NCBI GenBank assembly: GCA_965248845.1
Contig: CBDFKO010000002.1
Location: 968,063-1,032,062, forward strand
Source: Acidobacteriota bacterium
GTDB taxonomy: Bacteria; Acidobacteriota; UBA890; WLXD01
Reading direction: 5' to 3'
DNA length: 64,000 bases
Shown: positions 1-64,000 of the stretch, in pieces
Layout: every line of letters begins with the position of its first letter
How positions within the stretch are numbered: the first letter of the stretch is position 1
Program-made: the position numbers and the translations under genes
The notes under the pieces: model-generated
Databases searched by the model: none
The model's input: only the letters and a program-made list of their open reading frames with translations
What the model was told of the DNA's origin: nothing

Positions 1-825
1 TCCCGATGCCAGCGCCGCGCCAAGTGCCGCCCGCCGGCCGGCGATCTCGTCGACCAGCCGGTACAGGCATATCAGGCAGAGCCCGAACAGGATGAGCTGG
101 AAGCCCCGCGCCACGACCACCGGGGCGGTCGGCGACACCATTCGGCCCAGGGTGTACGCGGGCAGCAGCAACAGCGCATAGCCCACCCCGTGCATCGAGT
201 ATCTCGATCCCTCTGCGAGACCCGGCTTGTAGTGAGGCGACAGCGCCGTCGGGTGGAAGGGACGGTACGCACCAGCCCCATACTCGTCGGCCACATCGAG
301 GTCGCCATCCTCCCAGATCGAGTGTGCGACCAGGAGGTGGTGGGGCTCGTCGCCTTGCGGCGACGGCCAGCCCGTTAGCGCCACCAGGCCCACGAGGACC
401 GCGAGCGTGGCGATCGTCAAGGCTCGGTCGCGCGCCGGGCGGCCCGTGGACTGGGCCAGCGCCGTCAAGCGCCAGGCACTCATCAGCCCGCCGATCGCCA
501 CTCCGATCCAGCCCAGAGCCGAAGTCAGCGGGCGGAACGACAGTGGGGCCAGGAGCACGGCGAGTGCGGGCAGGGCCAGCCCGATCATCACCGGGCGCAG
601 AGCCTGCGCCCGCTCCCGAACCGGGATCTCCCGAAGGCGGGTGTCAACGCATGCCGCCAGGCGGGGCAAGGCGGCGGCAAGTCCTGCGGCCACCACCAGG
701 ACCGCCCAGAATGCGCCCGCCGTCACCAGGGCAACGACGACGACGAGCGACCCGCGCGCCCCGGAGCCGGCCGGGATCCAGTGCGAACCAGCCCATACCG
801 ACGACCCGAGCGCTACGGCCGCCAC
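1..825 (-). CDS. Partial integral membrane protein, candidate GT-C fold (ArnT/PMT_2-like) glycosyltransferase; 3' end lies beyond the window start
   Basis: Stop-free minus-strand frame from 963 down to position 1 with several hydrophobic TM-like stretches. The motif GDEPHHLLVAHSIWEDGDLDVADEY follows a TM helix and resembles the ArnT/PMT_2 first-loop DE...GDW motif. Possible starts are GTG at 825 or ATG at 483. Absent from the ORF track because no stop falls inside the window. Confidence 0.35.
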   Translation of the reverse strand, partial: MAAVALGSSVWAGSHWIPAGSGARGSLVVVVALVTAGAFWAVLVVAAGLAAALPRLAACVDTRLREIPVRERAQALRPVMIGLALPALAVLLAPLSFRPLTSALGWIGVAIGGLMSAWRLTALAQSTGRPARDRALTIATLAVLVGLVALTGWPSPQGDEPHHLLVAHSIWEDGDLDVADEYGAGAYRPFHPTALSPHYKPGLAEGSRYSMHGVGYALLLLPAYTLGRMVSPTAPVVVARGFQLILFGLCLICLYRLVDEIAGRRAALGAALASG

Positions 826-902
826 GGAGGCGATCTGCGCGCGATCCGGACTTGAACGGCGTGCGGCGCTCAGCAGTACCTCGCTTCCAGCCGGCGAAAC
901 CG

Positions 903-959
903 CCGCACCAGCAGGCCGTGGTGAAATCTGACGGATCTGGCTATGCCACGGTCTCCTAG
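903..959. repeat. Micro copy (G) of the CTAG-terminated MITE family; its terminal CTAG supplies the frr stop codon
   Basis: caccagcaggccgtggtgaaatctg ... gccacggtctcctag matches the left and right terminal motifs of the other copies. Confidence 0.5.
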
Positions 960-1513
960 ATGGTCAGGAGCTCCTGACGCTTGTTTTCGGCGACCTCGTC
1001 GATCTCGGCACAGAACTTGTCGGTCAACTCCTGTACCTGCCCATGAGCCTGGCGCTCCTCGTCCTGGGAGACCTCCTTGTCGTGCTCGAGCTTCTTGACC
1101 TGCTCGTTAGAGTCACGCCGTACTTGCCTGATCGCAGTCTTGCCGTCCTCTGCGGCGACGCCGACCAAGCGGGCCAGGTCGTGGCGCCGTTCCTCGGTGA
1201 GCTCCGGGATCGGGATACGGATCACCTGGCCGTCGTTGTTCGGGTTGAGGCCGAGATCCGACTGCAGGATCGCCTTCTCGATCGCTCCGATCGAGCTCTT
1301 GTCATAGGGCTGCAGCTGCAGCAGCTGCGGCTCGGGCGCCGCCATGTTGGCAAGCTGATTCAGCGGCGTGCTGGTGCCGTAATAGTCGACGTGGATATCG
1401 TCCAGAATCGAGATGTTGGCGCGGCCGGTCCGGATGGCGCGTAGCTCACGGGCAACGGCGTCCACCGCGGCGTGCATGCGACGCTGCGCGTCGAGCAGAG
1501 TCTCGTTGAGCAT
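956..1513 (-). CDS. frr: Ribosome recycling factor
   Basis: 185-aa ORF with full-length RRF similarity; sits in conserved frr-pyrH-tsf-rpsB synteny. Confidence 0.95.
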   Translation of the reverse strand: MLNETLLDAQRRMHAAVDAVARELRAIRTGRANISILDDIHVDYYGTSTPLNQLANMAAPEPQLLQLQPYDKSSIGAIEKAILQSDLGLNPNNDGQVIRIPIPELTEERRHDLARLVGVAAEDGKTAIRQVRRDSNEQVKKLEHDKEVSQDEERQAHGQVQELTDKFCAEIDEVAENKRQELLTI

Positions 1514-1546
1514 CTCCGACCTCCTGTTCGAGTCTTATTAGTACTC

Positions 1547-2290
1547 CTATCCGACCAACTCGGGCTCCTCGTCGACGATCAGCGAACCGATCGCTTCACC
1601 CCGTACTGCGCGCACAATATTACCGGATTCGCACATGTTGAAGATCAGGATGGGAAGCCCGTTCTCCTGGCAGTGTGTGACGGCCGCCGTATCCATGACG
1701 CGCAGCCGGCGATCCAGAACTGCTTGAAAGGTAGCGCGCTCGATGTGCTGGGCGGTGGCATCGATCTCCGGGTCTGCCGTATACAGGCCGCCTACCTTGG
1801 TCCCCTTCATCACGATGTCCGCACCGATCTCGAGTGCCCGCAGCGCCGCCGCGGTGTCGGTGGAGAAATACGGATTTCCGGTTCCGGCAGCGAAGATGAC
1901 GACGCGTTGCTTGGCCAGATGACGGATCGCCCGGCGCCGAATGAACGGCTCGGCGACCTTGTCCATCCGCAGCGCCGACATGACCCGGGTTTCGAGGCCA
2001 CGCTTCTCCAGCGCATCCTGCAACGCGAGGCTGTTCATGACGGTGGCGAGCATGCCGATGTAGTCGGCGCTCACCCGGTCGATGCCCAGGTCGTCGGCGC
2101 GGATCCCGCGGAAGATGTTGCCGCCACCGATCACGATGCCGATCGTGGTGCCGGCTGCGTGCGCCTGCGCGATCTGGTCGGCAACGCCACGGGCCACCGA
2201 CACGTCGATTCCGTAACCCTGCTCGCCCATCAGGGCCTCGCCAGAGAGCTTGAGCAGGACCCGGCGATATAGAACGGTGGCCTCGGACAT
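1547..2290 (-). CDS. pyrH: Uridylate (UMP) kinase
   Basis: 247 aa with the KLSGEAL and GGGNIFRG motifs of the amino-acid kinase family. Confidence 0.95.
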   Translation of the reverse strand: MSEATVLYRRVLLKLSGEALMGEQGYGIDVSVARGVADQIAQAHAAGTTIGIVIGGGNIFRGIRADDLGIDRVSADYIGMLATVMNSLALQDALEKRGLETRVMSALRMDKVAEPFIRRRAIRHLAKQRVVIFAAGTGNPYFSTDTAAALRALEIGADIVMKGTKVGGLYTADPEIDATAQHIERATFQAVLDRRLRVMDTAAVTHCQENGLPILIFNMCESGNIVRAVRGEAIGSLIVDEEPELVG

Positions 2291-2301
2291 CGGCGCCTCG
2301 G

Positions 2302-2934
2302 CTATTCGGCGGGATCCGCCGCAGCCGCCAGGATGGTGTCGGAATCGCCGATCGCCATGCGCGCGAATCGACGCACGACGATGTTCTCGCCGATCCGGGC
2401 CATCGCCTCGGCAAGCATGTCGCCCACCTTTTGATCAGGATCCTTGACGAAGCTCTGCTCCAACAAGCAAACCTCGGAGTAATACCGCTTCACCTTGCCG
2501 TCGACGATCTTCTCGACGATATGCTCCGGCTTGCCCGCGGCGATCGCCTGCTCCCGGTAAAGCTGCCGCTCGGATTCGAGCGACGAGCCGTCGATGTCGT
2601 CGCGGGAGACGTAGCGTGGACTGGCAGCCGCCACTTGCATCGCCAGGTCCCGCGCCAGCGCAACGAAGTCCTCGTTGCGTGCCACGAAGTCGGTCTCGCA
2701 GTCGAGCTCGAGAACGACGGCGATCTTGCCGCCCATGTGCACATAGCTTTCGATCCGCCCCTCACGGGCCGCCCGGCCGGCGCGCTTGGCTGCCTTGGCC
2801 TTGCCCCTGGTGCGTAGGATCTTGATCGCCTCGTCGATGTCTCCACTGGCCTCCTTGAGGGCGCCCTTGCAATCCATGATGCCGACGCCGGTACGCTCGC
2901 GGAGCTCCTTCACTGCTGCTGCGGTGATTTCCAT
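2302..2934 (-). CDS. tsf: Elongation factor Ts
   Basis: The MEITAAAVKELRERTG...MDCKGAL N-terminus is canonical EF-Ts. Start taken at the internal ATG (2934) rather than the ORF-track start at 2946. Confidence 0.9.
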   Translation of the reverse strand: MEITAAAVKELRERTGVGIMDCKGALKEASGDIDEAIKILRTRGKAKAAKRAGRAAREGRIESYVHMGGKIAVVLELDCETDFVARNEDFVALARDLAMQVAAASPRYVSRDDIDGSSLESERQLYREQAIAAGKPEHIVEKIVDGKVKRYYSEVCLLEQSFVKDPDQKVGDMLAEAMARIGENIVVRRFARMAIGDSDTILAAAADPAE

Positions 2935-3021
2935 CCTTTTCGTCACTTGCTGGGTTTCGGATCTAGGAGGCCTTGCGGCGCGACCGTGAAAATTCTAAAT
3001 CGCGGACCCCGGAGCCAGGGA

Positions 3022-3831
3022 TCAAGCGTCGGCCTGCGCCCCGGTCTCAGGCTCGGTCTCGTTGGCCGACCCCTCGGTTGACTCGCTGTCGGCCTCGGCC
3101 TTCTTGGCCTCCTCGGCTTCACGCGCCGCGGCCTCGAGGCGATCGTCGTAGGTGGCACGACCCGCGATCACCGCGTCGGCGGCGATCCGGCAGAACAGAC
3201 GGATCGACCGGATTGCGTCGTCGTTACCCGGCACGACGTGCGCAATCCCGTCGGGATCGCAGTTGGTATCGACGACCGCTACGACAGGAATGCCCAGCTT
3301 TAGCGCCTCGTCGGCGGCGATGCGCTCGCGCCGGATATCCATTACGAACACGACGTCGGGAAGCCCTCCCATCTCCTTGATGCCTACGAGGTTGCGCTTG
3401 AGCTTGAAGAGCTCCCGCTCGAGCTTCAGCACTTCCTTCTTCGTAAGCAGATCGAAGCGCCCGTCGGCCGCCATGGCCTCGAGATCAACATACCGGTCGA
3501 TGGAGCGACGGATTGTCTGATAGTTGGTCAGCAGACCGCCCAGCCAGCGATGGTTGACGTAGTACTGGCCGCAGCGTGTGGCCTCTTCGGCGATGATGTC
3601 CTGCGCCTGACGCTTGGTGCCTACGAAGAGCACCCTGCCGCCCTGCGCGGACTCCTCCTCCAGGAACTCGAGGGCGCCTCGCCAGGCGTTCTGCGTTTTC
3701 TGCAGGTCGATGATGTAGATGCCGTTGCGCTTGCCGAAGATGAAGGGCTTCATCTTCGGGTTCCAGCGCCCGGTCTGGTGGCCGAAATGAACGCCGGCCT
3801 CAAACAGGTCTCGCAGCGTCACGCTGAGCAA
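3022..3831 (-). CDS. rpsB: 30S ribosomal protein S2
   Basis: The [15 protein letters not shown]-like N-terminus is diagnostic of S2; acidic C-terminal tail. Confidence 0.95.
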
Positions 3832-3843
3832 GTCGTCCTCCTA

Positions 3844-4236
3844 CTACCGCTTGCTGAACTGGAAGCGGGCTCGCGCGCCGCGCTGGCCATACTTCTTGCG
3901 CTCTTTCTCGCGCGCGTCGCGAGTCAGAAAGCCGTGCTCCTTGAGCTTCGGCCGAAGATCCGGGTCTGTCGCCAGCAGGGCCCGTGCCACGCCGTGGCGC
4001 ACTGCACCGGACTGGCCGCTGAGACCGCCCCCCTTGACCGTGACGAACAGATCGAACTTGTTGAGCTGGTCAACGACCTCGAGCGGTCGCATCGCGTCTG
4101 CCCGCTGCAACGCGCTCGGGAAGTAATCGTCGAACTCGCGACTATTGACCGTCACCTGCCCGGTACCCGGACGCAAGAAGACGCGGGCCACCGCGTTCTT
4201 CCGCTTGCCCGTTCCATAGAACTGCGTGTCTGCCAT
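3844..4236 (-). CDS. rpsI: 30S ribosomal protein S9
   Basis: 130 aa, GTGKRKNAVARV...GGGLSGQSGA...KKYGQRGARARFQFSKR. Confidence 0.95.
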   Translation of the reverse strand: MADTQFYGTGKRKNAVARVFLRPGTGQVTVNSREFDDYFPSALQRADAMRPLEVVDQLNKFDLFVTVKGGGLSGQSGAVRHGVARALLATDPDLRPKLKEHGFLTRDAREKERKKYGQRGARARFQFSKR

Positions 4237-4250
4237 CGATCTACTCCGGT

Positions 4251-4679
4251 CTACTCGGCGAACGGCTCGGGCTGCTGCGCCGCGTGCGGGTGGTCCGGCC
4301 CGGCGTAGACTTTCAACTTGCGGTACATCTGGCGGCCCACACGGGTCTTGGGCAGCATGCCCTTGACCGCGAGCTCCACGATGCGCTCGGGGTGCGTCTC
4401 CATCATGCGTTGGGCTCGGATCTCGGTGAGCCCACCCGGGTAGCCGCTGTACCGGTAGTACTTCTTGTCTTCCATTTTGGCGCCCGTGAGCACCACCTTG
4501 TCGGCGTTCACCACCACCACGTGATCACCCGTGTCGAGGAACGGGGTGTAGGTCGGCTTGTGCTTGCCCATGAGTAGGCGCGCCACTGTCGTGGCCAGCC
4601 GACCAAGGACCGCACCCTCGGCGTCGAGCGTCAGCCAGCGGCGCTCGATCTCCTTGGCGGAAGGGAACGGGGTACTCAT
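4251..4679 (-). CDS. rplM: 50S ribosomal protein L13
   Basis: 142 aa, [16 protein letters not shown]...YRYSGYPGG motifs; rplM-rpsI pair. Confidence 0.95.
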
Positions 4680-4746
4680 CGGTTCATCACTCTCGGTTCA
4701 TCCCCCAGCAGCGGGCCGGGGTTCGATCACGGGTCGGCCGGCCGCC

Positions 4747-6843
4747 TCAGGCTCCGGCGGCCACCTTCTCCTCTTCGGTGAGTGCCTTCAACGAGAGTCG
4801 AATTCGGTTGGGCGCCTCGATCTTCACTACCTTGACCACGATCTCGTCGCCCTCGGCAACGTGCTCGCGCATGTCCTGGACGTGCTGCTCCGAAACCTCG
4901 GAGATGTGCAGTAGGCCGTCGGTGCCCGGCAGGATCTCGACGAAGGCGCCGAAGTCCTTGATCGAGCGGACCTTGCCGCGATAGACGCGGCCGACCTCGG
5001 CCTCCTGGGTGAGATCCTCGATCATCCTCCGGGCGGCATCACAGGCATCGGTGTCGGGCGAGGCGATCTGCACGGTGCCGTCGTCCTCGACGTTGATCTT
5101 GCAGCCGGTCTCCTCCTGCATCTGCCGGATGATGCGGCCGCCGGGCCCGATGATGTCGCGGATGCGATCGACCGGGATCTTCAGGCTGATGATTTGCGGC
5201 GCCCAGCGGCTGGTCTCCGGTCGCGGCGCCGACAGAGCCTCGCTCATCTTGCGCAGGATGTGCAGCCGGTTCTCGCGCGCCTGGTTCAGCGCCGTCTCGA
5301 AGATCTCCCGGGACAGACCACTGACCTTGATGTCCATCTGCAGCGCCGTGATCCCTTGCGGCGTCCCGGCGACCTTGAAGTCCATGTCACCGTAGTGATC
5401 CTCCTCGCCGGCGATGTCCGACAGGATCGCTACCGTGTCGCCCTCCTTCATCAACCCCATGGCCACACCGGCGACCGGACCCCGGATCGGTACCCCGGCG
5501 TCCATCAGCGACAGCGTACCGCCACAGATCGTTGCCATCGACGAGGAGCCGTTCGACTCGAAGATTTCCGATACCGTGCGGATCACGTACTGCCACTCGT
5601 CCTCGGGCGGGATCACGGGCGAGAGCGCCCGCTCCGCCAGGTTCCCGTGGCCGATCTCGCGCCGGCCGGGCCCTCGCATGAAGCGCGCCTCGCCGACGCT
5701 GAAGGGCGGGAAATTGTAGTGGAGCAGGAAACGCTTCCAGTACTCCCCGTTGTACTCCTCGACCTTCTTGGCATCGTCGCTCGTGCCCAAGGTCGTGGTC
5801 ACAAAGGCCTGCGTCTCTCCGCGGGTGAACAACGCCGAGCCGTGCGCTCGGGGTGAATAGCCGACCTCGCAGGTGATCGGACGCACCTCGTCAAAGGCAC
5901 GACCGTCGAAGCGAACGCCGTCCTCGAGGGCCGACTTGCGGGTGTAGCGCTTGATCAGCTCACCGAGCGCCTCGCTCACGACTGGCCCGAGCTCCTCATC
6001 CTCGGCGACCTGCTCCTTGATGGCGGCCTTCATCTCGCCCATGCGATCGCGGCGCTCGATCTTGTCGCGGACCTGCAGCGCCTCGCTGATGGGCCCGCCG
6101 GCGAGCTCCTCGATGCGTGATACCAGAGCCGGGTCGAGCACATCGGGCACGAACTCGAACTTCTCGATGCTCGCCTGCTCGCGCAGCTTCTCCTGGACGT
6201 CGATCACGGTGTCGATAAACGGCTGTACGAACTCAAGCGCTCCGATGATCTCGTCCTCGGAGACCTCCTCGGCCCCCGCCTCCACCATCATCACGGCGTC
6301 GCGGCGGGCAGCCAGCACGAGATCGAGTCGGCTTTCCTCCATCTGGCTGCTGGTCGGGTTGAGTACGTAGTCGCCGTCGATCATGCCGATGCGAAAGGCA
6401 CCGAACGGAGTGTCGAACGGGATCCGGGACAGGTTGAGCGCGAAGGAGGCGCCCACTTTGGCCAGAACACCCGGATCGTTTTCGCCATCCGCCGACAGGA
6501 CCATGCCGATGACCTGGGTCTCGTGGCGGTATCCCTTCGGAAACAAGGGCCGGATCGTCCGGTCGATCATCCTGCAGGTCAGGATCTCCTTCTCGGAGGG
6601 CCGTCCCTCACGCTTGAAGAAGCCCCCGGGGATCTTGCCCCCCGCGTAGGTCCACTCACGGTAGTCGACAGTGAGCGGCAGGAAGGAGGCCTCACGCGGC
6701 TTGCGCGCCATCACCGCTGTCACCAGAACCTTCGTGTCGCCGCACGAGACCACAACTGCCCCGTCGGCCTGGCGGGCGATTCTGCCCATCTCGACCTCGA
6801 TGGTAATGCCGCCGAGCTCGATCGTTTCACGCACTATGCTCAT
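4747..6843 (-). CDS. pnp: Polynucleotide phosphorylase (polyribonucleotide nucleotidyltransferase)
   Basis: Two RNase PH domains, KH and S1 domains. Start taken at the internal ATG 6843 (MSIVRETIELGG); the ORF-track start at 6948 adds 35 non-conserved residues. Confidence 0.95.
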   Translation of the reverse strand: MSIVRETIELGGITIEVEMGRIARQADGAVVVSCGDTKVLVTAVMARKPREASFLPLTVDYREWTYAGGKIPGGFFKREGRPSEKEILTCRMIDRTIRPLFPKGYRHETQVIGMVLSADGENDPGVLAKVGASFALNLSRIPFDTPFGAFRIGMIDGDYVLNPTSSQMEESRLDLVLAARRDAVMMVEAGAEEVSEDEIIGALEFVQPFIDTVIDVQEKLREQASIEKFEFVPDVLDPALVSRIEELAGGPISEALQVRDKIERRDRMGEMKAAIKEQVAEDEELGPVVSEALGELIKRYTRKSALEDGVRFDGRAFDEVRPITCEVGYSPRAHGSALFTRGETQAFVTTTLGTSDDAKKVEEYNGEYWKRFLLHYNFPPFSVGEARFMRGPGRREIGHGNLAERALSPVIPPEDEWQYVIRTVSEIFESNGSSSMATICGGTLSLMDAGVPIRGPVAGVAMGLMKEGDTVAILSDIAGEEDHYGDMDFKVAGTPQGITALQMDIKVSGLSREIFETALNQARENRLHILRKMSEALSAPRPETSRWAPQIISLKIPVDRIRDIIGPGGRIIRQMQEETGCKINVEDDGTVQIASPDTDACDAARRMIEDLTQEAEVGRVYRGKVRSIKDFGAFVEILPGTDGLLHISEVSEQHVQDMREHVAEGDEIVVKVVKIEAPNRIRLSLKALTEEEKVAAGA

Positions 6844-7038
6844 TCCGCTCGTCCTTTGAGCCGCACTGGGGCTCTCGTCAGGGTCGCGCTGAAGCGCAGC
6901 TGGGTTGCCCTGGTCCGAGGTATGAATCGCTAGAGTGCGTTCCGCCAAGACCGCGTCAACCGACTAACCGCTAGTTCCCTTCGCCGCGTCCGCTTTTTCC
7001 GCTTCGGCCGGCACCAACCGGCTCTATCGATTCGTAAC

Positions 7039-7293
7039 CTACCGCCGCAGCCCGAGCTCTTGGATCAGGCCTTGATAGCGCGCCACGTCCTCGCGGCACA
7101 GGTAGTCCAGCAAGCGCCGACGCTTGCCGACCAGCATCAGGAGTCCGCGCTGCGTGGCGAAGTCCTTCTTGTGAGCTTTCATATGTTCGGTGAGGTGCTT
7201 GATCCGCGAGGTCAGCTGGGCAACCTGCACCTCTGGCGAGCCCGTGTCCGAAGGGTGTCGCCGAAAATCGTCGAATGCAGTTTCCATCATCAA
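7039..7293 (-). CDS. rpsO: 30S ribosomal protein S15
   Basis: [29 protein letters not shown]...RRRLLDYL is canonical S15; lies upstream of pnp. Confidence 0.9.
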
Positions 7294-7412
7294 TCTTCTT
7301 CTGATTTCCGTTCCGCTTGCAGATACCCGAGCGTGGACACACGAATGCCTCGGTTGAATCGGGTTAGGCTAGCATAGGCCAATGGGGCTGTAAAACGCAC
7401 TCGATTCCGTTA

Positions 7413-8390
7413 CTAGTGTGACGCGGCGGAGTTCTCTTGTCTTATGGCTTTGGCGAGGATCTGGTCGGCGGACTTGAGCCAAAGGAAGGGCTCGGAGCCG
7501 TCGTTCCAGGCTCGGATGAAGCGGTGGATGGCCTTGATCAGGACATCGACGCTGCTGAAGCTGCCGCGCCGGACGGCCTGCGAGGTGAGGATGCCGAACC
7601 AGGTCTCCACCTGATTCATCCAGGAAGCGGAAGTGGGCGTGAAGTGACGCGTGAACCGCGGGTGTTGCTCGAACCAGGCCTCGACCTTGGGCTGGGTGTG
7701 GGTGCCGTAGTTGTCCAGCACCAGGTGGATCTCGCCCTCGGGGTAGGTGCGGTCGATCAAGCGTAGGAAGCGAAGAAACTCCTGGTGGCGGTGCCGCTGC
7801 ATGCAGGTGCCCAGGATCTCGGCGGTGGCTAGGTTCAACGCCGCGAACAGCGTCGTGGTGCCGTGGCGTCTGTAATCGTGGGTGCAGCGCTCTGGATCGC
7901 CGCGGCGCATGGGCAACATCGGCTGAGTCCGGTCCAGAGCCTGGATCTGGCTCTTCTCGTCCACGCACAGCACCAGCGCCCCCTGGGGCGGGTGCAGGTA
8001 CAGCCCCACGATGTCGGTGACCTTGTCCTGCAGGAGTGGATCGGCGGAGTACTTGAAGGTCTCGGTGCGATGGGGCTGCAGGCCGTTGCGCCGCCAGATC
8101 CGCAGGATCGTCGAAGGGCTCGCATCGACCTGTTTGGCGAGCCGCTGTGCGCTCCAATGGGTTCGGCTCGGAGGCCTCTCCAGGGTTGCGGCGATGATCT
8201 TGGCTTCCCGCACGGCGTCGTAGGTGCGCACACGACCAGAGCGCGGCTCGTCACCGAGATCCTCGATGCCCTGCTTGGCTGCGCGAGCGCGCCACATGCC
8301 CACGGTCTGTCGGGAGGTCTCGAGGCGCTCGGCGATCTGCTGGTTCTGCAGCCCCTGCTCGGCAAGCAGGATGATGTGGGCTCGGAACAC
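7413..8390 (-). CDS. IS630-family DDE transposase (catalytic part; GTG start)
   Basis: 325 aa with a DDE_3-like core ([12 protein letters not shown]...[10 protein letters not shown]...WMNQVE). About 55% identical to the second IS630 transposase at 56910..58001. Confidence 0.85.
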   Translation of the reverse strand: MFRAHIILLAEQGLQNQQIAERLETSRQTVGMWRARAAKQGIEDLGDEPRSGRVRTYDAVREAKIIAATLERPPSRTHWSAQRLAKQVDASPSTILRIWRRNGLQPHRTETFKYSADPLLQDKVTDIVGLYLHPPQGALVLCVDEKSQIQALDRTQPMLPMRRGDPERCTHDYRRHGTTTLFAALNLATAEILGTCMQRHRHQEFLRFLRLIDRTYPEGEIHLVLDNYGTHTQPKVEAWFEQHPRFTRHFTPTSASWMNQVETWFGILTSQAVRRGSFSSVDVLIKAIHRFIRAWNDGSEPFLWLKSADQILAKAIRQENSAASH

Positions 8391-8573
8391 CTGCCGCTGC
8401 TGTGAGCTCGGCGCGTCGATTACTCCCTGGAGCCGCTGCCCGCTGCTGCCCGGTCAACGAAATCTCCGGTGCTACCCTGGGCATCGTGGCCTCCTGTCCC
8501 GACAAGTTTACTGTCGAGACAAGGAAGTCTTAATATGCCATATAAGTCAAGCTAATTACGACGCGTTACACTA
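7414..8573. mobile_element. IS630-family insertion sequence (copy 1, ~1.16 kb) inserted into a CTAG between truB and rpsO, with TA duplication
   Basis: Flanks are tacTAgtgtgacgcgg on the left and cgcgttacacTAgcgcc on the right. Terminal inverted repeat gtgtgacgcg / gtgtaacgcg. Reconstructed empty site is aCTAGc. Confidence 0.8.
8391..8505 (-). other. N-terminal HTH segment of the IS630 copy-1 transposase, encoded in a different frame from the catalytic part (frameshift)
   Basis: MPRVAPEISLTGQQRAAAPGSNRRAELTAAAGV aligns to the N-terminus of copy 2 ([17 protein letters not shown]...[13 protein letters not shown]). The catalytic ORF lies in the -1 frame relative to it. Confidence 0.45.
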
Positions 8574-8670
8574 GCGCCGCGTCGTCGTCGAGCCCATTCG
8601 ACCCTTTGGCGAGCCGGCGGGCGCATACGTGATCGGCCTCGAATCCCGTCGCGACGAGGCCGCGACGGCG

Positions 8671-9600
8671 TCACTGCAGCACCACCCTCGGCTGCAACAT
8701 GCCCCCCGGGCGAATCTCCGCGGCCGCGATCATGGAGCCTTGCTGGTCCAGGATCCGTACCCAGCCCCCGGCCCCGGTGCCGGTGATGATGTCGCCGTCC
8801 GCACCGGCTCTGCGCTCGACGATGTGGCGGGGCTCGATGACGCCGCCGTTCCGGAGCCGGTGCAGCCCCTCCTCGCCGACCCGGGCCACAGGCCAGGTCG
8901 GAAGCATCTCGGCGCATGGAATCACAGCCGCCAGCAGATCGTCGCGCGAGACCTGCTCCAGAGAGTCCAGCAGCATGGCGCGGTCGAGGCCGAAGCCCCC
9001 GACTCCGAGACGACGCAGTGACTCCAAGTGCGAGGGATAGCCCAAGGCCTCGCCCAGGTCGCGGGCCAGCGTACGTACGTAGGTGCCCGAGCCGCAGTGC
9101 ACCCGCAGATCGATGCGCTCCCCTTCAACGGCGAGCATCTCCAGCGCGTGGATTTCCACACGAATCAGATCGTGCACCACGCTTTCGCCGCGTCGCGCCC
9201 GCTTGTACGCAGGCTGACCACGGATCTTCTTGGCCGAGTACACCGGCGGGATCTGCTCGATCGGCCCGCGAAAGCGCTCCAGTGCCTGCTCGATGGCCGT
9301 CGCGTCGAGCGGCTCGACCGTGACCGGCCCCTCCACGATCTCCCCCTCGGCGTCGTAAGTATCTGTCGCCCAGCCGAGGCGTACGCTGCAGTCGTACACC
9401 TTGTCTTGGTGCTGCAGGAAGCGACTCAGGCGTGTCGCACCACCGACACAGACGAGCAGCACCCCGGTAGCCTGTGGGTCGAGCGTGCCGGTGTGCCCAG
9501 CCCGCGCATCCAGCTGCTTGCGAACGCGCACGACAACGTCGTGGGAGGTCAGCCCTGCCGGCTTGTCGAGAACCAGCATCCCAGCGACGGCAAGGCTCAT
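8671..9600 (-). CDS. truB: tRNA pseudouridine(55) synthase
   Basis: GMLVLDKPAGLTSHDVV...HTGTLDPQATGVL with the catalytic Asp motif. Start at ATG 9600; the ORF-track extension to 9687 is not conserved. Confidence 0.9.
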   Translation of the reverse strand: MSLAVAGMLVLDKPAGLTSHDVVVRVRKQLDARAGHTGTLDPQATGVLLVCVGGATRLSRFLQHQDKVYDCSVRLGWATDTYDAEGEIVEGPVTVEPLDATAIEQALERFRGPIEQIPPVYSAKKIRGQPAYKRARRGESVVHDLIRVEIHALEMLAVEGERIDLRVHCGSGTYVRTLARDLGEALGYPSHLESLRRLGVGGFGLDRAMLLDSLEQVSRDDLLAAVIPCAEMLPTWPVARVGEEGLHRLRNGGVIEPRHIVERRAGADGDIITGTGAGGWVRILDQQGSMIAAAEIRPGGMLQPRVVLQ

Positions 9601-10571
9601 TCGTCGGCCCCTCCCGAGTCCAACACGGCCCGAATAGCGCTCATCAAGGACGCGTAGGCGTGCTCGAACTCGCCGAGGATCTGGCACCCAGCGGCGCGCC
9701 GGTGCCCCCCGCCACCGTGTGCCGACGCCAACTCGGCCACATCGATACTGCCGTCGGAGCGAAAGGATATGCGGAACACATCCGGCTCCGGCTCCTTGAA
9801 CAGCAGGCTGACACGAACCCCGGCGATTCCCTGTGCGTGGTTGATGACACCCTCGGTATCGGTCGTCCCCCGCGCCTCGAACTGATCCCGTCCCAACCGC
9901 ATCCAGGCGATCTGACCGCCTTGCTCCAGTGTCAGTGTCGTGAGCGCATCGCCCATCAACTGGACTCGACCAGCCGGCACGTTGCCAAAAACCGACGAGG
10001 CGATCGGCTCGGGGCGAGCACCCGCGGCCACCATGTCGGCCGCGAAGTAGAGCGCCGATGCGTCGGTATTGGAGTGACGGAACGATCCGGTGTCGGTGAG
10101 CAGCGCCACATACAACTGCGCAGCCATGTCGGCGTCGATCTCGGCCCCCAGCGCGCCGATCAGCTCGCCGACCATCATTCCGACCGCCGCGACCGACGCG
10201 TCGATCCAGTTGACATGCGCGTACATCCCGTTCTTGGTGTGGTGATCGATGTTGAGCGAGGGCAGCGCCTCGAGCCCTTCGAGGCCGGTCCGCGCGAAGT
10301 CGCTACACTCGACCAGAATCGCGCTGGCACACCCCTCCGGCGGCGCGCTCGCCGTCTCGATGCGCTCGGCACCCGGAAGCCAGAAGTGGCGATCGGGCAA
10401 GGCCTGGCCGATCACGACCCGCGTTCGCTTGCCGCGCTGCTCTAACGCCGCAGCCAAGGCCAACGAGGACCCCAGGGAATCCCCGTCAGGGTTCATATGG
10501 GATCCGATCACGAAGTCGTCGTGGGCCTCGAGCCAGGTGACCACGTCGGCGACGTCCTGCACGCTAGTCAT
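9597..10571 (-). CDS. nrnA: DHH-family phosphoesterase (NrnA-like oligoribonuclease/pAp phosphatase)
   Basis: DHH motifs (GSHMNPDGDSLGS, NIDHH) and a DHHA1 C-terminus (GGGHRRAAG). Start at ATG 10571; its stop overlaps the truB start in an ATGA arrangement. Confidence 0.8.
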   Translation of the reverse strand: MTSVQDVADVVTWLEAHDDFVIGSHMNPDGDSLGSSLALAAALEQRGKRTRVVIGQALPDRHFWLPGAERIETASAPPEGCASAILVECSDFARTGLEGLEALPSLNIDHHTKNGMYAHVNWIDASVAAVGMMVGELIGALGAEIDADMAAQLYVALLTDTGSFRHSNTDASALYFAADMVAAGARPEPIASSVFGNVPAGRVQLMGDALTTLTLEQGGQIAWMRLGRDQFEARGTTDTEGVINHAQGIAGVRVSLLFKEPEPDVFRISFRSDGSIDVAELASAHGGGGHRRAAGCQILGEFEHAYASLMSAIRAVLDSGGADE

Positions 10572-10959
10572 CGTCACCCCCCGCCTGACCGGTGTCGAAC
10601 GAGTCCGGCACCTCGACCTCGCGAACCGGATTCTCCTCCAGCAGATGCTCCAGCCGTTCGCTCGCGTCGAGGGTCCGATCCTCGATGAAGTGTAGCTCTG
10701 GGGCCTCACGCAGACGCAGGCGCGCGGCCACTTGACGGCGGAGGAAGGCTCCGGCCCACCGCACGGCCTGCATCGATTCCGCGCGCGCCTCCTCGTCACC
10801 GAAAGTGCTGACCCAGACCTTGGCGTGGTGCAGGTCGTTGCTCATCCGCACCTCGGTGACCGTCACGAAGCCGAGCCGAGGATCGCCGACCTCGCGCATG
10901 AGCAGATCCGCCAGCTCTCGCCGAATCTGATCCGCCACTCTGCGAGGCCGAAATGACAT
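10564..10959 (-). CDS. rbfA: Ribosome-binding factor A
   Basis: 131 aa with the RbfA KH-like core (RVADQIRRELADLL...FVTVTEVRMSNDLHHAKVWVS). Confidence 0.9.
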   Translation of the reverse strand: MSFRPRRVADQIRRELADLLMREVGDPRLGFVTVTEVRMSNDLHHAKVWVSTFGDEEARAESMQAVRWAGAFLRRQVAARLRLREAPELHFIEDRTLDASERLEHLLEENPVREVEVPDSFDTGQAGGDDD

Positions 10960-10963
10960 GGCT

Positions 10964-11157
10964 AGCAGGCCTTCGTGAAGCGCTGATGGATCTCGCGAGT
11001 ACGTCCTGCGGGCGAGGGCAAGGAGCGCCGACGAGTCGATGCGACAACATCGTCGAGGCGGCGCGACACCGCCACCATCCCGCTCGAACCCTCCGGGCAG
11101 CCGCCTGTACTCCTTGGCGGCGCAACCCGACCCATCACACTTTCACCACGGCCTGCT
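10964..11157. repeat. MITE-like element, copy A (~194 bp), CTAG at both ends with imperfect ~25-bp terminal inverted repeats; its left end supplies the rbfA SD-like GAAGG
   Basis: Left end CTAGcaggccttcgtgaagcgctgatgg; right end ccatcacactttcaccacggcctgCTAG. Internal 40-bp block cgccaccatcccgctcgaaccctccgggcagccgcc is shared with the 18302-18469 element. Confidence 0.65.
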
Positions 11158-11198
11158 AGCGGCCTAACCAGACCCATGAGAGCCTCACCAAGATCCTG

Positions 11199-11480
11199 CT
11201 AGAGGTACTCTGTCTCGACGCGCGTCAGCAGCGCCTCGGCGCTGCGCTCGACCTCGTCGACCAGCTTTTCGAACAACCCCTCCAACCGTGGCCGGCTGTT
11301 GGAAACCGAGACCGCCGCGATACACGAGCGCTGCCACAGGTCCTGGTAGGCAACCTCTGCCACCGCCACATTGAAGCGTGACGTCAGGCGGTGCAGGAGT
11401 CTCTTGATCACGCTGCGCTTGTCCTTGAGGCTGCGACAAGCGGGCAAGTGCAACTCTAGGGTGCAGGCCCCGATAACCAT
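11199..11480 (-). CDS. DUF503 (YlxP-like) protein of the infB operon
   Basis: MVIGACTLELHLPACRSLKDKRSVIKRLL is typical of DUF503; lies between infB and rbfA. Start at ATG 11480; stop TAG lies inside a CTAG. Confidence 0.8.
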   Translation of the reverse strand: MVIGACTLELHLPACRSLKDKRSVIKRLLHRLTSRFNVAVAEVAYQDLWQRSCIAAVSVSNSRPRLEGLFEKLVDEVERSAEALLTRVETEYL

Positions 11481-11502
11481 CACACTTTCACTACGGCCTC
11501 CT
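11457..11502. repeat. Miniature copy (B, ~46 bp) of the MITE family spanning the infB stop and the DUF503 start
   Basis: CTAGggtgcaggcc..ccatcacactttcactacggcctcCTAG; 27 of 29 nt identical to the copy-A right end. It encodes the last residues (SLSRRP) and TAG stop of infB, and the ATG of DUF503. Confidence 0.6.
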
Positions 11503-13641
11503 AGAGAGGCTCGGGCGGATCTCCTTGAGGACGAAGAACTCAATCATGTCGCCGACCTTGACATCGTTGAAGTTCTCGAGCGCGATACCGCACTCGTAAC
11601 CCTGGCCCACCTCGGCGACGTCGTCCTTGAAGCGTCGCAGCGATCTGACCTGCCCCTCGTAGACGATCCTCGAGTCCCGCACCAGACGCACCTTGGCGGC
11701 GCGTGTCACCTTGCCCCCGGTCACGTAGCAGCCGGCGATGGAGCCGATCCGGGGAATGCGGAAAGTCTCGCGCACCTCGGCCTGTCCGAGCTCCTCGTCC
11801 TCGAAGGTGGGGTCGAGCTTACCCACCATCGCCTGCTTGACATCGTCGATGAGCTGGTAAATGACCGTGTAGAGCCGAAGATCGACGCCGGCGCTGGCTG
11901 CGATATCCGCCACGCCACGCTCCGGGCGCACGTTGAATCCCACGATGATCGCCTCGGACGCCGAGGCCAGCAACACATCGTGCTCCGAGACGCCACCGAC
12001 CGCCGCGCGGATGATCTGCACCTCGACTTTGTCGCCTGACAGCTTGCCCAGCGCGTCACGCAGCGTCTCGGTTGAGCCCTGGGTGTCGGCCCTGAGCACG
12101 ACCGAAAGCTTCACCCGACCACCGGCTTCGATGCGCGCGTGCAGATCGGCGAGCGTCAGGCGCGTGCCACCGGCCAATGATTCGCGCCGCTGTTTGTCCC
12201 GCCGCAGTTCGGCCACCTTGCGCGCCAACGACGCTTGCTCGACGACCTGGAAGGAGTCGCCGGCTCCCGGCACGCCGGAGAAGCCGAGCACCTCGACCGC
12301 CGTCGCCGGTCCGGCCTCCTTCACGGGGTTCCCGTAGGAGTCGAACATGGCACGGACCTTGGCGCTCTCGGCGCCCGCGACCAGGCTGTCGGCTACGGCG
12401 AGCGTTCCTGCCTGGACCAGCACCGTCGCGACCGGGCCGCGTCGCCGGTCGAGCTCGGCCTCGAGCACGACGCCATGCGCCGCGATCTTGGGGTTCGCAC
12501 GCAACTCCAAGAGCTCCGACGACAGAATGATCATCTCGAGCAGCCCATCGAGGTTCTCTTTGGTCTTGGCCGAGACCGCAACGCAGACGGTATCGCCGCC
12601 CCAATCCTCCGGCGTCAAGTCACGGTCGACCAGCTGCTGCTTGGCTCGGTCGACGTTGGCCTCGGGACGATCGATCTTGTTGACCGCCACGATGATCGGC
12701 ACGTTGGCCGCGCGGGCGTGGTCGATGGCTTCCACGGTCTGCGGCATGACTCCGTCGTCGGCGGCGAGCACCAGGACCACCAGATCGGTGACCTGTGCGC
12801 CGCGGGCTCGCATTCGCGTGAAGGCCTCGTGGCCCGGGGTATCGATGAAGACGATTCGGTTGCCGTTCCATTCCACCTCGGACGCGCCGATGTGCTGCGT
12901 GATCCCGCCCGCCTCGCGCGCCACAACGTTTGTCTGCCGGATCGAATCGAGCAGATGGGTCTTGCCATGGTCGACGTGCCCCATGATGGTCACGACGGGC
13001 GCTCGGGGTTCGAGATCGTCGCTGCTACCGGTCTCGATTTCGCCGAGCAGGACCTCGTCCCGCCCCAACAACTGCAGGGCCACTCCGTGCTCGGCAGCGA
13101 TCTCCACGGCCACATCGGCATCCAGCGCCTGGTTCACGTTGGCCATGGCACCGCGGCCCATCAATTCGCGGATGATCTCCGCGGGGCTGATTCCCATGGC
13201 CTCGGCCAGTTGCCCGACCGTAGCACCCTCCTCGACCGCTACCGCGCGAGCCGGTGCCGCGGCTGCGGCAGGCTCCGGCTCGACCTCCTGCTCCGGCTCG
13301 GGCTCGGGCTCTGCGTCGGCTGCTGCCCCGGGCTCGGCCTCGGCCTCGGCCTCGAGTTCTCCTTCGGGCTCGGGCTCGGGCTCAACTTCGGGCTCGGGCT
13401 CGGGCCCTACTTCGGGCTCGGCCTCTGCCTCAGGCTCGATCTCAATCTCAGCTTCAGGCCCGGCTACCAGGGGCTCGGGGCCTTGCCCCGATTCTCCGGC
13501 AAGCGCCTGCCGCACGCGAGCCGCTTCCTCCTCGGACACCGAGTTGGCATGGCTCTTGACCGCTACGCCCAGCTCGTTGAGGGCCTGGAGGACCACCTTG
13601 CTCTCGACGTCCAGTTCCCGGGCGATCTCGTAAACCCGCAT
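11491..13641 (-). CDS. infB: Translation initiation factor IF-2
   Basis: 716 aa with the GTPase domain ([17 protein letters not shown]) and IF2 C-terminal domains. Short N-terminal region rich in EP/EA repeats. Confidence 0.95.
13254..13445. repeat. Tandem GC-rich coding repeats (ctcggg/ctcggc units) encoding the [12 protein letters not shown] tract at the IF-2 N-terminus
   Basis: Visible tandem hexamer/dodecamer periodicity inside infB. Confidence 0.6.
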
Positions 13642-13720
13642 TCCTGTGAATCCTTCCGCTTCCTGTTGCCGCTAACTACGCGTTCCGCTCGATGTTTCAG
13701 GCTTCGATGCCGAAGCGCTC

Positions 13721-15313
13721 TCAGAATCGTCCATCGTCCGAGTCCTCACCCAGCGCCGGCTCCTGGTCAGCCGCAGCGTCGGGCTCCGCAACCTCGGCGG
13801 CCCCCGATTCATCGGCCTCGGTGACCTCGGGCTCCGCAACCTCGGTGGCTTGCGGCTCGGCGGGCTCCGGCTCGGCGACCTCGGTAACCTCCGGCTCGGC
13901 GGCCTCGGCGGGCTCCAGCTCGGCAACCTCCGTGGTCTCCGGCTCGGCAGCCTCGGTAACCTCCGGCTCAGCAGCCTCGGTGTCCTCCGGTTCCACGGGC
14001 GCGATGGCGACCTCGGGGGCCTCCTGCGTCCCCTCGATCAGGTCACGCGCTTGCTGATAGATCTTCAACGCCGACTTGGGTCCGATACCGGCCACCGCGA
14101 GGAGCGCATCCTCACCGGCCAGCACGATCGAGCGTGCCGTCTCGAAGCCGGCCTCGCGCAAGGCGGCGGCTGCGGTCGCGCCCACCGCCTCTAGCTGCTC
14201 GACACCCGGTGCCGCCGAGGTCGGCGCGGCTACCGGCTTTTTCTCCGTATCTGCGGCCGGCTGTCCGGCGCCGCCGACATCGATCTTGCAGCCGAGCAGC
14301 TTGCCGGCCAAGCGCACGTTCTGCCCGCGCTTGCCGATGGCAAGGGAAAGTTGGTCCTCGTTCACGATGACCTGAAGATGCTGTGCGGCCTCTCCGGTCA
14401 CTTCGTCGACTACGTCGACCTCCTTCACATGATTGACCCTTGCCGGCTTGAGCGCGTTGATCGCGAACTGGAAGCGATCCGGCGACCACTCAACGATGTC
14501 GATCTTCTCGCCGCGCAGCTCACGGATGATGGCCTGGACCCGAGAGCCCCGCATGCCGACGCACGCGCCGACGGGGTCGACGTCCGGCTCGTTGGACTGC
14601 ACCGCCACCTTGGCGCGGTCACCGCCTTCGCGCACGGCGCCCTTGATCACGACCGTCTGGTCGTAGATCTCGGGGACCTCCATCTCGAACAGCCGCTTGA
14701 GCAACTCGGGGCTGTTGCGCGACACTACGACCATCGGTCCGCGCGTGGCCTGCAGCACCTCGATGATGACCAGCCGAATGCGGTCGCCGATGTTGTAGTG
14801 TTCCGCCCGCGATTGCTCGCGCCGCGGCAAGATGGCCTCGGTTCGGCCCAGATCGACCATCATGTCACCGCGCTCGAAGCGCTTGACGATCCCGGTCAGG
14901 AGCTCGCCGACCCGGTCGACATACTCCACATATATATTGTCGCGCTCAGCATCGCGGACTTTCTGGAAAATGACCTGCCGGGCCGCATGGGCCGCGATGC
15001 GCCCGAGCTGATCGGTGGACATCGAGCGCCGTAGCTCGTCACCCACTTTCGGGTCGTCCATTCCCTCGGCTCGCGCCTCCTCGACGGTCAGCTCCGCAAG
15101 CGGGTCTTCGACCACTTCGACGACACGTTTCACCGCGGCCAGCTCGACCTCGCCGGTCTCAGGGTTCAGCGAAGCCTCGAGGTAGTCCTCGGTCCCATAG
15201 AACTTCTGGGCCGCTACCGCCATGGCCTCTTCGACCGCCTCGATGATGACCTGCGGCTCGATGTTTTTCTCACGACCGATCTGCTCGATCGTCTGGAGTA
15301 GCATCTGGGCCAT
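13721..15313 (-). CDS. nusA: Transcription termination/antitermination factor NusA with an acidic repeat C-terminal extension
   Basis: NusA N-terminal, S1 and two KH domains, then (EPEVTEAA)-like octapeptide repeats at the C-terminus. Confidence 0.95.
   Translation of the reverse strand: MAQMLLQTIEQIGREKNIEPQVIIEAVEEAMAVAAQKFYGTEDYLEASLNPETGEVELAAVKRVVEVVEDPLAELTVEEARAEGMDDPKVGDELRRSMSTDQLGRIAAHAARQVIFQKVRDAERDNIYVEYVDRVGELLTGIVKRFERGDMMVDLGRTEAILPRREQSRAEHYNIGDRIRLVIIEVLQATRGPMVVVSRNSPELLKRLFEMEVPEIYDQTVVIKGAVREGGDRAKVAVQSNEPDVDPVGACVGMRGSRVQAIIRELRGEKIDIVEWSPDRFQFAINALKPARVNHVKEVDVVDEVTGEAAQHLQVIVNEDQLSLAIGKRGQNVRLAGKLLGCKIDVGGAGQPAADTEKKPVAAPTSAAPGVEQLEAVGATAAAALREAGFETARSIVLAGEDALLAVAGIGPKSALKIYQQARDLIEGTQEAPEVAIAPVEPEDTEAAEPEVTEAAEPETTEVAELEPAEAAEPEVTEVAEPEPAEPQATEVAEPEVTEADESGAAEVAEPDAAADQEPALGEDSDDGRF
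13790..13995. repeat. Tandem ~24-bp coding repeats at the nusA 3' end (acidic octapeptide repeats)
   Basis: Repeating cctcggtaacctccggctcggc(a/g)g units. Confidence 0.6.
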
Positions 15314-15354
15314 CTCTTTGTTCCTATTCCTACTCGCGTCTGGGCGGACCGGAC

Positions 15355-15813
15355 TCAGATCTCGACCTCGAGCCGCGCTTCGGCGACCTGGTCCAGTAGA
15401 ATCTCGACCTGCGTACCCGCCTCGTCGTCCATCAGCACAACGCCGCGCCGGAAGCCCCGCAGGGTCCCCCGAAACAGGCTGCGCTCACCGATCGGGGCCC
15501 GGGTCTGAATACGGATTTGGCGGCCCGCGAACCGTCGATAGTCGGCCGCCACCAGCAAGAACTCGTCCAATCCAGGGGAGGAGACCTCGAGGGTGTAGGC
15601 GTGCGGAACGATGTCCTCGACGTCGAGCGTCGCCGACAACTGCCGACTCACCGAGGCGCAGTCCTCAACATCGACGCCTCCGTTCGTATCGAGGATCACC
15701 TGGAGCACCCAGCCCCGACTGCCGGTCGCGAAACGGACCTCGACCAGCTCGCAGCCCTGACGGCGCGCGGCGCGCTCGGCAAGAGGTGCGACGGCCTCCG
15801 CTACCGCCCCCAT
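15355..15813 (-). CDS. rimP: Ribosome maturation factor RimP
   Basis: LVEVRFATGSRGWVLQVILD...YTLEVSSPGLDE. Start at ATG 15813; first gene of the nusA-infB operon. Confidence 0.85.
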   Translation of the reverse strand: MGAVAEAVAPLAERAARRQGCELVEVRFATGSRGWVLQVILDTNGGVDVEDCASVSRQLSATLDVEDIVPHAYTLEVSSPGLDEFLLVAADYRRFAGRQIRIQTRAPIGERSLFRGTLRGFRRGVVLMDDEAGTQVEILLDQVAEARLEVEI

Positions 15814-16050
15814 TGATGTCGTTCTGGCCGGTGCTGGCACCGTCTTGCTCCTCTGGACAAAAAAAAGCGGGCACGAGGGCCCACTTCGCTCGCAGTACCC
15901 GAATTGCCGCAAACTCTACCAAGAACTCCGGTCCGCTTCAACGAGCCCGAGCTAGCAGGCCGTGGTAATTCTCTGACGGCGTTTGCGTCGCCGTACAGCT
16001 TCATTCAAGATCGCGGTCCGCCCCACAACCTGCCTCCTGCCGGAGTGCCT

Positions 16051-17223
16051 GTGAGTACCCTCTCCGCCCTGACCGACCTGGCCTGTAGCCGCTGCGAAAC
16101 CCCGCACGACGCCGACCGCCTACAACGCTCTTGCCTGGCGTGTGGCGGCCCCCTTTACCCTCGCTACGCGATCGACCCGCGAGCGATCCGCTGGGACACC
16201 CCAGAGTTCGCGGCACGGCCCGCCGGGTTATGGCGCTACGCCGAGCTACTGCCGGTCCGCGAGGAAAGCTACCGTCTCGACCTGGGAGAGGGGGGCACTC
16301 CCCTGCTGGCCGCCACGCGACTCGGCCCGGAGCTGGGGTTGCCGCGCCTCGAGATGAAGGATGAGGGGCTCAACCCGACCGGGTCGTTCAAGGCGCGCGG
16401 TCTGTGTCTCGCCGTTAGCCGCGCCTGGGAGCTGGGGGCCACCACGATCGCGATCCCCACAGCCGGCAACGCCGGCAGCGCCATGGCCGCCTACTGTGCC
16501 CGAGCTGGACTACGGGCGGTGATCTACCTTCCGATCGATACCCCCGGCGAGTTCCTGCAGGAGTACCGCGACCTGGGCGCCGAGGTCGTCAGCGTCGACG
16601 GCACGATTACCGACGCCGGTGCGCGAATGCTCGCCGAGGCCGAGGAGGACTGGTTCCCGGTTAGCACGCTCCAGGAGCCCTATCGGCTCGAGGGCAAAAA
16701 GACGCTGGGCTTCGAGCTTGCCGAGCAGGGCGGTTGGAGCGTGCCCGACGCCATCATCTACCCGACGGGTGGCGGCACCGGCTTGCTCGGCATGTGGAAG
16801 GCCTTCGACGAGCTCGAACGGCTCGGCCTGCTGGGCCCGGCGCGTCCCCGGATGTACGCCGTCCAGGCCGAGGGCTGCGCACCGATCGTCCGCGCCTTCG
16901 AAGCCGGCGACGCGACGGCCGAACCTTGGCACAATGCGCGTACGCTGGCCAACGGTCTGCGGGTACCGCGGGCCTTCGCCGATCGCGAGATTCTCACAGT
17001 GCTCCGCGACTCCGAGGGCGACGCCCTGATTGTCGAGGACCACGCCATGGTCGAGATGCTGCGCCGCTTGGCGCGCACCGAAGGCATCTACGCGGCCCCC
17101 GAGGCCGCGGCCACCTTGGTGGCGGCCTTGCGTCTCTGCCACAGCGGGGGGTTGCACCGCGAAGAAAGGGTGGTCTGCTTCCTCACGGGCAACGCCTACA
17201 AGTACCTCTCGTCGCTCGCCTGA
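16051..17223 (+). CDS. thrC: Threonine synthase (with N-terminal Zn-ribbon)
   Basis: PLP-dependent fold with the PTGSFKARG lysine motif; CSRCETPHD...CLACGG zinc ribbon. Start uncertain (GTG 16051 chosen; the ORF-track start at 15904 would crowd the divergent rimP promoter). Confidence 0.8.
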   Translation: MSTLSALTDLACSRCETPHDADRLQRSCLACGGPLYPRYAIDPRAIRWDTPEFAARPAGLWRYAELLPVREESYRLDLGEGGTPLLAATRLGPELGLPRLEMKDEGLNPTGSFKARGLCLAVSRAWELGATTIAIPTAGNAGSAMAAYCARAGLRAVIYLPIDTPGEFLQEYRDLGAEVVSVDGTITDAGARMLAEAEEDWFPVSTLQEPYRLEGKKTLGFELAEQGGWSVPDAIIYPTGGGTGLLGMWKAFDELERLGLLGPARPRMYAVQAEGCAPIVRAFEAGDATAEPWHNARTLANGLRVPRAFADREILTVLRDSEGDALIVEDHAMVEMLRRLARTEGIYAAPEAAATLVAALRLCHSGGLHREERVVCFLTGNAYKYLSSLA

Positions 17224-17305
17224 CAACCGGGCGGATTGCCGGGGCCATTGCCGGGGTCCTATCATGGAGCCACGTTCCGTCCGCCAACTATCACGCGAGA
17301 TTCAG

Positions 17306-17518
17306 ATGTTCGGCTCCATCGGTGGCCCTGAGCTGGTCCTGATCCTGGTTATCATCCTCCTCGTGTTCGGCCCCAAGCGCCTCCCCGAGTTCGGCCGCAC
17401 GATCGGCAAGGGGCTGGCTGAGTTCAAGCGAGCTTCCAGCGATCTGAGGCGCTCGCTCGAGGACGAGGTCCGCGTCGACGAGCCACGGCGCGACATCGGA
17501 CCGCGCGACGACAGTTGA
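17306..17518 (+). CDS. tatA: Sec-independent protein translocase TatA
   Basis: MFGSIGGPELVLILVIILLVFGPKRLPE is the canonical TatA N-terminus. Confidence 0.85.
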   Translation: MFGSIGGPELVLILVIILLVFGPKRLPEFGRTIGKGLAEFKRASSDLRRSLEDEVRVDEPRRDIGPRDDS

Positions 17519-17522
17519 CGCG

Positions 17523-18302
17523 GTGAGCACGGCCGAGCCTCCGGGCCTGCCGGAGACAGCTTCGGCTGCCGGCCGGCGAGAGAGTCTGCCCGAGATGTCC
17601 CTCATGGATCATCTCACCGAGCTGCGCGGGCGTTTGCTGGTCTCCGTGATCGCCGTCGTGCTCGGCGCCATCGGCGCCTGGTTCTACGCCGACGAGCTGT
17701 ACCGGCTGCTGACCCGACCCGTCGTGGAAATCTTGCCGGAACAGGACAATCGGCTGGCGTTCCTGTCGTTGACCGAGCCCTTCGTCCTCTACCTCAAGGT
17801 GGCCGGCCTGGCTGGGCTGTTCGCGGCCTCACCGGTCGTCATCTACCAGGGTTGGATGTTCGTGGCCCCCGGTCTGTACCGAAACGAGAAGCAGCACGCT
17901 TTGCCCGTCGTAGCTGCCTCCGCCGCGTGCTTTTTCGCCGGCGGCGCTTTCGGTTACTTCGTGCTGTTCCCGGTGATGGCCAACTTCTTCCTCGATCTCG
18001 GCTCCGACTTTCGCCAGGTTCTTACCGTGAACCGTCTCTTCGGCTTCCTCGTGCGAACGCTGCTGGGGTGCGCCCTCGTGTTCGAATGGCCCATCGTGGT
18101 CTTCTTTCTGGCACGCCTGGGGATCCTGACGGCCGGGGCAATGTGGAGCGGTCTCGGCTACGCCATCGTCGCGATCTTCGTCATTGCCGCCGTGGTCACG
18201 CCCACCCCCGACGCGCCCACACAGATTATCCTGGCCACGCCGATGCTATTGCTGTACTTGCTCGGTATCGGGATCGCCTGGTTGGTGCAGCCGCGCGACT
18301 AG
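17523..18302 (+). CDS. tatC: Sec-independent protein translocase TatC
   Basis: Six-TM TatC fold with the HLTELRGRL motif. Start is either GTG 17523 or ATG 17595; stop TAG lies inside the CTAG at 18299-18302. Confidence 0.9.
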   Translation: MSTAEPPGLPETASAAGRRESLPEMSLMDHLTELRGRLLVSVIAVVLGAIGAWFYADELYRLLTRPVVEILPEQDNRLAFLSLTEPFVLYLKVAGLAGLFAASPVVIYQGWMFVAPGLYRNEKQHALPVVAASAACFFAGGAFGYFVLFPVMANFFLDLGSDFRQVLTVNRLFGFLVRTLLGCALVFEWPIVVFFLARLGILTAGAMWSGLGYAIVAIFVIAAVVTPTPDAPTQIILATPMLLLYLLGIGIAWLVQPRD

Positions 18303-18469
18303 TGCTCCTGTACACAAGTACGGTGACGTTTGTTGGAGCGGGATGGTGGCGGATGCCAGGCGCACCGACGAGGCGATGTGAGCGCATCGTCGAGCGAGGT
18401 GCAACGCCGCAGACGCCACCATCCCGCTCCAACCCTCCGGGCAGCCGCCGTACTTGTGTACAGGAGCAC
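18302..18469. repeat. 168-bp nested-palindrome MITE with 22-bp perfect terminal inverted repeats that resemble IS630 ends
   Basis: Terminal repeats gtgctcctgtacacaagtacgg / ccgtacttgtgtacaggagcac, similar to the IS630 copy-2 end TAgtctcctgtaacag. Inner 20-bp inverted repeat gttggagcgggatggtggcg / cgccaccatcccgctccaac. Left flank is the CTAG of the tatC stop. Shares a ~65-bp internal block with MITE A. Confidence 0.65.
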
Positions 18470-18478
18470 TGGTGTAAG

Positions 18479-20200
18479 TCAGGCACAGAGATCCTGGATC
18501 TCCAGCTGTGGCACTACCCTGCCGCCCCACCGGCGTGGTTTCAGCGTTGCAACCACCGAGATCTCGTCGATTCCTGCAAGCGCGCTCGCCAGTTCGGGGC
18601 GGCGCCACGCCACGGCCTCGACGTCGCCTTCGTCGGCGCGCAACCGGAGCTTTGTGTGGGCCTCCTTCAGCAGCTGGGGCGGCCCCGCCAAGCGTGCGCC
18701 CTCACACACGAAGCGAGGACGCGGATTGCCGATGCCGAACGGAGCCAGCCGCTCGAGCTCGTGCACCAGGCTCACACTGACGTCGCGAGCCTCCAGACGA
18801 TCGTCGCAGGTCAGCACCGCGCGCAGCGAGCTCGGATCGGCGTTTCGGGCGTTGCTGCCGAGCACCTCGGCCAGGGCAGGCAGATTGGACGCGGGCAGCT
18901 CGAAGCCCGCCGCCTGCTTGTGGCCGCCGTAGCGTCCCAGTAGCTCCGCCGCCCCGTTCAGCGCCTCCACGATGTTGAAGCCGGGAACGGAGCGAGCCGA
19001 GCCATGAGCGACGCCCTCGTCGACCGACGCCACGACCGCCGGACGCCCCCAGCGCTCCACCAACCGCGAAGCTACGATGCCGATCACACCGCGATGCCAG
19101 CCCTCACCCCAGACCAACACGATCGGATCGTCGCCCGAGCCTCCCGACTCGACCGCCTGGTCATAGACGCTACGCTCGAGCTCCTGGCGCCGAGTGTTGA
19201 GCCGCTGCAGGTGGCCGGCAAGCCGTCGGGCTCTACCAGGATCGCCAGTCAGAAACAGCTCGGCTGCCTCGCCCGGATGGCCGATACGCCCCGCCGCGTT
19301 AATCCTCGGCGCCAGCCTGAAGCCCACGTCGCCGGCGGTTACCGAGCGGGCATCGACGCCCGCAACCTTCATCAGCTCGATCAACCCCGGGTTCACGGCT
19401 CCTGCGAGCGAGGCCAGACCGTGGAACGTCATGACCCGATTCTCTCCGTGCAGCGGTACTAGATCCGCAACGGTGCCGAGCGCCACCAGCTTCAGCATCG
19501 ACAGACCGCTGGAGGTGGTCACATGGCGCGCCAGAAGCGCCCGCGCCAGCTTGAAAGCCACGCCTACCGCCGCGAGGTCCTCCTCGGGATAGCCCGAACC
19601 CTCGACGCGTGGGTTGAGAATCGCGGCCGCCTCGGGCAGCTCGGTGCGCGGAATGTGGTGATCGACCACGATGACGTCGATGCCTCGCTGCTTGGCCAAC
19701 GCACAGGCCTCGTGCGCGGTAATGCCGCAGTCCACGCAGATCAGTACCTGTGCCCCGACCTCCGTGGCCTTGTCGATTCCGGACGGATTCAGCCCGTATC
19801 CGTCATCGATACGATGAGGCAGAACGAACTCGGCGTCGGCTCCGAGATGACGCAGCACCATGATCAGCAGGACGGTCGAGGTGATTCCATCGACGTCGTA
19901 GTCGCCGTGCACGACGATGCGCTCGCCGCACCGGATGGCGTACAGCAAGCGATCCACGGCAGCCTCCATGTCGGCGAAGAGAAAAGGGTCGTGCAGACCC
20001 GCGAGTGAAGGCTCCAGGAACGCCTCGGCCGCCTCGCTGGTTTCAATGCCGCGGCCGGCAAGCACCCGGGCCGCGACCGAGCTCAGCCCCAACGTGGTCC
20101 GCAGGCGATTCGCCGCCTGCTCGTCGATGGCGCGGAGCTGCCACGGCCGGCGTGCGGCAAGACGCGCGGCCGGCGCGCCGAGAGTGTCGGCGGTGCTCAC
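18479..20200 (-). CDS. recJ: Single-stranded-DNA-specific exonuclease RecJ
   Basis: 573 aa with DHH motifs (VVHGDYDVDGITS, DHH) and a DHHA1 domain. Confidence 0.9.
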   Translation of the reverse strand: MSTADTLGAPAARLAARRPWQLRAIDEQAANRLRTTLGLSSVAARVLAGRGIETSEAAEAFLEPSLAGLHDPFLFADMEAAVDRLLYAIRCGERIVVHGDYDVDGITSTVLLIMVLRHLGADAEFVLPHRIDDGYGLNPSGIDKATEVGAQVLICVDCGITAHEACALAKQRGIDVIVVDHHIPRTELPEAAAILNPRVEGSGYPEEDLAAVGVAFKLARALLARHVTTSSGLSMLKLVALGTVADLVPLHGENRVMTFHGLASLAGAVNPGLIELMKVAGVDARSVTAGDVGFRLAPRINAAGRIGHPGEAAELFLTGDPGRARRLAGHLQRLNTRRQELERSVYDQAVESGGSGDDPIVLVWGEGWHRGVIGIVASRLVERWGRPAVVASVDEGVAHGSARSVPGFNIVEALNGAAELLGRYGGHKQAAGFELPASNLPALAEVLGSNARNADPSSLRAVLTCDDRLEARDVSVSLVHELERLAPFGIGNPRPRFVCEGARLAGPPQLLKEAHTKLRLRADEGDVEAVAWRRPELASALAGIDEISVVATLKPRRWGGRVVPQLEIQDLCA

Positions 20201-21147
20201 TCGGCTGCCAAGGTACCCATGGCACGGAATTTCTCGTAGCGACCGGCCAGCAACTCGTCGATCGGCATCGATCGCAACGTGCCCAACTGTCGGCGCAGCA
20301 CGGCGCCGAGCTCCTGGAATATAGCTGCCGGGTCGGCGTGCGCTCCTCCCGGAGGCTCCGGCACGACCTCATCAACGAGGCCGAGCTCGAGCAGATCCGG
20401 TGCTGTCAATCGCAGGGCGTGCGCAGCCTCCTCGGCGTGCTCCGGATCACGCCACAGGATCGACGAGCAGCTCTCGGGAGAGATCACCGAGTACGTGGAG
20501 AATCGAAGCATGTTGACCCGGTCCCCTACCCCGATGGCGAGCGCGCCACCACTGCCGCCCTCGCCGATCACGCTGACGATGATCGGGACGCGCAGCAAGG
20601 CCATCTCCCGCAGATTGGTGGCGATCGCCTCTGCTACGCCACGTTCCTCGGAACCCGAGCCGGGGTAGGCGCCGGGCGTGTCGACGAGCGTCAGGATCGG
20701 CCGCTCGAACTTCTCGGCCAGCCGCATGACCCGAAGGGCCTTGCGGTACCCTTCCGGGTGCGGCATACCGAAGTTTCGGTGCAGCTTGGCCTTGGTGTTG
20801 CGCCCTTTCTGCTGCCCGATGACGCAAACCGACTCGCCGTCGAACTCCCCGAAGCCGGCCACCATCGCGGCATCGTCGCCATACAACCGGTCCCCGTGGA
20901 GCTCCTGGAAATTCGTGAGCATGCCGCCGACGTAGTCCAACGTATAGGGGCGACTCGGGTGACGCGCCACGAGCGTCGTCTCCCAGCGGGAGAGGTTCTC
21001 GTAGATGCCGCTTCGGGTTTCGTTGAGCTTCCGGCTGAGCTTGTCGAGGCGCGCCTCCCGCTGCATCGACTCGGGATAGCTCTCTAGCTCGGCGATCTGC
21101 TGCTCGATCTCCCGGATCGGCTTCTCGAACTCTTCGGTCTTGCGCAT
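20197..21147 (-). CDS. accA: Acetyl-CoA carboxylase carboxyltransferase subunit alpha
   Basis: ARHPSRPYTLDY...PILTLVDTPGAYPG...IGEGGSGGALAIG. Start at ATG 21147. Confidence 0.9.
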   Translation of the reverse strand: MRKTEEFEKPIREIEQQIAELESYPESMQREARLDKLSRKLNETRSGIYENLSRWETTLVARHPSRPYTLDYVGGMLTNFQELHGDRLYGDDAAMVAGFGEFDGESVCVIGQQKGRNTKAKLHRNFGMPHPEGYRKALRVMRLAEKFERPILTLVDTPGAYPGSGSEERGVAEAIATNLREMALLRVPIIVSVIGEGGSGGALAIGVGDRVNMLRFSTYSVISPESCSSILWRDPEHAEEAAHALRLTAPDLLELGLVDEVVPEPPGGAHADPAAIFQELGAVLRRQLGTLRSMPIDELLAGRYEKFRAMGTLAAE

Positions 21148-21215
21148 CGCGGCAAAGCGTAGCACGGTGCCCGGCGTTCACCCGCAACAGCAGCACGCAC
21201 CGGGAGCTCGGCCTG

Positions 21216-21776
21216 CTAGAGGGGTTCTCGATCTGGCCGGAAGACGCGGCGCAGCACGGTGACGACGCCCGCTCCCAGGACGCCCAGGACGCCCCCGACG
21301 CGGCTCGAAGGCGCGGTCGGTGGGGAAGCAAGGGCCGTCTGGGCGCGCCTCTGGGCGCGTGCGCTCAGCTCGTCCAGGAAGCTGTCGAAGACTCCGACGG
21401 CTTCGGCATCCCAACCAGGACCCCTACCCACAGGACGCGCCACCGAGCGCCATGCTGCGACCTGCTTGGCGAGCCGGCGCTGGCTACCGGGCAGATCGGC
21501 CTCGTCCTCCTGCAAAGCCCGCACCCAGGCCATCAGAGCTGCCTCGAGCTCCGTGGCCAAATTGCCGGCCAGGGCCTTGGCGCGGTGACGGTCATCGTCG
21601 AAAAGCGTGTCGAGCGAGGGCATGCTCAGGCGCCAGGCCCGGTAACGTCGGTGAATCTCTTGCCGCTTGCGCACGAAACGCTCGCGCGCCTCCGGCCTCA
21701 GAGCGCTCGGATCCGGCAACCTCGCCAGGGCTGCCTCGACCTCTGCGGCCGCGACCTCCACGTCAGACCCGCAGAC
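21216..21776 (-). CDS. Hypothetical protein with a C-terminal hydrophobic anchor
   Basis: Charged helical N-region ending in GGVLGVLGAGVVTVL. Start uncertain: GTG 21776 (overlaps the dnaE stop) or ATG 21623. No recognisable family. Confidence 0.35.
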   Translation of the reverse strand, partial: VCGSDVEVAAAEVEAALARLPDPSALRPEARERFVRKRQEIHRRYRAWRLSMPSLDTLFDDDRHRAKALAGNLATELEAALMAWVRALQEDEADLPGSQRRLAKQVAAWRSVARPVGRGPGWDAEAVGVFDSFLDELSARAQRRAQTALASPPTAPSSRVGGVLGVLGAGVVTVLRRVFRPDREPL

Positions 21777-24700
21777 GGACACACTCGCTGCCGACGAGCG
21801 CCTCCAGCTCCTGCACCAGGCTGGCCGTGGGATCGACGAAGAGGTACCGGTTCGGCGAGATGCTCGCTCGGAAGCCCTCGGGGTGAGCACGGACCAGGCT
21901 GACCCGAACGGGGATATTGCCGCGGTGCCGCTGCAGCACGTCCACAAGGCGAACCGGAAGCTCCGGGGCCGCCGTCGTCAGGTCGACGGCGATCTCGACG
22001 GTCTGCGGCGGCCGCTCCTTCTTCTGCTTCTCAGCCTGATCGAAAGGCAGAATCTCGCTGGCGACCATCCGAGCAGTATCGTCCTCGGCCTCGGCGCGAC
22101 CACGGAACAACAGTACGTCATCGGGCACGAGCAGCTCCCTGCAGGCTTCGAACACCTTCGGAAACACGACGACCTCGGCGTGACCGAACAAATCCTCGAT
22201 TACCAGCACGGCCATCGGGTCGCCCTTACGCGTCTTCAGGTTGCGGACCGACACGATCAAGCCGCCGACCGCGACCTCGGTGGGCTCCCTGGCGCTCGCC
22301 AGATCGGCGGTCGTCGTGTCGGCCAGGTGACGAAGCTTGTCCGCGTGCCGCTGCAAGGGATGACCGGTCACGTAGAAGCCCAGGGCCTCCTTCTCGGCGT
22401 TGAGGACCTGCCGGTCCGACCAGGCATCGCAGTCGGGAAGGCGCGGCATGGGCTGCGGCTCCGAGTCGTCGGCGCCGCCGCTCGCCATCGCGTCAAAGAG
22501 CCCGCCCTGCCCGGACCTGCGATCGCGCTGCAGCCGCTGCCCGCTTTCCATCGCCGGCTCCAGCTGCGCCATCAGGACGGCCCGCACGGTCCCGGCCGGC
22601 AGGTCGCCATAGGGGGACAGCAGCCCGTCCATGGCGCCCGATTTGATCAGGCTCTCGAGCGTCTTCTTGTTGATGCCGCGCGCCAGATCGACGCGCTCAC
22701 AAAAGTCGAGCAGATGCTGAAAGCGCCCCTCGGCGTTGCGCGTGTCGAGAACCGTCAGCACGGCCCCCTCGCCCACCCCCTTGATCGCGGCCAAGCCGAA
22801 GCGGATCGCCTCGCCTACCGGGGTGAAGTGTATGTTCGACTGGTTGACCGTCGGGGGTAGCACGTCGATGCCGATACCGCGGCACTCGTTGATGTACCGG
22901 ACCACCTTGTCGGTGTTGCTCTGCTCGGTGGTCAGCAGGGCCGCCATGAAGTGCACCGAGTAGTTCGCCTTCAGATAGCCGGTTTGGTAGGCGAGCAGCG
23001 CATAGGCCGCAGAGTGTGACTTGTTGAAGCCGTAGCCCGCGAACTCGACGATCTGGTCCCAGATCTGCTTCGACGGGGCCTTGGGCATCGAGTTCGCCCT
23101 GCAGCCGCCCAGGAACTGCTCCTCCATCGCGGCCATGACCTCGGGCTTCTTCTTGCCCATGGCCTGGCGCAGCACGTCGGCCTGACCCAACGAAAAGCCG
23201 GCCAGTGCCGAGGCGATCTGCATGGCCTGCTCCTGGTACACGATGATGCCGTAGGTCTCTCGAAGCATCGGCTCCAGCTCAGGGAGCACGAACTGCACGC
23301 GGGTCGGGTCGTGCTTGCGCTGGATGTACTCGTCGATCATGCCGGAGCCGATCGGTCCCGGACGATACAGGGCGTTCATCGCGATCAGGTCGTTGATACG
23401 ACTGGGGTTGAGCTTGCGCAGGTAATCACGCATCCCGGACGACTCGAACTGGAAGATCCCGGAAGTGCCGGCGGCGGCGAACAGAGCATAGGTCTGGTCA
23501 TCGTCCAGCGGGATGTCGCCGGTACCGAACGGTTCTCCGTGCTCACGCGAGATCGAAGCCAGGCAGTCGTGTACTAGCGTCAGCGTACGCAGCCCGAGGA
23601 AGTCCATCTTCAGCAGACCGATTGCCTCGACGTCGTTCATCGGGTACTGGGTCGCCACGAAGTGATCCTGGTCGGCCCCCTGGCCTGACGCGGGCTTGTA
23701 GAGCGGCACATACTCCGTAAGCGGCTCGTCGGAGATCACGATGCCGGCCGCATGAGTCGATGCATGCCGGAGCTGCCCCTCGACCTGCTCGGCCAGATCG
23801 ACAAGCCTGGCCACTTGCTCGTCGTCGCTCACCGCCGCCTTGAGCGGATCCTCGGTCTGGAGCGCCCCGCGGATTGTCGCGCCGAGGTCACTCGGGATCA
23901 TCTTGGCAATGCGGTCGACATCGCCGAACGGCATCTCCAGCGTACGGCCCACGTCGCGGATCGCCGCCTTCGCGGCCATGGTGCCGAACGTGATGATGTG
24001 AGCCACCTTGTCGCGCCCATACTTGTTGGCGACGTACTCGATGACCTCTCCGCGCCGCCGCATGCAGAAGTCGATATCGATATCCGGCATGCTGATGCGC
24101 TCGGGATTCAGGAAACGCTCGAATACGAGCCCGTACTCGAGCGGGTCGATGTCGGTGATGCCGAGCGAGTAGGCGACCAGGCTGCCGGCTGCGCTGCCAC
24201 GCCCCGGCCCAACGGGGATCGTTTGCTCGCGGGCGAAGCGGATGAAGTCCCAGACGATCAGGAAGTAGCCCGGGAACCCCATCTGCTCGATCACCGAGAT
24301 CTCGTAGTCCAGTCGCTGTTCGTACTCGGTGCGCGACACGGCGCCGCGCCAACCGTTGCCTTGCCCCAGCGCCCTCATGCGCTCCTCGAAGCCGGCCCGG
24401 ACGACGCGCTCGAAGTAGCCGCCCAGCTCGAAGCCCTTCGGTACAGGGAAGTGCGGCAAGTGGTGGCTATCAAAGTCGAGCTCGACGTCGCAGCGCTCCG
24501 CGATCTCCTCGGTGCTGGTCAACGCTTGGGGCACCTCGGCGAAGACCTGGCCCATCTCCTCCTGGCTCTTTACGTAGAACTCGTCGTTCGGGAACTTGAG
24601 CCGGTTGGGATCATTGATGCCCTTGCCCGTTTGGATGCACAGGAGTACGTCGTGCCCCTGGCTGTCTTCCCGCCGCAGGTAATGGCAGTCGTTCGTACCG

Positions 24701-25326
24701 ACCAGGCGGAGGCCAAACTCCTGCGCCAGGCGCACGAGGTGCGGGTTGATCCTCCGCTGCTCCGCGAGCCCCTGGTCCTGCAGCTCGACGTAGTAGTCGT
24801 GGCGGCCGAAGATCTCGACCATTTGGCCGACGAGAGTGCGCGCCGCAGCGTAGTCGCCGTTCATCAAGACCTGGCTGACTTCGCTCGCCAAGCAGCTGGT
24901 GGTTCCGATCAACCCATCGGCATGCGCGGCCAGCGCCTCCCGATCGATGCGCGGCCGGTGGTAGAAGCCCTCCAGATACCCGATGCTGGAGAGCCGCATC
25001 AGGTTGCGGTAGCCGCGGGCATTCTTGGCCAACAGGAGTTGGTGAAAGTTGTGCTTGCCTGCGTAGCCCGCGGTGCGCCCTGTCCGCGAGCCGGGAGCCA
25101 TATAGGCCTCCATGCCCAGAATGGGTTTGATGTCGCGGGCCTTGGCGCTCTGGTAGAACTGGATCGCGCCGAACATGTTGCCGTGGTCGGTCAGGGCCAC
25201 GGAGTGCATGCCGAGCTCGGAGCAGCGGGCCATGAGCTGATCGATCCGGGTGGCCCCGTCGAGCAGCGAAAAGTTCGTGTGGTTGTGGAGGTGGACGAAC
25301 CCGGAATGCGCGCCGTTCGAGCTCAT
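21763..25326 (-). CDS. dnaE: DNA polymerase III subunit alpha
   Basis: 1187 aa with PHP domain, polymerase core, HhH and OB-fold regions. Confidence 0.95.
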   Translation of the reverse strand: MSSNGAHSGFVHLHNHTNFSLLDGATRIDQLMARCSELGMHSVALTDHGNMFGAIQFYQSAKARDIKPILGMEAYMAPGSRTGRTAGYAGKHNFHQLLLAKNARGYRNLMRLSSIGYLEGFYHRPRIDREALAAHADGLIGTTSCLASEVSQVLMNGDYAAARTLVGQMVEIFGRHDYYVELQDQGLAEQRRINPHLVRLAQEFGLRLVGTNDCHYLRREDSQGHDVLLCIQTGKGINDPNRLKFPNDEFYVKSQEEMGQVFAEVPQALTSTEEIAERCDVELDFDSHHLPHFPVPKGFELGGYFERVVRAGFEERMRALGQGNGWRGAVSRTEYEQRLDYEISVIEQMGFPGYFLIVWDFIRFAREQTIPVGPGRGSAAGSLVAYSLGITDIDPLEYGLVFERFLNPERISMPDIDIDFCMRRRGEVIEYVANKYGRDKVAHIITFGTMAAKAAIRDVGRTLEMPFGDVDRIAKMIPSDLGATIRGALQTEDPLKAAVSDDEQVARLVDLAEQVEGQLRHASTHAAGIVISDEPLTEYVPLYKPASGQGADQDHFVATQYPMNDVEAIGLLKMDFLGLRTLTLVHDCLASISREHGEPFGTGDIPLDDDQTYALFAAAGTSGIFQFESSGMRDYLRKLNPSRINDLIAMNALYRPGPIGSGMIDEYIQRKHDPTRVQFVLPELEPMLRETYGIIVYQEQAMQIASALAGFSLGQADVLRQAMGKKKPEVMAAMEEQFLGGCRANSMPKAPSKQIWDQIVEFAGYGFNKSHSAAYALLAYQTGYLKANYSVHFMAALLTTEQSNTDKVVRYINECRGIGIDVLPPTVNQSNIHFTPVGEAIRFGLAAIKGVGEGAVLTVLDTRNAEGRFQHLLDFCERVDLARGINKKTLESLIKSGAMDGLLSPYGDLPAGTVRAVLMAQLEPAMESGQRLQRDRRSGQGGLFDAMASGGADDSEPQPMPRLPDCDAWSDRQVLNAEKEALGFYVTGHPLQRHADKLRHLADTTTADLASAREPTEVAVGGLIVSVRNLKTRKGDPMAVLVIEDLFGHAEVVVFPKVFEACRELLVPDDVLLFRGRAEAEDDTARMVASEILPFDQAEKQKKERPPQTVEIAVDLTTAAPELPVRLVDVLQRHRGNIPVRVSLVRAHPEGFRASISPNRYLFVDPTASLVQELEALVGSECVRLRV

Positions 25327-25506
25327 GCGGCGACTATAGCAGGCCGTGCTGAGGCGCTGATGCGCCTCGGCTGCCCGGCCGGGACTCAGCTGCAGACGAA
25401 TCGCTCACAACGTACATTTTCCTCTCTGGTGCGAATCCGAAACGACCCGTCACGACCCCGGCCACCCGCATTACTCGAGCGGGCGGGCCGAATTGCGGGC
25501 GGCGCC

Positions 25507-25935
25507 ATGGCGGCCGTCGCCGTCCTGAGCTGCGTGAGCCTGGCGCGCCCCGTAGCCCCCACGACGTACGCCGGCCCGCTACCGGCGCCGGTCACTGGCC
25601 GGCAGACCGGCGCCGAGGCTACGCCCGAGGCAACCGACGGGCCTCTCTACCTCGCGGCGCCCCGGTTCGAGTGGATCGACGGAACGGCCGGCAGCTACCG
25701 CTGGTCGGCGACGCTACGCAACCCGAGCCACACCGACATGGGGGTCACGGTGGTGCTGCAGATCCTCGATGCGGTAGGAACAACGTTGCACCACGAAGAC
25801 CTGTCCCGCATGCTGCGGGGCGGGCGCGCCTGGGATCTGGAGTCGGCAGGCCAGGTTCCCGGAGAGCGCCTCGCCGAGGCCCGGAGCTGGCAGATCGAGT
25901 ACTGGGTGCGGATCTCGCCGCCGCCGCACCGCTGA
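25507..25935 (+). CDS. Hypothetical small lipoprotein / secreted protein
   Basis: MAAVAVLSC with a lipobox-like VLSC; codes outside the dnaE antisense region. A longer start at GTG 25429 would add an Arg-rich n-region. Confidence 0.4.
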   Translation: MAAVAVLSCVSLARPVAPTTYAGPLPAPVTGRQTGAEATPEATDGPLYLAAPRFEWIDGTAGSYRWSATLRNPSHTDMGVTVVLQILDAVGTTLHHEDLSRMLRGGRAWDLESAGQVPGERLAEARSWQIEYWVRISPPPHR

Positions 25936-25954
25936 TCCGGGGCCGACCAGCGGG

Positions 25955-28078
25955 CTACTTCAGGCTCCGCTCGAACAGTCGGAGGATGCGGCGGTACTCG
26001 TCGGCCCACGAGGCGGCCTCGACGAAGCCATGGCTCTCGACCGGATACAGCGCCACCTCCCAGTCCTCCTTGCGCAGCTCGATCAACCGTTGCGCCAAAC
26101 GCACCACTCCCTGGAAGTGGACGTTCGTGTCGACGACCCCGTGGCAGATGAGCAGCGGGTCCTCCAGGCCCTCGGCGAAGTAGATCGGCGAGGAGCGCCA
26201 GTAGGACTCCGCGTCGTCCTGAGGCGAGTTCAAGATGTTGCTGGTGTACGGGTGGTTGTAGTGGGCCCAGTCGGTAACCGGGCGTAGGGCCGCCCCCGCC
26301 GCGAAGTGATCGGCGGCGGTGAACAACGCCATGAGCGTGATGAATCCGCCGTAGGAGCCGCCGTAAATGCCGATGCGGTCGGGATCGACCCCGTGCTGGT
26401 CCACCAGGTACCGGGCCCCGTCGATCTGATCTTCCAGGTCCTGACCGCCCATGTGCCGATAGATCGCGGTCCGCCAGGCTCTGCCGTAGCCGGCAGAGCC
26501 TCGGTAGTCGATATCGAGCACGGTGTAGCCACGCTCCATCAGCAGATGGTGGAACGTGAACTCGCGCGAGTACGAGGACCACCACCGATGCACGTTGTGC
26601 AGGTATCCGGCGCCGTGCACGAAGATCACGGCAGGACGATCCGGATGAGGGTTCTCCGGAAGGTACAGACGGGCCGGAACCTCGACACCGTCACGTGCCG
26701 TGATGTGCACGATCTCGGGGTCGATCCAGACGTAGGACTCGAACGCCGGACTCGGCGAGCTGGTGACGCGCGTCTCCTCGGCGTCGGCCGCAGCGTCTCG
26801 CACGTACAGCTCCGACGGCCGGTTCGACGAGGAGGCTACGCTCGCCAGCCGACTCCCGTCCGGCGACAGCGTCGAGTCGTGACGTCCGTGCCCGGAGGTC
26901 AGGGCGATGGGCTCGCCGCCGCCGATCGGCAGGCGATAGGTGTGGACCTCGAACGGATCGACAATCGAGGCCTCGAACACGAAGCTCTCCCTATCGGCGG
27001 AGAGCCGGGGGCCGAAGACCTCGAAGTTGCCGGCCGTCAGGGCCCGCGCCTCGCCGCCGGCAGCAGGCGCGACATACAGATGCATGCTCCCGGCGCGCTC
27101 CGAGACGAAGTAGAGAGCGTCACCCGTCGGCATCCAGCCGTAGCCACCGGCGACGCTCCAGTTGATCCAGGCCTCGTCGTGGTCATGCGCCGCAAGGACC
27201 GCCTCGGCGCGAAGCTCCTCACCGTCGCTCGCCGGCGTGATCACGGTGAACCAGCGGTCCTTGCTGTCGGTAGCGCGCGCGTGCACCAGGAAGGAGCTCG
27301 ACTCCTCGTTCCACACGGGCCCCGAGAAGGCGACGTCCCGATCGTCGAGCGCCGGTTCGGCCCACGCTATGCGCCCGGTTGCCACCTCGATCACCCCTAC
27401 CGTCGAATCGCCGAGCTCGTCGCCCACCTTGATCCGGGTCGAGATGTCCTCGGTATACCCGCTGGTCGTCACGTAGTTGGGCACGTCGGCAACTCGATCC
27501 GAGCCCGCCTCGCGGCTTGCCGTGATCGCCACCCAGCGCAGATCGGGCGATACGACGAGCGCGCCGGCCGTGAGCCCCTGCAGCCAGACCGGAGCGGGCT
27601 GGAGTCGCTCCGACCGTTCACGCGCCTCCTCGCGTCGCTGCGCGCGGCGGCTCAGCGCGTCGAATAGTGCGAGTTGCTGATCACGCAACCACCGCTGACT
27701 GTCGGTAGAAGGCTCGGTGTCCGACTCCTTCCCCGGACGGATGTCGGTGAGGCGTCGCAGCACCGACACTCCGCCAGCGGCGTCGATCGGCAGGGCCAAC
27801 AGATTGTCGCGATAGCGAACGACCGCCACACGGCCGCCGTCGGCCAGCGCCTGCGGTCGGGCCCCGTCGAGCCCGGAGATCAAAGTCCGTGTCTCGCCGC
27901 CCTCGAGCAGCATGACCGTGTCGCGAGCGGCCCACAGCGCACGTCGGTGATGCCGATCCCAGACCGCGAAGGCGGCCGGCACCAGCTCGGCCTCGTCGTC
28001 CGAAAGGCGCCGCAGCGCGCCCGCGTCGACGTCGTACTCCCACGTGCCTGTGCGCTCTTGCCCCAACGCTTCCACCAC
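25955..28078 (-). CDS. S9-family serine peptidase (prolyl oligopeptidase/DPP-IV family; propeller plus alpha/beta hydrolase), main frame
   Basis: C-terminal catalytic domain with the GGSYGG serine motif and conserved Asp/His; N-terminal beta-propeller region. Confidence 0.85.
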   Translation of the reverse strand: MVEALGQERTGTWEYDVDAGALRRLSDDEAELVPAAFAVWDRHHRRALWAARDTVMLLEGGETRTLISGLDGARPQALADGGRVAVVRYRDNLLALPIDAAGGVSVLRRLTDIRPGKESDTEPSTDSQRWLRDQQLALFDALSRRAQRREEARERSERLQPAPVWLQGLTAGALVVSPDLRWVAITASREAGSDRVADVPNYVTTSGYTEDISTRIKVGDELGDSTVGVIEVATGRIAWAEPALDDRDVAFSGPVWNEESSSFLVHARATDSKDRWFTVITPASDGEELRAEAVLAAHDHDEAWINWSVAGGYGWMPTGDALYFVSERAGSMHLYVAPAAGGEARALTAGNFEVFGPRLSADRESFVFEASIVDPFEVHTYRLPIGGGEPIALTSGHGRHDSTLSPDGSRLASVASSSNRPSELYVRDAAADAEETRVTSSPSPAFESYVWIDPEIVHITARDGVEVPARLYLPENPHPDRPAVIFVHGAGYLHNVHRWWSSYSREFTFHHLLMERGYTVLDIDYRGSAGYGRAWRTAIYRHMGGQDLEDQIDGARYLVDQHGVDPDRIGIYGGSYGGFITLMALFTAADHFAAGAALRPVTDWAHYNHPYTSNILNSPQDDAESYWRSSPIYFAEGLEDPLLICHGVVDTNVHFQGVVRLAQRLIELRKEDWEVALYPVESHGFVEAASWADEYRRILRLFERSLK

Positions 28079-28341
28079 TGGAACCAGAGCCGGTCACCGT
28101 CGGGGTGCCACCGAACCGACGACGGGCGCGAGCCGCTGAAGTCGGCGCCCTCCATGATCAGGTCCATGTCGAGCCCGGAAACCGACCCCGCGAGCCGCTG
28201 GTGGATCCCCGCATCGATCGCCCGCACCGGCTCCAGCTCGTCCTCCGCTACCGGCGGGTTGTCCTCCTGCGCTACGGCGGGCGGCACAGGTACCAGGAGC
28301 AGGAGCAGGGCAACGGGGGCGATGGTGCGCGCGAGCGGCAT
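28071..28341 (-). other. Signal peptide and first propeller segment of the S9 peptidase, in a different reading frame (apparent 1-nt frameshift near 28075)
   Basis: MPLARTIAPVALLLLLVPVPPAVAQ...SSVRWHPDGDRLWFQWW is in a +1 frame relative to the main ORF that begins VVEALGQERTGTWEYD. Confidence 0.5.
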
Positions 28342-28384
28342 GAGGGTCTCCCAGGAGGCCGTGGTGAAAGTGCGATGGGTCTGG

Positions 28385-30859
28385 CTACATGAGCGTACGG
28401 GGATCGATGTCGACGACCAGGTCGCGGGGCAACCCACGACCGGCTTCGAGCTCGGCGAGCGAGCTCCGAATGGTACCGACCAGATCATCACGATCCGGAC
28501 TCTTCAGGAGGATTTGCATGCGGTACTTGCCGCGTAACCGGGAGATCGGGGGCGACGCTGGACCGATGACCGCTACCTCGCCGACAACGTTGCGCCGCAG
28601 CGCCGCACCCAGTCGATCGGCCTGTTCCTTGACGTCGGTGGTTACCTTGGCGCGGCATAAACATGCGGCCAGACAGACGAAGGGCGGGTACCTCAGGCGA
28701 CGCCGGAACTCGATCTCACGCGCGTAGAAGGTCTCGAAGTCGTGCTCGAGCGCGGCCTCGATGGCGTAGTGCCCGGGCTGGTGAGCCTGCAGGACCACCT
28801 CGCCGGGCGTGTCTCCCCGCCCGGCGCGTCCAGCCATTTGGGTGAGCAGCTGAAAGGTCCGCTCGGCAGCGCGAAAGTCGGGCATCCCGAGCCCAGCGTC
28901 GGCGCCCACCACGCCGACCAGCGTGACCCCGGGGAAGTCGTGTCCCTTGGCGAGCATCTGGGTGCCGACCAAGACGTCGAGCTGGCGCGAGCCGAAGGCC
29001 GATAGAATCCGCGCGTGCGCTCCCTTCTGGCGTGTCTGATCGGCGTCGAACCTTCCGATTCGAGCCGCTGGGAATGCCTGGGCCAGGGCACCCTGCAACT
29101 GCTCGGTCCCGTGACCCAGCTCGTGTAGCGAATCGGCCCCACACTGCGGGCAGAGACTGACCGCCGGGCGCCGGTAGTCGCAGTAGTGACAGCGCAGGGA
29201 ACGCTCCGCCCGATGCAGCGTCAGGCTGACAGCACATTCGGGACACTCCGGCCGCGCACCGCAGACACGGCAGACCAAGGCGCTAGCATAGCCACGGCGG
29301 TTCAGCAGAATGAGCGCCTGCTCGCCATCGACCAACCGGGCCTCGATCCGTTTCTCGAGGGCGCGGGACACCAGGGTACGACCGCACTCCTTCCACTCGC
29401 GGCGCATGTCGACGAGCGCCACGCTCGGCATCGGGCGCGCCGCAACCCGCCTCGGAAGCAGAGCCGTTCTAAAGCGCCCGGCGCGGGCGCGCCAGGCAGT
29501 GCCCAGTGCGGGCGTCGCCGATCCAAGAACGACCACGGCCCCCTCGCACTCCCCGCGGATCAACGCCACGTCGCGGCCGTGGTAGCGGGGGCGTTCCTCC
29601 TGCTTGTAGGCCGCATCCTGCTCTTCGTCGACGACGACCAGACCGACGTCTGCGAGCGGCGCGAACAGCGCCGAGCGTGGGCCGACCACGACGCGTGCCT
29701 CGCCCCGGCGTAACCGCCACCAGGCGTTGGTCCGTTCGCTGGCCGACAATCCCGAATGTAGAACGGCCACCTGGCTGCCGAAGACCGCCTGCGCCCGCCC
29801 ACGCAGCTGCGGTGTCAGGCCGATCTCCGGAACCAGCAGGATCGCCGAACACCCGGCCTCCAGTGCGGTCCGGGCGGCGCGAAGATAGACCTCGGTCTTG
29901 CCGCTTCCCGTCACCCCGTGGAGCAGCACCGGCACTCGATCGCGTCTGGCCCGGTCGATGTCCCGCAGGGCGGCGCTCTGATCGCGTGTCAGCATGAACG
30001 TGCCTGCCCCGGCAGAGCCGAGGCTCCAGCCGTCGCTTCGGTCCACCGCCCGCTCGAGACGCTCGACCAGGCCCTTGGCTTCGAGCGACCGCAACACGGC
30101 GGCCGACACGCCCGCTTCGCGCATGAGCAGCATCGAGTCCACCTCGCGCTCACCGTGCGCCCGCAGCCACGCCACAGCGCGACGCTGCGCCGGAGCGTGC
30201 CGGGTCGCCTGCCCCTGCGTCGCTTCGTCGAGCCCTGCGGTCAGCCGGATCTCGGTCGCAGTCCGACCGCTGGCCTGGCCGCTCCACTCATCGCGCACCT
30301 CCAGGAGCCCGTCTGCGGCCAGGCGCTGGACCGTCGCCATCGGCGCCACGCCCGGCAGCATGCGGGCAATCTGGCTGACCCGGGTCCAGCGGGAGCCATG
30401 GCGAAGCCCGGCGAGCGCCTGCATGAACCGCCGGGGATCGTGCCCCGCAATGTGCGTCGGTGCGGTGCCAGCCAGGCGTACCCGGGCGCTCTGCTCGGGG
30501 TTGCCGGCGGGCAGCGCGAGCTGCGCCACCACGCCCCAGGATGCCATGTAGCGTTCCGACACCCGGCGCGTCAGATCGAGCATGGCGGAGGTCAGCAGCG
30601 GACGGCGGTCCAGGCAATCGTCGATGTCCCGCAGCCGATCGGCCGACACCTCTGGGGGCGGAGCCTCTACCGTCTCGACCACGAGCGCCACGAGCGAACG
30701 CCCCCCGAAACGCACCCGCACCCTGGCACCCGGGGCAACGAGCCACTCGTGCTGCGGCGGGACCCGGTAGCTGTATAGCCCTTCCGCCGGCACAGGAACC
30801 GCGACGCGGGCGAACAGCCGCCCGACCTCGGGTAGTAGCAGCGCCTGCCGGCCGCTCAC
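28385..30859 (-). CDS. priA: Primosomal protein N' (replication restart helicase PriA)
   Basis: Walker A (LLHGVTGSGKTEVYL), DEEQD box, Cys4 zinc-binding region, and the conserved N-terminal ARVAVPVP...RVRVRFGGRS. Start uncertain (GTG about 30859). Confidence 0.85.
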   Translation of the reverse strand: MSGRQALLLPEVGRLFARVAVPVPAEGLYSYRVPPQHEWLVAPGARVRVRFGGRSLVALVVETVEAPPPEVSADRLRDIDDCLDRRPLLTSAMLDLTRRVSERYMASWGVVAQLALPAGNPEQSARVRLAGTAPTHIAGHDPRRFMQALAGLRHGSRWTRVSQIARMLPGVAPMATVQRLAADGLLEVRDEWSGQASGRTATEIRLTAGLDEATQGQATRHAPAQRRAVAWLRAHGEREVDSMLLMREAGVSAAVLRSLEAKGLVERLERAVDRSDGWSLGSAGAGTFMLTRDQSAALRDIDRARRDRVPVLLHGVTGSGKTEVYLRAARTALEAGCSAILLVPEIGLTPQLRGRAQAVFGSQVAVLHSGLSASERTNAWWRLRRGEARVVVGPRSALFAPLADVGLVVVDEEQDAAYKQEERPRYHGRDVALIRGECEGAVVVLGSATPALGTAWRARAGRFRTALLPRRVAARPMPSVALVDMRREWKECGRTLVSRALEKRIEARLVDGEQALILLNRRGYASALVCRVCGARPECPECAVSLTLHRAERSLRCHYCDYRRPAVSLCPQCGADSLHELGHGTEQLQGALAQAFPAARIGRFDADQTRQKGAHARILSAFGSRQLDVLVGTQMLAKGHDFPGVTLVGVVGADAGLGMPDFRAAERTFQLLTQMAGRAGRGDTPGEVVLQAHQPGHYAIEAALEHDFETFYAREIEFRRRLRYPPFVCLAACLCRAKVTTDVKEQADRLGAALRRNVVGEVAVIGPASPPISRLRGKYRMQILLKSPDRDDLVGTIRSSLAELEAGRGLPRDLVVDIDPRTLM

Positions 30860-31635
30860 TCGTGCCCGGCGAGACGAGCCATGACCATCTGCATGTCGTC
30901 CCAGGTCTTGTGCTTTTCTGCCGGGCTCCGCAGCAGGTACGCCGGGTGGTAGGTGCACATGACCGGGATACCGTCCCACTCCATGAAGCGCCCCCGCAGA
31001 CGGCCGAGCGGAGCATCGACGTCGAGCACCGCCTGCGCCGCCACTCGGCCGAGGAGCACGATGATCTCCGGGCGGACGGCCTTCACCTGTCGCAGCAAGA
31101 AGTGGCGGCAGGCGGCGAGCTCGTCCCGCTCCGGATTCCGGTTCTTAGGTGGCCGGCACTTCACGGTATTGGCGATGTAGACCTGCGAGCGCTCGAGTCC
31201 CATAGCCACGATGATGCGGTCGAGTAGCTGACCAGCGCGCCCGACGAATGGCTCTCCCTGTAGGTCCTCGTCGCGTCCCGGGCCTTCGCCGATGAACATG
31301 AGCCGCGCGGTCGGATTGCCGACGCCGAATACGACATTCGTTCGGGTCTCACAAAGGCGGCAGAGGGTGCATGTGGCAGCCTCGGCCGCCACCGATTCCA
31401 GAGACTCATCCGCCGCCGGCTGATCGGATTCGCCACCGGTGGCAACCGGCTCGGCGGTGGGCGCCCCGCTGGTGATCGGCTGCTCGATCGCACCGACGGG
31501 AGTCGCTGCCTCGCCCGGCTGGCGCGCCGCCACGTCGGCGCGCGATCGAGTCGCCATGCCCCAAACGCCGTCGTCGCGCAGCTGCTCTAGATGCAACGCC
31601 AGTTGGTGCCGCGCCTCGAGCGTCCTATCCGCCAT
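30856..31635 (-). CDS. Uracil-DNA glycosylase, family 4 (Fe-S cluster type)
   Basis: CTLCRLC...VVFGVGNP...MFIGEGPG...HPAYLLR motifs; Ala/Glu-rich N-terminal extension. Confidence 0.85.
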
Positions 31636-32869
31636 CGCCCTCGCCTACGGCCAGGAAGCGGCTCACGGCTTGCCATATGGCTCCGGCGACGACGCGCTTC
31701 GAGGCGCGCGCGATCTCGTCGCGGCCGCCCCGGCGGTCCAGAACCACGGCGGCGTTGTCGTCGGACCCGAATCCCGTTCCAGAATGGCCCACCTGGTTTG
31801 CCACCATCAAGTCGCAGCCCTTGGCCGAGAGCTTGGCGGCGGCCCGCTGTTCGATGTCTGAGGTCTCCGCGGCAAAGCCGACCAGCAGCGGCCGCTCGTC
31901 CCGTGCGCCGAGCGCCGCCAGGATGTCCTGCGTCCGCTCGAGTCGCAGCTCCAGGTGGTCGTGGCCCGCCTTCTTGATCTTCTCGTCCCGCGTCGCGTCG
32001 GGTCGATAGTCGCATACCGCCGCCGACAACAGCGCAATGTCCCAGCGCCGGTCGAGGTCGAGCACGGCAGCCGCCATCTCGGCCGCGCTCTCGACATCGA
32101 CCCGCTCGACGCGGGCCGGCGCCGCAAGCTCAGTCGGACCGCTGACGAGAATGACCTCGGCGCCGAGCAACGAAGCCTCTGCCGCCAGTGCATAACCCAT
32201 CTTCCCGGTCGATCGATTAGTGAGCATGCGGACCGGGTCGATGCGCTCGCGCGTCGGACCAGCGGTCACGAGCACGCGGCGGCCCCGGAGCCAAGCGTGC
32301 TCGGGCGGGTCGTGGAGCAACCGTTCTATCGTGCCGGCGATCTCGGCCGGCTCGGCCATGCGCCCGGGTCCCGATCGGCCGGAGGCCAGGGAGCCGGTTC
32401 CGGGACCGACGAGCCACGCGCCCCGATCCACCAGGGACGCGAGGTTACGCTGCACGGCCGGGTGCGCGTACATCTCGTCTTCCATAGCCGGAGCCAGCAG
32501 CAGCGGGGCCGGACTGGCAAGCGCCAGCGTGGACGCAAAGTCGTCGGCGATCCCGTGCGACAGCTTGGCAATGAAGTCTGCGGTCGCGGGGGCGACGCAG
32601 AGAAGATCAGCCTCCTCGGCCCAGCGAACATGCGCGATGCACTCAGGCCGTGGATCGTCGAACAGACTGTCGATGACCCGTTCGCCCGACAGCGCGGCGA
32701 AGGTTGTCGGGCTGACGAACCGAGTCGCGCCGCGTGTCATCGCGACCCGGACCCGCAGCTGCCGCTCGCGCAGCCGGCGTACCAGCTCGCACACCTTGTA
32801 GGCGGCGATCCCGCCGGTCACCGCCAGCACGACGGTCGTCCGGGCCTGTGGCTCGGCGATTCCGGTCAT
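31625..32869 (-). CDS. coaBC: Bifunctional phosphopantothenoylcysteine decarboxylase/phosphopantothenate-cysteine ligase
   Basis: N-terminal flavoprotein domain (VTGGIAAYK) and C-terminal DFP/CoaB domain. Start at ATG 32869. Confidence 0.9.
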   Translation of the reverse strand: MTGIAEPQARTTVVLAVTGGIAAYKVCELVRRLRERQLRVRVAMTRGATRFVSPTTFAALSGERVIDSLFDDPRPECIAHVRWAEEADLLCVAPATADFIAKLSHGIADDFASTLALASPAPLLLAPAMEDEMYAHPAVQRNLASLVDRGAWLVGPGTGSLASGRSGPGRMAEPAEIAGTIERLLHDPPEHAWLRGRRVLVTAGPTRERIDPVRMLTNRSTGKMGYALAAEASLLGAEVILVSGPTELAAPARVERVDVESAAEMAAAVLDLDRRWDIALLSAAVCDYRPDATRDEKIKKAGHDHLELRLERTQDILAALGARDERPLLVGFAAETSDIEQRAAAKLSAKGCDLMVANQVGHSGTGFGSDDNAAVVLDRRGGRDEIARASKRVVAGAIWQAVSRFLAVGEGDGG

Positions 32870-32903
32870 GATCGCTTCCTGTCGCGGCAGCGGCCGCGGT
32901 GGC

Positions 32904-33134
32904 CTACTCTTCGCCGGCCGCGTCGTCGCTAGGTTCCTGCATCGCGGTGGCAACGAGATCGAGCTCGCCCTCCTCGCGTAAACGCCAAGGAACGGTCCCT
33001 TGGTCGACCTCGCGAACGGCCAGGGTCGTGTACTTGCGCACGGTGGCCTCGATCTTGGGCCGGGCGCCGCGCATGAGCTGGAGGCAGCGCTGCGCCGCCA
33101 CCTCTACGAACAGATACTCACTTTCTGGCTTCAC
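32904..33134 (-). CDS. rpoZ: DNA-directed RNA polymerase subunit omega
   Basis: 76-aa ORF not in the ORF track; GTG start preceded by GGAGGA. Lies between gmk and coaBC as in the conserved arrangement. KYTTLAVREV resembles the omega core. Confidence 0.7.
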   Translation of the reverse strand: MKPESEYLFVEVAAQRCLQLMRGARPKIEATVRKYTTLAVREVDQGTVPWRLREEGELDLVATAMQEPSDDAAGEE

Positions 33135-33148
33135 GAGAATCCTCCGAT

Positions 33149-33820
33149 TCAGTGGCCCACGATAGAGCCGGGCGGCGGCGTACGCTCCCCACCGAAGGAG
33201 CGGCTGATCCGCTCCGCCAGAGACGTTCGCCGCGTACGTCGGCAGCGCTCCGCGCGCACGATAGCCTCGAGCTCCGCGGCTGCCGTGTCGAGTTCGTCGT
33301 TGACGACCACGTAATCGTAGCCCACATAGTGGGCGATTTCGCTCGCCGCGATGCCCAGCCGACGCTCGATCGTCGATCGGTTCGCGTCGTTGAGCCCATC
33401 GCGCCCCACCAGACGGCTCTCGAGCTCGTCCCGGGAGGGCGGCAAGACGAAGATCGTCACGGCGGAGGCCATACGCCGAAGCACGGACTCGGCCCCCTGC
33501 ACGTCGATCACAAGAACGGCATCGGCTCCAGCGGAATGGATGCGCTCGATCTCCGAATGCAATGTGCCGTAGAGGTAGCCGTGCACCTGCGCCCACTCGA
33601 GGAAATTGCCGGCAGCACGGCGTGCTTCGAACTCCTCGGCGCCGACGAAGAAATAGTCGCGGCCGTGGTGCTCGTTGTCCCGGGCGACCCGCGTCGTGCA
33701 AGAGATCGTACGAACGAGCCGGTCGGCCCGGGCCAGCAGCGTGTTCGCCAGCGTCGTTTTGCCAGCCCCCGAGGGAGCCGATATCACGAAGCACACGGAG
33801 GGCGCGGCCGCGTCACTCAA
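33149..33820 (-). CDS. gmk: Guanylate kinase
   Basis: P-loop ISAPSGAGKTTL and the GMP-binding region. Confidence 0.9.
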   Translation of the reverse strand: MSDAAAPSVCFVISAPSGAGKTTLANTLLARADRLVRTISCTTRVARDNEHHGRDYFFVGAEEFEARRAAGNFLEWAQVHGYLYGTLHSEIERIHSAGADAVLVIDVQGAESVLRRMASAVTIFVLPPSRDELESRLVGRDGLNDANRSTIERRLGIAASEIAHYVGYDYVVVNDELDTAAAELEAIVRAERCRRTRRTSLAERISRSFGGERTPPPGSIVGH

Positions 33821-34694
33821 TGTTCTGCACCTGCTCCCGGATCTTCTCGAGCTCCGACTTCAGGCCGAGCACCTCGTCGGCCACCGCCAGGTCTTTGGTC
33901 TTGGCCCCGATCGTGGTCAGCTCCCGGTGGATCTCCTGGGCGACGAACTCCAGCGCGCGCCCCACCGAGTCCGACGACTGCAGCAGATCGCGCGTCTTGT
34001 CGAGATGCGACCGAAGGCGCACGGTCTCCTCGGTGACGTCAGCGCGCTCGGCATAGTAGGCGGCCTCCTGGATGAGCCGAGATTCGTCGACCGGTGCCCC
34101 GACCTCTGCAAGCAGCTCTCCGACCCGCTCGCGGAGCTGGTCGCGGATCCGCGCCGGCAGCTCAGCGGCCGCGTTCTCGATACGGCGAAGGCCGCCGTCA
34201 AGCAGGTCGACCCGGGCGCCGAGATCCTGCGCAAGATGGGTCCCCTCGTGGGCACGCATCGCACCGAGCCCCTCGAGGGCCGTGCGGAGCGCCTTCTCGA
34301 TCACCGGCGTGTCCTCCTCAGGATCGACGGAGGCCTCATCCCCGACGCTCATGACGCCTGGCAACGGCAGCAGATCTGCCACGCCGAGATCACTCCGAAT
34401 CCCCAGATCGCCAGCCATCTCGTCGAGCTCGCGGGCCCAGGCGCTGGCGGCTTCCCGGTCGATGCGCGATGTGCCGCCGGCCCTTGCCGCCACCGATAGT
34501 GTCATGTCTACCTTGCCGCGCTGGACATGTTCCTGGATCATTCGCCGCGCCCGGCCCTCAAAGAACGCCAGCTCCGACGGCAGCCGCATCGCGACCCGGC
34601 AAAATCGATGGTTGACGCTGCGAACCTCGGCAACTGCCCGCAACCGCTCCGAGCTGGCCTCGCCCCGCCCGTGCCCGCTCATGCTTCGAATCAT
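33813..34694 (-). CDS. YicC-family stress-induced protein (YicC_N/DUF1732)
   Basis: MIRSMSGHGRGE N-terminus and DUF1732 C-terminus; conserved yicC-gmk-rpoZ-coaBC order. Confidence 0.8.
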   Translation of the reverse strand: MIRSMSGHGRGEASSERLRAVAEVRSVNHRFCRVAMRLPSELAFFEGRARRMIQEHVQRGKVDMTLSVAARAGGTSRIDREAASAWARELDEMAGDLGIRSDLGVADLLPLPGVMSVGDEASVDPEEDTPVIEKALRTALEGLGAMRAHEGTHLAQDLGARVDLLDGGLRRIENAAAELPARIRDQLRERVGELLAEVGAPVDESRLIQEAAYYAERADVTEETVRLRSHLDKTRDLLQSSDSVGRALEFVAQEIHRELTTIGAKTKDLAVADEVLGLKSELEKIREQVQNIE

Positions 34695-34758
34695 GGCGCG
34701 CAATGTTAGCAGCCCGTCTGGATTCGGTTCGCCCACCCGAGCTGCCGTGTCAGCGGCT

Positions 34759-35421
34759 TCAGCCGATCTCGCGTCCGGCCTGCTCGGAGAGCTTCGCAAG
34801 GCGCGCCGCCACCTCCGAATCGGCCTTCCGGAGCGCAGCGTCACCACCGTCCCGCGGCACCCACAGGTGCGGCCCGTAAACGAACACGCCACGGCTGAAC
34901 GGCAGCGGGAAGATCATGCGGTCCCAGGTGCCGAGCCGTAGCTCGCGGCTACACGCGAAAGCCACGGGCAGTAAAGGCCTTCCGGTAGCCCGCGCCACCC
35001 AGGTTGCCCCAGGCTGCACCTTCTCGGCCGGGCCGCGGGGACCATCGGGCGTGATTCCCATGTCGCGGCCGCGCCGAGCCGCGGCAACCATGCCCCGTGC
35101 GGCGGCCACGCCGCCGCGCGAGCTCGACCCACGGGTGGCCTCCACACCGAGCCACCCAAAGAGCGTGGCGGTCATCGCGCCGTCGTCCGAACGTGAGATC
35201 GGTACAACGGTGGGAGGCCGGAACTGCACCCAGGGCATCATCGCCAGCTGGGAATGCCAGAAGCAGTAGATCACCGGACCGCCGTCCTCGGGTAGGGCGT
35301 TCTCCGCGCCCACGCGGTGCAGCCGCATGGTGCGGCGAACCATCGCCAGGTACCCCGCCCCGAGGGTGCCGGCCCCGCTCAGCATCGACCGGCGCAGACC
35401 GGCGCGGAGTCGAGACGGCAT
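34759..35421 (-). CDS. DUF374 / lysophospholipid acyltransferase-like protein
   Basis: The IYCFWHSQL motif is typical of DUF374 proteins that sit upstream of msbA/lpxB/kdtA in diderm bacteria. Confidence 0.7.
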   Translation of the reverse strand: MPSRLRAGLRRSMLSGAGTLGAGYLAMVRRTMRLHRVGAENALPEDGGPVIYCFWHSQLAMMPWVQFRPPTVVPISRSDDGAMTATLFGWLGVEATRGSSSRGGVAAARGMVAAARRGRDMGITPDGPRGPAEKVQPGATWVARATGRPLLPVAFACSRELRLGTWDRMIFPLPFSRGVFVYGPHLWVPRDGGDAALRKADSEVAARLAKLSEQAGREIG

Positions 35422-35430
35422 CGTAGACGC

Positions 35431-37245
35431 TCAGCCCTCCAACGCGAACCCTGGCTCCACCGCGGCGGCGAAGTGCAGCGCGTACAGACGCTGGTACGCA
35501 CCCATGCGCGACAGCAACTGCTCGTGGGTCCCCTGCTCGACGACACGGCCGCCCTCGATCACGACGATCAGGTCGACGTTGCGGATCGTCGACAGACGGT
35601 GCGCGATGATGACGGTCGTACGTCCTTCCATCAGATTGACCAACGCCTCCTGCACCAGGCGGTCGGAGCGTACGTCGAGGTTGCTCGTCGCCTCGTCCAG
35701 GATCAGGATCGGCGCGTTCTTGAGCAGCGCGCGGGCGATCGCGATGCGCTGACGCTGCCCCCCCGACAGGCGCAGCCCGCGCTCGCCCAGCACGGTTTCG
35801 TAGCCCTGTGGCAACTTGCTGATGAATTCGTGCGCGAAGGCCGCGCGGGCGGCCGACTCGACCGCTTCAGCAGAAACATTCGGCTGGCAATAGCCGATAT
35901 TAGCGCGCACCGAATCATTGAACAGGATGGTTTCCTGGGTGACCATGGCGATCTGCGCGCGCAGCTCGTCGAGACGGATGCCCTTCAGATCTACATCGTC
36001 GATCGCTACGCGGCCCGAGCTCGGCTCGTAGAAGCGCGGAATCAGGTTGGCCAGCGTCGATTTGCCGGACCCGGAGGGACCGACGAACGCAACCGCGGAG
36101 CCGGCCCGAATCTCCAGATCGATATCGTGCAGCACTTGCTCGCCGCCGCCGTCGGCGTACTCGAAAGCGACGGACTCGAAGCGCAAACCATGAACAAGAG
36201 CCGGCATCGGGACCGTCGGCTCGAACCCGGCGACAGGTTCTGAAAGCGAACCGCCGATCAACCGCAAACGATCGGCCGCCGGCAATGGTTCGACCGGCTC
36301 GTCGAGCACCTCGAACAGACGATCTGCTGCCGATGCCGCGGCCTGCACCCGCACGTTCGCCGAGCTGAGGCGCCGCAGCGGCGCGTAGGTCAGCAGGGCC
36401 GATGCGAGAAACGAGGTGAGCTCACCCGGCGTCAGTTGCGCCTGCGCGATCTGCCACGACCCGTAGATCACCACCAGCGCGCCGCCGCACGCGCCGATGA
36501 ACTCCATCAAAGGCGAGCCGATCGCGGACAGGCGCTCGGCGTGCAATGAATGCCGGTACAGCCGCTCGGCCGCGCGCCGGAACTTCTCCGACTCCGGCTG
36601 CTCCATGCCGAACGCCTTCACCACGCGGATCCCGGTAAGCGTCTCCTGCAGCAGTGCCGAGATCTCGCCAAGCCCCTGCTGTGCGGCGCGGCTGACCCGG
36701 CGTAGACGCTTACCGAGCGCGCCGATGACGGTCGCCACGACCGGTCCGACGGTGAGCACCAGGAGCGCCAAGACCCAGTCGGTGTAGAGCATCAGCGCGA
36801 TCAATCCGACCAGCGTCATGCTCTCGCGCAGCAGATCGACGAAGACTCGCGTCAGCGCCTCCTGGATGGCCAGCACGTCGGAGGTAACCCGTGACATCAA
36901 GCTGCCGGTGGAGCGTCGCGCGTGAAACCCGAGAGGCAGGAACTGCAGGTGCCGGTAGACGTGGACGCGCAGATCACGAACGACCGCGAAGCCGACGCTG
37001 CCCATGAGGTAGCTCGACAGGTAGCGCGCGATTCCCAGCGTCAAGTACAGCAGCACGATGGCCGCGGCGAGCATGCGGACATCGGTAGCGACGGCGCTCG
37101 TAACAAAGGCCTCGTCGACTACGAAGCGCAGCATGTAGATGATCGCCGCGTTCGCCGTCGCCAGGGCGGCCATGGCGGCGATCGCACCCAGCATCCTGGA
37201 CACGTAGGGCCGAACGAAGGGGCTGAGGCGGCGGAGATTGGTCAT
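35431..37245 (-). CDS. ABC transporter permease/ATPase, MsbA-like lipid A exporter
   Basis: Six-TM domain plus NBD with Walker A GPSGSGKST, signature LSGGQRQR and Walker B ILILDEATS. Confidence 0.85.
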   Translation of the reverse strand: MTNLRRLSPFVRPYVSRMLGAIAAMAALATANAAIIYMLRFVVDEAFVTSAVATDVRMLAAAIVLLYLTLGIARYLSSYLMGSVGFAVVRDLRVHVYRHLQFLPLGFHARRSTGSLMSRVTSDVLAIQEALTRVFVDLLRESMTLVGLIALMLYTDWVLALLVLTVGPVVATVIGALGKRLRRVSRAAQQGLGEISALLQETLTGIRVVKAFGMEQPESEKFRRAAERLYRHSLHAERLSAIGSPLMEFIGACGGALVVIYGSWQIAQAQLTPGELTSFLASALLTYAPLRRLSSANVRVQAAASAADRLFEVLDEPVEPLPAADRLRLIGGSLSEPVAGFEPTVPMPALVHGLRFESVAFEYADGGGEQVLHDIDLEIRAGSAVAFVGPSGSGKSTLANLIPRFYEPSSGRVAIDDVDLKGIRLDELRAQIAMVTQETILFNDSVRANIGYCQPNVSAEAVESAARAAFAHEFISKLPQGYETVLGERGLRLSGGQRQRIAIARALLKNAPILILDEATSNLDVRSDRLVQEALVNLMEGRTTVIIAHRLSTIRNVDLIVVIEGGRVVEQGTHEQLLSRMGAYQRLYALHFAAAVEPGFALEG

Positions 37246-38465
37246 GATGCCAGCGCGTCGTCTGCGGTGCGGACGCTCGGTGGAACGATCGTCTCAGCTA
37301 CGGCACGCGCGGCCCGCCGGGAAGCGCCCGGTTCGCCGAGCCGCATCCGAACCTCCTGCAGGAATTCGAGGCACCGACGACGTGGAGCACCGTCCTGCAA
37401 CAACGGGACGAGCTCCTCAACGATCCGTGTTGGAGTGACCTGCTCCTGGAGCAGCTCTGGCACCCCACGGCGAGCCGCAACCACATTTACCAATGCGATG
37501 TCACGAATGCGCACCAGTAACTTTCCGAGATTATAGGTAAGCCAGGATGTTCTGTAAACGACCACTTCGGGCGTCCCGAGAAGCGCTGCCTCGAGCGTCG
37601 CGGTTCCCGAACAGACCACGGCTGCCCGACACTGGCGAAGCAGATCGTAGTAGTCGCCGTCCAGGAGGTGTACGCGCTCGCGGAGCTCGGGCTGCAGCCC
37701 GGCCAACGGGATCTCGTATTCCGAGCGATCGACGCCGGATGCACGCGGGATCAGAAAGTGGAGCGCGCCCTCCAGGGCCGCCAACCGGCTGGCAGCCCCG
37801 AGCAGCGGGTCCAGCAGCCGCGATACCTCGCTCTTGCGGCTCCCAGGCAACAGGCCGACCCACGACGCCGACGCTGGCAGGCTGTGCCGCGCGGCAAGCT
37901 GCTCACGCGGGCAGCGCGGCTCCGCCGGGATGACGTCGAGCAGCGGGTGGCCGACGAAGTCGACCGCGACCCCGAGGTCCTCGTAGAGCGCTTTCTCGAA
38001 CAAGAGAATCACCAGCACCCGGTCGGCCAGGCGCGCAATGTCACGCACTCTGCCCGCCCGCCAGGCCCACACCTGCGGGCTGATGTAGTAGACGATTGGC
38101 ATCTCCGGACGCACCCTGCGCAGGCGGCGCGCCAACGCCATGTTGAAGTCCGGATAATCGACCAGGATGACACCGTCGATGTCGAGATCTTGAACCGCTG
38201 CCACCAGCCCGTTCATGGCCCGGCGTACGTCGCCCAGGTGCGCCAGCACCTCGGTGAAGCCGACCACGGCCAAATGCCGATAGTGGTAGAGGAGCTCGAC
38301 CCCCTGCGCCGCCAGGCAATCCCCACCCACGCCCCAGACCTCGAGCGGCTCGGGATCGTGGCGCAGTTGGTGCACCAGGCTCGACGCGTGGAGGTCCCCC
38401 GAAGCTTCGCCGGCCACGATCAAGAGGCGGCGACCGCCGCGCTGGTCCAGCCCGCCAGGCGCCAA
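37242..38465 (-). CDS. lpxB: Lipid-A-disaccharide synthase
   Basis: LLIVAGEASGDLHAS...GVGG...DYPDFN...YISPQVWAWR are canonical LpxB motifs. Confidence 0.9.
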   Translation of the reverse strand: MAPGGLDQRGGRRLLIVAGEASGDLHASSLVHQLRHDPEPLEVWGVGGDCLAAQGVELLYHYRHLAVVGFTEVLAHLGDVRRAMNGLVAAVQDLDIDGVILVDYPDFNMALARRLRRVRPEMPIVYYISPQVWAWRAGRVRDIARLADRVLVILLFEKALYEDLGVAVDFVGHPLLDVIPAEPRCPREQLAARHSLPASASWVGLLPGSRKSEVSRLLDPLLGAASRLAALEGALHFLIPRASGVDRSEYEIPLAGLQPELRERVHLLDGDYYDLLRQCRAAVVCSGTATLEAALLGTPEVVVYRTSWLTYNLGKLLVRIRDIALVNVVAARRGVPELLQEQVTPTRIVEELVPLLQDGAPRRRCLEFLQEVRMRLGEPGASRRAARAVAETIVPPSVRTADDALAS

Positions 38466-38468
38466 GCC

Positions 38469-40328
38469 TCAGCCCTCCAGGGCAGCGCCCCGGACCCCCG
38501 TGATGTCGAGAGCCTCGAGCACCTCGAGCACCCGCTCCTCCTTTCGGTAGGGCGGTATGACGTGTACTCCGGCGACGCGGCCCGGCAGGGCAGCAAGGAG
38601 ATCTCGCGCCAGCCGACGACCCGTGGCCTCCGGATCCGCCGCGGCCGACAGGGTACCCCGCATGGACTCGGGAATGTCGACTCCTGGAACCTCGTTGTGG
38701 AGGTATTCCGCATGCGCGCTCGTGCGCAGGGGCAGGAGGCCGACGATCACCGGGACCGACAGCTCTCCGATCCGGGCCAGGAAGCGATCTAATAGATCCA
38801 GGCTGAAGATCGGGGGCGTGACTACCGCCACAGCTCCGGCCTCTGCCTGGGCGCTCAGGCGACGTACCTCGTCGTCCAGGTCGGCCGCGGTCGGGTCTCC
38901 CGCCACCAGCGGTACAAAGGCGGTCGGCTCACCGATGGTATTGCCCGCCAGGTCGAGCCCCCGGTTCATCGAGTCCAGAATGCGGACCAGGCCGAGCGGG
39001 CCGACGTCGGCCAGGGTGGTGGCATTCGGATAGTCACCGAAGTTGGCCGGATCGGCGACCGAGATCAACAGGTTGCGCACTCCGAGCACGTGGGCTGCCA
39101 ACATGTCCGATTGAATCCCGAGCATGTTCTTGTCGCGACTCGCGTACGCCTGCACGCACTCGACCCCGAGCTCAGACTGCAGCCGATAGGCTACGACCGT
39201 CGGATGCACGACCAGGCGCGCCCGCAGCGACTCGGACAGGATCAGGGTGTCGACGTCTGCTTGCATCAGCCTGCGACCTTGCCGCACCGTCGGAGCCAGG
39301 TCATGGGAACGCGGGAGCTCCAGGTCGACCGCCACCACGAAGCTCCGACCCAGCCGTGCGGCTAAACCCGTGCGCTGAGGCGCGGGAACGGGCTCACGCG
39401 CGCCCTTGACCGCCGGCTCGTCCTGCAAGCCGTCGCGTCGCACCTCGACTACCTGACGCCGGATCTCGGCGGCCATGGCAGCGACGTGCTCCGGCGTTGA
39501 GCCGCAGCAAGCACCGACGATCGAAGCCCCGGCCTCAGCAAGCAGGCGCGCGTATCGCGCCATGTACTGCGGCTCGGCGTGGTAGTCGATGCGCCCATCG
39601 ACCAGGCGCGGCAGACCGGCTGTCGGCAGAGCCGACAGTGGCAATTCGCTCCGCTGGGCCATGCGCAGGATGATGTCGAGCATGCGCTGCGGTCCAACAG
39701 TGCAGTTGGCGCCGACGACGTCGGCACCGCCGGCCTCCGCCCGTGCCACGACCTCATGTGGTAGCTCGCCCATCAGGGTACGGCCGTCCTCGGTGAAGGT
39801 CTTGTGAACTACGATCGGCAGGTCCGAGGTGTCGCGTGCGGCCCCAAGGGCCACGTCGAACTCCTCGAGATCCGAGATGGTCTCGATTACGAGCAGGTCG
39901 ACACCGCCGTCCACAAGCGCCGCGATCTGCTCGCGGAAGGCCTCGATGGCAGCTGCGCGGGGAACGGATCCGAGCGGTTCCATCGCCAGCCCCAGCGGCC
40001 CTACGACCCCGGCGACGTAGGCCCGCCCCCGACTGGCCTGTCGCGCCAGCCGAGCGGCGTGCACGTTGATCTTCTGCACCTGGCCGGCAAGCCCGAAGTG
40101 CTCCAGTTGCAGTCTGTGCGCACCGTAGGTGTTGGTGCCGACGATCTCCGCTCCCGCCGCGACGTACTCCCGGTGGATGCGCTCCACCAGACCCGGGGCC
40201 AGCAGACACTGCTCCGGAAAGCAACGGTCCATAGGAACGCCCAGGGTATGCAGGTAGGTCCCCATGGCGCCGTCGGACACGATGACCCCCTGCGTCAGGC
40301 GCTCGCGGAAATCGGGCGTCTTTCGCAT
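38469..40328 (-). CDS. Bifunctional homocysteine S-methyltransferase / 5,10-methylenetetrahydrofolate reductase fusion
   Basis: N-terminal Hcy-binding S-methyltransferase domain (zinc cysteines in the GACCG region) fused to a C-terminal MetF/MTHFR domain. Confidence 0.85.
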   Translation of the reverse strand: MRKTPDFRERLTQGVIVSDGAMGTYLHTLGVPMDRCFPEQCLLAPGLVERIHREYVAAGAEIVGTNTYGAHRLQLEHFGLAGQVQKINVHAARLARQASRGRAYVAGVVGPLGLAMEPLGSVPRAAAIEAFREQIAALVDGGVDLLVIETISDLEEFDVALGAARDTSDLPIVVHKTFTEDGRTLMGELPHEVVARAEAGGADVVGANCTVGPQRMLDIILRMAQRSELPLSALPTAGLPRLVDGRIDYHAEPQYMARYARLLAEAGASIVGACCGSTPEHVAAMAAEIRRQVVEVRRDGLQDEPAVKGAREPVPAPQRTGLAARLGRSFVVAVDLELPRSHDLAPTVRQGRRLMQADVDTLILSESLRARLVVHPTVVAYRLQSELGVECVQAYASRDKNMLGIQSDMLAAHVLGVRNLLISVADPANFGDYPNATTLADVGPLGLVRILDSMNRGLDLAGNTIGEPTAFVPLVAGDPTAADLDDEVRRLSAQAEAGAVAVVTPPIFSLDLLDRFLARIGELSVPVIVGLLPLRTSAHAEYLHNEVPGVDIPESMRGTLSAAADPEATGRRLARDLLAALPGRVAGVHVIPPYRKEERVLEVLEALDITGVRGAALEG

Positions 40329-40372
40329 CCCGCTAGAGTACCCGATCGTCAGCGCACGAAACGGCCGGGTAC

Positions 40373-40534
40373 GAGCAGGCCATGGCGAGGTGTGATGCGT
40401 CGGGGCAAGTAGGTTCTACGGCCGAGGGCAAGGCTCGGCAGAGCCGGCGCAGGCACATCGTCGAGAGCGTGCCGCGAGGCATCTGCGCCCCTGGCGGCGT
40501 AACCAGCCCATCACACTTTCACCACGGCCTGGTA
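40373..40534. repeat. MITE-like element, copy C (~160 bp), in the divergent promoter region between the methyltransferase gene and the glycosyltransferase cluster
   Basis: Left end gagcaggccatggcgaggtgtgatgcg; right end cccatcacactttcaccacggcctggTAG; interior homologous to copy A (cggccgagggcaagg, acatcgtcgag). Confidence 0.6.
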
Positions 40535-40600
40535 GGAGACCGTGCTAGAGTTCAGCCTTCTTGGGGCGCCCCTGCTCCGCCTCCCATCTGCCCGCTCCCG

Positions 40601-41707
40601 ATGCGAATCTGTATCGACTACCGGCCGGCGCTGCACGAGTCCACTGGGGTCGGCACCTACGTAAAAGGGCTGCTGTACGGGCTGCTGGAGTGCTACCCCG
40701 ACGAACGGATCACAGCTTTCTCGGCCTCGTGGCGACACCGTCCGGACCCACCCAAGGAACTCGAAGGCGCCCGGTTCGTCGACGCACGCTTCCCGGTCCG
40801 GCTCCTGGATCTGCTCTGGAACCGCGGCGCTTGGCCGGCCATCGAACGCTGGGTCGGTCCGCAGGACCTGGTCCATTCGCCGTCGCCGTTGCCGCTGCCG
40901 ACGCGCACTGCCCGACAGGTCGTCACGGTCCACGACTGCTACTTTCTGCGCCATCCCGAGGACGTCGATGGACCGATGCGACGCGACTTCGCACCCATGT
41001 TGAAGCGAGCACTCGAGTCGGCCGATGGCATCATCACCAACACCGAGACGACCCGACGCGAGTTGCTCGAGCTCGTCGACATTCCCGAGCAGCGCGTGCA
41101 CGTGACCTTGCTCGGGCTGGACCCGGCCTTCGAAGGCCACGAGGCTCCGGTCGCTCGGATCGCCGGCTTGCCTGCGCGCTACCTGCTGTTCGTCGGACGC
41201 CGGGAACCGCGCAAGGACCCGCGCACACTCCTGCAGGCGTTCGACCTGATCTTGGACCACGACCCCGACCAGCATCTCGTTCTAGTCGGTCCGGACGGCC
41301 TGCGCTGGGACCAGACCTGGGCGGCCGCAAGCGAACGCGCGCGGGCCCGGACCATCCGTATGCCGCACGAGTCCACCGAACGACTTGCCGGTATCTACGC
41401 CGGCGCCGAAGGATTGCTGCTGCCATCGCGGTGGGAGGGGTTCGGGCTTACTGCGATCGAGGCCATGGCCATGGGAACACCGGTGATCGCGACGCGGTGT
41501 GGAGCCCTGCCGGAGGTGCTGGGTAACGCCGCGATCTGGTTCGATGTCGGGGACGCACGCGCCCTGGCCGATGCTTGTCTCGGTCTCGCCGACGATCCCG
41601 AGAGGCGACGACGTCTGGTGGCACGGGGCACCGAACGGGCGCGCCGCTATCGCTGGCAGAACACCGCGCGCCGCACCCACGAGCTGTACCGACAGCTCGC
41701 CGCATGA
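40601..41707 (+). CDS. Glycosyltransferase family 4
   Basis: GT-B fold with the EGFGL(T/P)..EAMA motif; ATG 40601. Confidence 0.85.
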   Translation: MRICIDYRPALHESTGVGTYVKGLLYGLLECYPDERITAFSASWRHRPDPPKELEGARFVDARFPVRLLDLLWNRGAWPAIERWVGPQDLVHSPSPLPLPTRTARQVVTVHDCYFLRHPEDVDGPMRRDFAPMLKRALESADGIITNTETTRRELLELVDIPEQRVHVTLLGLDPAFEGHEAPVARIAGLPARYLLFVGRREPRKDPRTLLQAFDLILDHDPDQHLVLVGPDGLRWDQTWAAASERARARTIRMPHESTERLAGIYAGAEGLLLPSRWEGFGLTAIEAMAMGTPVIATRCGALPEVLGNAAIWFDVGDARALADACLGLADDPERRRRLVARGTERARRYRWQNTARRTHELYRQLAA

Positions 41708-42804
41708 GTTCCGGCAAGCCGCTGCGGATCGCCGTCGACGCTCGTGAGCTCGAGGGTCGCCCCACGGGGGTCGGCCGTGTAGTCGCCGGCCTCCTGGCGT
41801 CCTGGCCCAGAACCGACGACCGAATCGAGCTAATCTGTCGCTCCGCCATCCGCCCCCCCTGGCTGCGCGAGGGATGGGCCGTGCGCACGGCAAGCGGCGC
41901 CCCCCGACTCCCGGGGGCCCTGTGGGAGCAGACGGTATTGCCAATGGCGCTTGGCGACGCGGAGGTCCTAGTTGCGCCCAACTACGGTATGCCGCGGTTC
42001 GCCCCAATCCCGACAGCCGTGTGTATGCACGACTGCGCTCCGTTCGCCTTACCTGAGACGTTCGCCGCTCGAGAGCGGGCCCGCCGACGCTGGTCGGCGC
42101 GCGTTGCTGCCCGCCGAGCCGCAGTGATCTTCATGGGCTCGGAGTTCGCCGCGCGTGAATGCCATCGGTGGCTCGGCGTTTCGGACCAGCGGCTCCTCGT
42201 TATCCCGTGGGGATGCACGCCGGAGTTCCGGCCCGCTTCCCGCGAGCGGGTGGCGACGGTGCGTTCACGCTACCGACTGCGCGACCGCGTCGTGCTGTTC
42301 GTCGGCTCGCAGCTGCAGCGGCGGGACATCGATGCCCTCGGCCGTCACGTAGCACAGCTACGGGCCGGTCGCGATGACCTGGAGCTATGCATCGTCGGCG
42401 GCAATCCGGAGGCCGCCGAGCACACCGATCAAGACCGGCACGTACGACGACTGGGCTATGTTCCCGACGAGGACCTCCCTGCCCTCTACAGCGCCGCTAC
42501 GGTGGTGGCCTACCCGTCGCGCTACGAAGGGTTCGGCCTACCGGTGCTCGAGGCCCTGGCATGCGGAACGCCCGTCGTGGCCTCGGCTACCAGTGCACTC
42601 CTCGACGTCTTCTCCGGCCGGGCGCGGCTCGTGGACCACGACGACGACGTGGCCTGGCTCGAAGCGCTGGCTCGCCTGCTCGACAGTCAGGAGGTCCGCG
42701 ACCAGGAGATCGCACGGGGTCACGGCTGGGCCGTCGGTCGTGACTGGGACGCGAGCGCCGCCCGTCTGCGAGCCCGACTCGCTGACATCGGATCGACGCC
42801 ATGA
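41704..42804 (+). CDS. Glycosyltransferase family 4
   Basis: The EGFGLPVLEALACGTPVV motif; start overlaps the upstream stop (ATGA). Confidence 0.85.
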   Translation: MSSGKPLRIAVDARELEGRPTGVGRVVAGLLASWPRTDDRIELICRSAIRPPWLREGWAVRTASGAPRLPGALWEQTVLPMALGDAEVLVAPNYGMPRFAPIPTAVCMHDCAPFALPETFAARERARRRWSARVAARRAAVIFMGSEFAARECHRWLGVSDQRLLVIPWGCTPEFRPASRERVATVRSRYRLRDRVVLFVGSQLQRRDIDALGRHVAQLRAGRDDLELCIVGGNPEAAEHTDQDRHVRRLGYVPDEDLPALYSAATVVAYPSRYEGFGLPVLEALACGTPVVASATSALLDVFSGRARLVDHDDDVAWLEALARLLDSQEVRDQEIARGHGWAVGRDWDASAARLRARLADIGSTP

Positions 42805-43697
42805 CGCCGATCGACATCGTCGTCGTCAGCTACAATCGCCGCGATCTTCTGCTGCAGTGCTGTGCTGCCGTAGGACGGCTCGAGCAGGCAACCCGCCTTT
42901 TCGTCGTCGACAACGCCTCCGATGACGGTAGCGCTGCGGCGGTTCGCGAACGCGTTCCGGCGGCGCACGTCATCGACATGGGCTCCAACCGCGGCTTCGC
43001 CGCGGCCGTGAATCGTGGCGTGGGCGAGGGCTCGGCGCCGCTCGTGCTGTTGCTCAACAGCGACGCGTCGATCCAGAGCGCGGCGCTGGGCCGGCTGGCT
43101 GAGGTTCTCGAGCGCGACCCCGAGGTGGCCGGCGCGGGGCCGCGGATCCGCGGTGCCGGTGGTCAACTCGAGCTATCGACAGGGCGCACCATGAGCGTGT
43201 TGAACGACATCGGGTTCCTGGTCGCCGGTCTCCTGCATCGGGGTGGCAACGGCCCCCTGACGCCGCTACTGGAGCGACACGCTTCACGCCCGCGGATCGC
43301 GGGATCGCTCACCGGCGCCTGCCTGTTACTGCGGCGCACGGCCCTGGAGTCGGTGGGCGGGCTCGACGAGCGCTTCTTCCTCTACGCCGAGGACGTCGAC
43401 TTGTGCCTCCGCTTGCGCCAAGCAGGTTGGCGCCTCCGATACGTTCCGGAAGCCACGGCCTGTCACCTGCGCGGTGGCTCAGCGGCGACAGCACCGGCGG
43501 CAACGGCGCTCGCCTACCGACGCAGCCAGCTCGCCTTCTACGACAAGCACCGTGGGTCGGTGCAGCGCACCATGCTCCGCGGCTGGCTACTGGCCCGCTT
43601 CGGTGTCGCCGCCCTCCTGGCCGGTGGCGCGCGCGGAACCAGGGCCCGGCAGGTGGTCGCCATGGCACTCGGGCGTGGAGCGGGAGCGGGCAGCTGA
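42801..43697 (+). CDS. Glycosyltransferase family 2
   Basis: IVVVSYNRRDLL...VVDNASDDGS...DAS motifs of the GT-A fold; ATGA overlap with the upstream gene. Confidence 0.85.
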   Translation: MTPIDIVVVSYNRRDLLLQCCAAVGRLEQATRLFVVDNASDDGSAAAVRERVPAAHVIDMGSNRGFAAAVNRGVGEGSAPLVLLLNSDASIQSAALGRLAEVLERDPEVAGAGPRIRGAGGQLELSTGRTMSVLNDIGFLVAGLLHRGGNGPLTPLLERHASRPRIAGSLTGACLLLRRTALESVGGLDERFFLYAEDVDLCLRLRQAGWRLRYVPEATACHLRGGSAATAPAATALAYRRSQLAFYDKHRGSVQRTMLRGWLLARFGVAALLAGGARGTRARQVVAMALGRGAGAGS

Positions 43698-44845
43698 TGC
43701 GGGTGCTGATCGACGCGCGCAAGCTCGGCGACTTCGGCATCGGCAGGTACATCCGAGGACTCGTGGGGGCCGCGGCCGCGCTACGACCGAGCTGGGAGTT
43801 CTGCGTGATGTCGCGACCCGAGAACAGCGACATCGCCACCTGGGCTGCCGGGAACGTACGCGTCGTTCTCGACTCCACCGGCGACTACTCGCTGGGCGAG
43901 ATGGTGGCCGGGAGTCGTTGCGCCCGGAGGATCGGAGCGGACCTGTTTCACGCGCCGCACTATGTCTTCCCGCGGCGCCTCCCCTGCCCCGGCATCGTGA
44001 CGATCCACGACTGCATCCACCTACGGTACCCTGGCCATCTGCCGCGTCCGCTCGGCCTGCTACCTCGCCGCCTCAGCCTGCTGTATGCGCAGCGCATGAT
44101 GCGCTTCGCAACGCGCACGGCGAGCCACGTGATCGCCGTGTCGGAAGCCACGCGAGCCGATATCGTCGATCGGCTTGGCGTCGGCGCCACCCGGGTCACG
44201 GCAATCCTCAACGGAGGTGGGACGGACGCGCTGGCGGCGCATGTAGCCGACCGGGCCGACTCCGACGACAGGAACGCGGCTCTGCCCGGTCTCTACGTGC
44301 TGTTCGTGGGCAACCCGAAGCCGCACAAGAACCTATCGGGTCTGCTGAGTGCCTTCGCCGGCCTGGCCGCGGACTATCCGGTTCTGCAGCTCGTGTTGGT
44401 CGGGCCTCTGGGGGCGCTCGCCGATGCGGTGGCAGCGCATCCGGCATCGACCGACCTGGCCGCTCGGATCCACAACTTGGGCCTCCTGTCCGAGCACGAG
44501 CTGCGTTGCGTCTACCGACAGGCGACACTGCAGTGCATGCCGTCGCTGTACGAGGGTTTCGGTCTGCCGGCGCTAGAGGCCATGGCTGCGGGGACGCCGG
44601 TAGTCGCATCCGATGCTGGTGGTCTGCCCGAGGTCGTCGGCGACGCCGGCGTCTTGGTCGAGCCGGGTAGTGTGGAGGCACTGACCGAGGCCCTGGCTCA
44701 CCTCCTGAGCGACGAGACCCGCCGCCGAGAGCTGGCCCGTCGGGGGCGGGAGCGCGCCTCCCGATTCAGCTGGCAACGCGCCGCCGAAGCAACCCTCGAC
44801 ATCTACGAGCTGGTCACCCTCCAGAAGGTCGCGGTGAAAATCTGA
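43697..44845 (+). CDS. Glycosyltransferase family 4
   Basis: YEGFGLPALEAMAAGTPVVAS; start overlaps the upstream stop. Confidence 0.85.
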   Translation: MRVLIDARKLGDFGIGRYIRGLVGAAAALRPSWEFCVMSRPENSDIATWAAGNVRVVLDSTGDYSLGEMVAGSRCARRIGADLFHAPHYVFPRRLPCPGIVTIHDCIHLRYPGHLPRPLGLLPRRLSLLYAQRMMRFATRTASHVIAVSEATRADIVDRLGVGATRVTAILNGGGTDALAAHVADRADSDDRNAALPGLYVLFVGNPKPHKNLSGLLSAFAGLAADYPVLQLVLVGPLGALADAVAAHPASTDLAARIHNLGLLSEHELRCVYRQATLQCMPSLYEGFGLPALEAMAAGTPVVASDAGGLPEVVGDAGVLVEPGSVEALTEALAHLLSDETRRRELARRGRERASRFSWQRAAEATLDIYELVTLQKVAVKI

Positions 44846-44861
44846 TGGGTCTGATCGGGCT

Positions 44862-45992
44862 GTGAGAGTCGCACTCGTCCACGACTGGCTCACCGGTATG
44901 CGCGGTGGCGAGAAGGTACTCGAGGAGCTCGTCCGGCTGTTCCCCGAGGCCTCCATCCATACGCTAGTGCATGAGCTCGGCTCGGTGAGCGACCTGTTGG
45001 AATCGCGGCCGATCCATACCTCGTTCATCCAGCGGCTGCCGACGCGCTCGGCCTTCCGCTGGTACCTGCCTTTATTCCCGGCCGCCGTACGCGGGTTGGA
45101 CCCGGGCGAGGTCGACCTGGTGTTTTCCAGCAGTCACTGCGCTGCCAAGGCGATCATCGCGCCGCCGGGGGCACGTCACCTGTGCTACTGCCACACCCCC
45201 ATGCGCTACGCCTGGGACCAGTTCGACGCCTACTTCTCACCTGAACGGTCGGGCCGCCTACGCTACCCGATCATCCGTGCGGTCATCGCCTGGCTGCGGC
45301 ACTGGGATCGCGCGACAGCTCATCGCGTGCACGCCTTCGCCGCCAACTCTGCCTACGTTGCCGGGCGGATCCGCCGTTACTACGACCGCGAGGCGGTCGT
45401 CATCCCGCCACCGGTCGACACGGAGCGTCTCACTCCCGGCGAGACAGCCCCCGAGCCATTCTGGCTGATGGTCTCGGCCCTCACCCCGTACAAGCGCATC
45501 GAGCTGGCGATCGAGGCCTTCAACCGCACGCGACGAGCGCTGGTGATCGCGGGGTGGGGGCCCGAGCGTGAGCGGCTAGAAGATCTCGCCGGACCGACCG
45601 TCCGTCTCGTCGGCAAGGTGACCGACACGGAGCTCCTCGACCTGTATCGTCGATGTCGCGGCTTCCTGCTTCCGGGCGTCGAAGACGCCGGCATCGCGCC
45701 GCTCGAGGCCATGGCCTGCGGACGGCCGGCGCTGGTGCTCAACCAGGGCGGAGCCGCGGAGGCCATCGTACCTGGCGAAACGGGTCTGCTTATCGAATCA
45801 CCGACTTCCGAGGCCATGAACGCAGCTATTGACACCGCCGAAGGCCTCTCCTTCAATACTGAGACGATCCGTACGCATGCGGAGCGCTACTCCCGGGCCG
45901 CGTTCAGGCGTCGTATCGAGCGCTTCGTCGAGCAAAACTTCAGCGGGTCGCAGATGGCTGCCCACCCGCCCTCCGACCCCGCACCTTCCTGA
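44862..45992 (+). CDS. Glycosyltransferase family 4
   Basis: GT4-like with a GTG start and MRVALVHDWLTGMRGGEKV N-terminus. Confidence 0.85.
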   Translation: MRVALVHDWLTGMRGGEKVLEELVRLFPEASIHTLVHELGSVSDLLESRPIHTSFIQRLPTRSAFRWYLPLFPAAVRGLDPGEVDLVFSSSHCAAKAIIAPPGARHLCYCHTPMRYAWDQFDAYFSPERSGRLRYPIIRAVIAWLRHWDRATAHRVHAFAANSAYVAGRIRRYYDREAVVIPPPVDTERLTPGETAPEPFWLMVSALTPYKRIELAIEAFNRTRRALVIAGWGPERERLEDLAGPTVRLVGKVTDTELLDLYRRCRGFLLPGVEDAGIAPLEAMACGRPALVLNQGGAAEAIVPGETGLLIESPTSEAMNAAIDTAEGLSFNTETIRTHAERYSRAAFRRRIERFVEQNFSGSQMAAHPPSDPAPS

Positions 45993-46006
45993 CCCGAGGC
46001 CACGGA

Positions 46007-47476
46007 TTGATCGCACGCCAGCGCACTCAGCAAGCGGTCGCGCTCTTCATATCCGACCTCGTCGCTATCGGGGTGGCTTTCTGGTTCGCCTACTGGCTGC
46101 GCTTCGTCGCCCAGGTGATCGAGGTCCGCGATCGACCCGAGGACATCCCGACCCTGGGCAGCTACTGGCCCGTATTGGCCGCGGCGCTGATCGTGGTTCC
46201 GCTGATCCTGGCATCGGCGCGGCTGTACCGGGTCGGGCGCACGAACGCCCGGATCGAGGGCTACATCCGGGTGGCCGGCGCCGTCAGCTTCGGCCTGCTG
46301 CTCGTCGCCGCCCTGGTGGCCGCGCTGTACCGACCGGAGCAGCTAGTGCCGGTGAACGTCGGCGACGGGCAGACCGAGCTCGTGCGTGTCATCAGCTTCC
46401 AGATCTCCCGCTGGTTCCTGATTTTCTTTTGGGCCGAGACGGTGTTCGCGGCAGTGGCAGGGCGCGTGCTGATTCAGCGTTTTATCGACCGCGCCCGGCG
46501 ATCCGGCAGCAACCTCAAGAGCATTCTCATTGCCGGCACTGGGCCTCTCGCGGAAACCGTGATCAACAAGATCCGCCTGCACGAGGAATTCGGCCTCAGA
46601 GTGGTCGGTATGCTCGAAGCCGAGCCGGAGGCGGCCGAGTACCGCGGCGTGCCAGTGGTCGGATCCCTGGCCGACGCGGCGCGCCTGGTCCGCAAGCGTA
46701 AGGTCGACCAGGTCTACGTCGCCCTGCCGCTGTCGGCCCACGAGCAGATCCTGCAGCTGCTCCGCGACCTGGCCCACGAGATCGTCGAGGTCAAGGTGGT
46801 CCCGGATCTGCTGCAGTACATTACCCTGGGTGCAGGAGTAGAGGACCTCGACGGTGTGCCCATCGTCAACCTCTCGCGTATCCCGCTCGAGGGCTTCCCC
46901 GCCGTCGTCAAGCGGACCTTCGACATCCTCTTCGCCGGGGCGTGTCTGCTGCTGTTTGCCCCGTTGTTCCCCATCATCGCGCTGGCCGTGCGCCTCACCT
47001 CACCCGGCCCGATCCTGTACCGGCAGCAGCGCATGGGTCTCGACGGGCGCCCCTTCGACTTGCTGAAGTTCCGCTCGATGGTCGTCGATGCCGAGGCCCA
47101 CACCGGCCCGGTGTGGGCCGATGAAAAGGACCGGCGCTGTACCCCGATCGGCTCGGCGCTGCGCAAGTTGAGCCTCGACGAGCTACCACAGTTCTGGAAC
47201 GTGCTGCGCGGCGACATGAGCCTGGTCGGCCCGCGGCCGGAGCGCCCCTACTTCGTCGACCAGTTCCGCGAGCACATCCCTCACTACATGCTTCGCCATC
47301 GCGTGCGAGCCGGGCTTACCGGCTGGGCCCAGGTACACGGATGGCGGGGGAATACGTCGCTCGAGAAGCGCATAGAATACGACCTCTATTACATCGAGAA
47401 CTGGTCGCTGGCGCTTGACTTCAAGATCCTCTGGATGACCGTAACCAACGGCATGGTCCACGAGCACGCCTACTGA
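46007..47476 (+). CDS. Priming sugar transferase (undecaprenyl-phosphate hexose-1-phosphate transferase, WcaJ/WbaP-like)
   Basis: N-terminal TM region plus the bacterial sugar transferase domain (PRPE..., DELPQFWNVLRGDMSLVGPRP). Confidence 0.9.
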   Translation: MIARQRTQQAVALFISDLVAIGVAFWFAYWLRFVAQVIEVRDRPEDIPTLGSYWPVLAAALIVVPLILASARLYRVGRTNARIEGYIRVAGAVSFGLLLVAALVAALYRPEQLVPVNVGDGQTELVRVISFQISRWFLIFFWAETVFAAVAGRVLIQRFIDRARRSGSNLKSILIAGTGPLAETVINKIRLHEEFGLRVVGMLEAEPEAAEYRGVPVVGSLADAARLVRKRKVDQVYVALPLSAHEQILQLLRDLAHEIVEVKVVPDLLQYITLGAGVEDLDGVPIVNLSRIPLEGFPAVVKRTFDILFAGACLLLFAPLFPIIALAVRLTSPGPILYRQQRMGLDGRPFDLLKFRSMVVDAEAHTGPVWADEKDRRCTPIGSALRKLSLDELPQFWNVLRGDMSLVGPRPERPYFVDQFREHIPHYMLRHRVRAGLTGWAQVHGWRGNTSLEKRIEYDLYYIENWSLALDFKILWMTVTNGMVHEHAY

Positions 47477-47515
47477 GCAAGCCCCGCCGGCTCGCTGGGA
47501 GGCGGGAGTGCGATC

Positions 47516-48475
47516 ATGAGTGAACGCACAGAGACAGTGCTGATCACAGGTGGTGCCGGATTCATCGGCTCGCACCTCGCCGAGCATCTGCTGGGCCAGG
47601 GTGCCCGCGTGATCGTCATGGACAACTTGCTCACCGGCACCGCGAGCAACGTAGCGCGTTTCGCCAACCGCGACTACCTGTTCATCCAGCACGACGTCAC
47701 CAACTACATGTTCATCGATGAGCCGGTCGACTACGTCCTCCATTTCGCCTCGCCGGCGTCCCCGATCGACTATCTCCGCTACCCGATCCAGACGCTCAAG
47801 GTCGGTGCGCTGGGGACGCACAAGGCACTCGGCCTGGCGCGCCACAAGAACGCGGTCTTCATGTTGGCCTCGACCTCCGAGGTGTACGGCGACCCCCAGA
47901 TCAACCCGCAGCCCGAGTCCTACTGGGGGCACGTGAATCCGATCGGCCCGCGCGGCGTCTACGACGAGGCCAAGCGCTTTGGCGAGGCGATCACCATGGC
48001 CTACCACCGCAGCCACGGGCTGCGGACACGGATCGCGCGAATCTTCAACACCTACGGGCCTCGAATGCGGGTCGACGATGGACGGGCGGTGCCCAACTTC
48101 CTCATGCAGGCGCTTACGGCCGAGCCGATCACGGTGTACGGGGACGGCTCCCAGACGCGTTCCTTCTGCTACGTCGAGGACACGGTGCGTGGCCTCGTGG
48201 CACTGATGTGCTCGGCGGTCAGCGAACCGGTGAACGTCGGAAACCCGGCCGAGATCTCCATTCTGGACATCGCCCGGTTGATCGTCGACAAGACCGAGTC
48301 GAACAGCGAGATCGTGTTTCACGATCTTCCGGTCGACGATCCCAAGGTGCGACGCCCCGACATCGGCCGCGCGCACGCGGAGCTGGGTTGGGACCCGCAG
48401 ATCGACCTCGCCGAAGGTCTCGAGCTCACGATTCCCTGGTTCCGCCAGCAGCTCGCCAAGCGCCAGACCGCCTAG
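47516..48475 (+). CDS. UDP-glucuronate decarboxylase (UDP-xylose synthase), SDR family
   Basis: [10 protein letters not shown] Rossmann motif, catalytic YDEAKR and UXS-type conservation. Stop TAG lies within the CTAG that was targeted by IS5. Confidence 0.9.
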
Positions 48476-49780
48476 CAGGCTGCTGAAAAACGGCTCGAGC
48501 GCGCCATTTTGGGCTGGATCGTCTCGATCACGGTGAGTTAGCGGGGCGGCGAGTGCGAGTGCGAGGCTCTGGTTGCCGGCCGCGCCGGTATTTCTTGGGC
48601 GGTTAGTCCCGATATCGTCACGTCGCCCCCTGGAGGTTGCGCATTCTGACCAGGTTGAAGGCAGCGGCGGTGAAGGTGAACATCCAATCGACGCGTTCGG
48701 TGCCTCGGTGCCGCGTCTTGCGCATCAGCCCGACCGTCTTGGCCCATCCGAACATCTGCTCGACGAGCTTGCGTTTCCTTTGACTGACCTGGTAGCCGGG
48801 GTGGCGGGTTGTGCGCCGGTCGATGGCGCTGCGCCGATTGGTGTCGTTCTGTGCGACGTGCGGGGTGATGTTCCGATCTCGAAGCTTACGGACGCACTCG
48901 CGTGTGTCGTAGCCCTTGTCGGCCGCCAAGGTCACCCTGCGGTTACCGGAAATCTTGTCCGCCATTTGCACCGCCGCCTCTCGTTCCGCTGTCCCGGAAG
49001 CGATCGTTACGCATGCCTTGGTTGCTAACCCGTGGCGGTTGTCGATCATCAGGTGCCCCATGTAGCAGAGCTTCGACTCGGCTCCCCTACTTTTCTTGTA
49101 CAGGCGTGCGTCCGGATCGGTCCTGGAGGCGTGAGTATCGTTTGTGCGCCGTTGTTTGCGAAAATCGACGCTCGGGTTGCTGCCGCCCTCATCGGAGTCG
49201 CTCTGATCCTTCGGCTTGAAGCTCTTGTGTGAGGCCCACGCCTCGATCAGCGTACCGTCCACCGTGAAGTGCTCATCCGATAGCAGGCTGCGGCGCCGTG
49301 CCTCCGCCAGCACTTCCTGGAAGAACACCTCGGCGACCTCGCCTCCCAACACTCGATCCCGGTTCTTCGTGAACACCGTCGCATCCCACACCAGATCGTC
49401 CATGTTCAGGCCCACAAACCACCGGAACAGCAGGTTGTAGTCGAGCTGCTCCATCAGCATGCGCTCGGAGCGAATCGTGTACAGCACCTGCAGCAGCAGC
49501 GCCCGCAGCAGTTTCTCCGGCGGGATCGACGGTCGCCCCGTGTGCGAGTACAGCTTCTCGAACAGCGGCGACATCCGCCCCAGCACATCGTTGACGATCC
49601 TCAGCAGCGGCCGCAGCGGATGCTCTTTCGGTACTCGCTGCTCCGGAGATACGTAACTAAAGGCGGCCACCTGTCCCGCGTCCTCACCACGCATCTGCTC
49701 ACCTCGTTGATGCTTCGGTTTTTGCCGCGGGCTGCGTGGTTCAGAATCTACTCGAACAAGGGGAGTTTTTCAGCAGCCTG
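48476..49780. mobile_element. IS5-family insertion sequence (1305 bp) with 16-bp perfect terminal inverted repeats and a 4-bp CTAG target duplication
   Basis: Terminal repeats caggctgctgaaaaac / gtttttcagcagcctg; CTAG at 48472-48475 and 49781-49784. Confidence 0.85.
48618..49694 (-). CDS. IS5-family DDE transposase
   Basis: 358 aa with DDE_Tnp_1-like motifs (HPLRPLLRIVND..., DKGYD). Confidence 0.9.
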   Translation of the reverse strand: MRGEDAGQVAAFSYVSPEQRVPKEHPLRPLLRIVNDVLGRMSPLFEKLYSHTGRPSIPPEKLLRALLLQVLYTIRSERMLMEQLDYNLLFRWFVGLNMDDLVWDATVFTKNRDRVLGGEVAEVFFQEVLAEARRRSLLSDEHFTVDGTLIEAWASHKSFKPKDQSDSDEGGSNPSVDFRKQRRTNDTHASRTDPDARLYKKSRGAESKLCYMGHLMIDNRHGLATKACVTIASGTAEREAAVQMADKISGNRRVTLAADKGYDTRECVRKLRDRNITPHVAQNDTNRRSAIDRRTTRHPGYQVSQRKRKLVEQMFGWAKTVGLMRKTRHRGTERVDWMFTFTAAAFNLVRMRNLQGAT

Positions 49781-49804
49781 CTAGGAGACCGTGCTTCGGC
49801 CCCT

Positions 49805-50923
49805 TCAGCGCTCCAGAGCCCGCACGAGATCCTCCGGCCCCACGTCGATCGCCCAAGCGCCGTCGGCCGCCGCCATCTCGCCGAGTGCGAGCGGCAGCGC
49901 GCAGCGAGTCACGCCCTTGCGGGACTTCTTGTCGTGACGCGTTGCGGCCACGACGTCCTGTGCGGCCATCCCGGCCGGCAGGGCGGTGGGTAGGCCGGCA
50001 CGGGCGCAGAGCGACTCGATGCGCTCCGGCAGATCCGCAGGGGCGCGCAACAGGCGACAGGCCAGCCGGGCCTCAGCGACCATGCCGATGGCGACCGCCT
50101 TGCCGTGGCTGACGCTCAGGCCACTGGCCGCCTCGACCCCGTGGCCGAGCGTATGCCCGAAGTTCAGGATCGTCCGTCGCCCAGCCTCCCGCTCGTCATC
50201 GGCAACAACTCCAGCTTTCAGCTGCACACTGCGCTCGACGACGTTCTCGAGGGCGCCCGCGACCCTGCCCCGGCACGACTCGAGCAGGCCGTCCTCAAGA
50301 TCGACAAAGAGCTGCGCATCGAGGATGACGCCGTACTTGATGACCTCCGCCAAGCCGGCGCCGAGCTCGGAATCCGGCAGGCTGGCAAGCAGCTCCACGT
50401 CGGCAATCACGCCAGCCGGTTGGTGGAACGCGCCAACCAGGTTCTTGCCCGCCGCCGTGTCGATGCCCGTCTTGCCTCCCACCGAGCTGTCGACCATCGC
50501 CAGCAGGGTGCTCGGCAGCTGCACGAAAGGCAACCCGCGATAGAGTGTCGCCGCGACGAAGCCCGCCAGGTCACCGACCACGCCGCCGCCGAGCGCAACC
50601 ACGGCCGCATCGCGCCCGAAACCCGACTCGATGATCGCGTCCTGGAGTGCGCCTACCGTCTGGCGCGATTTCGCCGCCTCGCCGGCGGGAAAGGTAAACG
50701 TCCGGACCGGCGTGCCGGAGCGCGCGAAGCTCGCTTGCGTAACGGCGCTGTAGAGCTCGGCGACCGTCGTATCGCTGATCAACGCCCAGCCGGCCGGCTG
50801 CAGCCATGCAGCCGTATGCTCGGCGGCTCCTTCGAGCAGGCCGCTGCCAACTATGACCTCGTAGCTGCGATCCTCACCTGCGGGGAGCTCGACCCGTACG
50901 CGGGAGCCGGGCACCGTCCTCAA
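49805..50923 (-). CDS. aroB: 3-dehydroquinate synthase
   Basis: GGGVVGDLAGFVAATLYRGLPFVQLPSTLLAMVDSSVGGKTGI. Confidence 0.9.
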   Translation of the reverse strand: MRTVPGSRVRVELPAGEDRSYEVIVGSGLLEGAAEHTAAWLQPAGWALISDTTVAELYSAVTQASFARSGTPVRTFTFPAGEAAKSRQTVGALQDAIIESGFGRDAAVVALGGGVVGDLAGFVAATLYRGLPFVQLPSTLLAMVDSSVGGKTGIDTAAGKNLVGAFHQPAGVIADVELLASLPDSELGAGLAEVIKYGVILDAQLFVDLEDGLLESCRGRVAGALENVVERSVQLKAGVVADDEREAGRRTILNFGHTLGHGVEAASGLSVSHGKAVAIGMVAEARLACRLLRAPADLPERIESLCARAGLPTALPAGMAAQDVVAATRHDKKSRKGVTRCALPLALGEMAAADGAWAIDVGPEDLVRALER

Positions 50924-51618
50924 GCCGCCGCGAGCCGACAGTCAGCTTGCTGCAGCGCCGTCCGCGCCAGAACTTCGGAGGCGTCGATGACCGGCAGCGG
51001 CACAGCCTGCGGATCGACCGCGAGAGGCAGCTCGGTGCAACCCAGAACCAATGCCTGAGCGCCCGCCGCAACGAGCGCCTCGATAGAATCCATGAGACGC
51101 GGATCGCGCCCCGTTCGCCCGCCCTTGATGGCACGAATCGCCGCCATGACGTTGGCCTGGGGCTCCGCGGCGAGGGCAACCGGAACCAACCCCTGCGCCT
51201 CCAGGCAACGATCGTACAGCCCGAGATGGACTGTCCCGGTCGCCGCCAGGATCGCTACGTGCGTGCCCGGAGCCACCCGTCGGGCCACCTCGCGTGCGGC
51301 CAGGTCGATCATGTCGAGTACTGGGATGCCAACTGCTTCGCGCACCGCCTCCAGGTAGGCATGTGCCGAATTGCAAGGGATCGTGATCAGATCGGCTCCG
51401 GCACCCTCGAGCACCCGCGCCGCCGCGCCTAGCGCGGGTGCCGGATCGGCCCCGTCGCCCGTCAGATGACCCGTCCGGTCGGGCGTCTGTGTGGCGTTGT
51501 ACACCACGCACGGAGGATGGTCCTGGTCCTTCCCGGCACCCACCATGCGTACCAGCCGTGCGAAGAAGTCGACCGTTGCTACCGGCCCCATGCCGCCCAG
51601 AACTCCGATCGTCTTCAC
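50920..51618 (-). CDS. Aspartate/glutamate racemase family protein
   Basis: MKTIGVLGGMGP...IPCNSAH...LGCTE motifs of Asp/Glu racemases. Confidence 0.8.
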   Translation of the reverse strand: MKTIGVLGGMGPVATVDFFARLVRMVGAGKDQDHPPCVVYNATQTPDRTGHLTGDGADPAPALGAAARVLEGAGADLITIPCNSAHAYLEAVREAVGIPVLDMIDLAAREVARRVAPGTHVAILAATGTVHLGLYDRCLEAQGLVPVALAAEPQANVMAAIRAIKGGRTGRDPRLMDSIEALVAAGAQALVLGCTELPLAVDPQAVPLPVIDASEVLARTALQQADCRLAAA

Positions 51619-51619
51619 G

Positions 51620-53134
51620 TCAGGCGCTCTGTTCGTCGGCCGGTTCCGGCACCCAACGCAATACCGGCCTGCGAGCCGCGGCGGTCTCGTCGAGCCGGCG
51701 ATGATAGGTCGAGTGGGGCGCCCCGGTTACCTTCTCTGGCTCGCTCTCGGTCTCTCCCGCGATGGCGATCAGTGCCTCGGCGAACTGGTCCAGCTCCTGC
51801 AGCGAGACAGTCTCCGTCGGCTCGATCATCAGGGCGCCGGACACTACCAGCGGGAAGTAGACGGTCGGCGGGTGAAAGCCGTAGTCCATCAGACGCTTGC
51901 AGATGTCCATCGCGCTCACGCCGAGCGCCTTCTGGCGGGCGTCCGAGAACACGACCTCGTGCATACAGACCCGGTTGTGCGGCAGCTCGTAGTGGTTGCG
52001 AAGCCGCTCCTTCAGGTAGTTCGCCGCCAGTACCGCATCCTCGGCGACTCGGCGCAGGCCCGAGGGTCCGAGGGCCCGGATGTAGGTATAAGCCCGGACC
52101 ATCATGCCAAAGTTGCCGTAGAAGCCGTGGATCTTGCCGATGCTGTCGGGACGGTTGCCCTCCATACTGAAGCGGCCGTCAGTGTCGCGCGCCACAATCG
52201 GCCGTGGCCGGAACGGCTCGAGATGCTCGGCCAGCGCCACTGGGCCACACCCCGGACCCCCGCCGCCGTGCGGCGTCGTGAAGGTCTTGTGCAGGTTGAT
52301 ATGGAAGACGTCGGCGCCGAAGTCCCCGGGCCGGGATTTGCCCAGAATGGCGTTCAGGTTGGCGCCATCGCAGTAGACCAGGCCACCCGCGCCATGGACG
52401 ATCCCGATGATCTCGACGATCTGCTCCTCGAACAGCCCCAGCGTGTTGGGGTTGGTCAGCATGAGGGCCGCGGTCTCGGCGTCGGCGGCAGCCCGCAGCG
52501 CCTCAAGATCGATCATTCCCGACGCGTTGCTGGGGATCTCCACTGGCCGCAGCCCGCAGAGACTGGCCGTTGCCGGGTTCGTGCCGTGGGCCGCATCGGG
52601 AATCAGTACCTTCTTGCGGGCACGATCGCCGCGCTTCCGATGGTACGCGTCGATCATCATGATCCCGGTCAGCTCGCCCTGGGCGCCGGCCGCCGGCTGC
52701 AGCGACACATGGGGCAGGCCGGTGATCTCCGACAGCGTCCGCTCGAGCCGCCACATGAGCTCCAGGCATCCCTGCATGCACTCGTAGGGCATGTAGGGAT
52801 GCGCGCCGCCGAACCCCGCTAACCTGGCCACCCGCTCGTGCAGCCGCGGGTTGTACTTCATCGTGCACGAGCCCAGTGGGTGCAATCCCATGTCGATGCC
52901 GTAGTTGTGCTGCGAGATGCGTGTGAAATGACGTACGACGTCGACCTCGGAGACCTCCGGGAACCCTTCGATCCCGTCGCGCACCTGATCCTGCCCCCAG
53001 GCTTCGGCGGCCACGACCGCCGGCACGTCGAGCTCGGGCAGCGAATACCCAACCCGCCCGAACCCGCTACGCTCGAAGATCAGCCCTTCCGACTTGAGCT
53101 GCCCCTGCTCGGTGGCAGCTATCGGTCGGCTCAT
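51620..53134 (-). CDS. gcvPB: Glycine dehydrogenase (decarboxylating) subunit 2
   Basis: PLP fold with the NLHKTF lysine motif. Start at ATG 53134; ATGA overlap with gcvPA. Confidence 0.9.
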   Translation of the reverse strand: MSRPIAATEQGQLKSEGLIFERSGFGRVGYSLPELDVPAVVAAEAWGQDQVRDGIEGFPEVSEVDVVRHFTRISQHNYGIDMGLHPLGSCTMKYNPRLHERVARLAGFGGAHPYMPYECMQGCLELMWRLERTLSEITGLPHVSLQPAAGAQGELTGIMMIDAYHRKRGDRARKKVLIPDAAHGTNPATASLCGLRPVEIPSNASGMIDLEALRAAADAETAALMLTNPNTLGLFEEQIVEIIGIVHGAGGLVYCDGANLNAILGKSRPGDFGADVFHINLHKTFTTPHGGGGPGCGPVALAEHLEPFRPRPIVARDTDGRFSMEGNRPDSIGKIHGFYGNFGMMVRAYTYIRALGPSGLRRVAEDAVLAANYLKERLRNHYELPHNRVCMHEVVFSDARQKALGVSAMDICKRLMDYGFHPPTVYFPLVVSGALMIEPTETVSLQELDQFAEALIAIAGETESEPEKVTGAPHSTYHRRLDETAAARRPVLRWVPEPADEQSA

Positions 53135-54516
53135 CGCGACACCTCGCTCAAGACCTCGGTCAAGCGATCGATTTGCTCGCGCGTGTGGACCTCGGTTACG
53201 CAGACCAGCAGCTGGTCGCCACGCTCCGTATCGAAGCGCTCGAGCGGCACTCCAGGGACGACCCCGCGCTCGGCGGCCGCGAGGCACACCTCGCTGGCCG
53301 AGCCGGGTACGCGGACGACGAACTCGTTGAAGTGCGGACCGCCATACAGCGGCTCGAATCCGGCCGCCGCCAGCGCCTCTCGCGCATAGCTGGCCTTGGC
53401 CAGGTTGTGGCTCGCAAGCTCGGCGACGCCTCCGCGCCCCAGCGTGCACATGTGAATACACGCAGCCAGCGCGCACAGCGCCTCGTTGGTGCAGATGTTG
53501 GAGGTCGCCTTGCCGCGGCGGATATGCTGCTCGCGCGTCGACAACGTCAGCACATAACCGCGCTTCCCGGCCGCGTCGACGGTCTCGCCCGCCAGCCGGC
53601 CCGGGAGGTTCCGCTTGTCACGGTCGCGGCACGCCACGAAGCCGACCAAGGGGCCCCCGTAGTTCATCCCGTTGCCGAAGCTCTGGAGCTCGCCCACGAC
53701 CAGGTCGGCGCCGGCATCGCCCGGCGGATAGGCAAGGCCGAGTGCCAGCGGCTCGGTGGTGGCCACTACGAACTTCGCAGCACTCTCGGCGATGAGCGCT
53801 CCGGCAGCGCGCAGATCCTCCATGACGCCGAAGAAGTTGGGTTGCTGCAGGACTACGGCGATCACCTCGTCGTCGACCGCCTCGAGCCGCGTGCGCCCGC
53901 TCTCATCGACCGGCAACGTCACGAACTCGATGTCGAGATGGGTGGCGTAGGTGTGGGTGACCTCGACGTAGCCCGGGTGCACACCCTCTGAAAGCAGCAC
54001 CCTGCCGCCTCGCCGCACCAGGCGGCGAGCCATCAGAACCGCCTCCGCCACCGAGCTGGCCCCATCGTAGACCGAGGCGTTGCACACCTCCATGCCGGTC
54101 AGCAGACAGACCAAGCTCTGGAACTCGAAGATGGCCTGCAGCGTTCCCTGCCCAACCTCCGCCTGGTAGGGCGTGTAGGCGGTGAGGAACTCTTGGCGCT
54201 GGATCAGCGCGTCGACATGGGACGGGACGAAGTGCGGATTGCAGCCCGCCCCCAGGAAGCTGAGGGCGCCCTGCCCCGGAGCAGTACGCGCCGCCAGCGA
54301 TTCCATCAGCGACACCAACTCCTGTTCGGCCATGGTGCACTCGACGGCCAACTCGCCCGTGAAGCGGACGGACGCCGGGATGGATTCGAACAGCTGGTCG
54401 ATGTGGTCGACGCCGACCGTCCGCATCATCGCGTCTCGATCGCCATGGCCCTGCGACAGCAGCCGGCCCGACCCACGGGCGTCGTTGCCCCGTGACTGGC
54501 TCGCATCGATCGTCAC
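53131..54516 (-). CDS. gcvPA: Glycine dehydrogenase (decarboxylating) subunit 1
   Basis: GcvP N-terminal half; MLAAIG-like N-terminus. Confidence 0.9.
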   Translation of the reverse strand: MTIDASQSRGNDARGSGRLLSQGHGDRDAMMRTVGVDHIDQLFESIPASVRFTGELAVECTMAEQELVSLMESLAARTAPGQGALSFLGAGCNPHFVPSHVDALIQRQEFLTAYTPYQAEVGQGTLQAIFEFQSLVCLLTGMEVCNASVYDGASSVAEAVLMARRLVRRGGRVLLSEGVHPGYVEVTHTYATHLDIEFVTLPVDESGRTRLEAVDDEVIAVVLQQPNFFGVMEDLRAAGALIAESAAKFVVATTEPLALGLAYPPGDAGADLVVGELQSFGNGMNYGGPLVGFVACRDRDKRNLPGRLAGETVDAAGKRGYVLTLSTREQHIRRGKATSNICTNEALCALAACIHMCTLGRGGVAELASHNLAKASYAREALAAAGFEPLYGGPHFNEFVVRVPGSASEVCLAAAERGVVPGVPLERFDTERGDQLLVCVTEVHTREQIDRLTEVLSEVSR

Positions 54517-54523
54517 TGCGATC

Positions 54524-54907
54524 TCACTCCTCGATGTGTGAGCGGTAGGCGTCGGCGCTCATCAACGCGGCCACCTCGGCAGCGTCGTCCATCTTGATGC
54601 GCACCATCCAGCCGGCCCCGTGTGGATCGTCGTTGACGGTCTCGGGCGCATCTACGAGCTCCTCGTTGACGACAACGATCTCGCCGGCGACCGGCGCGTA
54701 CAGGTCGGAGACCGCCTTGACGGACTCGATCGTCCCGAAAGGGTCTCCCCTGCCAAAGCGGCTCCCGGGCTCGGGGAGCTCGACAAAAACTACGTCGCCG
54801 AGCTCGTCCTGGGCGTGGTGCGTGATCCCTACCGTGCACACCTCGCCGTCGACGGAGATCCACTCGTGCTCATTGGAATAGACGTAACTGTCGGGGTAGT
54901 CGGCCAT
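54524..54907 (-). CDS. gcvH: Glycine cleavage system H protein
   Basis: Lipoyl-lysine motif ESVKAVSDLYAP; start at ATG 54907. Confidence 0.9.
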   Translation of the reverse strand: MADYPDSYVYSNEHEWISVDGEVCTVGITHHAQDELGDVVFVELPEPGSRFGRGDPFGTIESVKAVSDLYAPVAGEIVVVNEELVDAPETVNDDPHGAGWMVRIKMDDAAEVAALMSADAYRSHIEE

Positions 54908-54966
54908 GAGCTCCTCCGCTGCGCCGGCCCGGCCACGATCGCGTGTCACGAACTGGGCGCGGCCAC

Positions 54967-56064
<1,098 letters not shown>

Positions 56065-56137
56065 GGGACCTCCCGCGGGACGGAGCAGGAATGGGCGAAC
56101 AGACGGGCGTCGGGCCGACGCGACGCCTCAAGTTACC

Positions 56138-56174
56138 ATAGCAGGCTGTGGTGCAAGTGTGATGGGCCTGGTAG
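56138..56174. repeat. Micro copy (~37 bp) of the MITE family in the gcvT leader
   Basis: aTAGcaggctgtggtgcaagtgtgatgggcctggTAG, i.e. left terminal motif plus the right tip. Confidence 0.5.
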
Positions 56175-56231
56175 TTCTGCCAACGGCGCCTCACGGCGCC
56201 TTCCACCGCGCGGAAGAGGCCGCAGAAAAGC

Positions 56232-56870
56232 CTACCGGACCCGCTCCCAGCCGCTGGTAGCGGCGCGGAATCGCCACACGGCGACACGGCCGGTCGCCCC
56301 ATACAAGCGCACCGCCGCAGCGTCCCCGTAAGCGTTGTGGAGATAGACCGTACCGCTACTCGTCGACCCTTCAGGGGCAACGCTCAGCCGATCGAGACGG
56401 CCGAACGCGACGCCATCCGCGGGCCGGGCGCCGGCCAGCGACGGCACCCCGGCCGGTAGACCCGCCACGATCCCGGGAAAGTCGCGTTCGAGACGAAACA
56501 CTCGACCCGTCGGCCTATCGATGTTCCGACGCAGGTCGTCCGATCGGAGGCCGTCCCCATCGCCATCCTCGAGCTCGTGCCATTCCAGACCGTCCACCGT
56601 GTAGAACTGAAGGCCGAAGTGCCGGCCGTGGGCGCTCGCTCTCGCTTGCAAGACGGCGACCTGCGTCGCAATCGCGCCGCAGGCCGACAGGAGCTGTTGG
56701 CTCTGGCGCCATCGGACCCAGGCGGGAGCAGCCGTCTGCACGAGTAGCCCTACGATCGCGAGGCACACGGTCAACTCGAGCAGTGAGACGCCCGCTGCCC
56801 GGAAGGCTACGCCGCCAGCGGCGCGTCCTTGACGGTGGCACCGTAACCAGACCCACCACACTTTCACCAC
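56232..56870 (-). CDS. Orphan prepilin-type N-terminal cleavage/methylation domain protein (GspH/FimT-like minor pseudopilin); 5' end lies within a MITE copy
   Basis: AAG|VSLLELTVCLAIVGLL prepilin motif with Glu at +5; GspH-like C-terminus. No other T2SS/T4P genes nearby. The GTG start falls inside the repeat caccacactttcacc. Confidence 0.55.
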   Translation of the reverse strand: MVKVWWVWLRCHRQGRAAGGVAFRAAGVSLLELTVCLAIVGLLVQTAAPAWVRWRQSQQLLSACGAIATQVAVLQARASAHGRHFGLQFYTVDGLEWHELEDGDGDGLRSDDLRRNIDRPTGRVFRLERDFPGIVAGLPAGVPSLAGARPADGVAFGRLDRLSVAPEGSTSSGTVYLHNAYGDAAAVRLYGATGRVAVWRFRAATSGWERVR

Positions 56871-56879
56871 GGTCTCCTA
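56850..56879. repeat. MITE-family right-end copy (D) immediately left of IS630 copy 2
   Basis: gacccaccacactttcaccacggtctccTA. Confidence 0.6.
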
Positions 56880-58080
56880 GTCTCCTGTAACAGTGGTTCG
56901 CAGCATAAGTCATGAGGCGTGTTGGTCGAGAGTGCGCTGTGCGAACCGGGCGATGGGAGCCAGGATCTCGTCGGCACTCTTGCACCACACGAACGGCTCG
57001 GGGGTCTCGTTGTGCGCATCGATGAACTCCCAGATAGCTGCCACCAGCGCTGCGACACTGCAATGAGATCCGCGGCGGATCTGCTTGTTGGTCAGCTCGG
57101 CGAACCAGCGCTCGACCTGGTTGAGCCACGAGGCATAGGTAGGGGTGAAGTGCAGGTGGAAGCGTGGCCGTTTGGCCAGCCAGGTGTGGATCATCGGGCT
57201 CTTGTGGGTGCCGTAGTTGTCCAGGACCAGATGCACCTGCAGTTGGGCAGGCACCTGCTCATCGATCATGTCCAGGAACTTGCGGAACTCCACCGAGCGA
57301 TGCCGGCGGTGAGTCTGAGCCAGAACGGTTCCCGTCTTGATGTCCAAGGCGGCGAACAACGATGTCGTTCCATGGCGTTGGTAGTCATGCGTGCGCCGCT
57401 CCATCTGGCCGGGCCGCATGGGTAGCAACGGCTGTGTCCGATCCAGTGCCTGGATCTGGCTCTTTTCGTCCACGCACAGCACCACCGCGTGCTCGGGCGG
57501 GTTGACATACAACCCGACGACGTCGCGCACCTTGTCCACCAGTAACGGGTCGGGCGAGAGCTTGAACGTCTCGGTGCGGTGTGGCTTGAGACCAAAGGCA
57601 CGCCAGATCCGGCTGATTGTGGCGTGGCTCAAGCCGGTCGCCTTGGCCATCGACCGGGTGGACCAGTGGGTGGCCCCACGCGGGGTACTCTCCAAGGTGC
57701 GGATGATCACCTGTTCGACCTGGGCGTCCGTGATCTTGCGCGGCGCTCCGGGTCGCGGTTCGTCGTACAGGCCATCGAGACGATCCGACACGAAGCGTGC
57801 CCGCCATTTGCCCACGGTGCTCGGTGACAGCTGCAAGCGCTTGGCCACGGCCTTGTTGTCGTGTCCCTGCGCGCAGGCCAGGACGATGCGCGCGCGGCGT
57901 GCCGGGGCGGGGGCGGTGCGGGATCGATGCGCCAACGAGTTCAGGTGTGCCTCCTCCTGTGGCGTCAGCGTTAAGGGAGCCTTGGGTCGACCGGTGCGCA
58001 TGCGACAATCTCCTGTGCTCAGCTACAGGTTCAACATATGCACACTATAACTTATATCAGTTATTTCTGATACAGGAGAC
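56880..58080. mobile_element. IS630-family insertion sequence (copy 2, 1201 bp) inserted at the TA of a CTAG between two MITE arms
   Basis: TA duplications at 56878-56879 and 58081-58082. Terminal inverted repeat gtctcctgtaacag / gtctcctgtatcag with AT-rich subterminal sequence. Confidence 0.85.
56910..58001 (-). CDS. IS630-family DDE transposase (full length, N-terminal HTH plus DDE core)
   Basis: 363 aa; aligns with the copy-1 transposase over its whole length. Confidence 0.9.
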
Positions 58081-58127
58081 TAGCGGCCCGTGGTGAAAGT
58101 GTGATTAAGCGGCCCGCCGCTTGGTAG
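58081..58127. repeat. MITE-family left-end/micro copy (E) immediately right of IS630 copy 2
   Basis: TAgcggcccgtggtgaaagtgtgatt...cttggTAG. Together with D it forms a 16-bp perfect palindrome, cacactttcaccacgg / ccgtggtgaaagtgtg, centred on the TA that was duplicated. Confidence 0.6.
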
Positions 58128-58158
58128 GCCGACGATCTGGCGCTACCCTGAAGCCGGC

Positions 58159-59820
58159 ATGAAATGCGGAACCAGGCTCATGGCGTGGCGCACCCTTCCG
58201 GCGATCGGGGCCTGCCTTCCCCAGCTGGTTGCGGTCGCCGCCTGCGCGTCCCCTGCCCCCATGACCGTGATCGGACTAGTCCCGGCCCCCGCCTCCATGA
58301 CCCTGGGTTCCGGGCTCTTTCGCCTGACGGTCGCGACGGAAGTAGCGCAGCCTCCGCCCGAGCTCGCGAGCGTCGTCGCGCGACAGATCGAGGCGCTGCG
58401 CCGTAGCACCGGGCTGCCACTCGCCGATGCGGCGAACGACGCCTTGGGCATCCGTGTGGTAGCTGACGCGACGCTCCCGGCGGAGGGATACCGACTGCGC
58501 GTGGTGCCGGGCGAGCTGAGCATCGAGGCCTCGACCGAAGCCGGCGTCTTCTACGCCTTCCAGACGCTGCGTCAGCTGCTGCCGCCCGAGATCGAGTCGG
58601 ACACCCCGGTGCAAGGCGTCGACTGGACGATCCCCACGCTCGAGATCGAGGATGCGCCGCGCTTCCCCTACCGGGGCATGCACCTCGACGTTGGCCGCCA
58701 CTTCTTCCCGGTCGAGGTCGTCAAGAAGTACATCGACACCATCGCGCGCTTCAAGTTCAACCGCTTGCACTGGCACCTGACCGAGGATCAGGGCTGGCGT
58801 GTCCAGATCGACGCCTACCCCAGGCTCACCGAAGTCGGCGCCTGGCGCGCTGAGAGTCCCGCCGACGGAAACCGCGAAATCTACACCGGCGACGGCACCC
58901 CGCACGGAGGCTTCTACACCAAGCAGCAGATCCGCGAGGTCGTCGTCTACGCCCAGGAGCGCTTCGTTACCGTGGTCCCCGAGATCGAGATGCCCGGCCA
59001 CGCCACCGCCGCGATCGCTGCCTACCCCGAGCTCGGCTGCACCGACGAGCAGCTCGAGGTCTCCACCATCTGGGGCATCCACGACACCATCTACTGCCCC
59101 CAGGAGGAGACCTTCGAGTTCCTCGAGACCGTGCTCTCGGAGGTCATGGAGCTGTTCCCCTCCGAGTACCTGCACATCGGCGGCGACGAGGTTCCCAAGC
59201 GCCAATGGCAGGAGAGCGAGCTGGCCCAGGAGGTCATTCGCCGCGAGGGCCTGGCCGACGAGGACGAGCTGCAAAGCTGGTTCATCCGCCGCATCGAGCG
59301 CCACCTGCGCGCCAACGGCCGCCGCCTGATCGGCTGGGACGAGATCCTCGAGGGAGGGCTAGCGCCCGACGCCACCGTCATGTCCTGGCGCGGCAACGAG
59401 GGTGGCATCGAGGCCGCCCACCAGGGCCACAACGTCATCATGACCCCCATCGAGCACGCCTACTTCGACTTCTACCAGGGCGACGAGGCCACCGAGCCCC
59501 TGGCCATGGACTGGGCCGGCTTCCCGATCACCCTGCAGACAGTCTACGAGTTCGAGCCGGTTCCGGAGGTCCTGACCGAGCAGCAGGCCGAGCATATCCT
59601 CGGAGCCCAGGGCAACGTCTGGACCGAGTACATCAGCACGCCGGAGTACCTCGAGTACATGGCCTTCCCGCGGGCGCTGCCCATGGCAGAGGTGGTCTGG
59701 AGCCCGCGCGTGAGCCGCGACTGGCCGGGCTTCGTGGAACGGCTTGCAAGCGTGCTGCCGCACCTGGATGCCCTGGAGGTCAGCTACCGCTTTCCTGCGG
59801 AGGTGATCCACGACCGCTGA
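58159..59820 (+). CDS. Beta-N-acetylhexosaminidase, GH20 family, probable lipoprotein
   Basis: GH20 catalytic motifs (HLDVGRHFF, HWHLTEDQGWR, D-E catalytic pair); N-terminal signal with a cysteine. Confidence 0.9.
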   Translation: MKCGTRLMAWRTLPAIGACLPQLVAVAACASPAPMTVIGLVPAPASMTLGSGLFRLTVATEVAQPPPELASVVARQIEALRRSTGLPLADAANDALGIRVVADATLPAEGYRLRVVPGELSIEASTEAGVFYAFQTLRQLLPPEIESDTPVQGVDWTIPTLEIEDAPRFPYRGMHLDVGRHFFPVEVVKKYIDTIARFKFNRLHWHLTEDQGWRVQIDAYPRLTEVGAWRAESPADGNREIYTGDGTPHGGFYTKQQIREVVVYAQERFVTVVPEIEMPGHATAAIAAYPELGCTDEQLEVSTIWGIHDTIYCPQEETFEFLETVLSEVMELFPSEYLHIGGDEVPKRQWQESELAQEVIRREGLADEDELQSWFIRRIERHLRANGRRLIGWDEILEGGLAPDATVMSWRGNEGGIEAAHQGHNVIMTPIEHAYFDFYQGDEATEPLAMDWAGFPITLQTVYEFEPVPEVLTEQQAEHILGAQGNVWTEYISTPEYLEYMAFPRALPMAEVVWSPRVSRDWPGFVERLASVLPHLDALEVSYRFPAEVIHDR

Positions 59821-59821
59821 C

Positions 59822-59840
59822 AGTAGTGCTCTGTAACAGA
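59822..59840. repeat. Solo IS630-like terminal inverted repeat (TAgtgctctgtaacag) at the hexosaminidase stop
   Basis: Resembles the IS630 copy-2 end and the 18302 MITE end. A weak AT-rich match (cactatatcagtt) to the IS630 subterminal sequence lies near 60425. Confidence 0.35.
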
Positions 59841-59873
59841 TGTTGATGGACCCGTGCCCACTGGCGGCCTCGC

Positions 59874-60185
59874 TTACCGAGCCATTGCCCGTGCGATGTC
59901 CTTCTTCGAGGCTCCCAGCGCCAGCATCGACCGCGTCAGCAGATCCAGCGACACGGACGGATCTCCAACCTCGATCTTCGCTACACGCGATTGGCTCGAG
60001 CCGAGTCGTTCGGCCAGCTGAACCTGCGTCAGCTTGCTCTGGCGCCGCAGCGACCTCACGGCTTCGCTGAGCTGTAGCTTGAGCTCGACGTAGGCCGCGT
60101 CTTCAGGGCCGAGGTCGAGAAACTCGGCGACGCTTCCCTCCTCCCAGCCTTTGTCTCGCAGCCGATTCCACTTAGCTCTATCCAT
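59874..60185 (-). CDS. HTH XRE-family antitoxin (HigA-like)
   Basis: KLTQVQLAERLGSSQSRVAKIEVGDPSVSLDLL helix-turn-helix; its start overlaps the toxin fragment. Confidence 0.75.
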   Translation of the reverse strand: MDRAKWNRLRDKGWEEGSVAEFLDLGPEDAAYVELKLQLSEAVRSLRRQSKLTQVQLAERLGSSQSRVAKIEVGDPSVSLDLLTRSMLALGASKKDIARAMAR

Positions 60186-60424
60186 CGTCGTACTCCCGGA
60201 GACGGCGCCGGCAGTTCCGGATCACGCGTGATGCGCAGCTCGTGGCAGTTGCGCCCGACCCTGGGAATGGGCCGCGACCACGGCATCGAGAGACGCTCAC
60301 CCTTCTGCAGCTTCCGCAACAAGACGCCCGCCTCGATGCGTCCTGCAGCGGGAAACGGCGGCGTCTTGATCTCGCCCGCGAGCCACCGGAGCAGCCTTTC
60401 ATTAGGCACTGCAAACCTCGACAC
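60185..60424 (-). pseudogene. Truncated HigB-like (RelE/ParE-superfamily) toxin; N-terminal ~75 aa only
   Basis: FPAAGRIEAGVLLRKLQKGERLSMPWSRPIPRVGRNCHELRI matches the HigB-type toxin N-terminal half. The conserved C-terminal catalytic half is absent in all frames; the reading frame runs on into higA. Confidence 0.5.
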
Positions 60425-60447
60425 TATATCAGTTTCGACATATCACG

Positions 60448-60811
60448 GTGAATCACGCAGGACGCGGCCCGACCGGCCTCCTACTTCATGAGACGGCCAT
60501 GGTCACTAGGATTGCCGCCCGTGCCCCGCTGGTTCGCTTGCACCTCGAGGACGGTCTGAAACGCGGAGAGCCCGTCTACGAGGAGGTTAGGACCACCACG
60601 GTCCGCGTCGCGGTCTGGTGCCCCGCGTCTGCCGACGATCTCGGCAGCCAAGCTCCTGAGGATCCTCCGGACGCACGGCTTCGACGTCACTCGTCAGAGT
60701 GGCAGCCATCTCGTGCTCCGGCACGCGGACGGGCGCCGACCGCTGACTACGACTCCGCCGAGAAGAAGATCTCGACGACCGACTTGGGAGGCCGCGGGGT
60801 GCGTCGGCTGA
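60448..60811 (+). pseudogene. Remnants of a hicB-hicA-like toxin-antitoxin pair (HicB C-terminal fragment, then a HicA-like mRNA interferase lacking a start codon)
   Basis: HicB-like LHLEDGLKRGEPV (frame of 60448). HicA-like LLRILRTHGFDVTRQSGSHLVLRHADGRR (frame +1, 60629-60811) with no ATG/GTG/TTG start; its 3' end overlaps the transporter gene. Confidence 0.4.
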
Positions 60812-62219
60812 CAGTCACCACGAGCGCCAGGGACACGAACGGGCCCACGAGCGCCGGCCAGATGCCGGCGATCCAGTTGTCGAGCGTCCCGTGCGTCAGG
60901 TAGCCGGCCAGGTACCAGAGCACGCACGCGGCGGCGCCACCGAGCATTCCGGCGAGCGCCCCTTCGCGGGTGGCGCGCGGCCACCACAATCCGAGCAGGA
61001 ACGGGAAGGTGAACGCCGAGGCCATCAGGCTGAACGACATCGTGACGATCCACAGGATCGCCGCCGGCGGATCGACCGCCACCAGCATGGCCAGCGCGCC
61101 GATACCCAGCGTCGTCCACCGGGCGATCCGCATGCCGGTGGCCTCGTCGATCTGGCCGCCGTGGCGTGGCAGGTAGAGATTCTCGACGACCAGCGAGCCG
61201 GCCAGCAGCAGAATCGAGTCGATCGTCGACATGGTAGCGCCGAGCACCGCGGCCACGATGATGCCGCCGAGAGCCGGGGGCAGTAGATTCGCGACCAGCG
61301 TGGGCAAGGCCAGGTCGGGCCGATCCAGGGTCGGTAGCAACACACCGGAGGCAATAGCGATGAGCGTCGCGCAAACGTAGATGAAGGCCGAGAAGGTCAC
61401 CGAATAGACCATCGCCGTCTTCAGCGTACGATCGTCCTCGGGAATCAGGAAACGGGTCACTGCTGCCGGCGCGCCGCCGATCTGGAAGAACCCCCAGACC
61501 AGGAACGAGGAAACCACCCAGAGCGCCGGCATCTCGCCCACGAAGCGGAGCCCCTCCGGGTTGATCTCGCCGTATTGACGGTGCATCTCGGCGAAGCCAC
61601 CCGCGGCACCGATCGCGGTCGGCGCCAGCACCGCGAAGCCGACGATCATGATCGTCCCCTGGATCAGGTCGGTCCAGGCCACCGCGTGCATGCCGCCGAT
61701 CACGGTGTACAGGATGACGATGCCGCCGAAGAGCGCGAGCGCCGCCAGGTACGGCATCCCCAGCAGCACCTCGAAGGCGTTGGCAGCGGCCTTGAGCTGA
61801 GCGCCGATGAGCGGAACGAAGGCGACCAGCATGATCGTCGCCGCGACGCGTCCGGGCCCTCTGCCGTAGTAGCGCGCCTCGAACACGTCGACCAGCGTGG
61901 TGCACTCGATCTTGGCCGCGACCCGTCGCAGCCGATCGCCCAGCAGGACGTAGGCGAACCAGGGCGCCGCCGCCGAGGCCACGCCGCCGGGCGAGAAGTT
62001 GTAGCCGAGCAGTCGCTCCGTCCCCACCGCGCCCATGTAGGAGCTGCCGCTCATCTGGGTCGCCGAGTAGGAAAACCCGATGGTGCCGGGGCCGAGCTTG
62101 CCACGGGCCAGGAAGTAGTCGGCGCGGCTGCGCTGCCGGCGGTTGAACCAGATCGCCAGCCCCATCAGCGCACCGAAGTAGAGCACGAGGATGACGGTGT
62201 ACTGCCCGGTGGCGCCCAC
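60747..62219 (-). CDS. Sodium:solute symporter family (SSF) transporter
   Basis: 490 aa, about 13 TM segments, SSF signature region. Confidence 0.85.
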   Translation of the reverse strand: MGATGQYTVILVLYFGALMGLAIWFNRRQRSRADYFLARGKLGPGTIGFSYSATQMSGSSYMGAVGTERLLGYNFSPGGVASAAAPWFAYVLLGDRLRRVAAKIECTTLVDVFEARYYGRGPGRVAATIMLVAFVPLIGAQLKAAANAFEVLLGMPYLAALALFGGIVILYTVIGGMHAVAWTDLIQGTIMIVGFAVLAPTAIGAAGGFAEMHRQYGEINPEGLRFVGEMPALWVVSSFLVWGFFQIGGAPAAVTRFLIPEDDRTLKTAMVYSVTFSAFIYVCATLIAIASGVLLPTLDRPDLALPTLVANLLPPALGGIIVAAVLGATMSTIDSILLLAGSLVVENLYLPRHGGQIDEATGMRIARWTTLGIGALAMLVAVDPPAAILWIVTMSFSLMASAFTFPFLLGLWWPRATREGALAGMLGGAAACVLWYLAGYLTHGTLDNWIAGIWPALVGPFVSLALVVTVSRRTPRPPKSVVEIFFSAES

Positions 62220-62228
62220 GCCGCGGCG

Positions 62229-62429
62229 CTACTTCCCGGTCTTCACGTGTACGAGCGCCGCCGCCACCACGTAGACGTAGCCGCCGTAGACCAGCAGCCA
62301 GACCCCCCAATCCAGGTTCGCGGGCCCTGCCGGCCAGTCGAGCAGCAACCCGAGGCTGCCGCCTACCAAGAACAGCGCCATCAGCAGCAGCGAGACGCGC
62401 GGAACTCCGGGCCCGTCGCTAGGCTCCAC
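62229..62429 (-). CDS. Small two-TM membrane protein (DUF3311-like) partnered with the SSF transporter
   Basis: 66 aa, two hydrophobic helices, immediately upstream of the symporter on the same strand. Confidence 0.55.
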   Translation of the reverse strand: MEPSDGPGVPRVSLLLMALFLVGGSLGLLLDWPAGPANLDWGVWLLVYGGYVYVVAAALVHVKTGK

Positions 62430-63649
62430 TACCAGACCTCCTCGAGCACGCGCAGGATGGTGCCCCCCATGACCGTGGCGATCTGTTCGTCCGAGTACTC
62501 GTGCTTCACGAGCCAGCGCAGGATGTTCTTGGAAGCCTCGGTCGGGTTCTCGACGCCGCGCACGTATTCCACCGGCTCGAATCCCGGGATCGCCTCCGAC
62601 GGATCGCCACCGGCATGCGAGGCGTCGATCGACAGGGCATCGGCGTAGACCTTGTGCAGACCCACGTGGTCGCCGTAGAGCGTGTCGGGCCCGAAGGCGA
62701 CGTGGTCGATCCCCACCAGCTCCTTGATGTACTCGAAGTGCTCCATGAACGACTCGAGATCGTGGCGCGGGTGCCGCGCCGTGACCGTGGTGTGCGGCGC
62801 CGCCTCGATGCCGATCACGCCGCCCTTACCGGCCACCGCACGAATGACCTCGTCGGGCGCCAGGCGCTTGATACTCCAGAGCGCCCGCGCCCCCGTGTGG
62901 GTCAGAAAGATCGGCTTGCTGCTGACCTCGACCACATCGAGCGTGGTCTGGTCGCTGGCATGGGCGCAGTCGATCGCCATGCCGACCTCGTTCATGCGCC
63001 GCACGGCCCGCCGGCCGAAGTCGGTGAGACCACCGTCGCGGACCTCCTTGAGCCCGGTGCCGAGCGCGTTCGACTCGCTGTAGGTGATCCCCAGTACCCG
63101 CAGGCCGATGCCGTAGAGGATCTCGATACGGTCGAGCTCGTTCTCGATCATCGCGGCGCCTTCCTGCGCCGCCACCAGCGCGATGCGGCCCTCCCGGTGA
63201 GCCCGCTGGAAGTCGTCCACCGATTCGCAGCGGATCAGGAAGTCCTGGTGCGCCAGATCGCAGAGCCGCATACCCATGTCGTAGACGATGTCGTCGAACT
63301 TCCAGCCGCTCTTGGAGGTGATGAAAGTTGTGCCGTTCTGGAAGTTGTCGAACACGCCGTCCCAGTACGAGTCGGCAAGCGCGGCGTAGGCAGTGGAGAT
63401 CCGCGCCTCCTTGTCGTACGACTCCATCTCCGCCAGATCGGCGGGAAACAGGTGCGGGTGCTCGTGCAGCGAGATCATCACCAGGCGGGCGGCGAGATCC
63501 TCGACGCGACGTTCTTGCTCGGCATCGAGCGGCAGTAAGTAGGGCTCGAAGGACGAGTGTCCCTCGATCAGCTCGAACTGCCGGAAGTCGCGCGTGGCTC
63601 GTAGGTAGTCGAAGGATCGGTAGCCGGAGTACTTCTTGTTGACGCCCAT
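62429..63649 (-). CDS. Membrane dipeptidase, peptidase family M19
   Basis: The HEH...DH...E metal ligand pattern of renal dipeptidase homologs; start at ATG 63649. Confidence 0.85.
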   Translation of the reverse strand: MGVNKKYSGYRSFDYLRATRDFRQFELIEGHSSFEPYLLPLDAEQERRVEDLAARLVMISLHEHPHLFPADLAEMESYDKEARISTAYAALADSYWDGVFDNFQNGTTFITSKSGWKFDDIVYDMGMRLCDLAHQDFLIRCESVDDFQRAHREGRIALVAAQEGAAMIENELDRIEILYGIGLRVLGITYSESNALGTGLKEVRDGGLTDFGRRAVRRMNEVGMAIDCAHASDQTTLDVVEVSSKPIFLTHTGARALWSIKRLAPDEVIRAVAGKGGVIGIEAAPHTTVTARHPRHDLESFMEHFEYIKELVGIDHVAFGPDTLYGDHVGLHKVYADALSIDASHAGGDPSEAIPGFEPVEYVRGVENPTEASKNILRWLVKHEYSDEQIATVMGGTILRVLEEVW

Positions 63650-63722
63650 CGCTCGTGCCTCCATCGAGTGTCGGGGCGGCAACCTAGATCAGGCTCGAGC
63701 CGGTGTCAAAGCGACTCCGCGA

Positions 63723-63980
63723 TCAAACCGTAGCCTTCCTGATCTTGCGCTTGAGACCGTGAATCTGACGGCGGATCCGCTTGAGCTCGCGCGAGTCGTG
63801 CGCCTGCAGGGCAGCGTCGCGCTCCACCTTGAGCGCGCGGATCTGCCGCTTGGTCCTCGCCTTGTTGATGCCGACGACATCGTGGTGCACGTGCTCCTCG
63901 AGTCCGAAGGCCAGGCACAAGGCGTGCAGCAACGGCTCCTTGTGCATGGTCGTGTGGCCGTGCACCGCCTCGTGTTCCAC
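63723..63980 (-). CDS. C-terminal part of an unidentified protein with a basic tail; the gene continues beyond the window end
   Basis: Open frame reaches the window edge; the Lys/Arg-rich C-terminus suggests nucleic-acid binding. No family assigned. Confidence 0.35.
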   Translation of the reverse strand: MEHEAVHGHTTMHKEPLLHALCLAFGLEEHVHHDVVGINKARTKRQIRALKVERDAALQAHDSRELKRIRRQIHGLKRKIRKATV

Positions 63981-64000
63981 ACCCGCCGCGATCTCTCTGA

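Follow-up and report, generated by a model that had tools for sequence, protein, structure and literature searches.

Results

Features of the pilin locus

The window analyzed here is a 64,000-nt stretch of an Acidobacteriota bacterium genome (contig CBDFKO010000002.1), to which all coordinates refer. The locus of interest comprises a GspH/FimT-like prepilin gene, a gcvT gene downstream of it, an insertion sequence (IS) of the IS630 family, designated copy 2, and, beyond this IS, a hexosaminidase gene, with remnants of a MITE family on both sides of the IS. The features are as follows:

54967-56064, minus strand: gcvT, conserved downstream of the pilin gene (same order in L001, L002, L105 and L130)
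56139-56183, plus strand: solo remnant of a MITE terminus between the pilin gene and gcvT, adjoining a conserved CTATGGTA motif
56232-56867, minus strand (ORF 56232-56870): GspH/FimT-like prepilin gene, assigned from its homologue family and structure model; protein P0001 starts at 56867
56841-56877, minus strand: arm 1, a MITE terminus remnant of ~37 nt
56878-56879, no strand: left TA, within CTAG, at the exact end of identity with haplotype L130
56880-58080, minus strand: IS630 copy 2, 1201 bp, read directly, with inverted repeat
56910-58001, minus strand: IS630 transposase gene (363 aa), directly upstream of the pilin gene and in the same direction
58081-58082, no strand: right TA, within CTAG, read directly
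58083-58105, plus strand: arm 2, a 23-nt MITE terminus remnant of variant sequence GCGGCCCGTGGTGAAAGTGTGAT, upstream of the GH20 gene
58180-59820, plus strand: GH20 beta-hexosaminidase gene (Pfam Glyco_hydro_20, 2.8e-121), a non-ancestral neighbour of the pilin gene

The pilin and its partner gene

The protein is predicted to be a minor pilin of GspH/FimT fold; its structure model (pLDDT 85) had EpsH, GspH and FimU chains as its ten best PDB matches, with probabilities of 0.99-1.0 and target-normalised TM-scores of 0.51-0.71. It carries a prepilin class III signal with cleavage between AAG and VSLLELTVCLAIVGLLV (AAG/VSLLELTV), G at -1, E at +5 and a hydrophobic N-terminal helix, and E32 is invariant in 12 aligned pilin sequences. 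Matches to N_methyl and TIGR02532 were below cut-off, as was that to TIGR01708 (25.5 bits against a cut-off of 80, N-terminal part only); PF12019 was found in the homologues P0005, P0010, P0012 and P0013. A GR[VI]R motif is present in 6 of the 12 aligned sequences; the window protein, like the two sequences closest to it, has GRVA/GRVAL. A metagenome scan for close relatives of this pilin found none.

No pilus or secretion genes were found within ~10 kb of the pilin gene, in agreement with the original prediction, which had also proposed that the gene may be stranded or decaying. In this genome it is indeed stranded from its partner, but a reading of its orphan status as decay is not supported: that partner is a comEA-like gene and not a T2SS/T4P cluster, and FimT-type pilins of the GspH family are typically orphan genes (PMC8897410). 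A comEA-like gene lies immediately upstream of the pilin gene in five contexts (L001, L002, L106/L107, L108 and L130), and in L105 a 128-aa ORF lies between the two; in L001 and L130, proS lies upstream of comEA in opposite orientation. The ComEA-like protein of L001 is a small exported protein with an HHH_3 domain (PF12836, 1.1e-23), a domain also present in the ComEA-like proteins of L105, L106, L108 and L130. This gene adjacency suggests a link between the pilin and DNA uptake. No comEA-like gene was found in the window by tblastn. We also considered the pilin gene as cargo of a MITE-like cassette with termini at 56139 and 56877, which is ruled out by the ancestral pilin-gcvT order in L001, L002 and L105; the solo remnant at 56139-56183 is absent from the orthologous place in L001 and L002 and present in L130.

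With regard to the pilin start, the only in-frame candidates upstream of the G/VSLLE cleavage site are the GTGs at 56870, 56867 (the likely start) and 56861, all of which are carried by arm 1; from the MITE remnant to the cleavage site there is no in-frame ATG, GTG or TTG. Together with the adjoining TA, arm 1 also gives TAGGAGA, which resembles a ribosome-binding site. The proposals that the GTG start lies within a MITE arm and that the element rebuilt the 5' end of the gene are thus both upheld, the putative ribosome-binding site, the predicted start codon and the first ~9 codons all coming from the MITE. The more distant relatives L001, L002 and L105-L108, in which the MITE core is absent, have a pilin whose start coincides with the comEA end or closely follows it. 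When the pre-MITE comEA/pilin junction was rebuilt from L130, no convincing ancestral start codon was found. A promoter scan of 55.9-58.3 kb found no promoters and only weak terminator-like sites.

A MITE family in Acidobacteriota

The repeat that forms the arms is a genuine MITE family, with inverted ends, a flanking duplication and many copies. The canonical element is 277 bp long and non-coding, with 31-nt inverted ends (GCAGGCCGTGGTGAAAG) and CTAG/TA flanks; the original reading of both arms as MITE termini holds, arm 1 being 95% identical to positions 1-41 of this element. A genome scan gave at least 102 stretches, almost all in Acidobacteriota MAGs, and an identical spacing of 243 nt was seen in 19 of 31 plus/minus match pairs. 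CTAG was found at 125 of 160 termini; as the target is nearly always CTAG, it is compatible with a TSD of either 2 bp or 4 bp. Many copies have shrunk to micro-forms of 31-60 nt or to solo termini. We found no description in the literature of this family, which is abundant in uncultured Acidobacteriota, and an Rfam search of the whole window gave no matches, the repeat fitting no described RNA family.

A search for an autonomous parent found no IS630 transposase among the at least 102 MITE loci listed, and the only 1.3-kb pair of inverted MITE ends (in L081) encloses a RidA-like gene and no transposase. Derivation of the MITE by deletion from either IS630 copy is ruled out, their ends being unrelated in sequence. 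An IS5-family IS at 48474-49782 shares terminal GCAGGC and CTAG flanks with the MITE; similarity beyond these is weak.

The IS630 element and its CTAG target

Copy 2 belongs to the IS630 family on the basis of its DDE_3 transposase, HTH domains, inverted ends, TA duplication and CTAG preference. The transposase matched the NCBIfam IS630 model NF033545 with 292.5 bits (3.8e-87; cut-off 100 bits) and the Pfam domains DDE_3 (PF13358) and N-terminal HTH (PF13565, PF13551). The inverted ends, GTCTCCTGTAACAG and CTGATACAGGAGAC, follow the terminal inverted repeat consensus GTCTCCTGTA(A/T)CAG, and the TAs at 56878-56879 and 58081-58082 flank the element as had been described. The transposase cluster (P0014) has 7 full-length or partial members on the source contig, and L109 holds an IS630 copy with 99.5% identity to copy 2.

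At both window copies and at 18 of the 21 related loci (those carrying IS630 relatives), the 18 being those with both IS ends clearly placed, the junctions read CTA-IS-TAG, and this lineage thus appears always to insert into CTAG. As cited in PMC2170065, Tenzen and Ohtsubo (1991) reported that IS630 transposes to the TA in 5'-CTAG-3'. CTAG is depleted approximately five-fold in the window (42 observed, 196 expected), and ~20% of the window CTAGs lie at element ends. Because CTAG is depleted and is regenerated at element ends, elements pile up end to end; such pile-ups, sharing one TA, were seen at window position 11157, in L098, in L130 (an IS5 end adjoining a micro-MITE) and in L109 (an IS5 end, then IS630, then another inverted-repeat element).

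An IS-free haplotype and the apparent palindrome

Removal of copy 2 joins the flanks into cacactttcaccacggtctccTAgcggcccgtggtgaaagtgtg, which has perfect 16-bp arms around a 12-nt spacer with a central TA and, as ssDNA, folds at -24.3 kcal/mol (z = -6.8); the arm 16-mer occurs 7 times in the window (0.32 expected) when up to 3 mismatches are allowed. In the IS-free haplotype L130, positions 6318-9974 align at 99.6% identity with the window from 56880 down to 53219, and identity stops at the left TA. Beyond this TA, L130 has not the second arm but an intact comEA-like gene, whose stop codon TAG lies inside the CTAG, and further upstream proS and an IS5 copy. Arm 1 is identical in L130, where it lies between the comEA stop and the pilin gene; the MITE remnant, as comEA-pilin spacer, appears to predate the IS. 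The L130 contig is at 2.7x, and its pilin gene differs from that of the window by one or more frameshifts.

The haplotype comparison indicates that the two arms derive from different ancestral loci, and the "perfect palindrome" was probably never one continuous stretch of DNA. The original prediction that copy 2 split a perfect 16-bp palindrome therefore stands with regard to the complementary arms and the TA at their centre, but not with regard to the splitting, since L130 has the comEA 3' end across this TA. In related genomes the region upstream of the pilin gene is normal and lacks the palindrome, the outcome that the original prediction had named as its refutation.

Copy 2 appears instead to mark a strain-specific rearrangement junction, most likely generated by recombination between two IS copies. 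The comEA gene is found elsewhere on the same 4.36-Mb contig of the source genome (P0141), which rules out its deletion. The source ComEA ends 9 codons earlier than that of L130 (104 aa vs 113 aa), so that this account also needs a nonsense change or a small deletion next to the IS; the comEA side is not simply intact up to the TA. On the other side of copy 2, the source contig has a 546-aa form of the GH20 enzyme, and L035 has a 25-nt terminus identical to that of arm 2. Other members of the hexosaminidase cluster are unrelated 54-aa proteins. GC skew had no discontinuity at the IS and is uninformative.

Discussion

A probable history of the locus

We consider it probable that the locus arose through MITE insertion and decay, insertion of an IS630 element into CTAG and IS-IS recombination. 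A 277-bp MITE copy would have landed at the 3' end of the comEA-like gene in the species ancestor and decayed to the ~37-nt terminus, which would have become the comEA-pilin spacer, with the comEA stop TAG composed of the TA and the initial G of the MITE. TAGGAGA would serve as ribosome-binding site, and the GTG in the MITE end as the only available pilin start. An active IS630-family element that inserts only in the TA of CTAG would then have entered the CTAG at the comEA/MITE boundary; with the rare CTAG regenerated at element ends, element termini would represent safe landing sites. This IS copy may subsequently have recombined with an identical copy beside another MITE terminus, upstream of the GH20 hexosaminidase gene, which would have split comEA/proS from pilin/gcvTHP and left a single IS between two opposed MITE termini, hence the look of a split palindrome.

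Alternatively, the MITE arms may already have abutted as a 16-bp palindrome or cruciform, with the IS630 transposase choosing the TA at the hairpin tip, as IS1397 and IS621 do in REP sequences. The reconstructed site does form a strong fold whose loop has the TA in its middle, two MITE termini meet head to head at one shared TA in L098 with nothing between them, and IS relatives are enclosed by inverted MITE termini in L114, L116/L117 and L118; however, these two-sided cases are on short metagenome contigs and may just as well have arisen by IS-IS recombination or faulty assembly. The 99.6%-identical L130 has comEA and not arm 2 across the same TA, and a palindromic target would require a separate earlier rearrangement with its breakpoint exactly at that TA. 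In many insertions of this lineage just one flank is a MITE terminus, or neither is; the non-MITE flanks have no extended motif, and CTAG is the only common feature. We regard this alternative as very unlikely; the earlier suggestion that the IS chose a hairpin tip is not supported by the junctions, which read CTA-IS-TAG with or without the repeat, or by the IS-free site, where a palindrome is lacking. A mis-join of the 4.36-Mb contig across the repeated 1.2-kb IS630 would account for a breakpoint at an exact repeat boundary. The adjacency of pilin gene, IS and hexosaminidase gene would then be absent from every cell, and the true pilin locus would resemble that of L130, its CTAG either empty or occupied by an IS. 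The multiple IS copies (the 7 cluster members on the contig) are in favour of such a mis-join, as is the ancestral gene order of a second haplotype that occurs alongside in one or more samples. A contig of this length implies long reads, though, which would ordinarily bridge 1.2 kb, each junction sequence is consistent in itself, and the source comEA differs from that of L130 (a P-to-S change and a shorter C-terminus), suggesting a distinct strain; such a chimera seems improbable.

A further possibility concerns target choice, namely that the IS630 lineage truly prefers, beyond CTAG itself, the termini of other TA-flanked elements, through DNA structure or bound transposase, which would make MITE ends hotspots regardless of the events at the present locus. 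Approximately 21 of 37 raw junctions (~8-9 of ~21 non-redundant ones) abut a GCAGNCCGTGGT... terminus, and in the two copies seen in this species every one of the four junctions adjoins the end of an element (arm 1, arm 2, an IS5 end and another inverted-repeat element), while just ~20% of window CTAGs are at such ends. On the other hand, the junctions are not independent, as the same loci occur in several samples, non-MITE flanks have nothing in common beyond CTAG, and IS and MITE ends share no sequence; if most other CTAGs are genic, a surplus of surviving insertions at element ends could result from selection alone. A preference of this kind is rather unlikely in our view.

Implications of the probable history

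The processes at this locus are ordinary transposon biology, and the locus is a tidy example of a co-opted repeat. As a cautionary point, matching "target duplications" and a neatly rebuilt site are no proof that the flanks of a TA-duplicating element were once contiguous; every copy carries TA, and IS-IS recombinants therefore resemble simple insertions. Within one species, an active IS630 lineage also separates the pilin gene from the comEA gene with which it forms a conserved pair; if the pair serves DNA uptake, this could alter competence between co-existing strains.

As a tentative and, on balance, doubtful extension, the ComEA-like protein and FimT-like pilin may form a conserved, translationally coupled DNA-uptake pair in Acidobacteriota, with a MITE terminus co-opted in the present species as intercistronic ribosome-binding site, start and signal-peptide extension, and elements that duplicate the TA of CTAG may form self-propagating "CTAG traps". 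If so, elements would regenerate their own scarce target at both ends and concentrate IS630, IS5-type and MITE insertions, one abutting the next, at operon junctions, where stop codons read C-TAG, leading to operon break-up at the strain level. More generally, in CTAG-depleted genomes, elements that target CTAG may accumulate end to end.

Comparison with known systems

The element shares with IS630 of Shigella sonnei, and with IS630/Tc1/mariner elements in general, a DDE_3 domain with N-terminal HTH, short inverted ends, TA duplication and CTAG preference; the likeness to the Shigella sonnei element is a similarity at the family level alone. The present lineage differs in recurring beside the termini of an unrelated MITE family, for which we found no report on IS630 in the literature. 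With REP/BIME-targeting ISs (IS1397, ISKpn1, IS621, ISPpu9/10) the locus has in common a dispersed palindromic repeat and an apparent insertion in the middle of an inverted repeat. Those ISs recognise the palindrome itself, their IS-free sites are palindromes, and REP targeting has been reported for the IS3, IS110, IS4, IS256 and IS5 families, not for IS630 (Tobes and Pareja 2006, PMC1525189). Here, by contrast, CTAG is the determinant: the IS-free site in L130 is non-palindromic (comEA-CTAG-arm 1, without a second arm), and insertions are not restricted to the repeat, as about half of the lineage's junctions are repeat-free and CTAG is common to all.

FimT of Legionella pneumophila is a DNA-receptor minor pilin of the GspH/FimT family, described in Gammaproteobacteria (PMC8897410). 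The present pilin, from Acidobacteriota, has in common with it the class III signal, a GspH/FimU/EpsH-like fold, at only ~12-13% identity to solved GspH-family structures, and a gene away from pilus operons. Many members of the present family carry G-R-[VI]-R near the C-terminus, resembling the GRxR DNA-binding motif of FimT; unlike FimT, the window protein has GRVA, in a predicted beta-strand ~15 residues from the end and not in a flexible tail.

Bacterial MITEs such as Correia/NEMIS, ERIC and RPE are short and non-coding, with inverted ends, TA-type flanks and many copies, and give neighbouring genes expression signals or codons. The present MITE is a different sequence family, found in Acidobacteriota MAGs, and shares with them intergenic and operon-internal positions; its termini are embedded at gene boundaries, where they would supply stop codons, start codons and ribosome-binding sites.

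The IS630 element, its arms and their MITE family

Our reading of the sequence over 55600-58700 bore out the element layout, TA flanks and 16-bp complementary arms of the original prediction.

Features of the window
56880-58080: IS630 copy 2 (IS630-2), 1201 bp, inverted ends GTCTCCTGTAACAG and CTGATACAGGAGAC
56910-58001, minus strand: transposase ORF of IS630-2, 363 aa
56878-79 and 58081-82: TA bordering IS630-2 on each side
56841-56877: arm 1 (left), 95% match to MITE positions 1-41, then ends
58083-58105: arm 2 (right), variant terminus of 23 nt whose sequence recurs unchanged at the end of a MITE copy in locus L035
~56232-56870, minus strand: GspH/FimT-like prepilin gene (pilin)
56139-56183: solo MITE terminus between the pilin and gcvT, immediately beside a CTATGGTA motif
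48474-49782: IS5-family IS, transposase at 48618-49694 (minus strand; NF033581 at 1.2e-84), ends GCAGGCTGCTGAAAAA, CTAG on both sides
11460-11504: MITE-terminus remnant between infB and the DUF503 gene
10963-11159: full MITE, ~197 bp, between DUF503 and rbfA, within the infB-rbfA gene cluster

The IS630-2 ORF encodes an IS630-family transposase (NF033545, 292 bits with a cut-off of 100, plus DDE_3 and HTH domains), and IS630-2 is an ordinary member of this family. Its flanks hold CACACTTTCACCACGG and CCGTGGTGAAAGTGTG, perfect complements of each other that in-silico removal of IS630-2 leaves tctccTAgcggc apart; the joined-flank 44-mer folds into a 16-bp stem and a 12-nt loop with the TA at mid-loop (-24.3 kcal/mol, z = -6.8). 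Allowing up to 3 mismatches, the arm 16-mer occurs in 7 copies in the window vs. 0.32 expected, a repetition that is not due to chance.

A core-motif scan of the genome collection identified at least 102 stretches, nearly all in Acidobacteriota MAGs. Among the matches listed, 19 of 31 plus/minus pairs showed an identical 243-nt spacing, defining a 277-bp MITE unit with 31-nt inverted ends (GCAGGCCGTGGTGAAAGTGTGGTGGGTCTGG); among these same matches, C-TA precedes 125 of 160 termini, making the junction CTAG, solo termini or 31-60-nt micro-derivatives account for ~40% of termini, and no autonomous parent was found. The correspondence of arm 1 to the MITE and of arm 2 to the L035 copy confirms that the arms are MITE termini, as had been proposed. 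The window IS5-family IS, with copies at 92.5-93% identity in contigs L130 and L109, has the same terminal GCAGGC as the MITE and is likewise flanked by CTAG; because of this equal terminus, it may be related to the parent of the MITE. A literature search on MITEs in Acidobacteria returned general surveys only, with no description of the 277-bp family.

Several other structures were observed. Short GGAGACCGTG remnants, with the terminus variant also seen in arm 1, lie beside CTAG at 956, 40536 and 49785, one adjoining the IS5 element and one a MITE at ~40374-40535; these remnants could represent footprints or a sub-family. Their first six bases, GGAGAC, read on the opposite strand as GTCTCC, the terminus of IS630-2. 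Another MITE type (172 bp, 18300-18471) has IS630-like ends (GTGCTCCTGTACACAAGTACGG). At L081:1290-2644, two inverted MITE termini surround a 428-aa protein with RidA-like repeats, with no transposase between them; this structure is either cassette-like or two independent remnants.

Gene order and a probable rearrangement at the pilin locus

A 9974-bp ENA contig (L130), which carries a second member of the pilin's 90% cluster, is 99.6% identical over L130:6318-9974 to the window from 56880 to 53219, a segment spanning arm 1, the pilin, the solo terminus, gcvT, gcvH and gcvP. Identity stops precisely at the left TA, past which L130 reads ...ggttggcagcggC-TAG-GAGACCGTGGTGAAAGTG..., i.e., a comEA-like gene that is intact (113 aa) and has its stop codon in the CTAG; upstream of this gene are proS (opposite strand) and an IS5 copy. 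The proposal that the IS split a pre-existing palindrome, which related strains might retain uninterrupted, is thus not supported, as the IS-free L130 site shows comEA-CTAG-arm 1 and no arm 2. The order proS/comEA-pilin-gcvT is also found in L001. The pilin immediately follows a comEA-like gene in L002, L106/L107 and L108, and L105 has one additional ORF between the two. Because the comEA-pilin order recurs across these loci, the L130 order is probably ancestral and that of the window derived. On this sequence comparison, the window's right flank (arm 2 and a GH20 hexosaminidase gene) appears to come from another locus, and the "palindrome" appears to have been put together by the same event that placed the IS there.

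The comEA-like gene is retained elsewhere on the source chromosome (P0141, 99% identical, same 4,360,038-bp contig), where the transposase cluster of IS630-2 has seven full-length or partial members. In the simplest mechanism, two IS630-2 copies, each inserted in a CTAG adjoining a MITE terminus, would have recombined homologously to give the present junction; because all copies have TA on both sides, such a recombinant is indistinguishable from a simple insertion. The repeated IS could also have led to a chimeric assembly with a mis-joined window junction, which we consider improbable. P0141 is 9 codons shorter than the L130 protein and carries a P-to-S change in the conserved GIGPATA motif; possible causes of these changes are ordinary variation between strains, a deletion next to the IS, or selection that relaxed once the gene was parted from the pilin.

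CTAG targeting and end-to-end stacking

IS630 prefers TA in 5'-CTAG-3' (Tenzen & Ohtsubo 1991, as listed in PMC2170065), and the window's IS630 lineage shows the same preference as classic IS630. Both window copies are placed in cTAg, and among 21 loci looked up with transposase homologues (76-100% identity), all 18 with both ends placeable had CTA/IS/TAG flanks; no common motif beyond CTAG was found in the non-repeat flanks of the IS630-2 lineage. These observations argue against the suggestion that the IS chose a hairpin tip. CTAG is strongly depleted in the 64-kb window (42 observed, where base composition predicts 196 and a Markov estimate 91), and by a rough manual count about one fifth of window CTAGs are at MITE termini or remnants, with six more at three IS elements. 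Because these elements start with G and finish with C, each insertion leaves two CTAGs where there was one, and because of this doubling, abutting elements with one common TA are frequent.

Stacks of elements sharing a TA in related contigs
L098: truncated terminus and full MITE, forming an IS-free "palindrome"
L130:4271-4314: IS5 end and 41-nt IS630-type micro-MITE (a micro version of the 172-bp MITE)
L109: IS5 end, IS630-2 and a further inverted-repeat element, in this order

The L109 stack (around L109:2509-2710) contains this species' second IS630-2 copy, and its inverted-repeat element is ~196 bp with ends GTACTCCAATCCATAACTACGATG... A GCAGNCCGTGGT... terminus adjoins ~21 of 37 raw junctions of the IS630-2 lineage (~8-9 of ~21 non-redundant junctions), and in several contigs (L114, L116-L118) lies on both sides of the IS. 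The lineage may have a modest extra preference for MITE termini beyond CTAG; CTAG supply and tolerance, without hairpin recognition, would account for the association if most other window CTAGs are intragenic.

A probable pilin start codon within the MITE

In relatives, the pilin leader is short and overlaps the comEA 3' end (MRRTAG/NSLPE in L002; in L001, it starts at a GTG located 8 nt ahead of the comEA stop). No in-frame ATG, GTG or TTG was found between the MITE remnant and G/VSLLE in the window or L130, and the sole possible starts, three GTGs, all fall within the MITE end, as predicted for the GTG start; TAGGAGA lies 6 nt ahead of the second (56867), where database entries P0001 and P0134 begin the protein. 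L001, L002 and L105-L108 lack the MITE core; this absence, together with the lack of another start, supports the idea that the element rebuilt the pilin 5' end. Since it stands alongside comEA in L130, this 5' end appears to be older than the IS. The putative ribosome-binding site and GTG are the same before and after the rearrangement; the transposase gene has the same direction and now lies ~40 nt ahead of the pilin, which is therefore likely transcribed by read-through from it.

An alignment of 12 pilin family sequences showed that E at +5 is invariant; the family also has an EDGDGDG motif and, close to the C-terminus, GATGR. Sequence models of pilin families score below cut-off on the window pilin; its AlphaFold model (pLDDT 85, with <50 at residues 1-25, the MITE-derived leader) has EpsH, GspH and FimU chains as its best ten PDB matches, and the assignment to a GspH/FimT-family fold thus stands. 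The gene was rightly described as an orphan in that no pilus gene was found among checked neighbours within ~10 kb and no second prepilin motif in the 64-kb window; this isolation is by itself no sign of decay, because FimT of Legionella, a DNA-receptor pilin of the GspH family, is likewise encoded alone (PMC8897410). As the conserved partner is a ComEA-like HHH_3 protein, a DNA-uptake role is suggested; the FimT GRxR motif is resembled by GR[VI]R in 6 of the 12 aligned pilins, while the window pilin has GRVA.

Other MITE ends at gene boundaries

The 11460-11504 remnant contains the DUF503 ATG as well as the 3' end of infB, namely its final three codons and stop (CCGTAGTG, which differs from the consensus CCGTGGTG at one position). 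It is the second place in the window where a MITE end provides signals at a gene boundary. The MITE at 10963-11159 adjoins a 41-nt micro-MITE (region to 11201) with a common TA at 11157-58, and 2 nt separate the MITE end from the rbfA ATG. Upstream of gcvT, the CTATGGTA motif is invariant between L001, L002 and the window, and is a possible -10 promoter element; Rfam identified no glycine riboswitch.

Comparison with known systems

The window case resembles REP-targeting IS elements (PMC1525189) only superficially, as the IS-free site is a palindrome in the REP type but not here. The known kinds represented are CTAG-directed nesting of transposable elements and, probably, IS-mediated strain-specific rearrangement; in addition, a MITE terminus appears to have been co-opted as a translation-initiation region, also a known kind of event.

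Follow-up and report, generated by a model that had tools for sequence, protein, structure and literature searches.

A probable remnant of two type II toxin-antitoxin modules, with one intact HigA-like antitoxin, between convergent genes of an Acidobacteriota bacterium

The islet and its higBA module

The window analyzed here is a stretch of 64,000 nucleotides (64 kb) from the genome of an Acidobacteriota bacterium, and all positions reported below are counted from its first letter. Two convergent genes, a GH20 beta-hexosaminidase gene on the plus strand (58159-59820; PF00728, E=2.8e-121) and a sodium:solute symporter gene on the minus strand (60747-62219; PF00474, E=1e-67), referred to below as the transporter, enclose between their 3' ends a small islet of ~0.9 kb (59822-60746). 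The islet has a G+C content of ~63%, compared with 66-71% in its flanks, and the nearest relatives of the flanking genes were found in Gemmatimonadota MAGs. Within the islet we found two type II toxin-antitoxin modules in different states of decay: a higBA module on the minus strand, with a toxin pseudogene and an intact antitoxin gene, and a hicB-hicA pair on the plus strand of which only fragments are left. An Rfam search of the window gave no match, and neither did a Pfam search of the remaining reading frames of the islet, among which no further domain-bearing open reading frame was present. The original prediction, made from the letters alone, had proposed a decayed toxin-antitoxin islet at this place and had named profile searches as a check; each part of that claim is backed by profile and homology searches. 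Very probably, two type II modules were once inserted between the 3' ends of the convergent genes and have since eroded to the present islet.

The intact gene of the first module (59874-60185, minus strand) encodes a HigA-like XRE-HTH antitoxin of 103 aa. It matches HTH_31 (E=3.9e-10), HTH_3 (E=1.2e-9) and HTH_37 (E=1.6e-8), all above the gathering cut-offs, in agreement with the intact HTH antitoxin that had been predicted. Its homologues (n = 2426) are mostly 102-110 aa long, comparison with PDB entries returned weak matches to HipB and HigA2, and phage contigs contained only distant HTH relatives. A protein 94% identical to the window antitoxin (P0002) is found on six contigs (L081-L086). 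In five of these (L081-L085) it is encoded directly behind a 109-aa toxin gene of the PF05973 (Gp49) family, the stop of which overlaps the antitoxin start by 8 nt; the sixth, L086, is a contig of 558 nt on which the gene upstream of the antitoxin runs off the contig end. The 8-nt overlap is kept in the window at 60178-60185, and the layout is identical to that of L081-L085, with the reverse gene order in which the toxin lies upstream and the antitoxin comes second. Toxins with a GP49 domain belong to the HigB family of the RelE superfamily and are encoded by the first gene of their modules (PMC5906591). The same reverse order of a Gp49 toxin followed by an XRE-HTH antitoxin is known from HigBA of Acinetobacter baumannii and from HigBA2 and HigBA3 of Mycobacterium tuberculosis (PMC5906591).

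In contrast to these GP49-domain HigBA modules, the toxin gene of the window has lost its core (codons 61-93). The pseudogene (60178-60409, minus strand) was delimited by DNA alignment and by tblastn with an intact relative. It begins with a GTG at 60409, which takes the place of the ATG of the intact relative in the alignment and is preceded by a GAGG ribosome-binding site. Codons 1-60 run to 60230, a stray base follows at 60229, and codons 94-109 continue at 60228-60181 in a different frame, with the old stop codon at 60180-60178. The net loss amounts to 98 nt and appears, in the alignment with L082, L081 and L085, as a single clean gap (columns 298-395) with 83-92% identity on each side. 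With the intact toxin as query, tblastn recovered residues 4-60 at 60400-60230 (84%) and residues 94-109 at 60228-60181 (94%), and no Gp49 toxin elsewhere in the 64-kb window. The HigB homology and the death of the toxin were thus called correctly by the original prediction, but the truncation to an N-terminal half was not: the lesion is an internal deletion, and codons 94-109 are also kept. The lost segment holds the conserved W-R-I-x-Y and F-x-K-K-T-x-K-T-P blocks, and since the 98-nt deletion of the core is combined with a frameshift, no toxin can be produced. At both edges of the segment that was lost, L082 carries a 6-nt repeat (CGCATC), which fits a slippage-type deletion. The N-terminal part of the pseudogene contains no stop codon and has a dN/dS of 0.205 against L082, so that, measured against the split from L082, the deletion is probably a recent one. 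Beyond the deletion the shifted frame stays open as far as 60056; it covers 130 nt of the antitoxin gene, and translation of the antitoxin might suffer from it.

Taken by themselves, the toxin fragments of the window gave no Pfam match at E<=1. The intact orthologue matches PF05973 with E=4.7e-12 and 46.2 bits (cut-off 23.9), and a toxin repaired in silico, in which the window pieces were joined to the middle part of the orthologue, does so with E=2.2e-12 and 47.3 bits; NCBIfam held no model for the toxin. In a library of 1.84 billion proteins the N-terminal fragment found 480 homologues at E<=1e-3, and homology to it stops at about residue 66 (65-68) in 150 of the 150 matches listed. Among cluster representatives matching the N-terminus, the best 150 comprised 57 with a recognizable C-terminal half, 33 with an unrelated tail of at least 35 residues and 60 that were short; the aberrant classes are overrepresented here owing to clustering and contig ends. 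Among annotated proteins the closest is a 'RelE/ParE family toxin' encoded on a Nostoc plasmid (62% identity), and the closest solved structure by sequence is HigB 6af3, with a marginal E=0.31.

The regulatory signals of the module are intact. Only one promoter-like site is present in 59700-60900, compared with 0.0 in shuffled sequences: a predicted operon promoter, TTCACC-18 nt-TATAGT with an extended -10 (60423-60452, minus strand). Its -10 box is overlapped by an imperfect operator-like palindrome, TATGTC-N6-GATATA at 60442-60425, the core columns of which (ATGTC..CTGA.AT) are invariant across five lineages, and the promoter-operator motif is also kept in two toxin-less relatives, L088 and L087. 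At the other end, the GGGAG ribosome-binding site of the antitoxin lies within the final 48 nt of the toxin gene, a segment that differs from L082 at a single position; over the remainder of the operon dS against L082 is 0.3-0.4. Upstream of the promoter the higBA cassette extends over 60453-60504 (minus strand; the GGCCGTCTnAnGA block), as judged from the alignment with L082 and L102, and ends where the hicB remnant begins; the blastn match itself ends at 60441. The toxin deletion has spared the predicted promoter and palindromic operator on one side and, on the other, the final 16 toxin codons with the ribosome-binding site of the antitoxin as well as the complete antitoxin gene. The gene is an orphan antitoxin in that it is full-length and has its own predicted promoter, with no functional cognate toxin. 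Judging from these motifs, its present state would most likely be that of a self-repressed orphan, expressed from the predicted promoter and binding its own operator.

The hicB-hicA remnant

On the plus strand, directly next to the upstream part of the higBA cassette, lies a hicB remnant (60505-60618) that was recognized by tblastn with the HicB proteins of two relatives, L089 and L090, and corresponds to residues 34-73, the 40 C-terminal codons. HicB of L089 aligned to 60505-60615 with 65% identity (48.9 bits) and HicB of L090 with 55%. The fragment alone gave no Pfam match, and the HicB proteins of these relatives, which are 73 aa long, match PF15919 (E=3.1e-10). Missing from the window are the first 33 codons, the start codon and the promoter, and the stop codon has changed from TGA to TGG (60616-60618).

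The hicA remnant follows at 60618-60739 (plus strand) and covers codons 1-41 of 74, as defined by PF07927 and by its relatives. The frame running through 60623-60760 scores 33.8 bits against PF07927 (cut-off 27; E=3.6e-8), and this match spans profile positions 3-38 of 58 only. Its closest relatives of full length have 72-74 aa, and the best of them is a protein of 74 aa (P0271) with 79% identity. DNA homology to L089 spans 60533-60742 at 78% identity and ends at ~60742, after Arg41, while the open frame continues to 60811 over the 3' end of the transporter gene and has no in-frame start. Both observations that the original prediction had made here hold: the HicA-like toxin sequence lacks a start codon and overlaps the transporter gene, and the HicB-like C-terminal fragment before it is real, related to a PF15919 HicB that precedes hicA in L089. 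NCBIfam held no model for HicA or HicB.

The two genes were damaged together at their junction. In L089 and L090 hicB precedes hicA with an overlap of 1-4 nt, and the junction reads TGATGAATCCGCG in L089 versus TGGTG-CCCCGCG in the window. A single A-to-G change at 60618 alters both the hicB stop (TGA to TGG) and the hicA start (ATG to GTG). In addition, hicA has suffered a 1-nt deletion, and hence a frameshift, in codon 2, and its codons 42-74 are missing. Loss of the hicB stop opens a reading frame of 151 aa (60448-60903) that is antisense to the transporter gene and gave no domain match. The order of the remnants is that of the L089 and L090 HicBA modules, in which a short PF15919 HicB is encoded upstream of hicA and a TGATG stop-start overlap joins the two genes; in contrast to these modules, both hicB and hicA are destroyed in the window. 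The gene order in hicAB of E. coli is the opposite.

Borders of the islet and its arrival

Both borders of the islet carry an exact direct repeat of 11 bp, CGACCGCTGAC. The first copy (59811-59821) holds the hexosaminidase stop codon TGA (59818-59820). The first 3 nt of the second copy (60737-60747) are the last codon of the hicA remnant, and its last nucleotide belongs to the stop codon of the transporter gene (60747-60749). The 64-kb window contains the 11-mer twice and no more (0.12 copies expected), and an exact match of at least 11 nt between two windows of 30 nt arose in 5-8 of 10,000 trials (p ~5-8e-4). The repeat fits an insertion scar, which could have been produced either by target duplication or by a microhomology-guided single crossover. 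Under either model the empty site would read ...CACGACCGCTGACTACGACTCC..., the hexosaminidase stop abutting that of the transporter. No such site was found among relatives of the flanking genes, the best of which are 82% (transporter) and 61% (hexosaminidase) identical; with no empty site and relatives this distant, it is the 11-bp repeat that carries the insertion model.

The C-terminus of the transporter (…EIFFSAES) resembles that of its relatives, which indicates that it is native. Synteny was followed from both sides of the islet. Starting from the hexosaminidase, 80 genome loci were compared (best identity 61%), and the transporter was nearby in none of them. Starting from the transporter, seven metagenome loci (66-75%) and the best database relative (82%) had only the upstream dipeptidase block in common, and neither the hexosaminidase nor the islet was present downstream of the transporter in those relatives. 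The dipeptidase-transporter block is conserved, synteny ends at the transporter stop, and the content beyond it differs each time. Around the cassette at six other loci, a search for flanking direct repeats returned chance-level matches only, so that such repeats are not a general mark of the cassette.

The left flank of the islet (59822-59873) links the two modules. Positions 59827-59871 of the window can be aligned to the L082 sequence behind the antitoxin stop (p ~0.01). That L082 flank (25 nt after the antitoxin stop) is a remnant of hicA codons 1-10, matching the start of hicA in the window at 23 of 25 positions (p<0.0005) and the hicBA junction of L089 with p=0.002. These matches indicate that a 5' stub of hicA was already attached to the higBA cassette before the window and L082 copies diverged. 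The window now has sequence from the 5' part of hicA on both sides of the higBA cassette, and a direct repeat of 62 bp (89% identity) surrounds the cassette region of L082. Such an arrangement could have arisen by a long target duplication, by single-crossover integration of a circle or from a former array of modules. A direct assignment of the left flank as a hicA 5' remnant was not retained, as comparison with hicBA junctions gave p=0.10-0.37 and reached significance only via L082 (p ~0.01).

Besides the toxin-antitoxin genes, the original prediction had described a 16-bp IS630-like solo end at the islet boundary and an old mobile insertion that is now eroding. The insertion itself agrees with the 11-bp repeat at both borders and with the break of synteny at the transporter stop, whereas the link to IS630 is not supported. 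An IS630-family element with inverted repeats of 37 nt and a DDE_3 transposase does lie at 56857-58103, just upstream of the hexosaminidase gene and only 1.7 kb away, and the 16-mer at 59824-59839 matches its inverted repeat at 13 of 16 positions, including an exact 9-mer. If this neighbor had delivered or rearranged the islet, the 16-mer would be a leftover solo terminal repeat. Yet the match is limited to repeat positions 22-37, and the outer 21 nt, the terminal part, have no counterpart at 59803-59823. Allowing up to 3 mismatches, chance alone would give ~0.12 matches to the 16-mer per window. Moreover, four other copies of the outer part of the repeat occur in the window and lack the inner 16-mer, and the stretch that contains the 16-mer aligns with the cassette flank of L082, near which there is no IS630. 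Insertion of IS630 elements duplicates a TA dinucleotide, and the 11-bp flanking repeat does not fit this. All this makes involvement of the IS630-family element very improbable. As an alternative to a discrete insertion, the islet might be what deletions have left of a larger ancestral island, with the 11-bp repeat a coincidence. The region downstream of the transporter is variable in all relatives, the hicBA pair lacks both of its ends and the hexosaminidase adjoins the transporter in no relative, all of which speaks for such trimming. On the other hand, chance would have to supply an exact match of at least 11 nt between the neighborhoods of two stop codons (5-8e-4, see above), and a deletion between repeats would leave one copy and not two. 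We regard a trimmed island as unlikely and favor insertion between the two convergent genes, followed by erosion.

Recurrent toxin loss and the surviving antitoxin

Loss of the toxin is not confined to the window. We compared seven lineages of antitoxins 77-100% identical to that of the window, a sample found by antitoxin search, in which lineages that lost both genes are invisible: the toxin is intact in two of them (the P0002 and P0010 groups), and apparently also in L102, and it was destroyed independently, with the antitoxin kept, in five. The lesions differ from lineage to lineage. Against the 98-nt internal deletion of the window, only the last 12 toxin codons remain in L088 and only the last 10 in L087; L101 carries a frameshift near codon 41, and the first 49 codons are deleted in L103/L104. 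The promoter-operator is also kept in three of the five (window, L088 and L087), and in L088 and L087 it is joined almost directly to the last toxin codons. The dN/dS of the window antitoxin is 0.087 against L082, and 0.09-0.13 against L082, L088 and L087, values that do not measure selection after toxin loss, since even the closest relative is separated by a dS of ~0.3, most of which probably accumulated before the deletion.

In the islet both toxins are dead and one antitoxin is intact, which is an ordinary route of decay, already documented for such modules. In Photorhabdus, pseudogenization was counted for the toxin only in 185 cases, for both genes in 186 and for the antitoxin only in 8 (PMC13617665). 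Orphan antitoxins are abundant in Klebsiella, where an anti-addiction role has been proposed for them (PMC7192599). The higBA module resembles these eroded systems in its pseudogenized toxin, its intact antitoxin and its location in a variable region, and the hicBA module belongs to a class with both genes eroded that is also known from eroded chromosomal toxin-antitoxin systems. What sets the present case apart from those in Photorhabdus and Klebsiella is its host, apparently of another phylum, and that deletions sparing the promoter-operator are documented in three lineages. On its own the locus carries little weight, being a well-resolved example of a known path of chromosomal toxin-antitoxin decay in a poorly studied lineage; its use lies in the exact lesions, which are defined for four genes.

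The orphan antitoxin may either be awaiting decay or still be kept, for instance to protect the cell from related toxins that come in. Chromosomal antitoxins with an anti-addiction role have been reviewed (PMC2654758, PMC7354431), and by analogy with them, a chromosomal antitoxin without an active toxin could neutralize related toxins brought in by mobile elements. From the sequence comparisons, a role of the surviving antitoxin as a regulator or in anti-addiction is plausible, as it fits the recurrence of orphan antitoxins with promoter-operator kept. It is also quite possible, if short of probable, that the antitoxin has no remaining function and is simply the last piece spared by mutation after a recent loss of the toxin. 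The undisrupted N-terminal part of the toxin, with its dN/dS of 0.205 against L082, suggests just such a recent deletion, the low dN/dS of the antitoxin may predate toxin loss, and surveys find both genes pseudogenized as often as the toxin alone (PMC13617665). Against mere survival speak the five independent lineages in which the antitoxin has stayed full-length after loss of the toxin, and the three deletions that spare exactly the promoter-operator and the ribosome-binding site, a pattern that may in part come from the antitoxin-based search. That the toxin deletion is an artefact of assembly or sequencing is hardly credible, since a clean gap of 98 nt in sequence of 83-92% identity is unlike the errors made in homopolymer runs, and since an antitoxin and a transporter 100% identical to those of the window are present in the protein collection, both from a single contig of 4.36 Mb.

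A broader reading, which we put forward tentatively and think rather doubtful, is that this clade of HigA-like antitoxins has been converted repeatedly to a stand-alone, self-repressed gene and that the cassette is mobile as a unit. If this were true, operon deletions that excise the toxin and spare the promoter-operator and the ribosome-binding site, as in the window, L088 and L087, would imply active retention of the antitoxin, for instance because it protects against incoming Gp49 toxins or has been domesticated as a regulator. The five-lineage series provides a test set for whether orphan antitoxins are selected or mere survivors. Similarly, circle formation or microhomology-guided integration of the cassette would leave direct repeats of variable length, such as the 11 bp of the window, the 62 bp of L082 and the duplicated 5' segment of hicA.

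Relatives of the higBA cassette

In the relative locus L082, which carries an intact higBA cassette with an antitoxin 94% identical to that of the window, a remnant of hicA codons 1-10 is found on the opposite strand immediately past the antitoxin stop (L082:2193-2217), matching the window hicA start at 23 of 25 positions. The higBA cassette and a hicBA module therefore have a common history older than both present locations. The region with the L082 cassette is bracketed by a 62-bp direct repeat of 89% identity (L082:1076-1137 and 2249-2310), copy one of which comprises the ribosome-binding site and 5' region of the adjacent M48-like peptidase gene.

Operons without a toxin were observed in two further lineages (L088:276-636 and L087:3920-4312). 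In both, a TATGTC-N6-GATATA operator and promoter are joined nearly directly to the final 10-12 toxin codons, followed by an intact antitoxin; in L088, a complete second Gp49 and HTH pair follows directly. Among the listed cluster representatives matching the toxin N-terminal fragment (P0121-P0270), many Gp49 toxins conserve the N-terminal 60 residues and continue into an unrelated tail, a count biased by clustering and contig ends. Public assemblies may therefore commonly contain toxin genes of this family that carry a frameshift or an internal deletion.

Transporter 3' flank and hicA remnant

Two near-identical metagenome contigs, both with the orthologous transporter, were compared (L091:6679-7375 versus L096:1271-1272). 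Downstream of the transporter, L091 harbors a 697-bp AbrB-PIN (vapBC-like) cassette that is missing from L096, and its junction displays a microhomology of only 2 nt. Toxin-antitoxin cassettes repeatedly land in the 3' flank of this transporter. In the window, loss of the hicB stop codon created a plus-strand open frame of 151 aa (60448-60903), which crosses the hicA remnant in the wrong frame and then enters the transporter gene antisense. A domain search with this frame returned no match and it is probably meaningless.

IS630-family element and a repeated motif

The hexosaminidase start lies 55 nt downstream of the end of an IS630-family element (window 56857-58103), which is delimited by 37-nt inverted repeats with 89% complementarity and carries a minus-strand gene for a DDE_3 transposase of 363 aa. 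A motif of approximately 35-40 nt, (T)AACCAGACCCAT-CACACTTTCACCACGGCCTCCTAG, occurs six times in the window (11124-11160, 11468-11505, 40505-40535 and 56845-56880 on the plus strand; 28354-28390 and 58083-58103 on the minus strand), with 0 copies expected by chance. It has no match in Rfam and is absent from all 171 loci compared. Two of the six copies form the outer part of the IS630-like inverted repeats and the other four are solitary, close to gene ends; the motif may be a solo IS end peculiar to this genome, a miniature element, or a repeat with a regulatory role.
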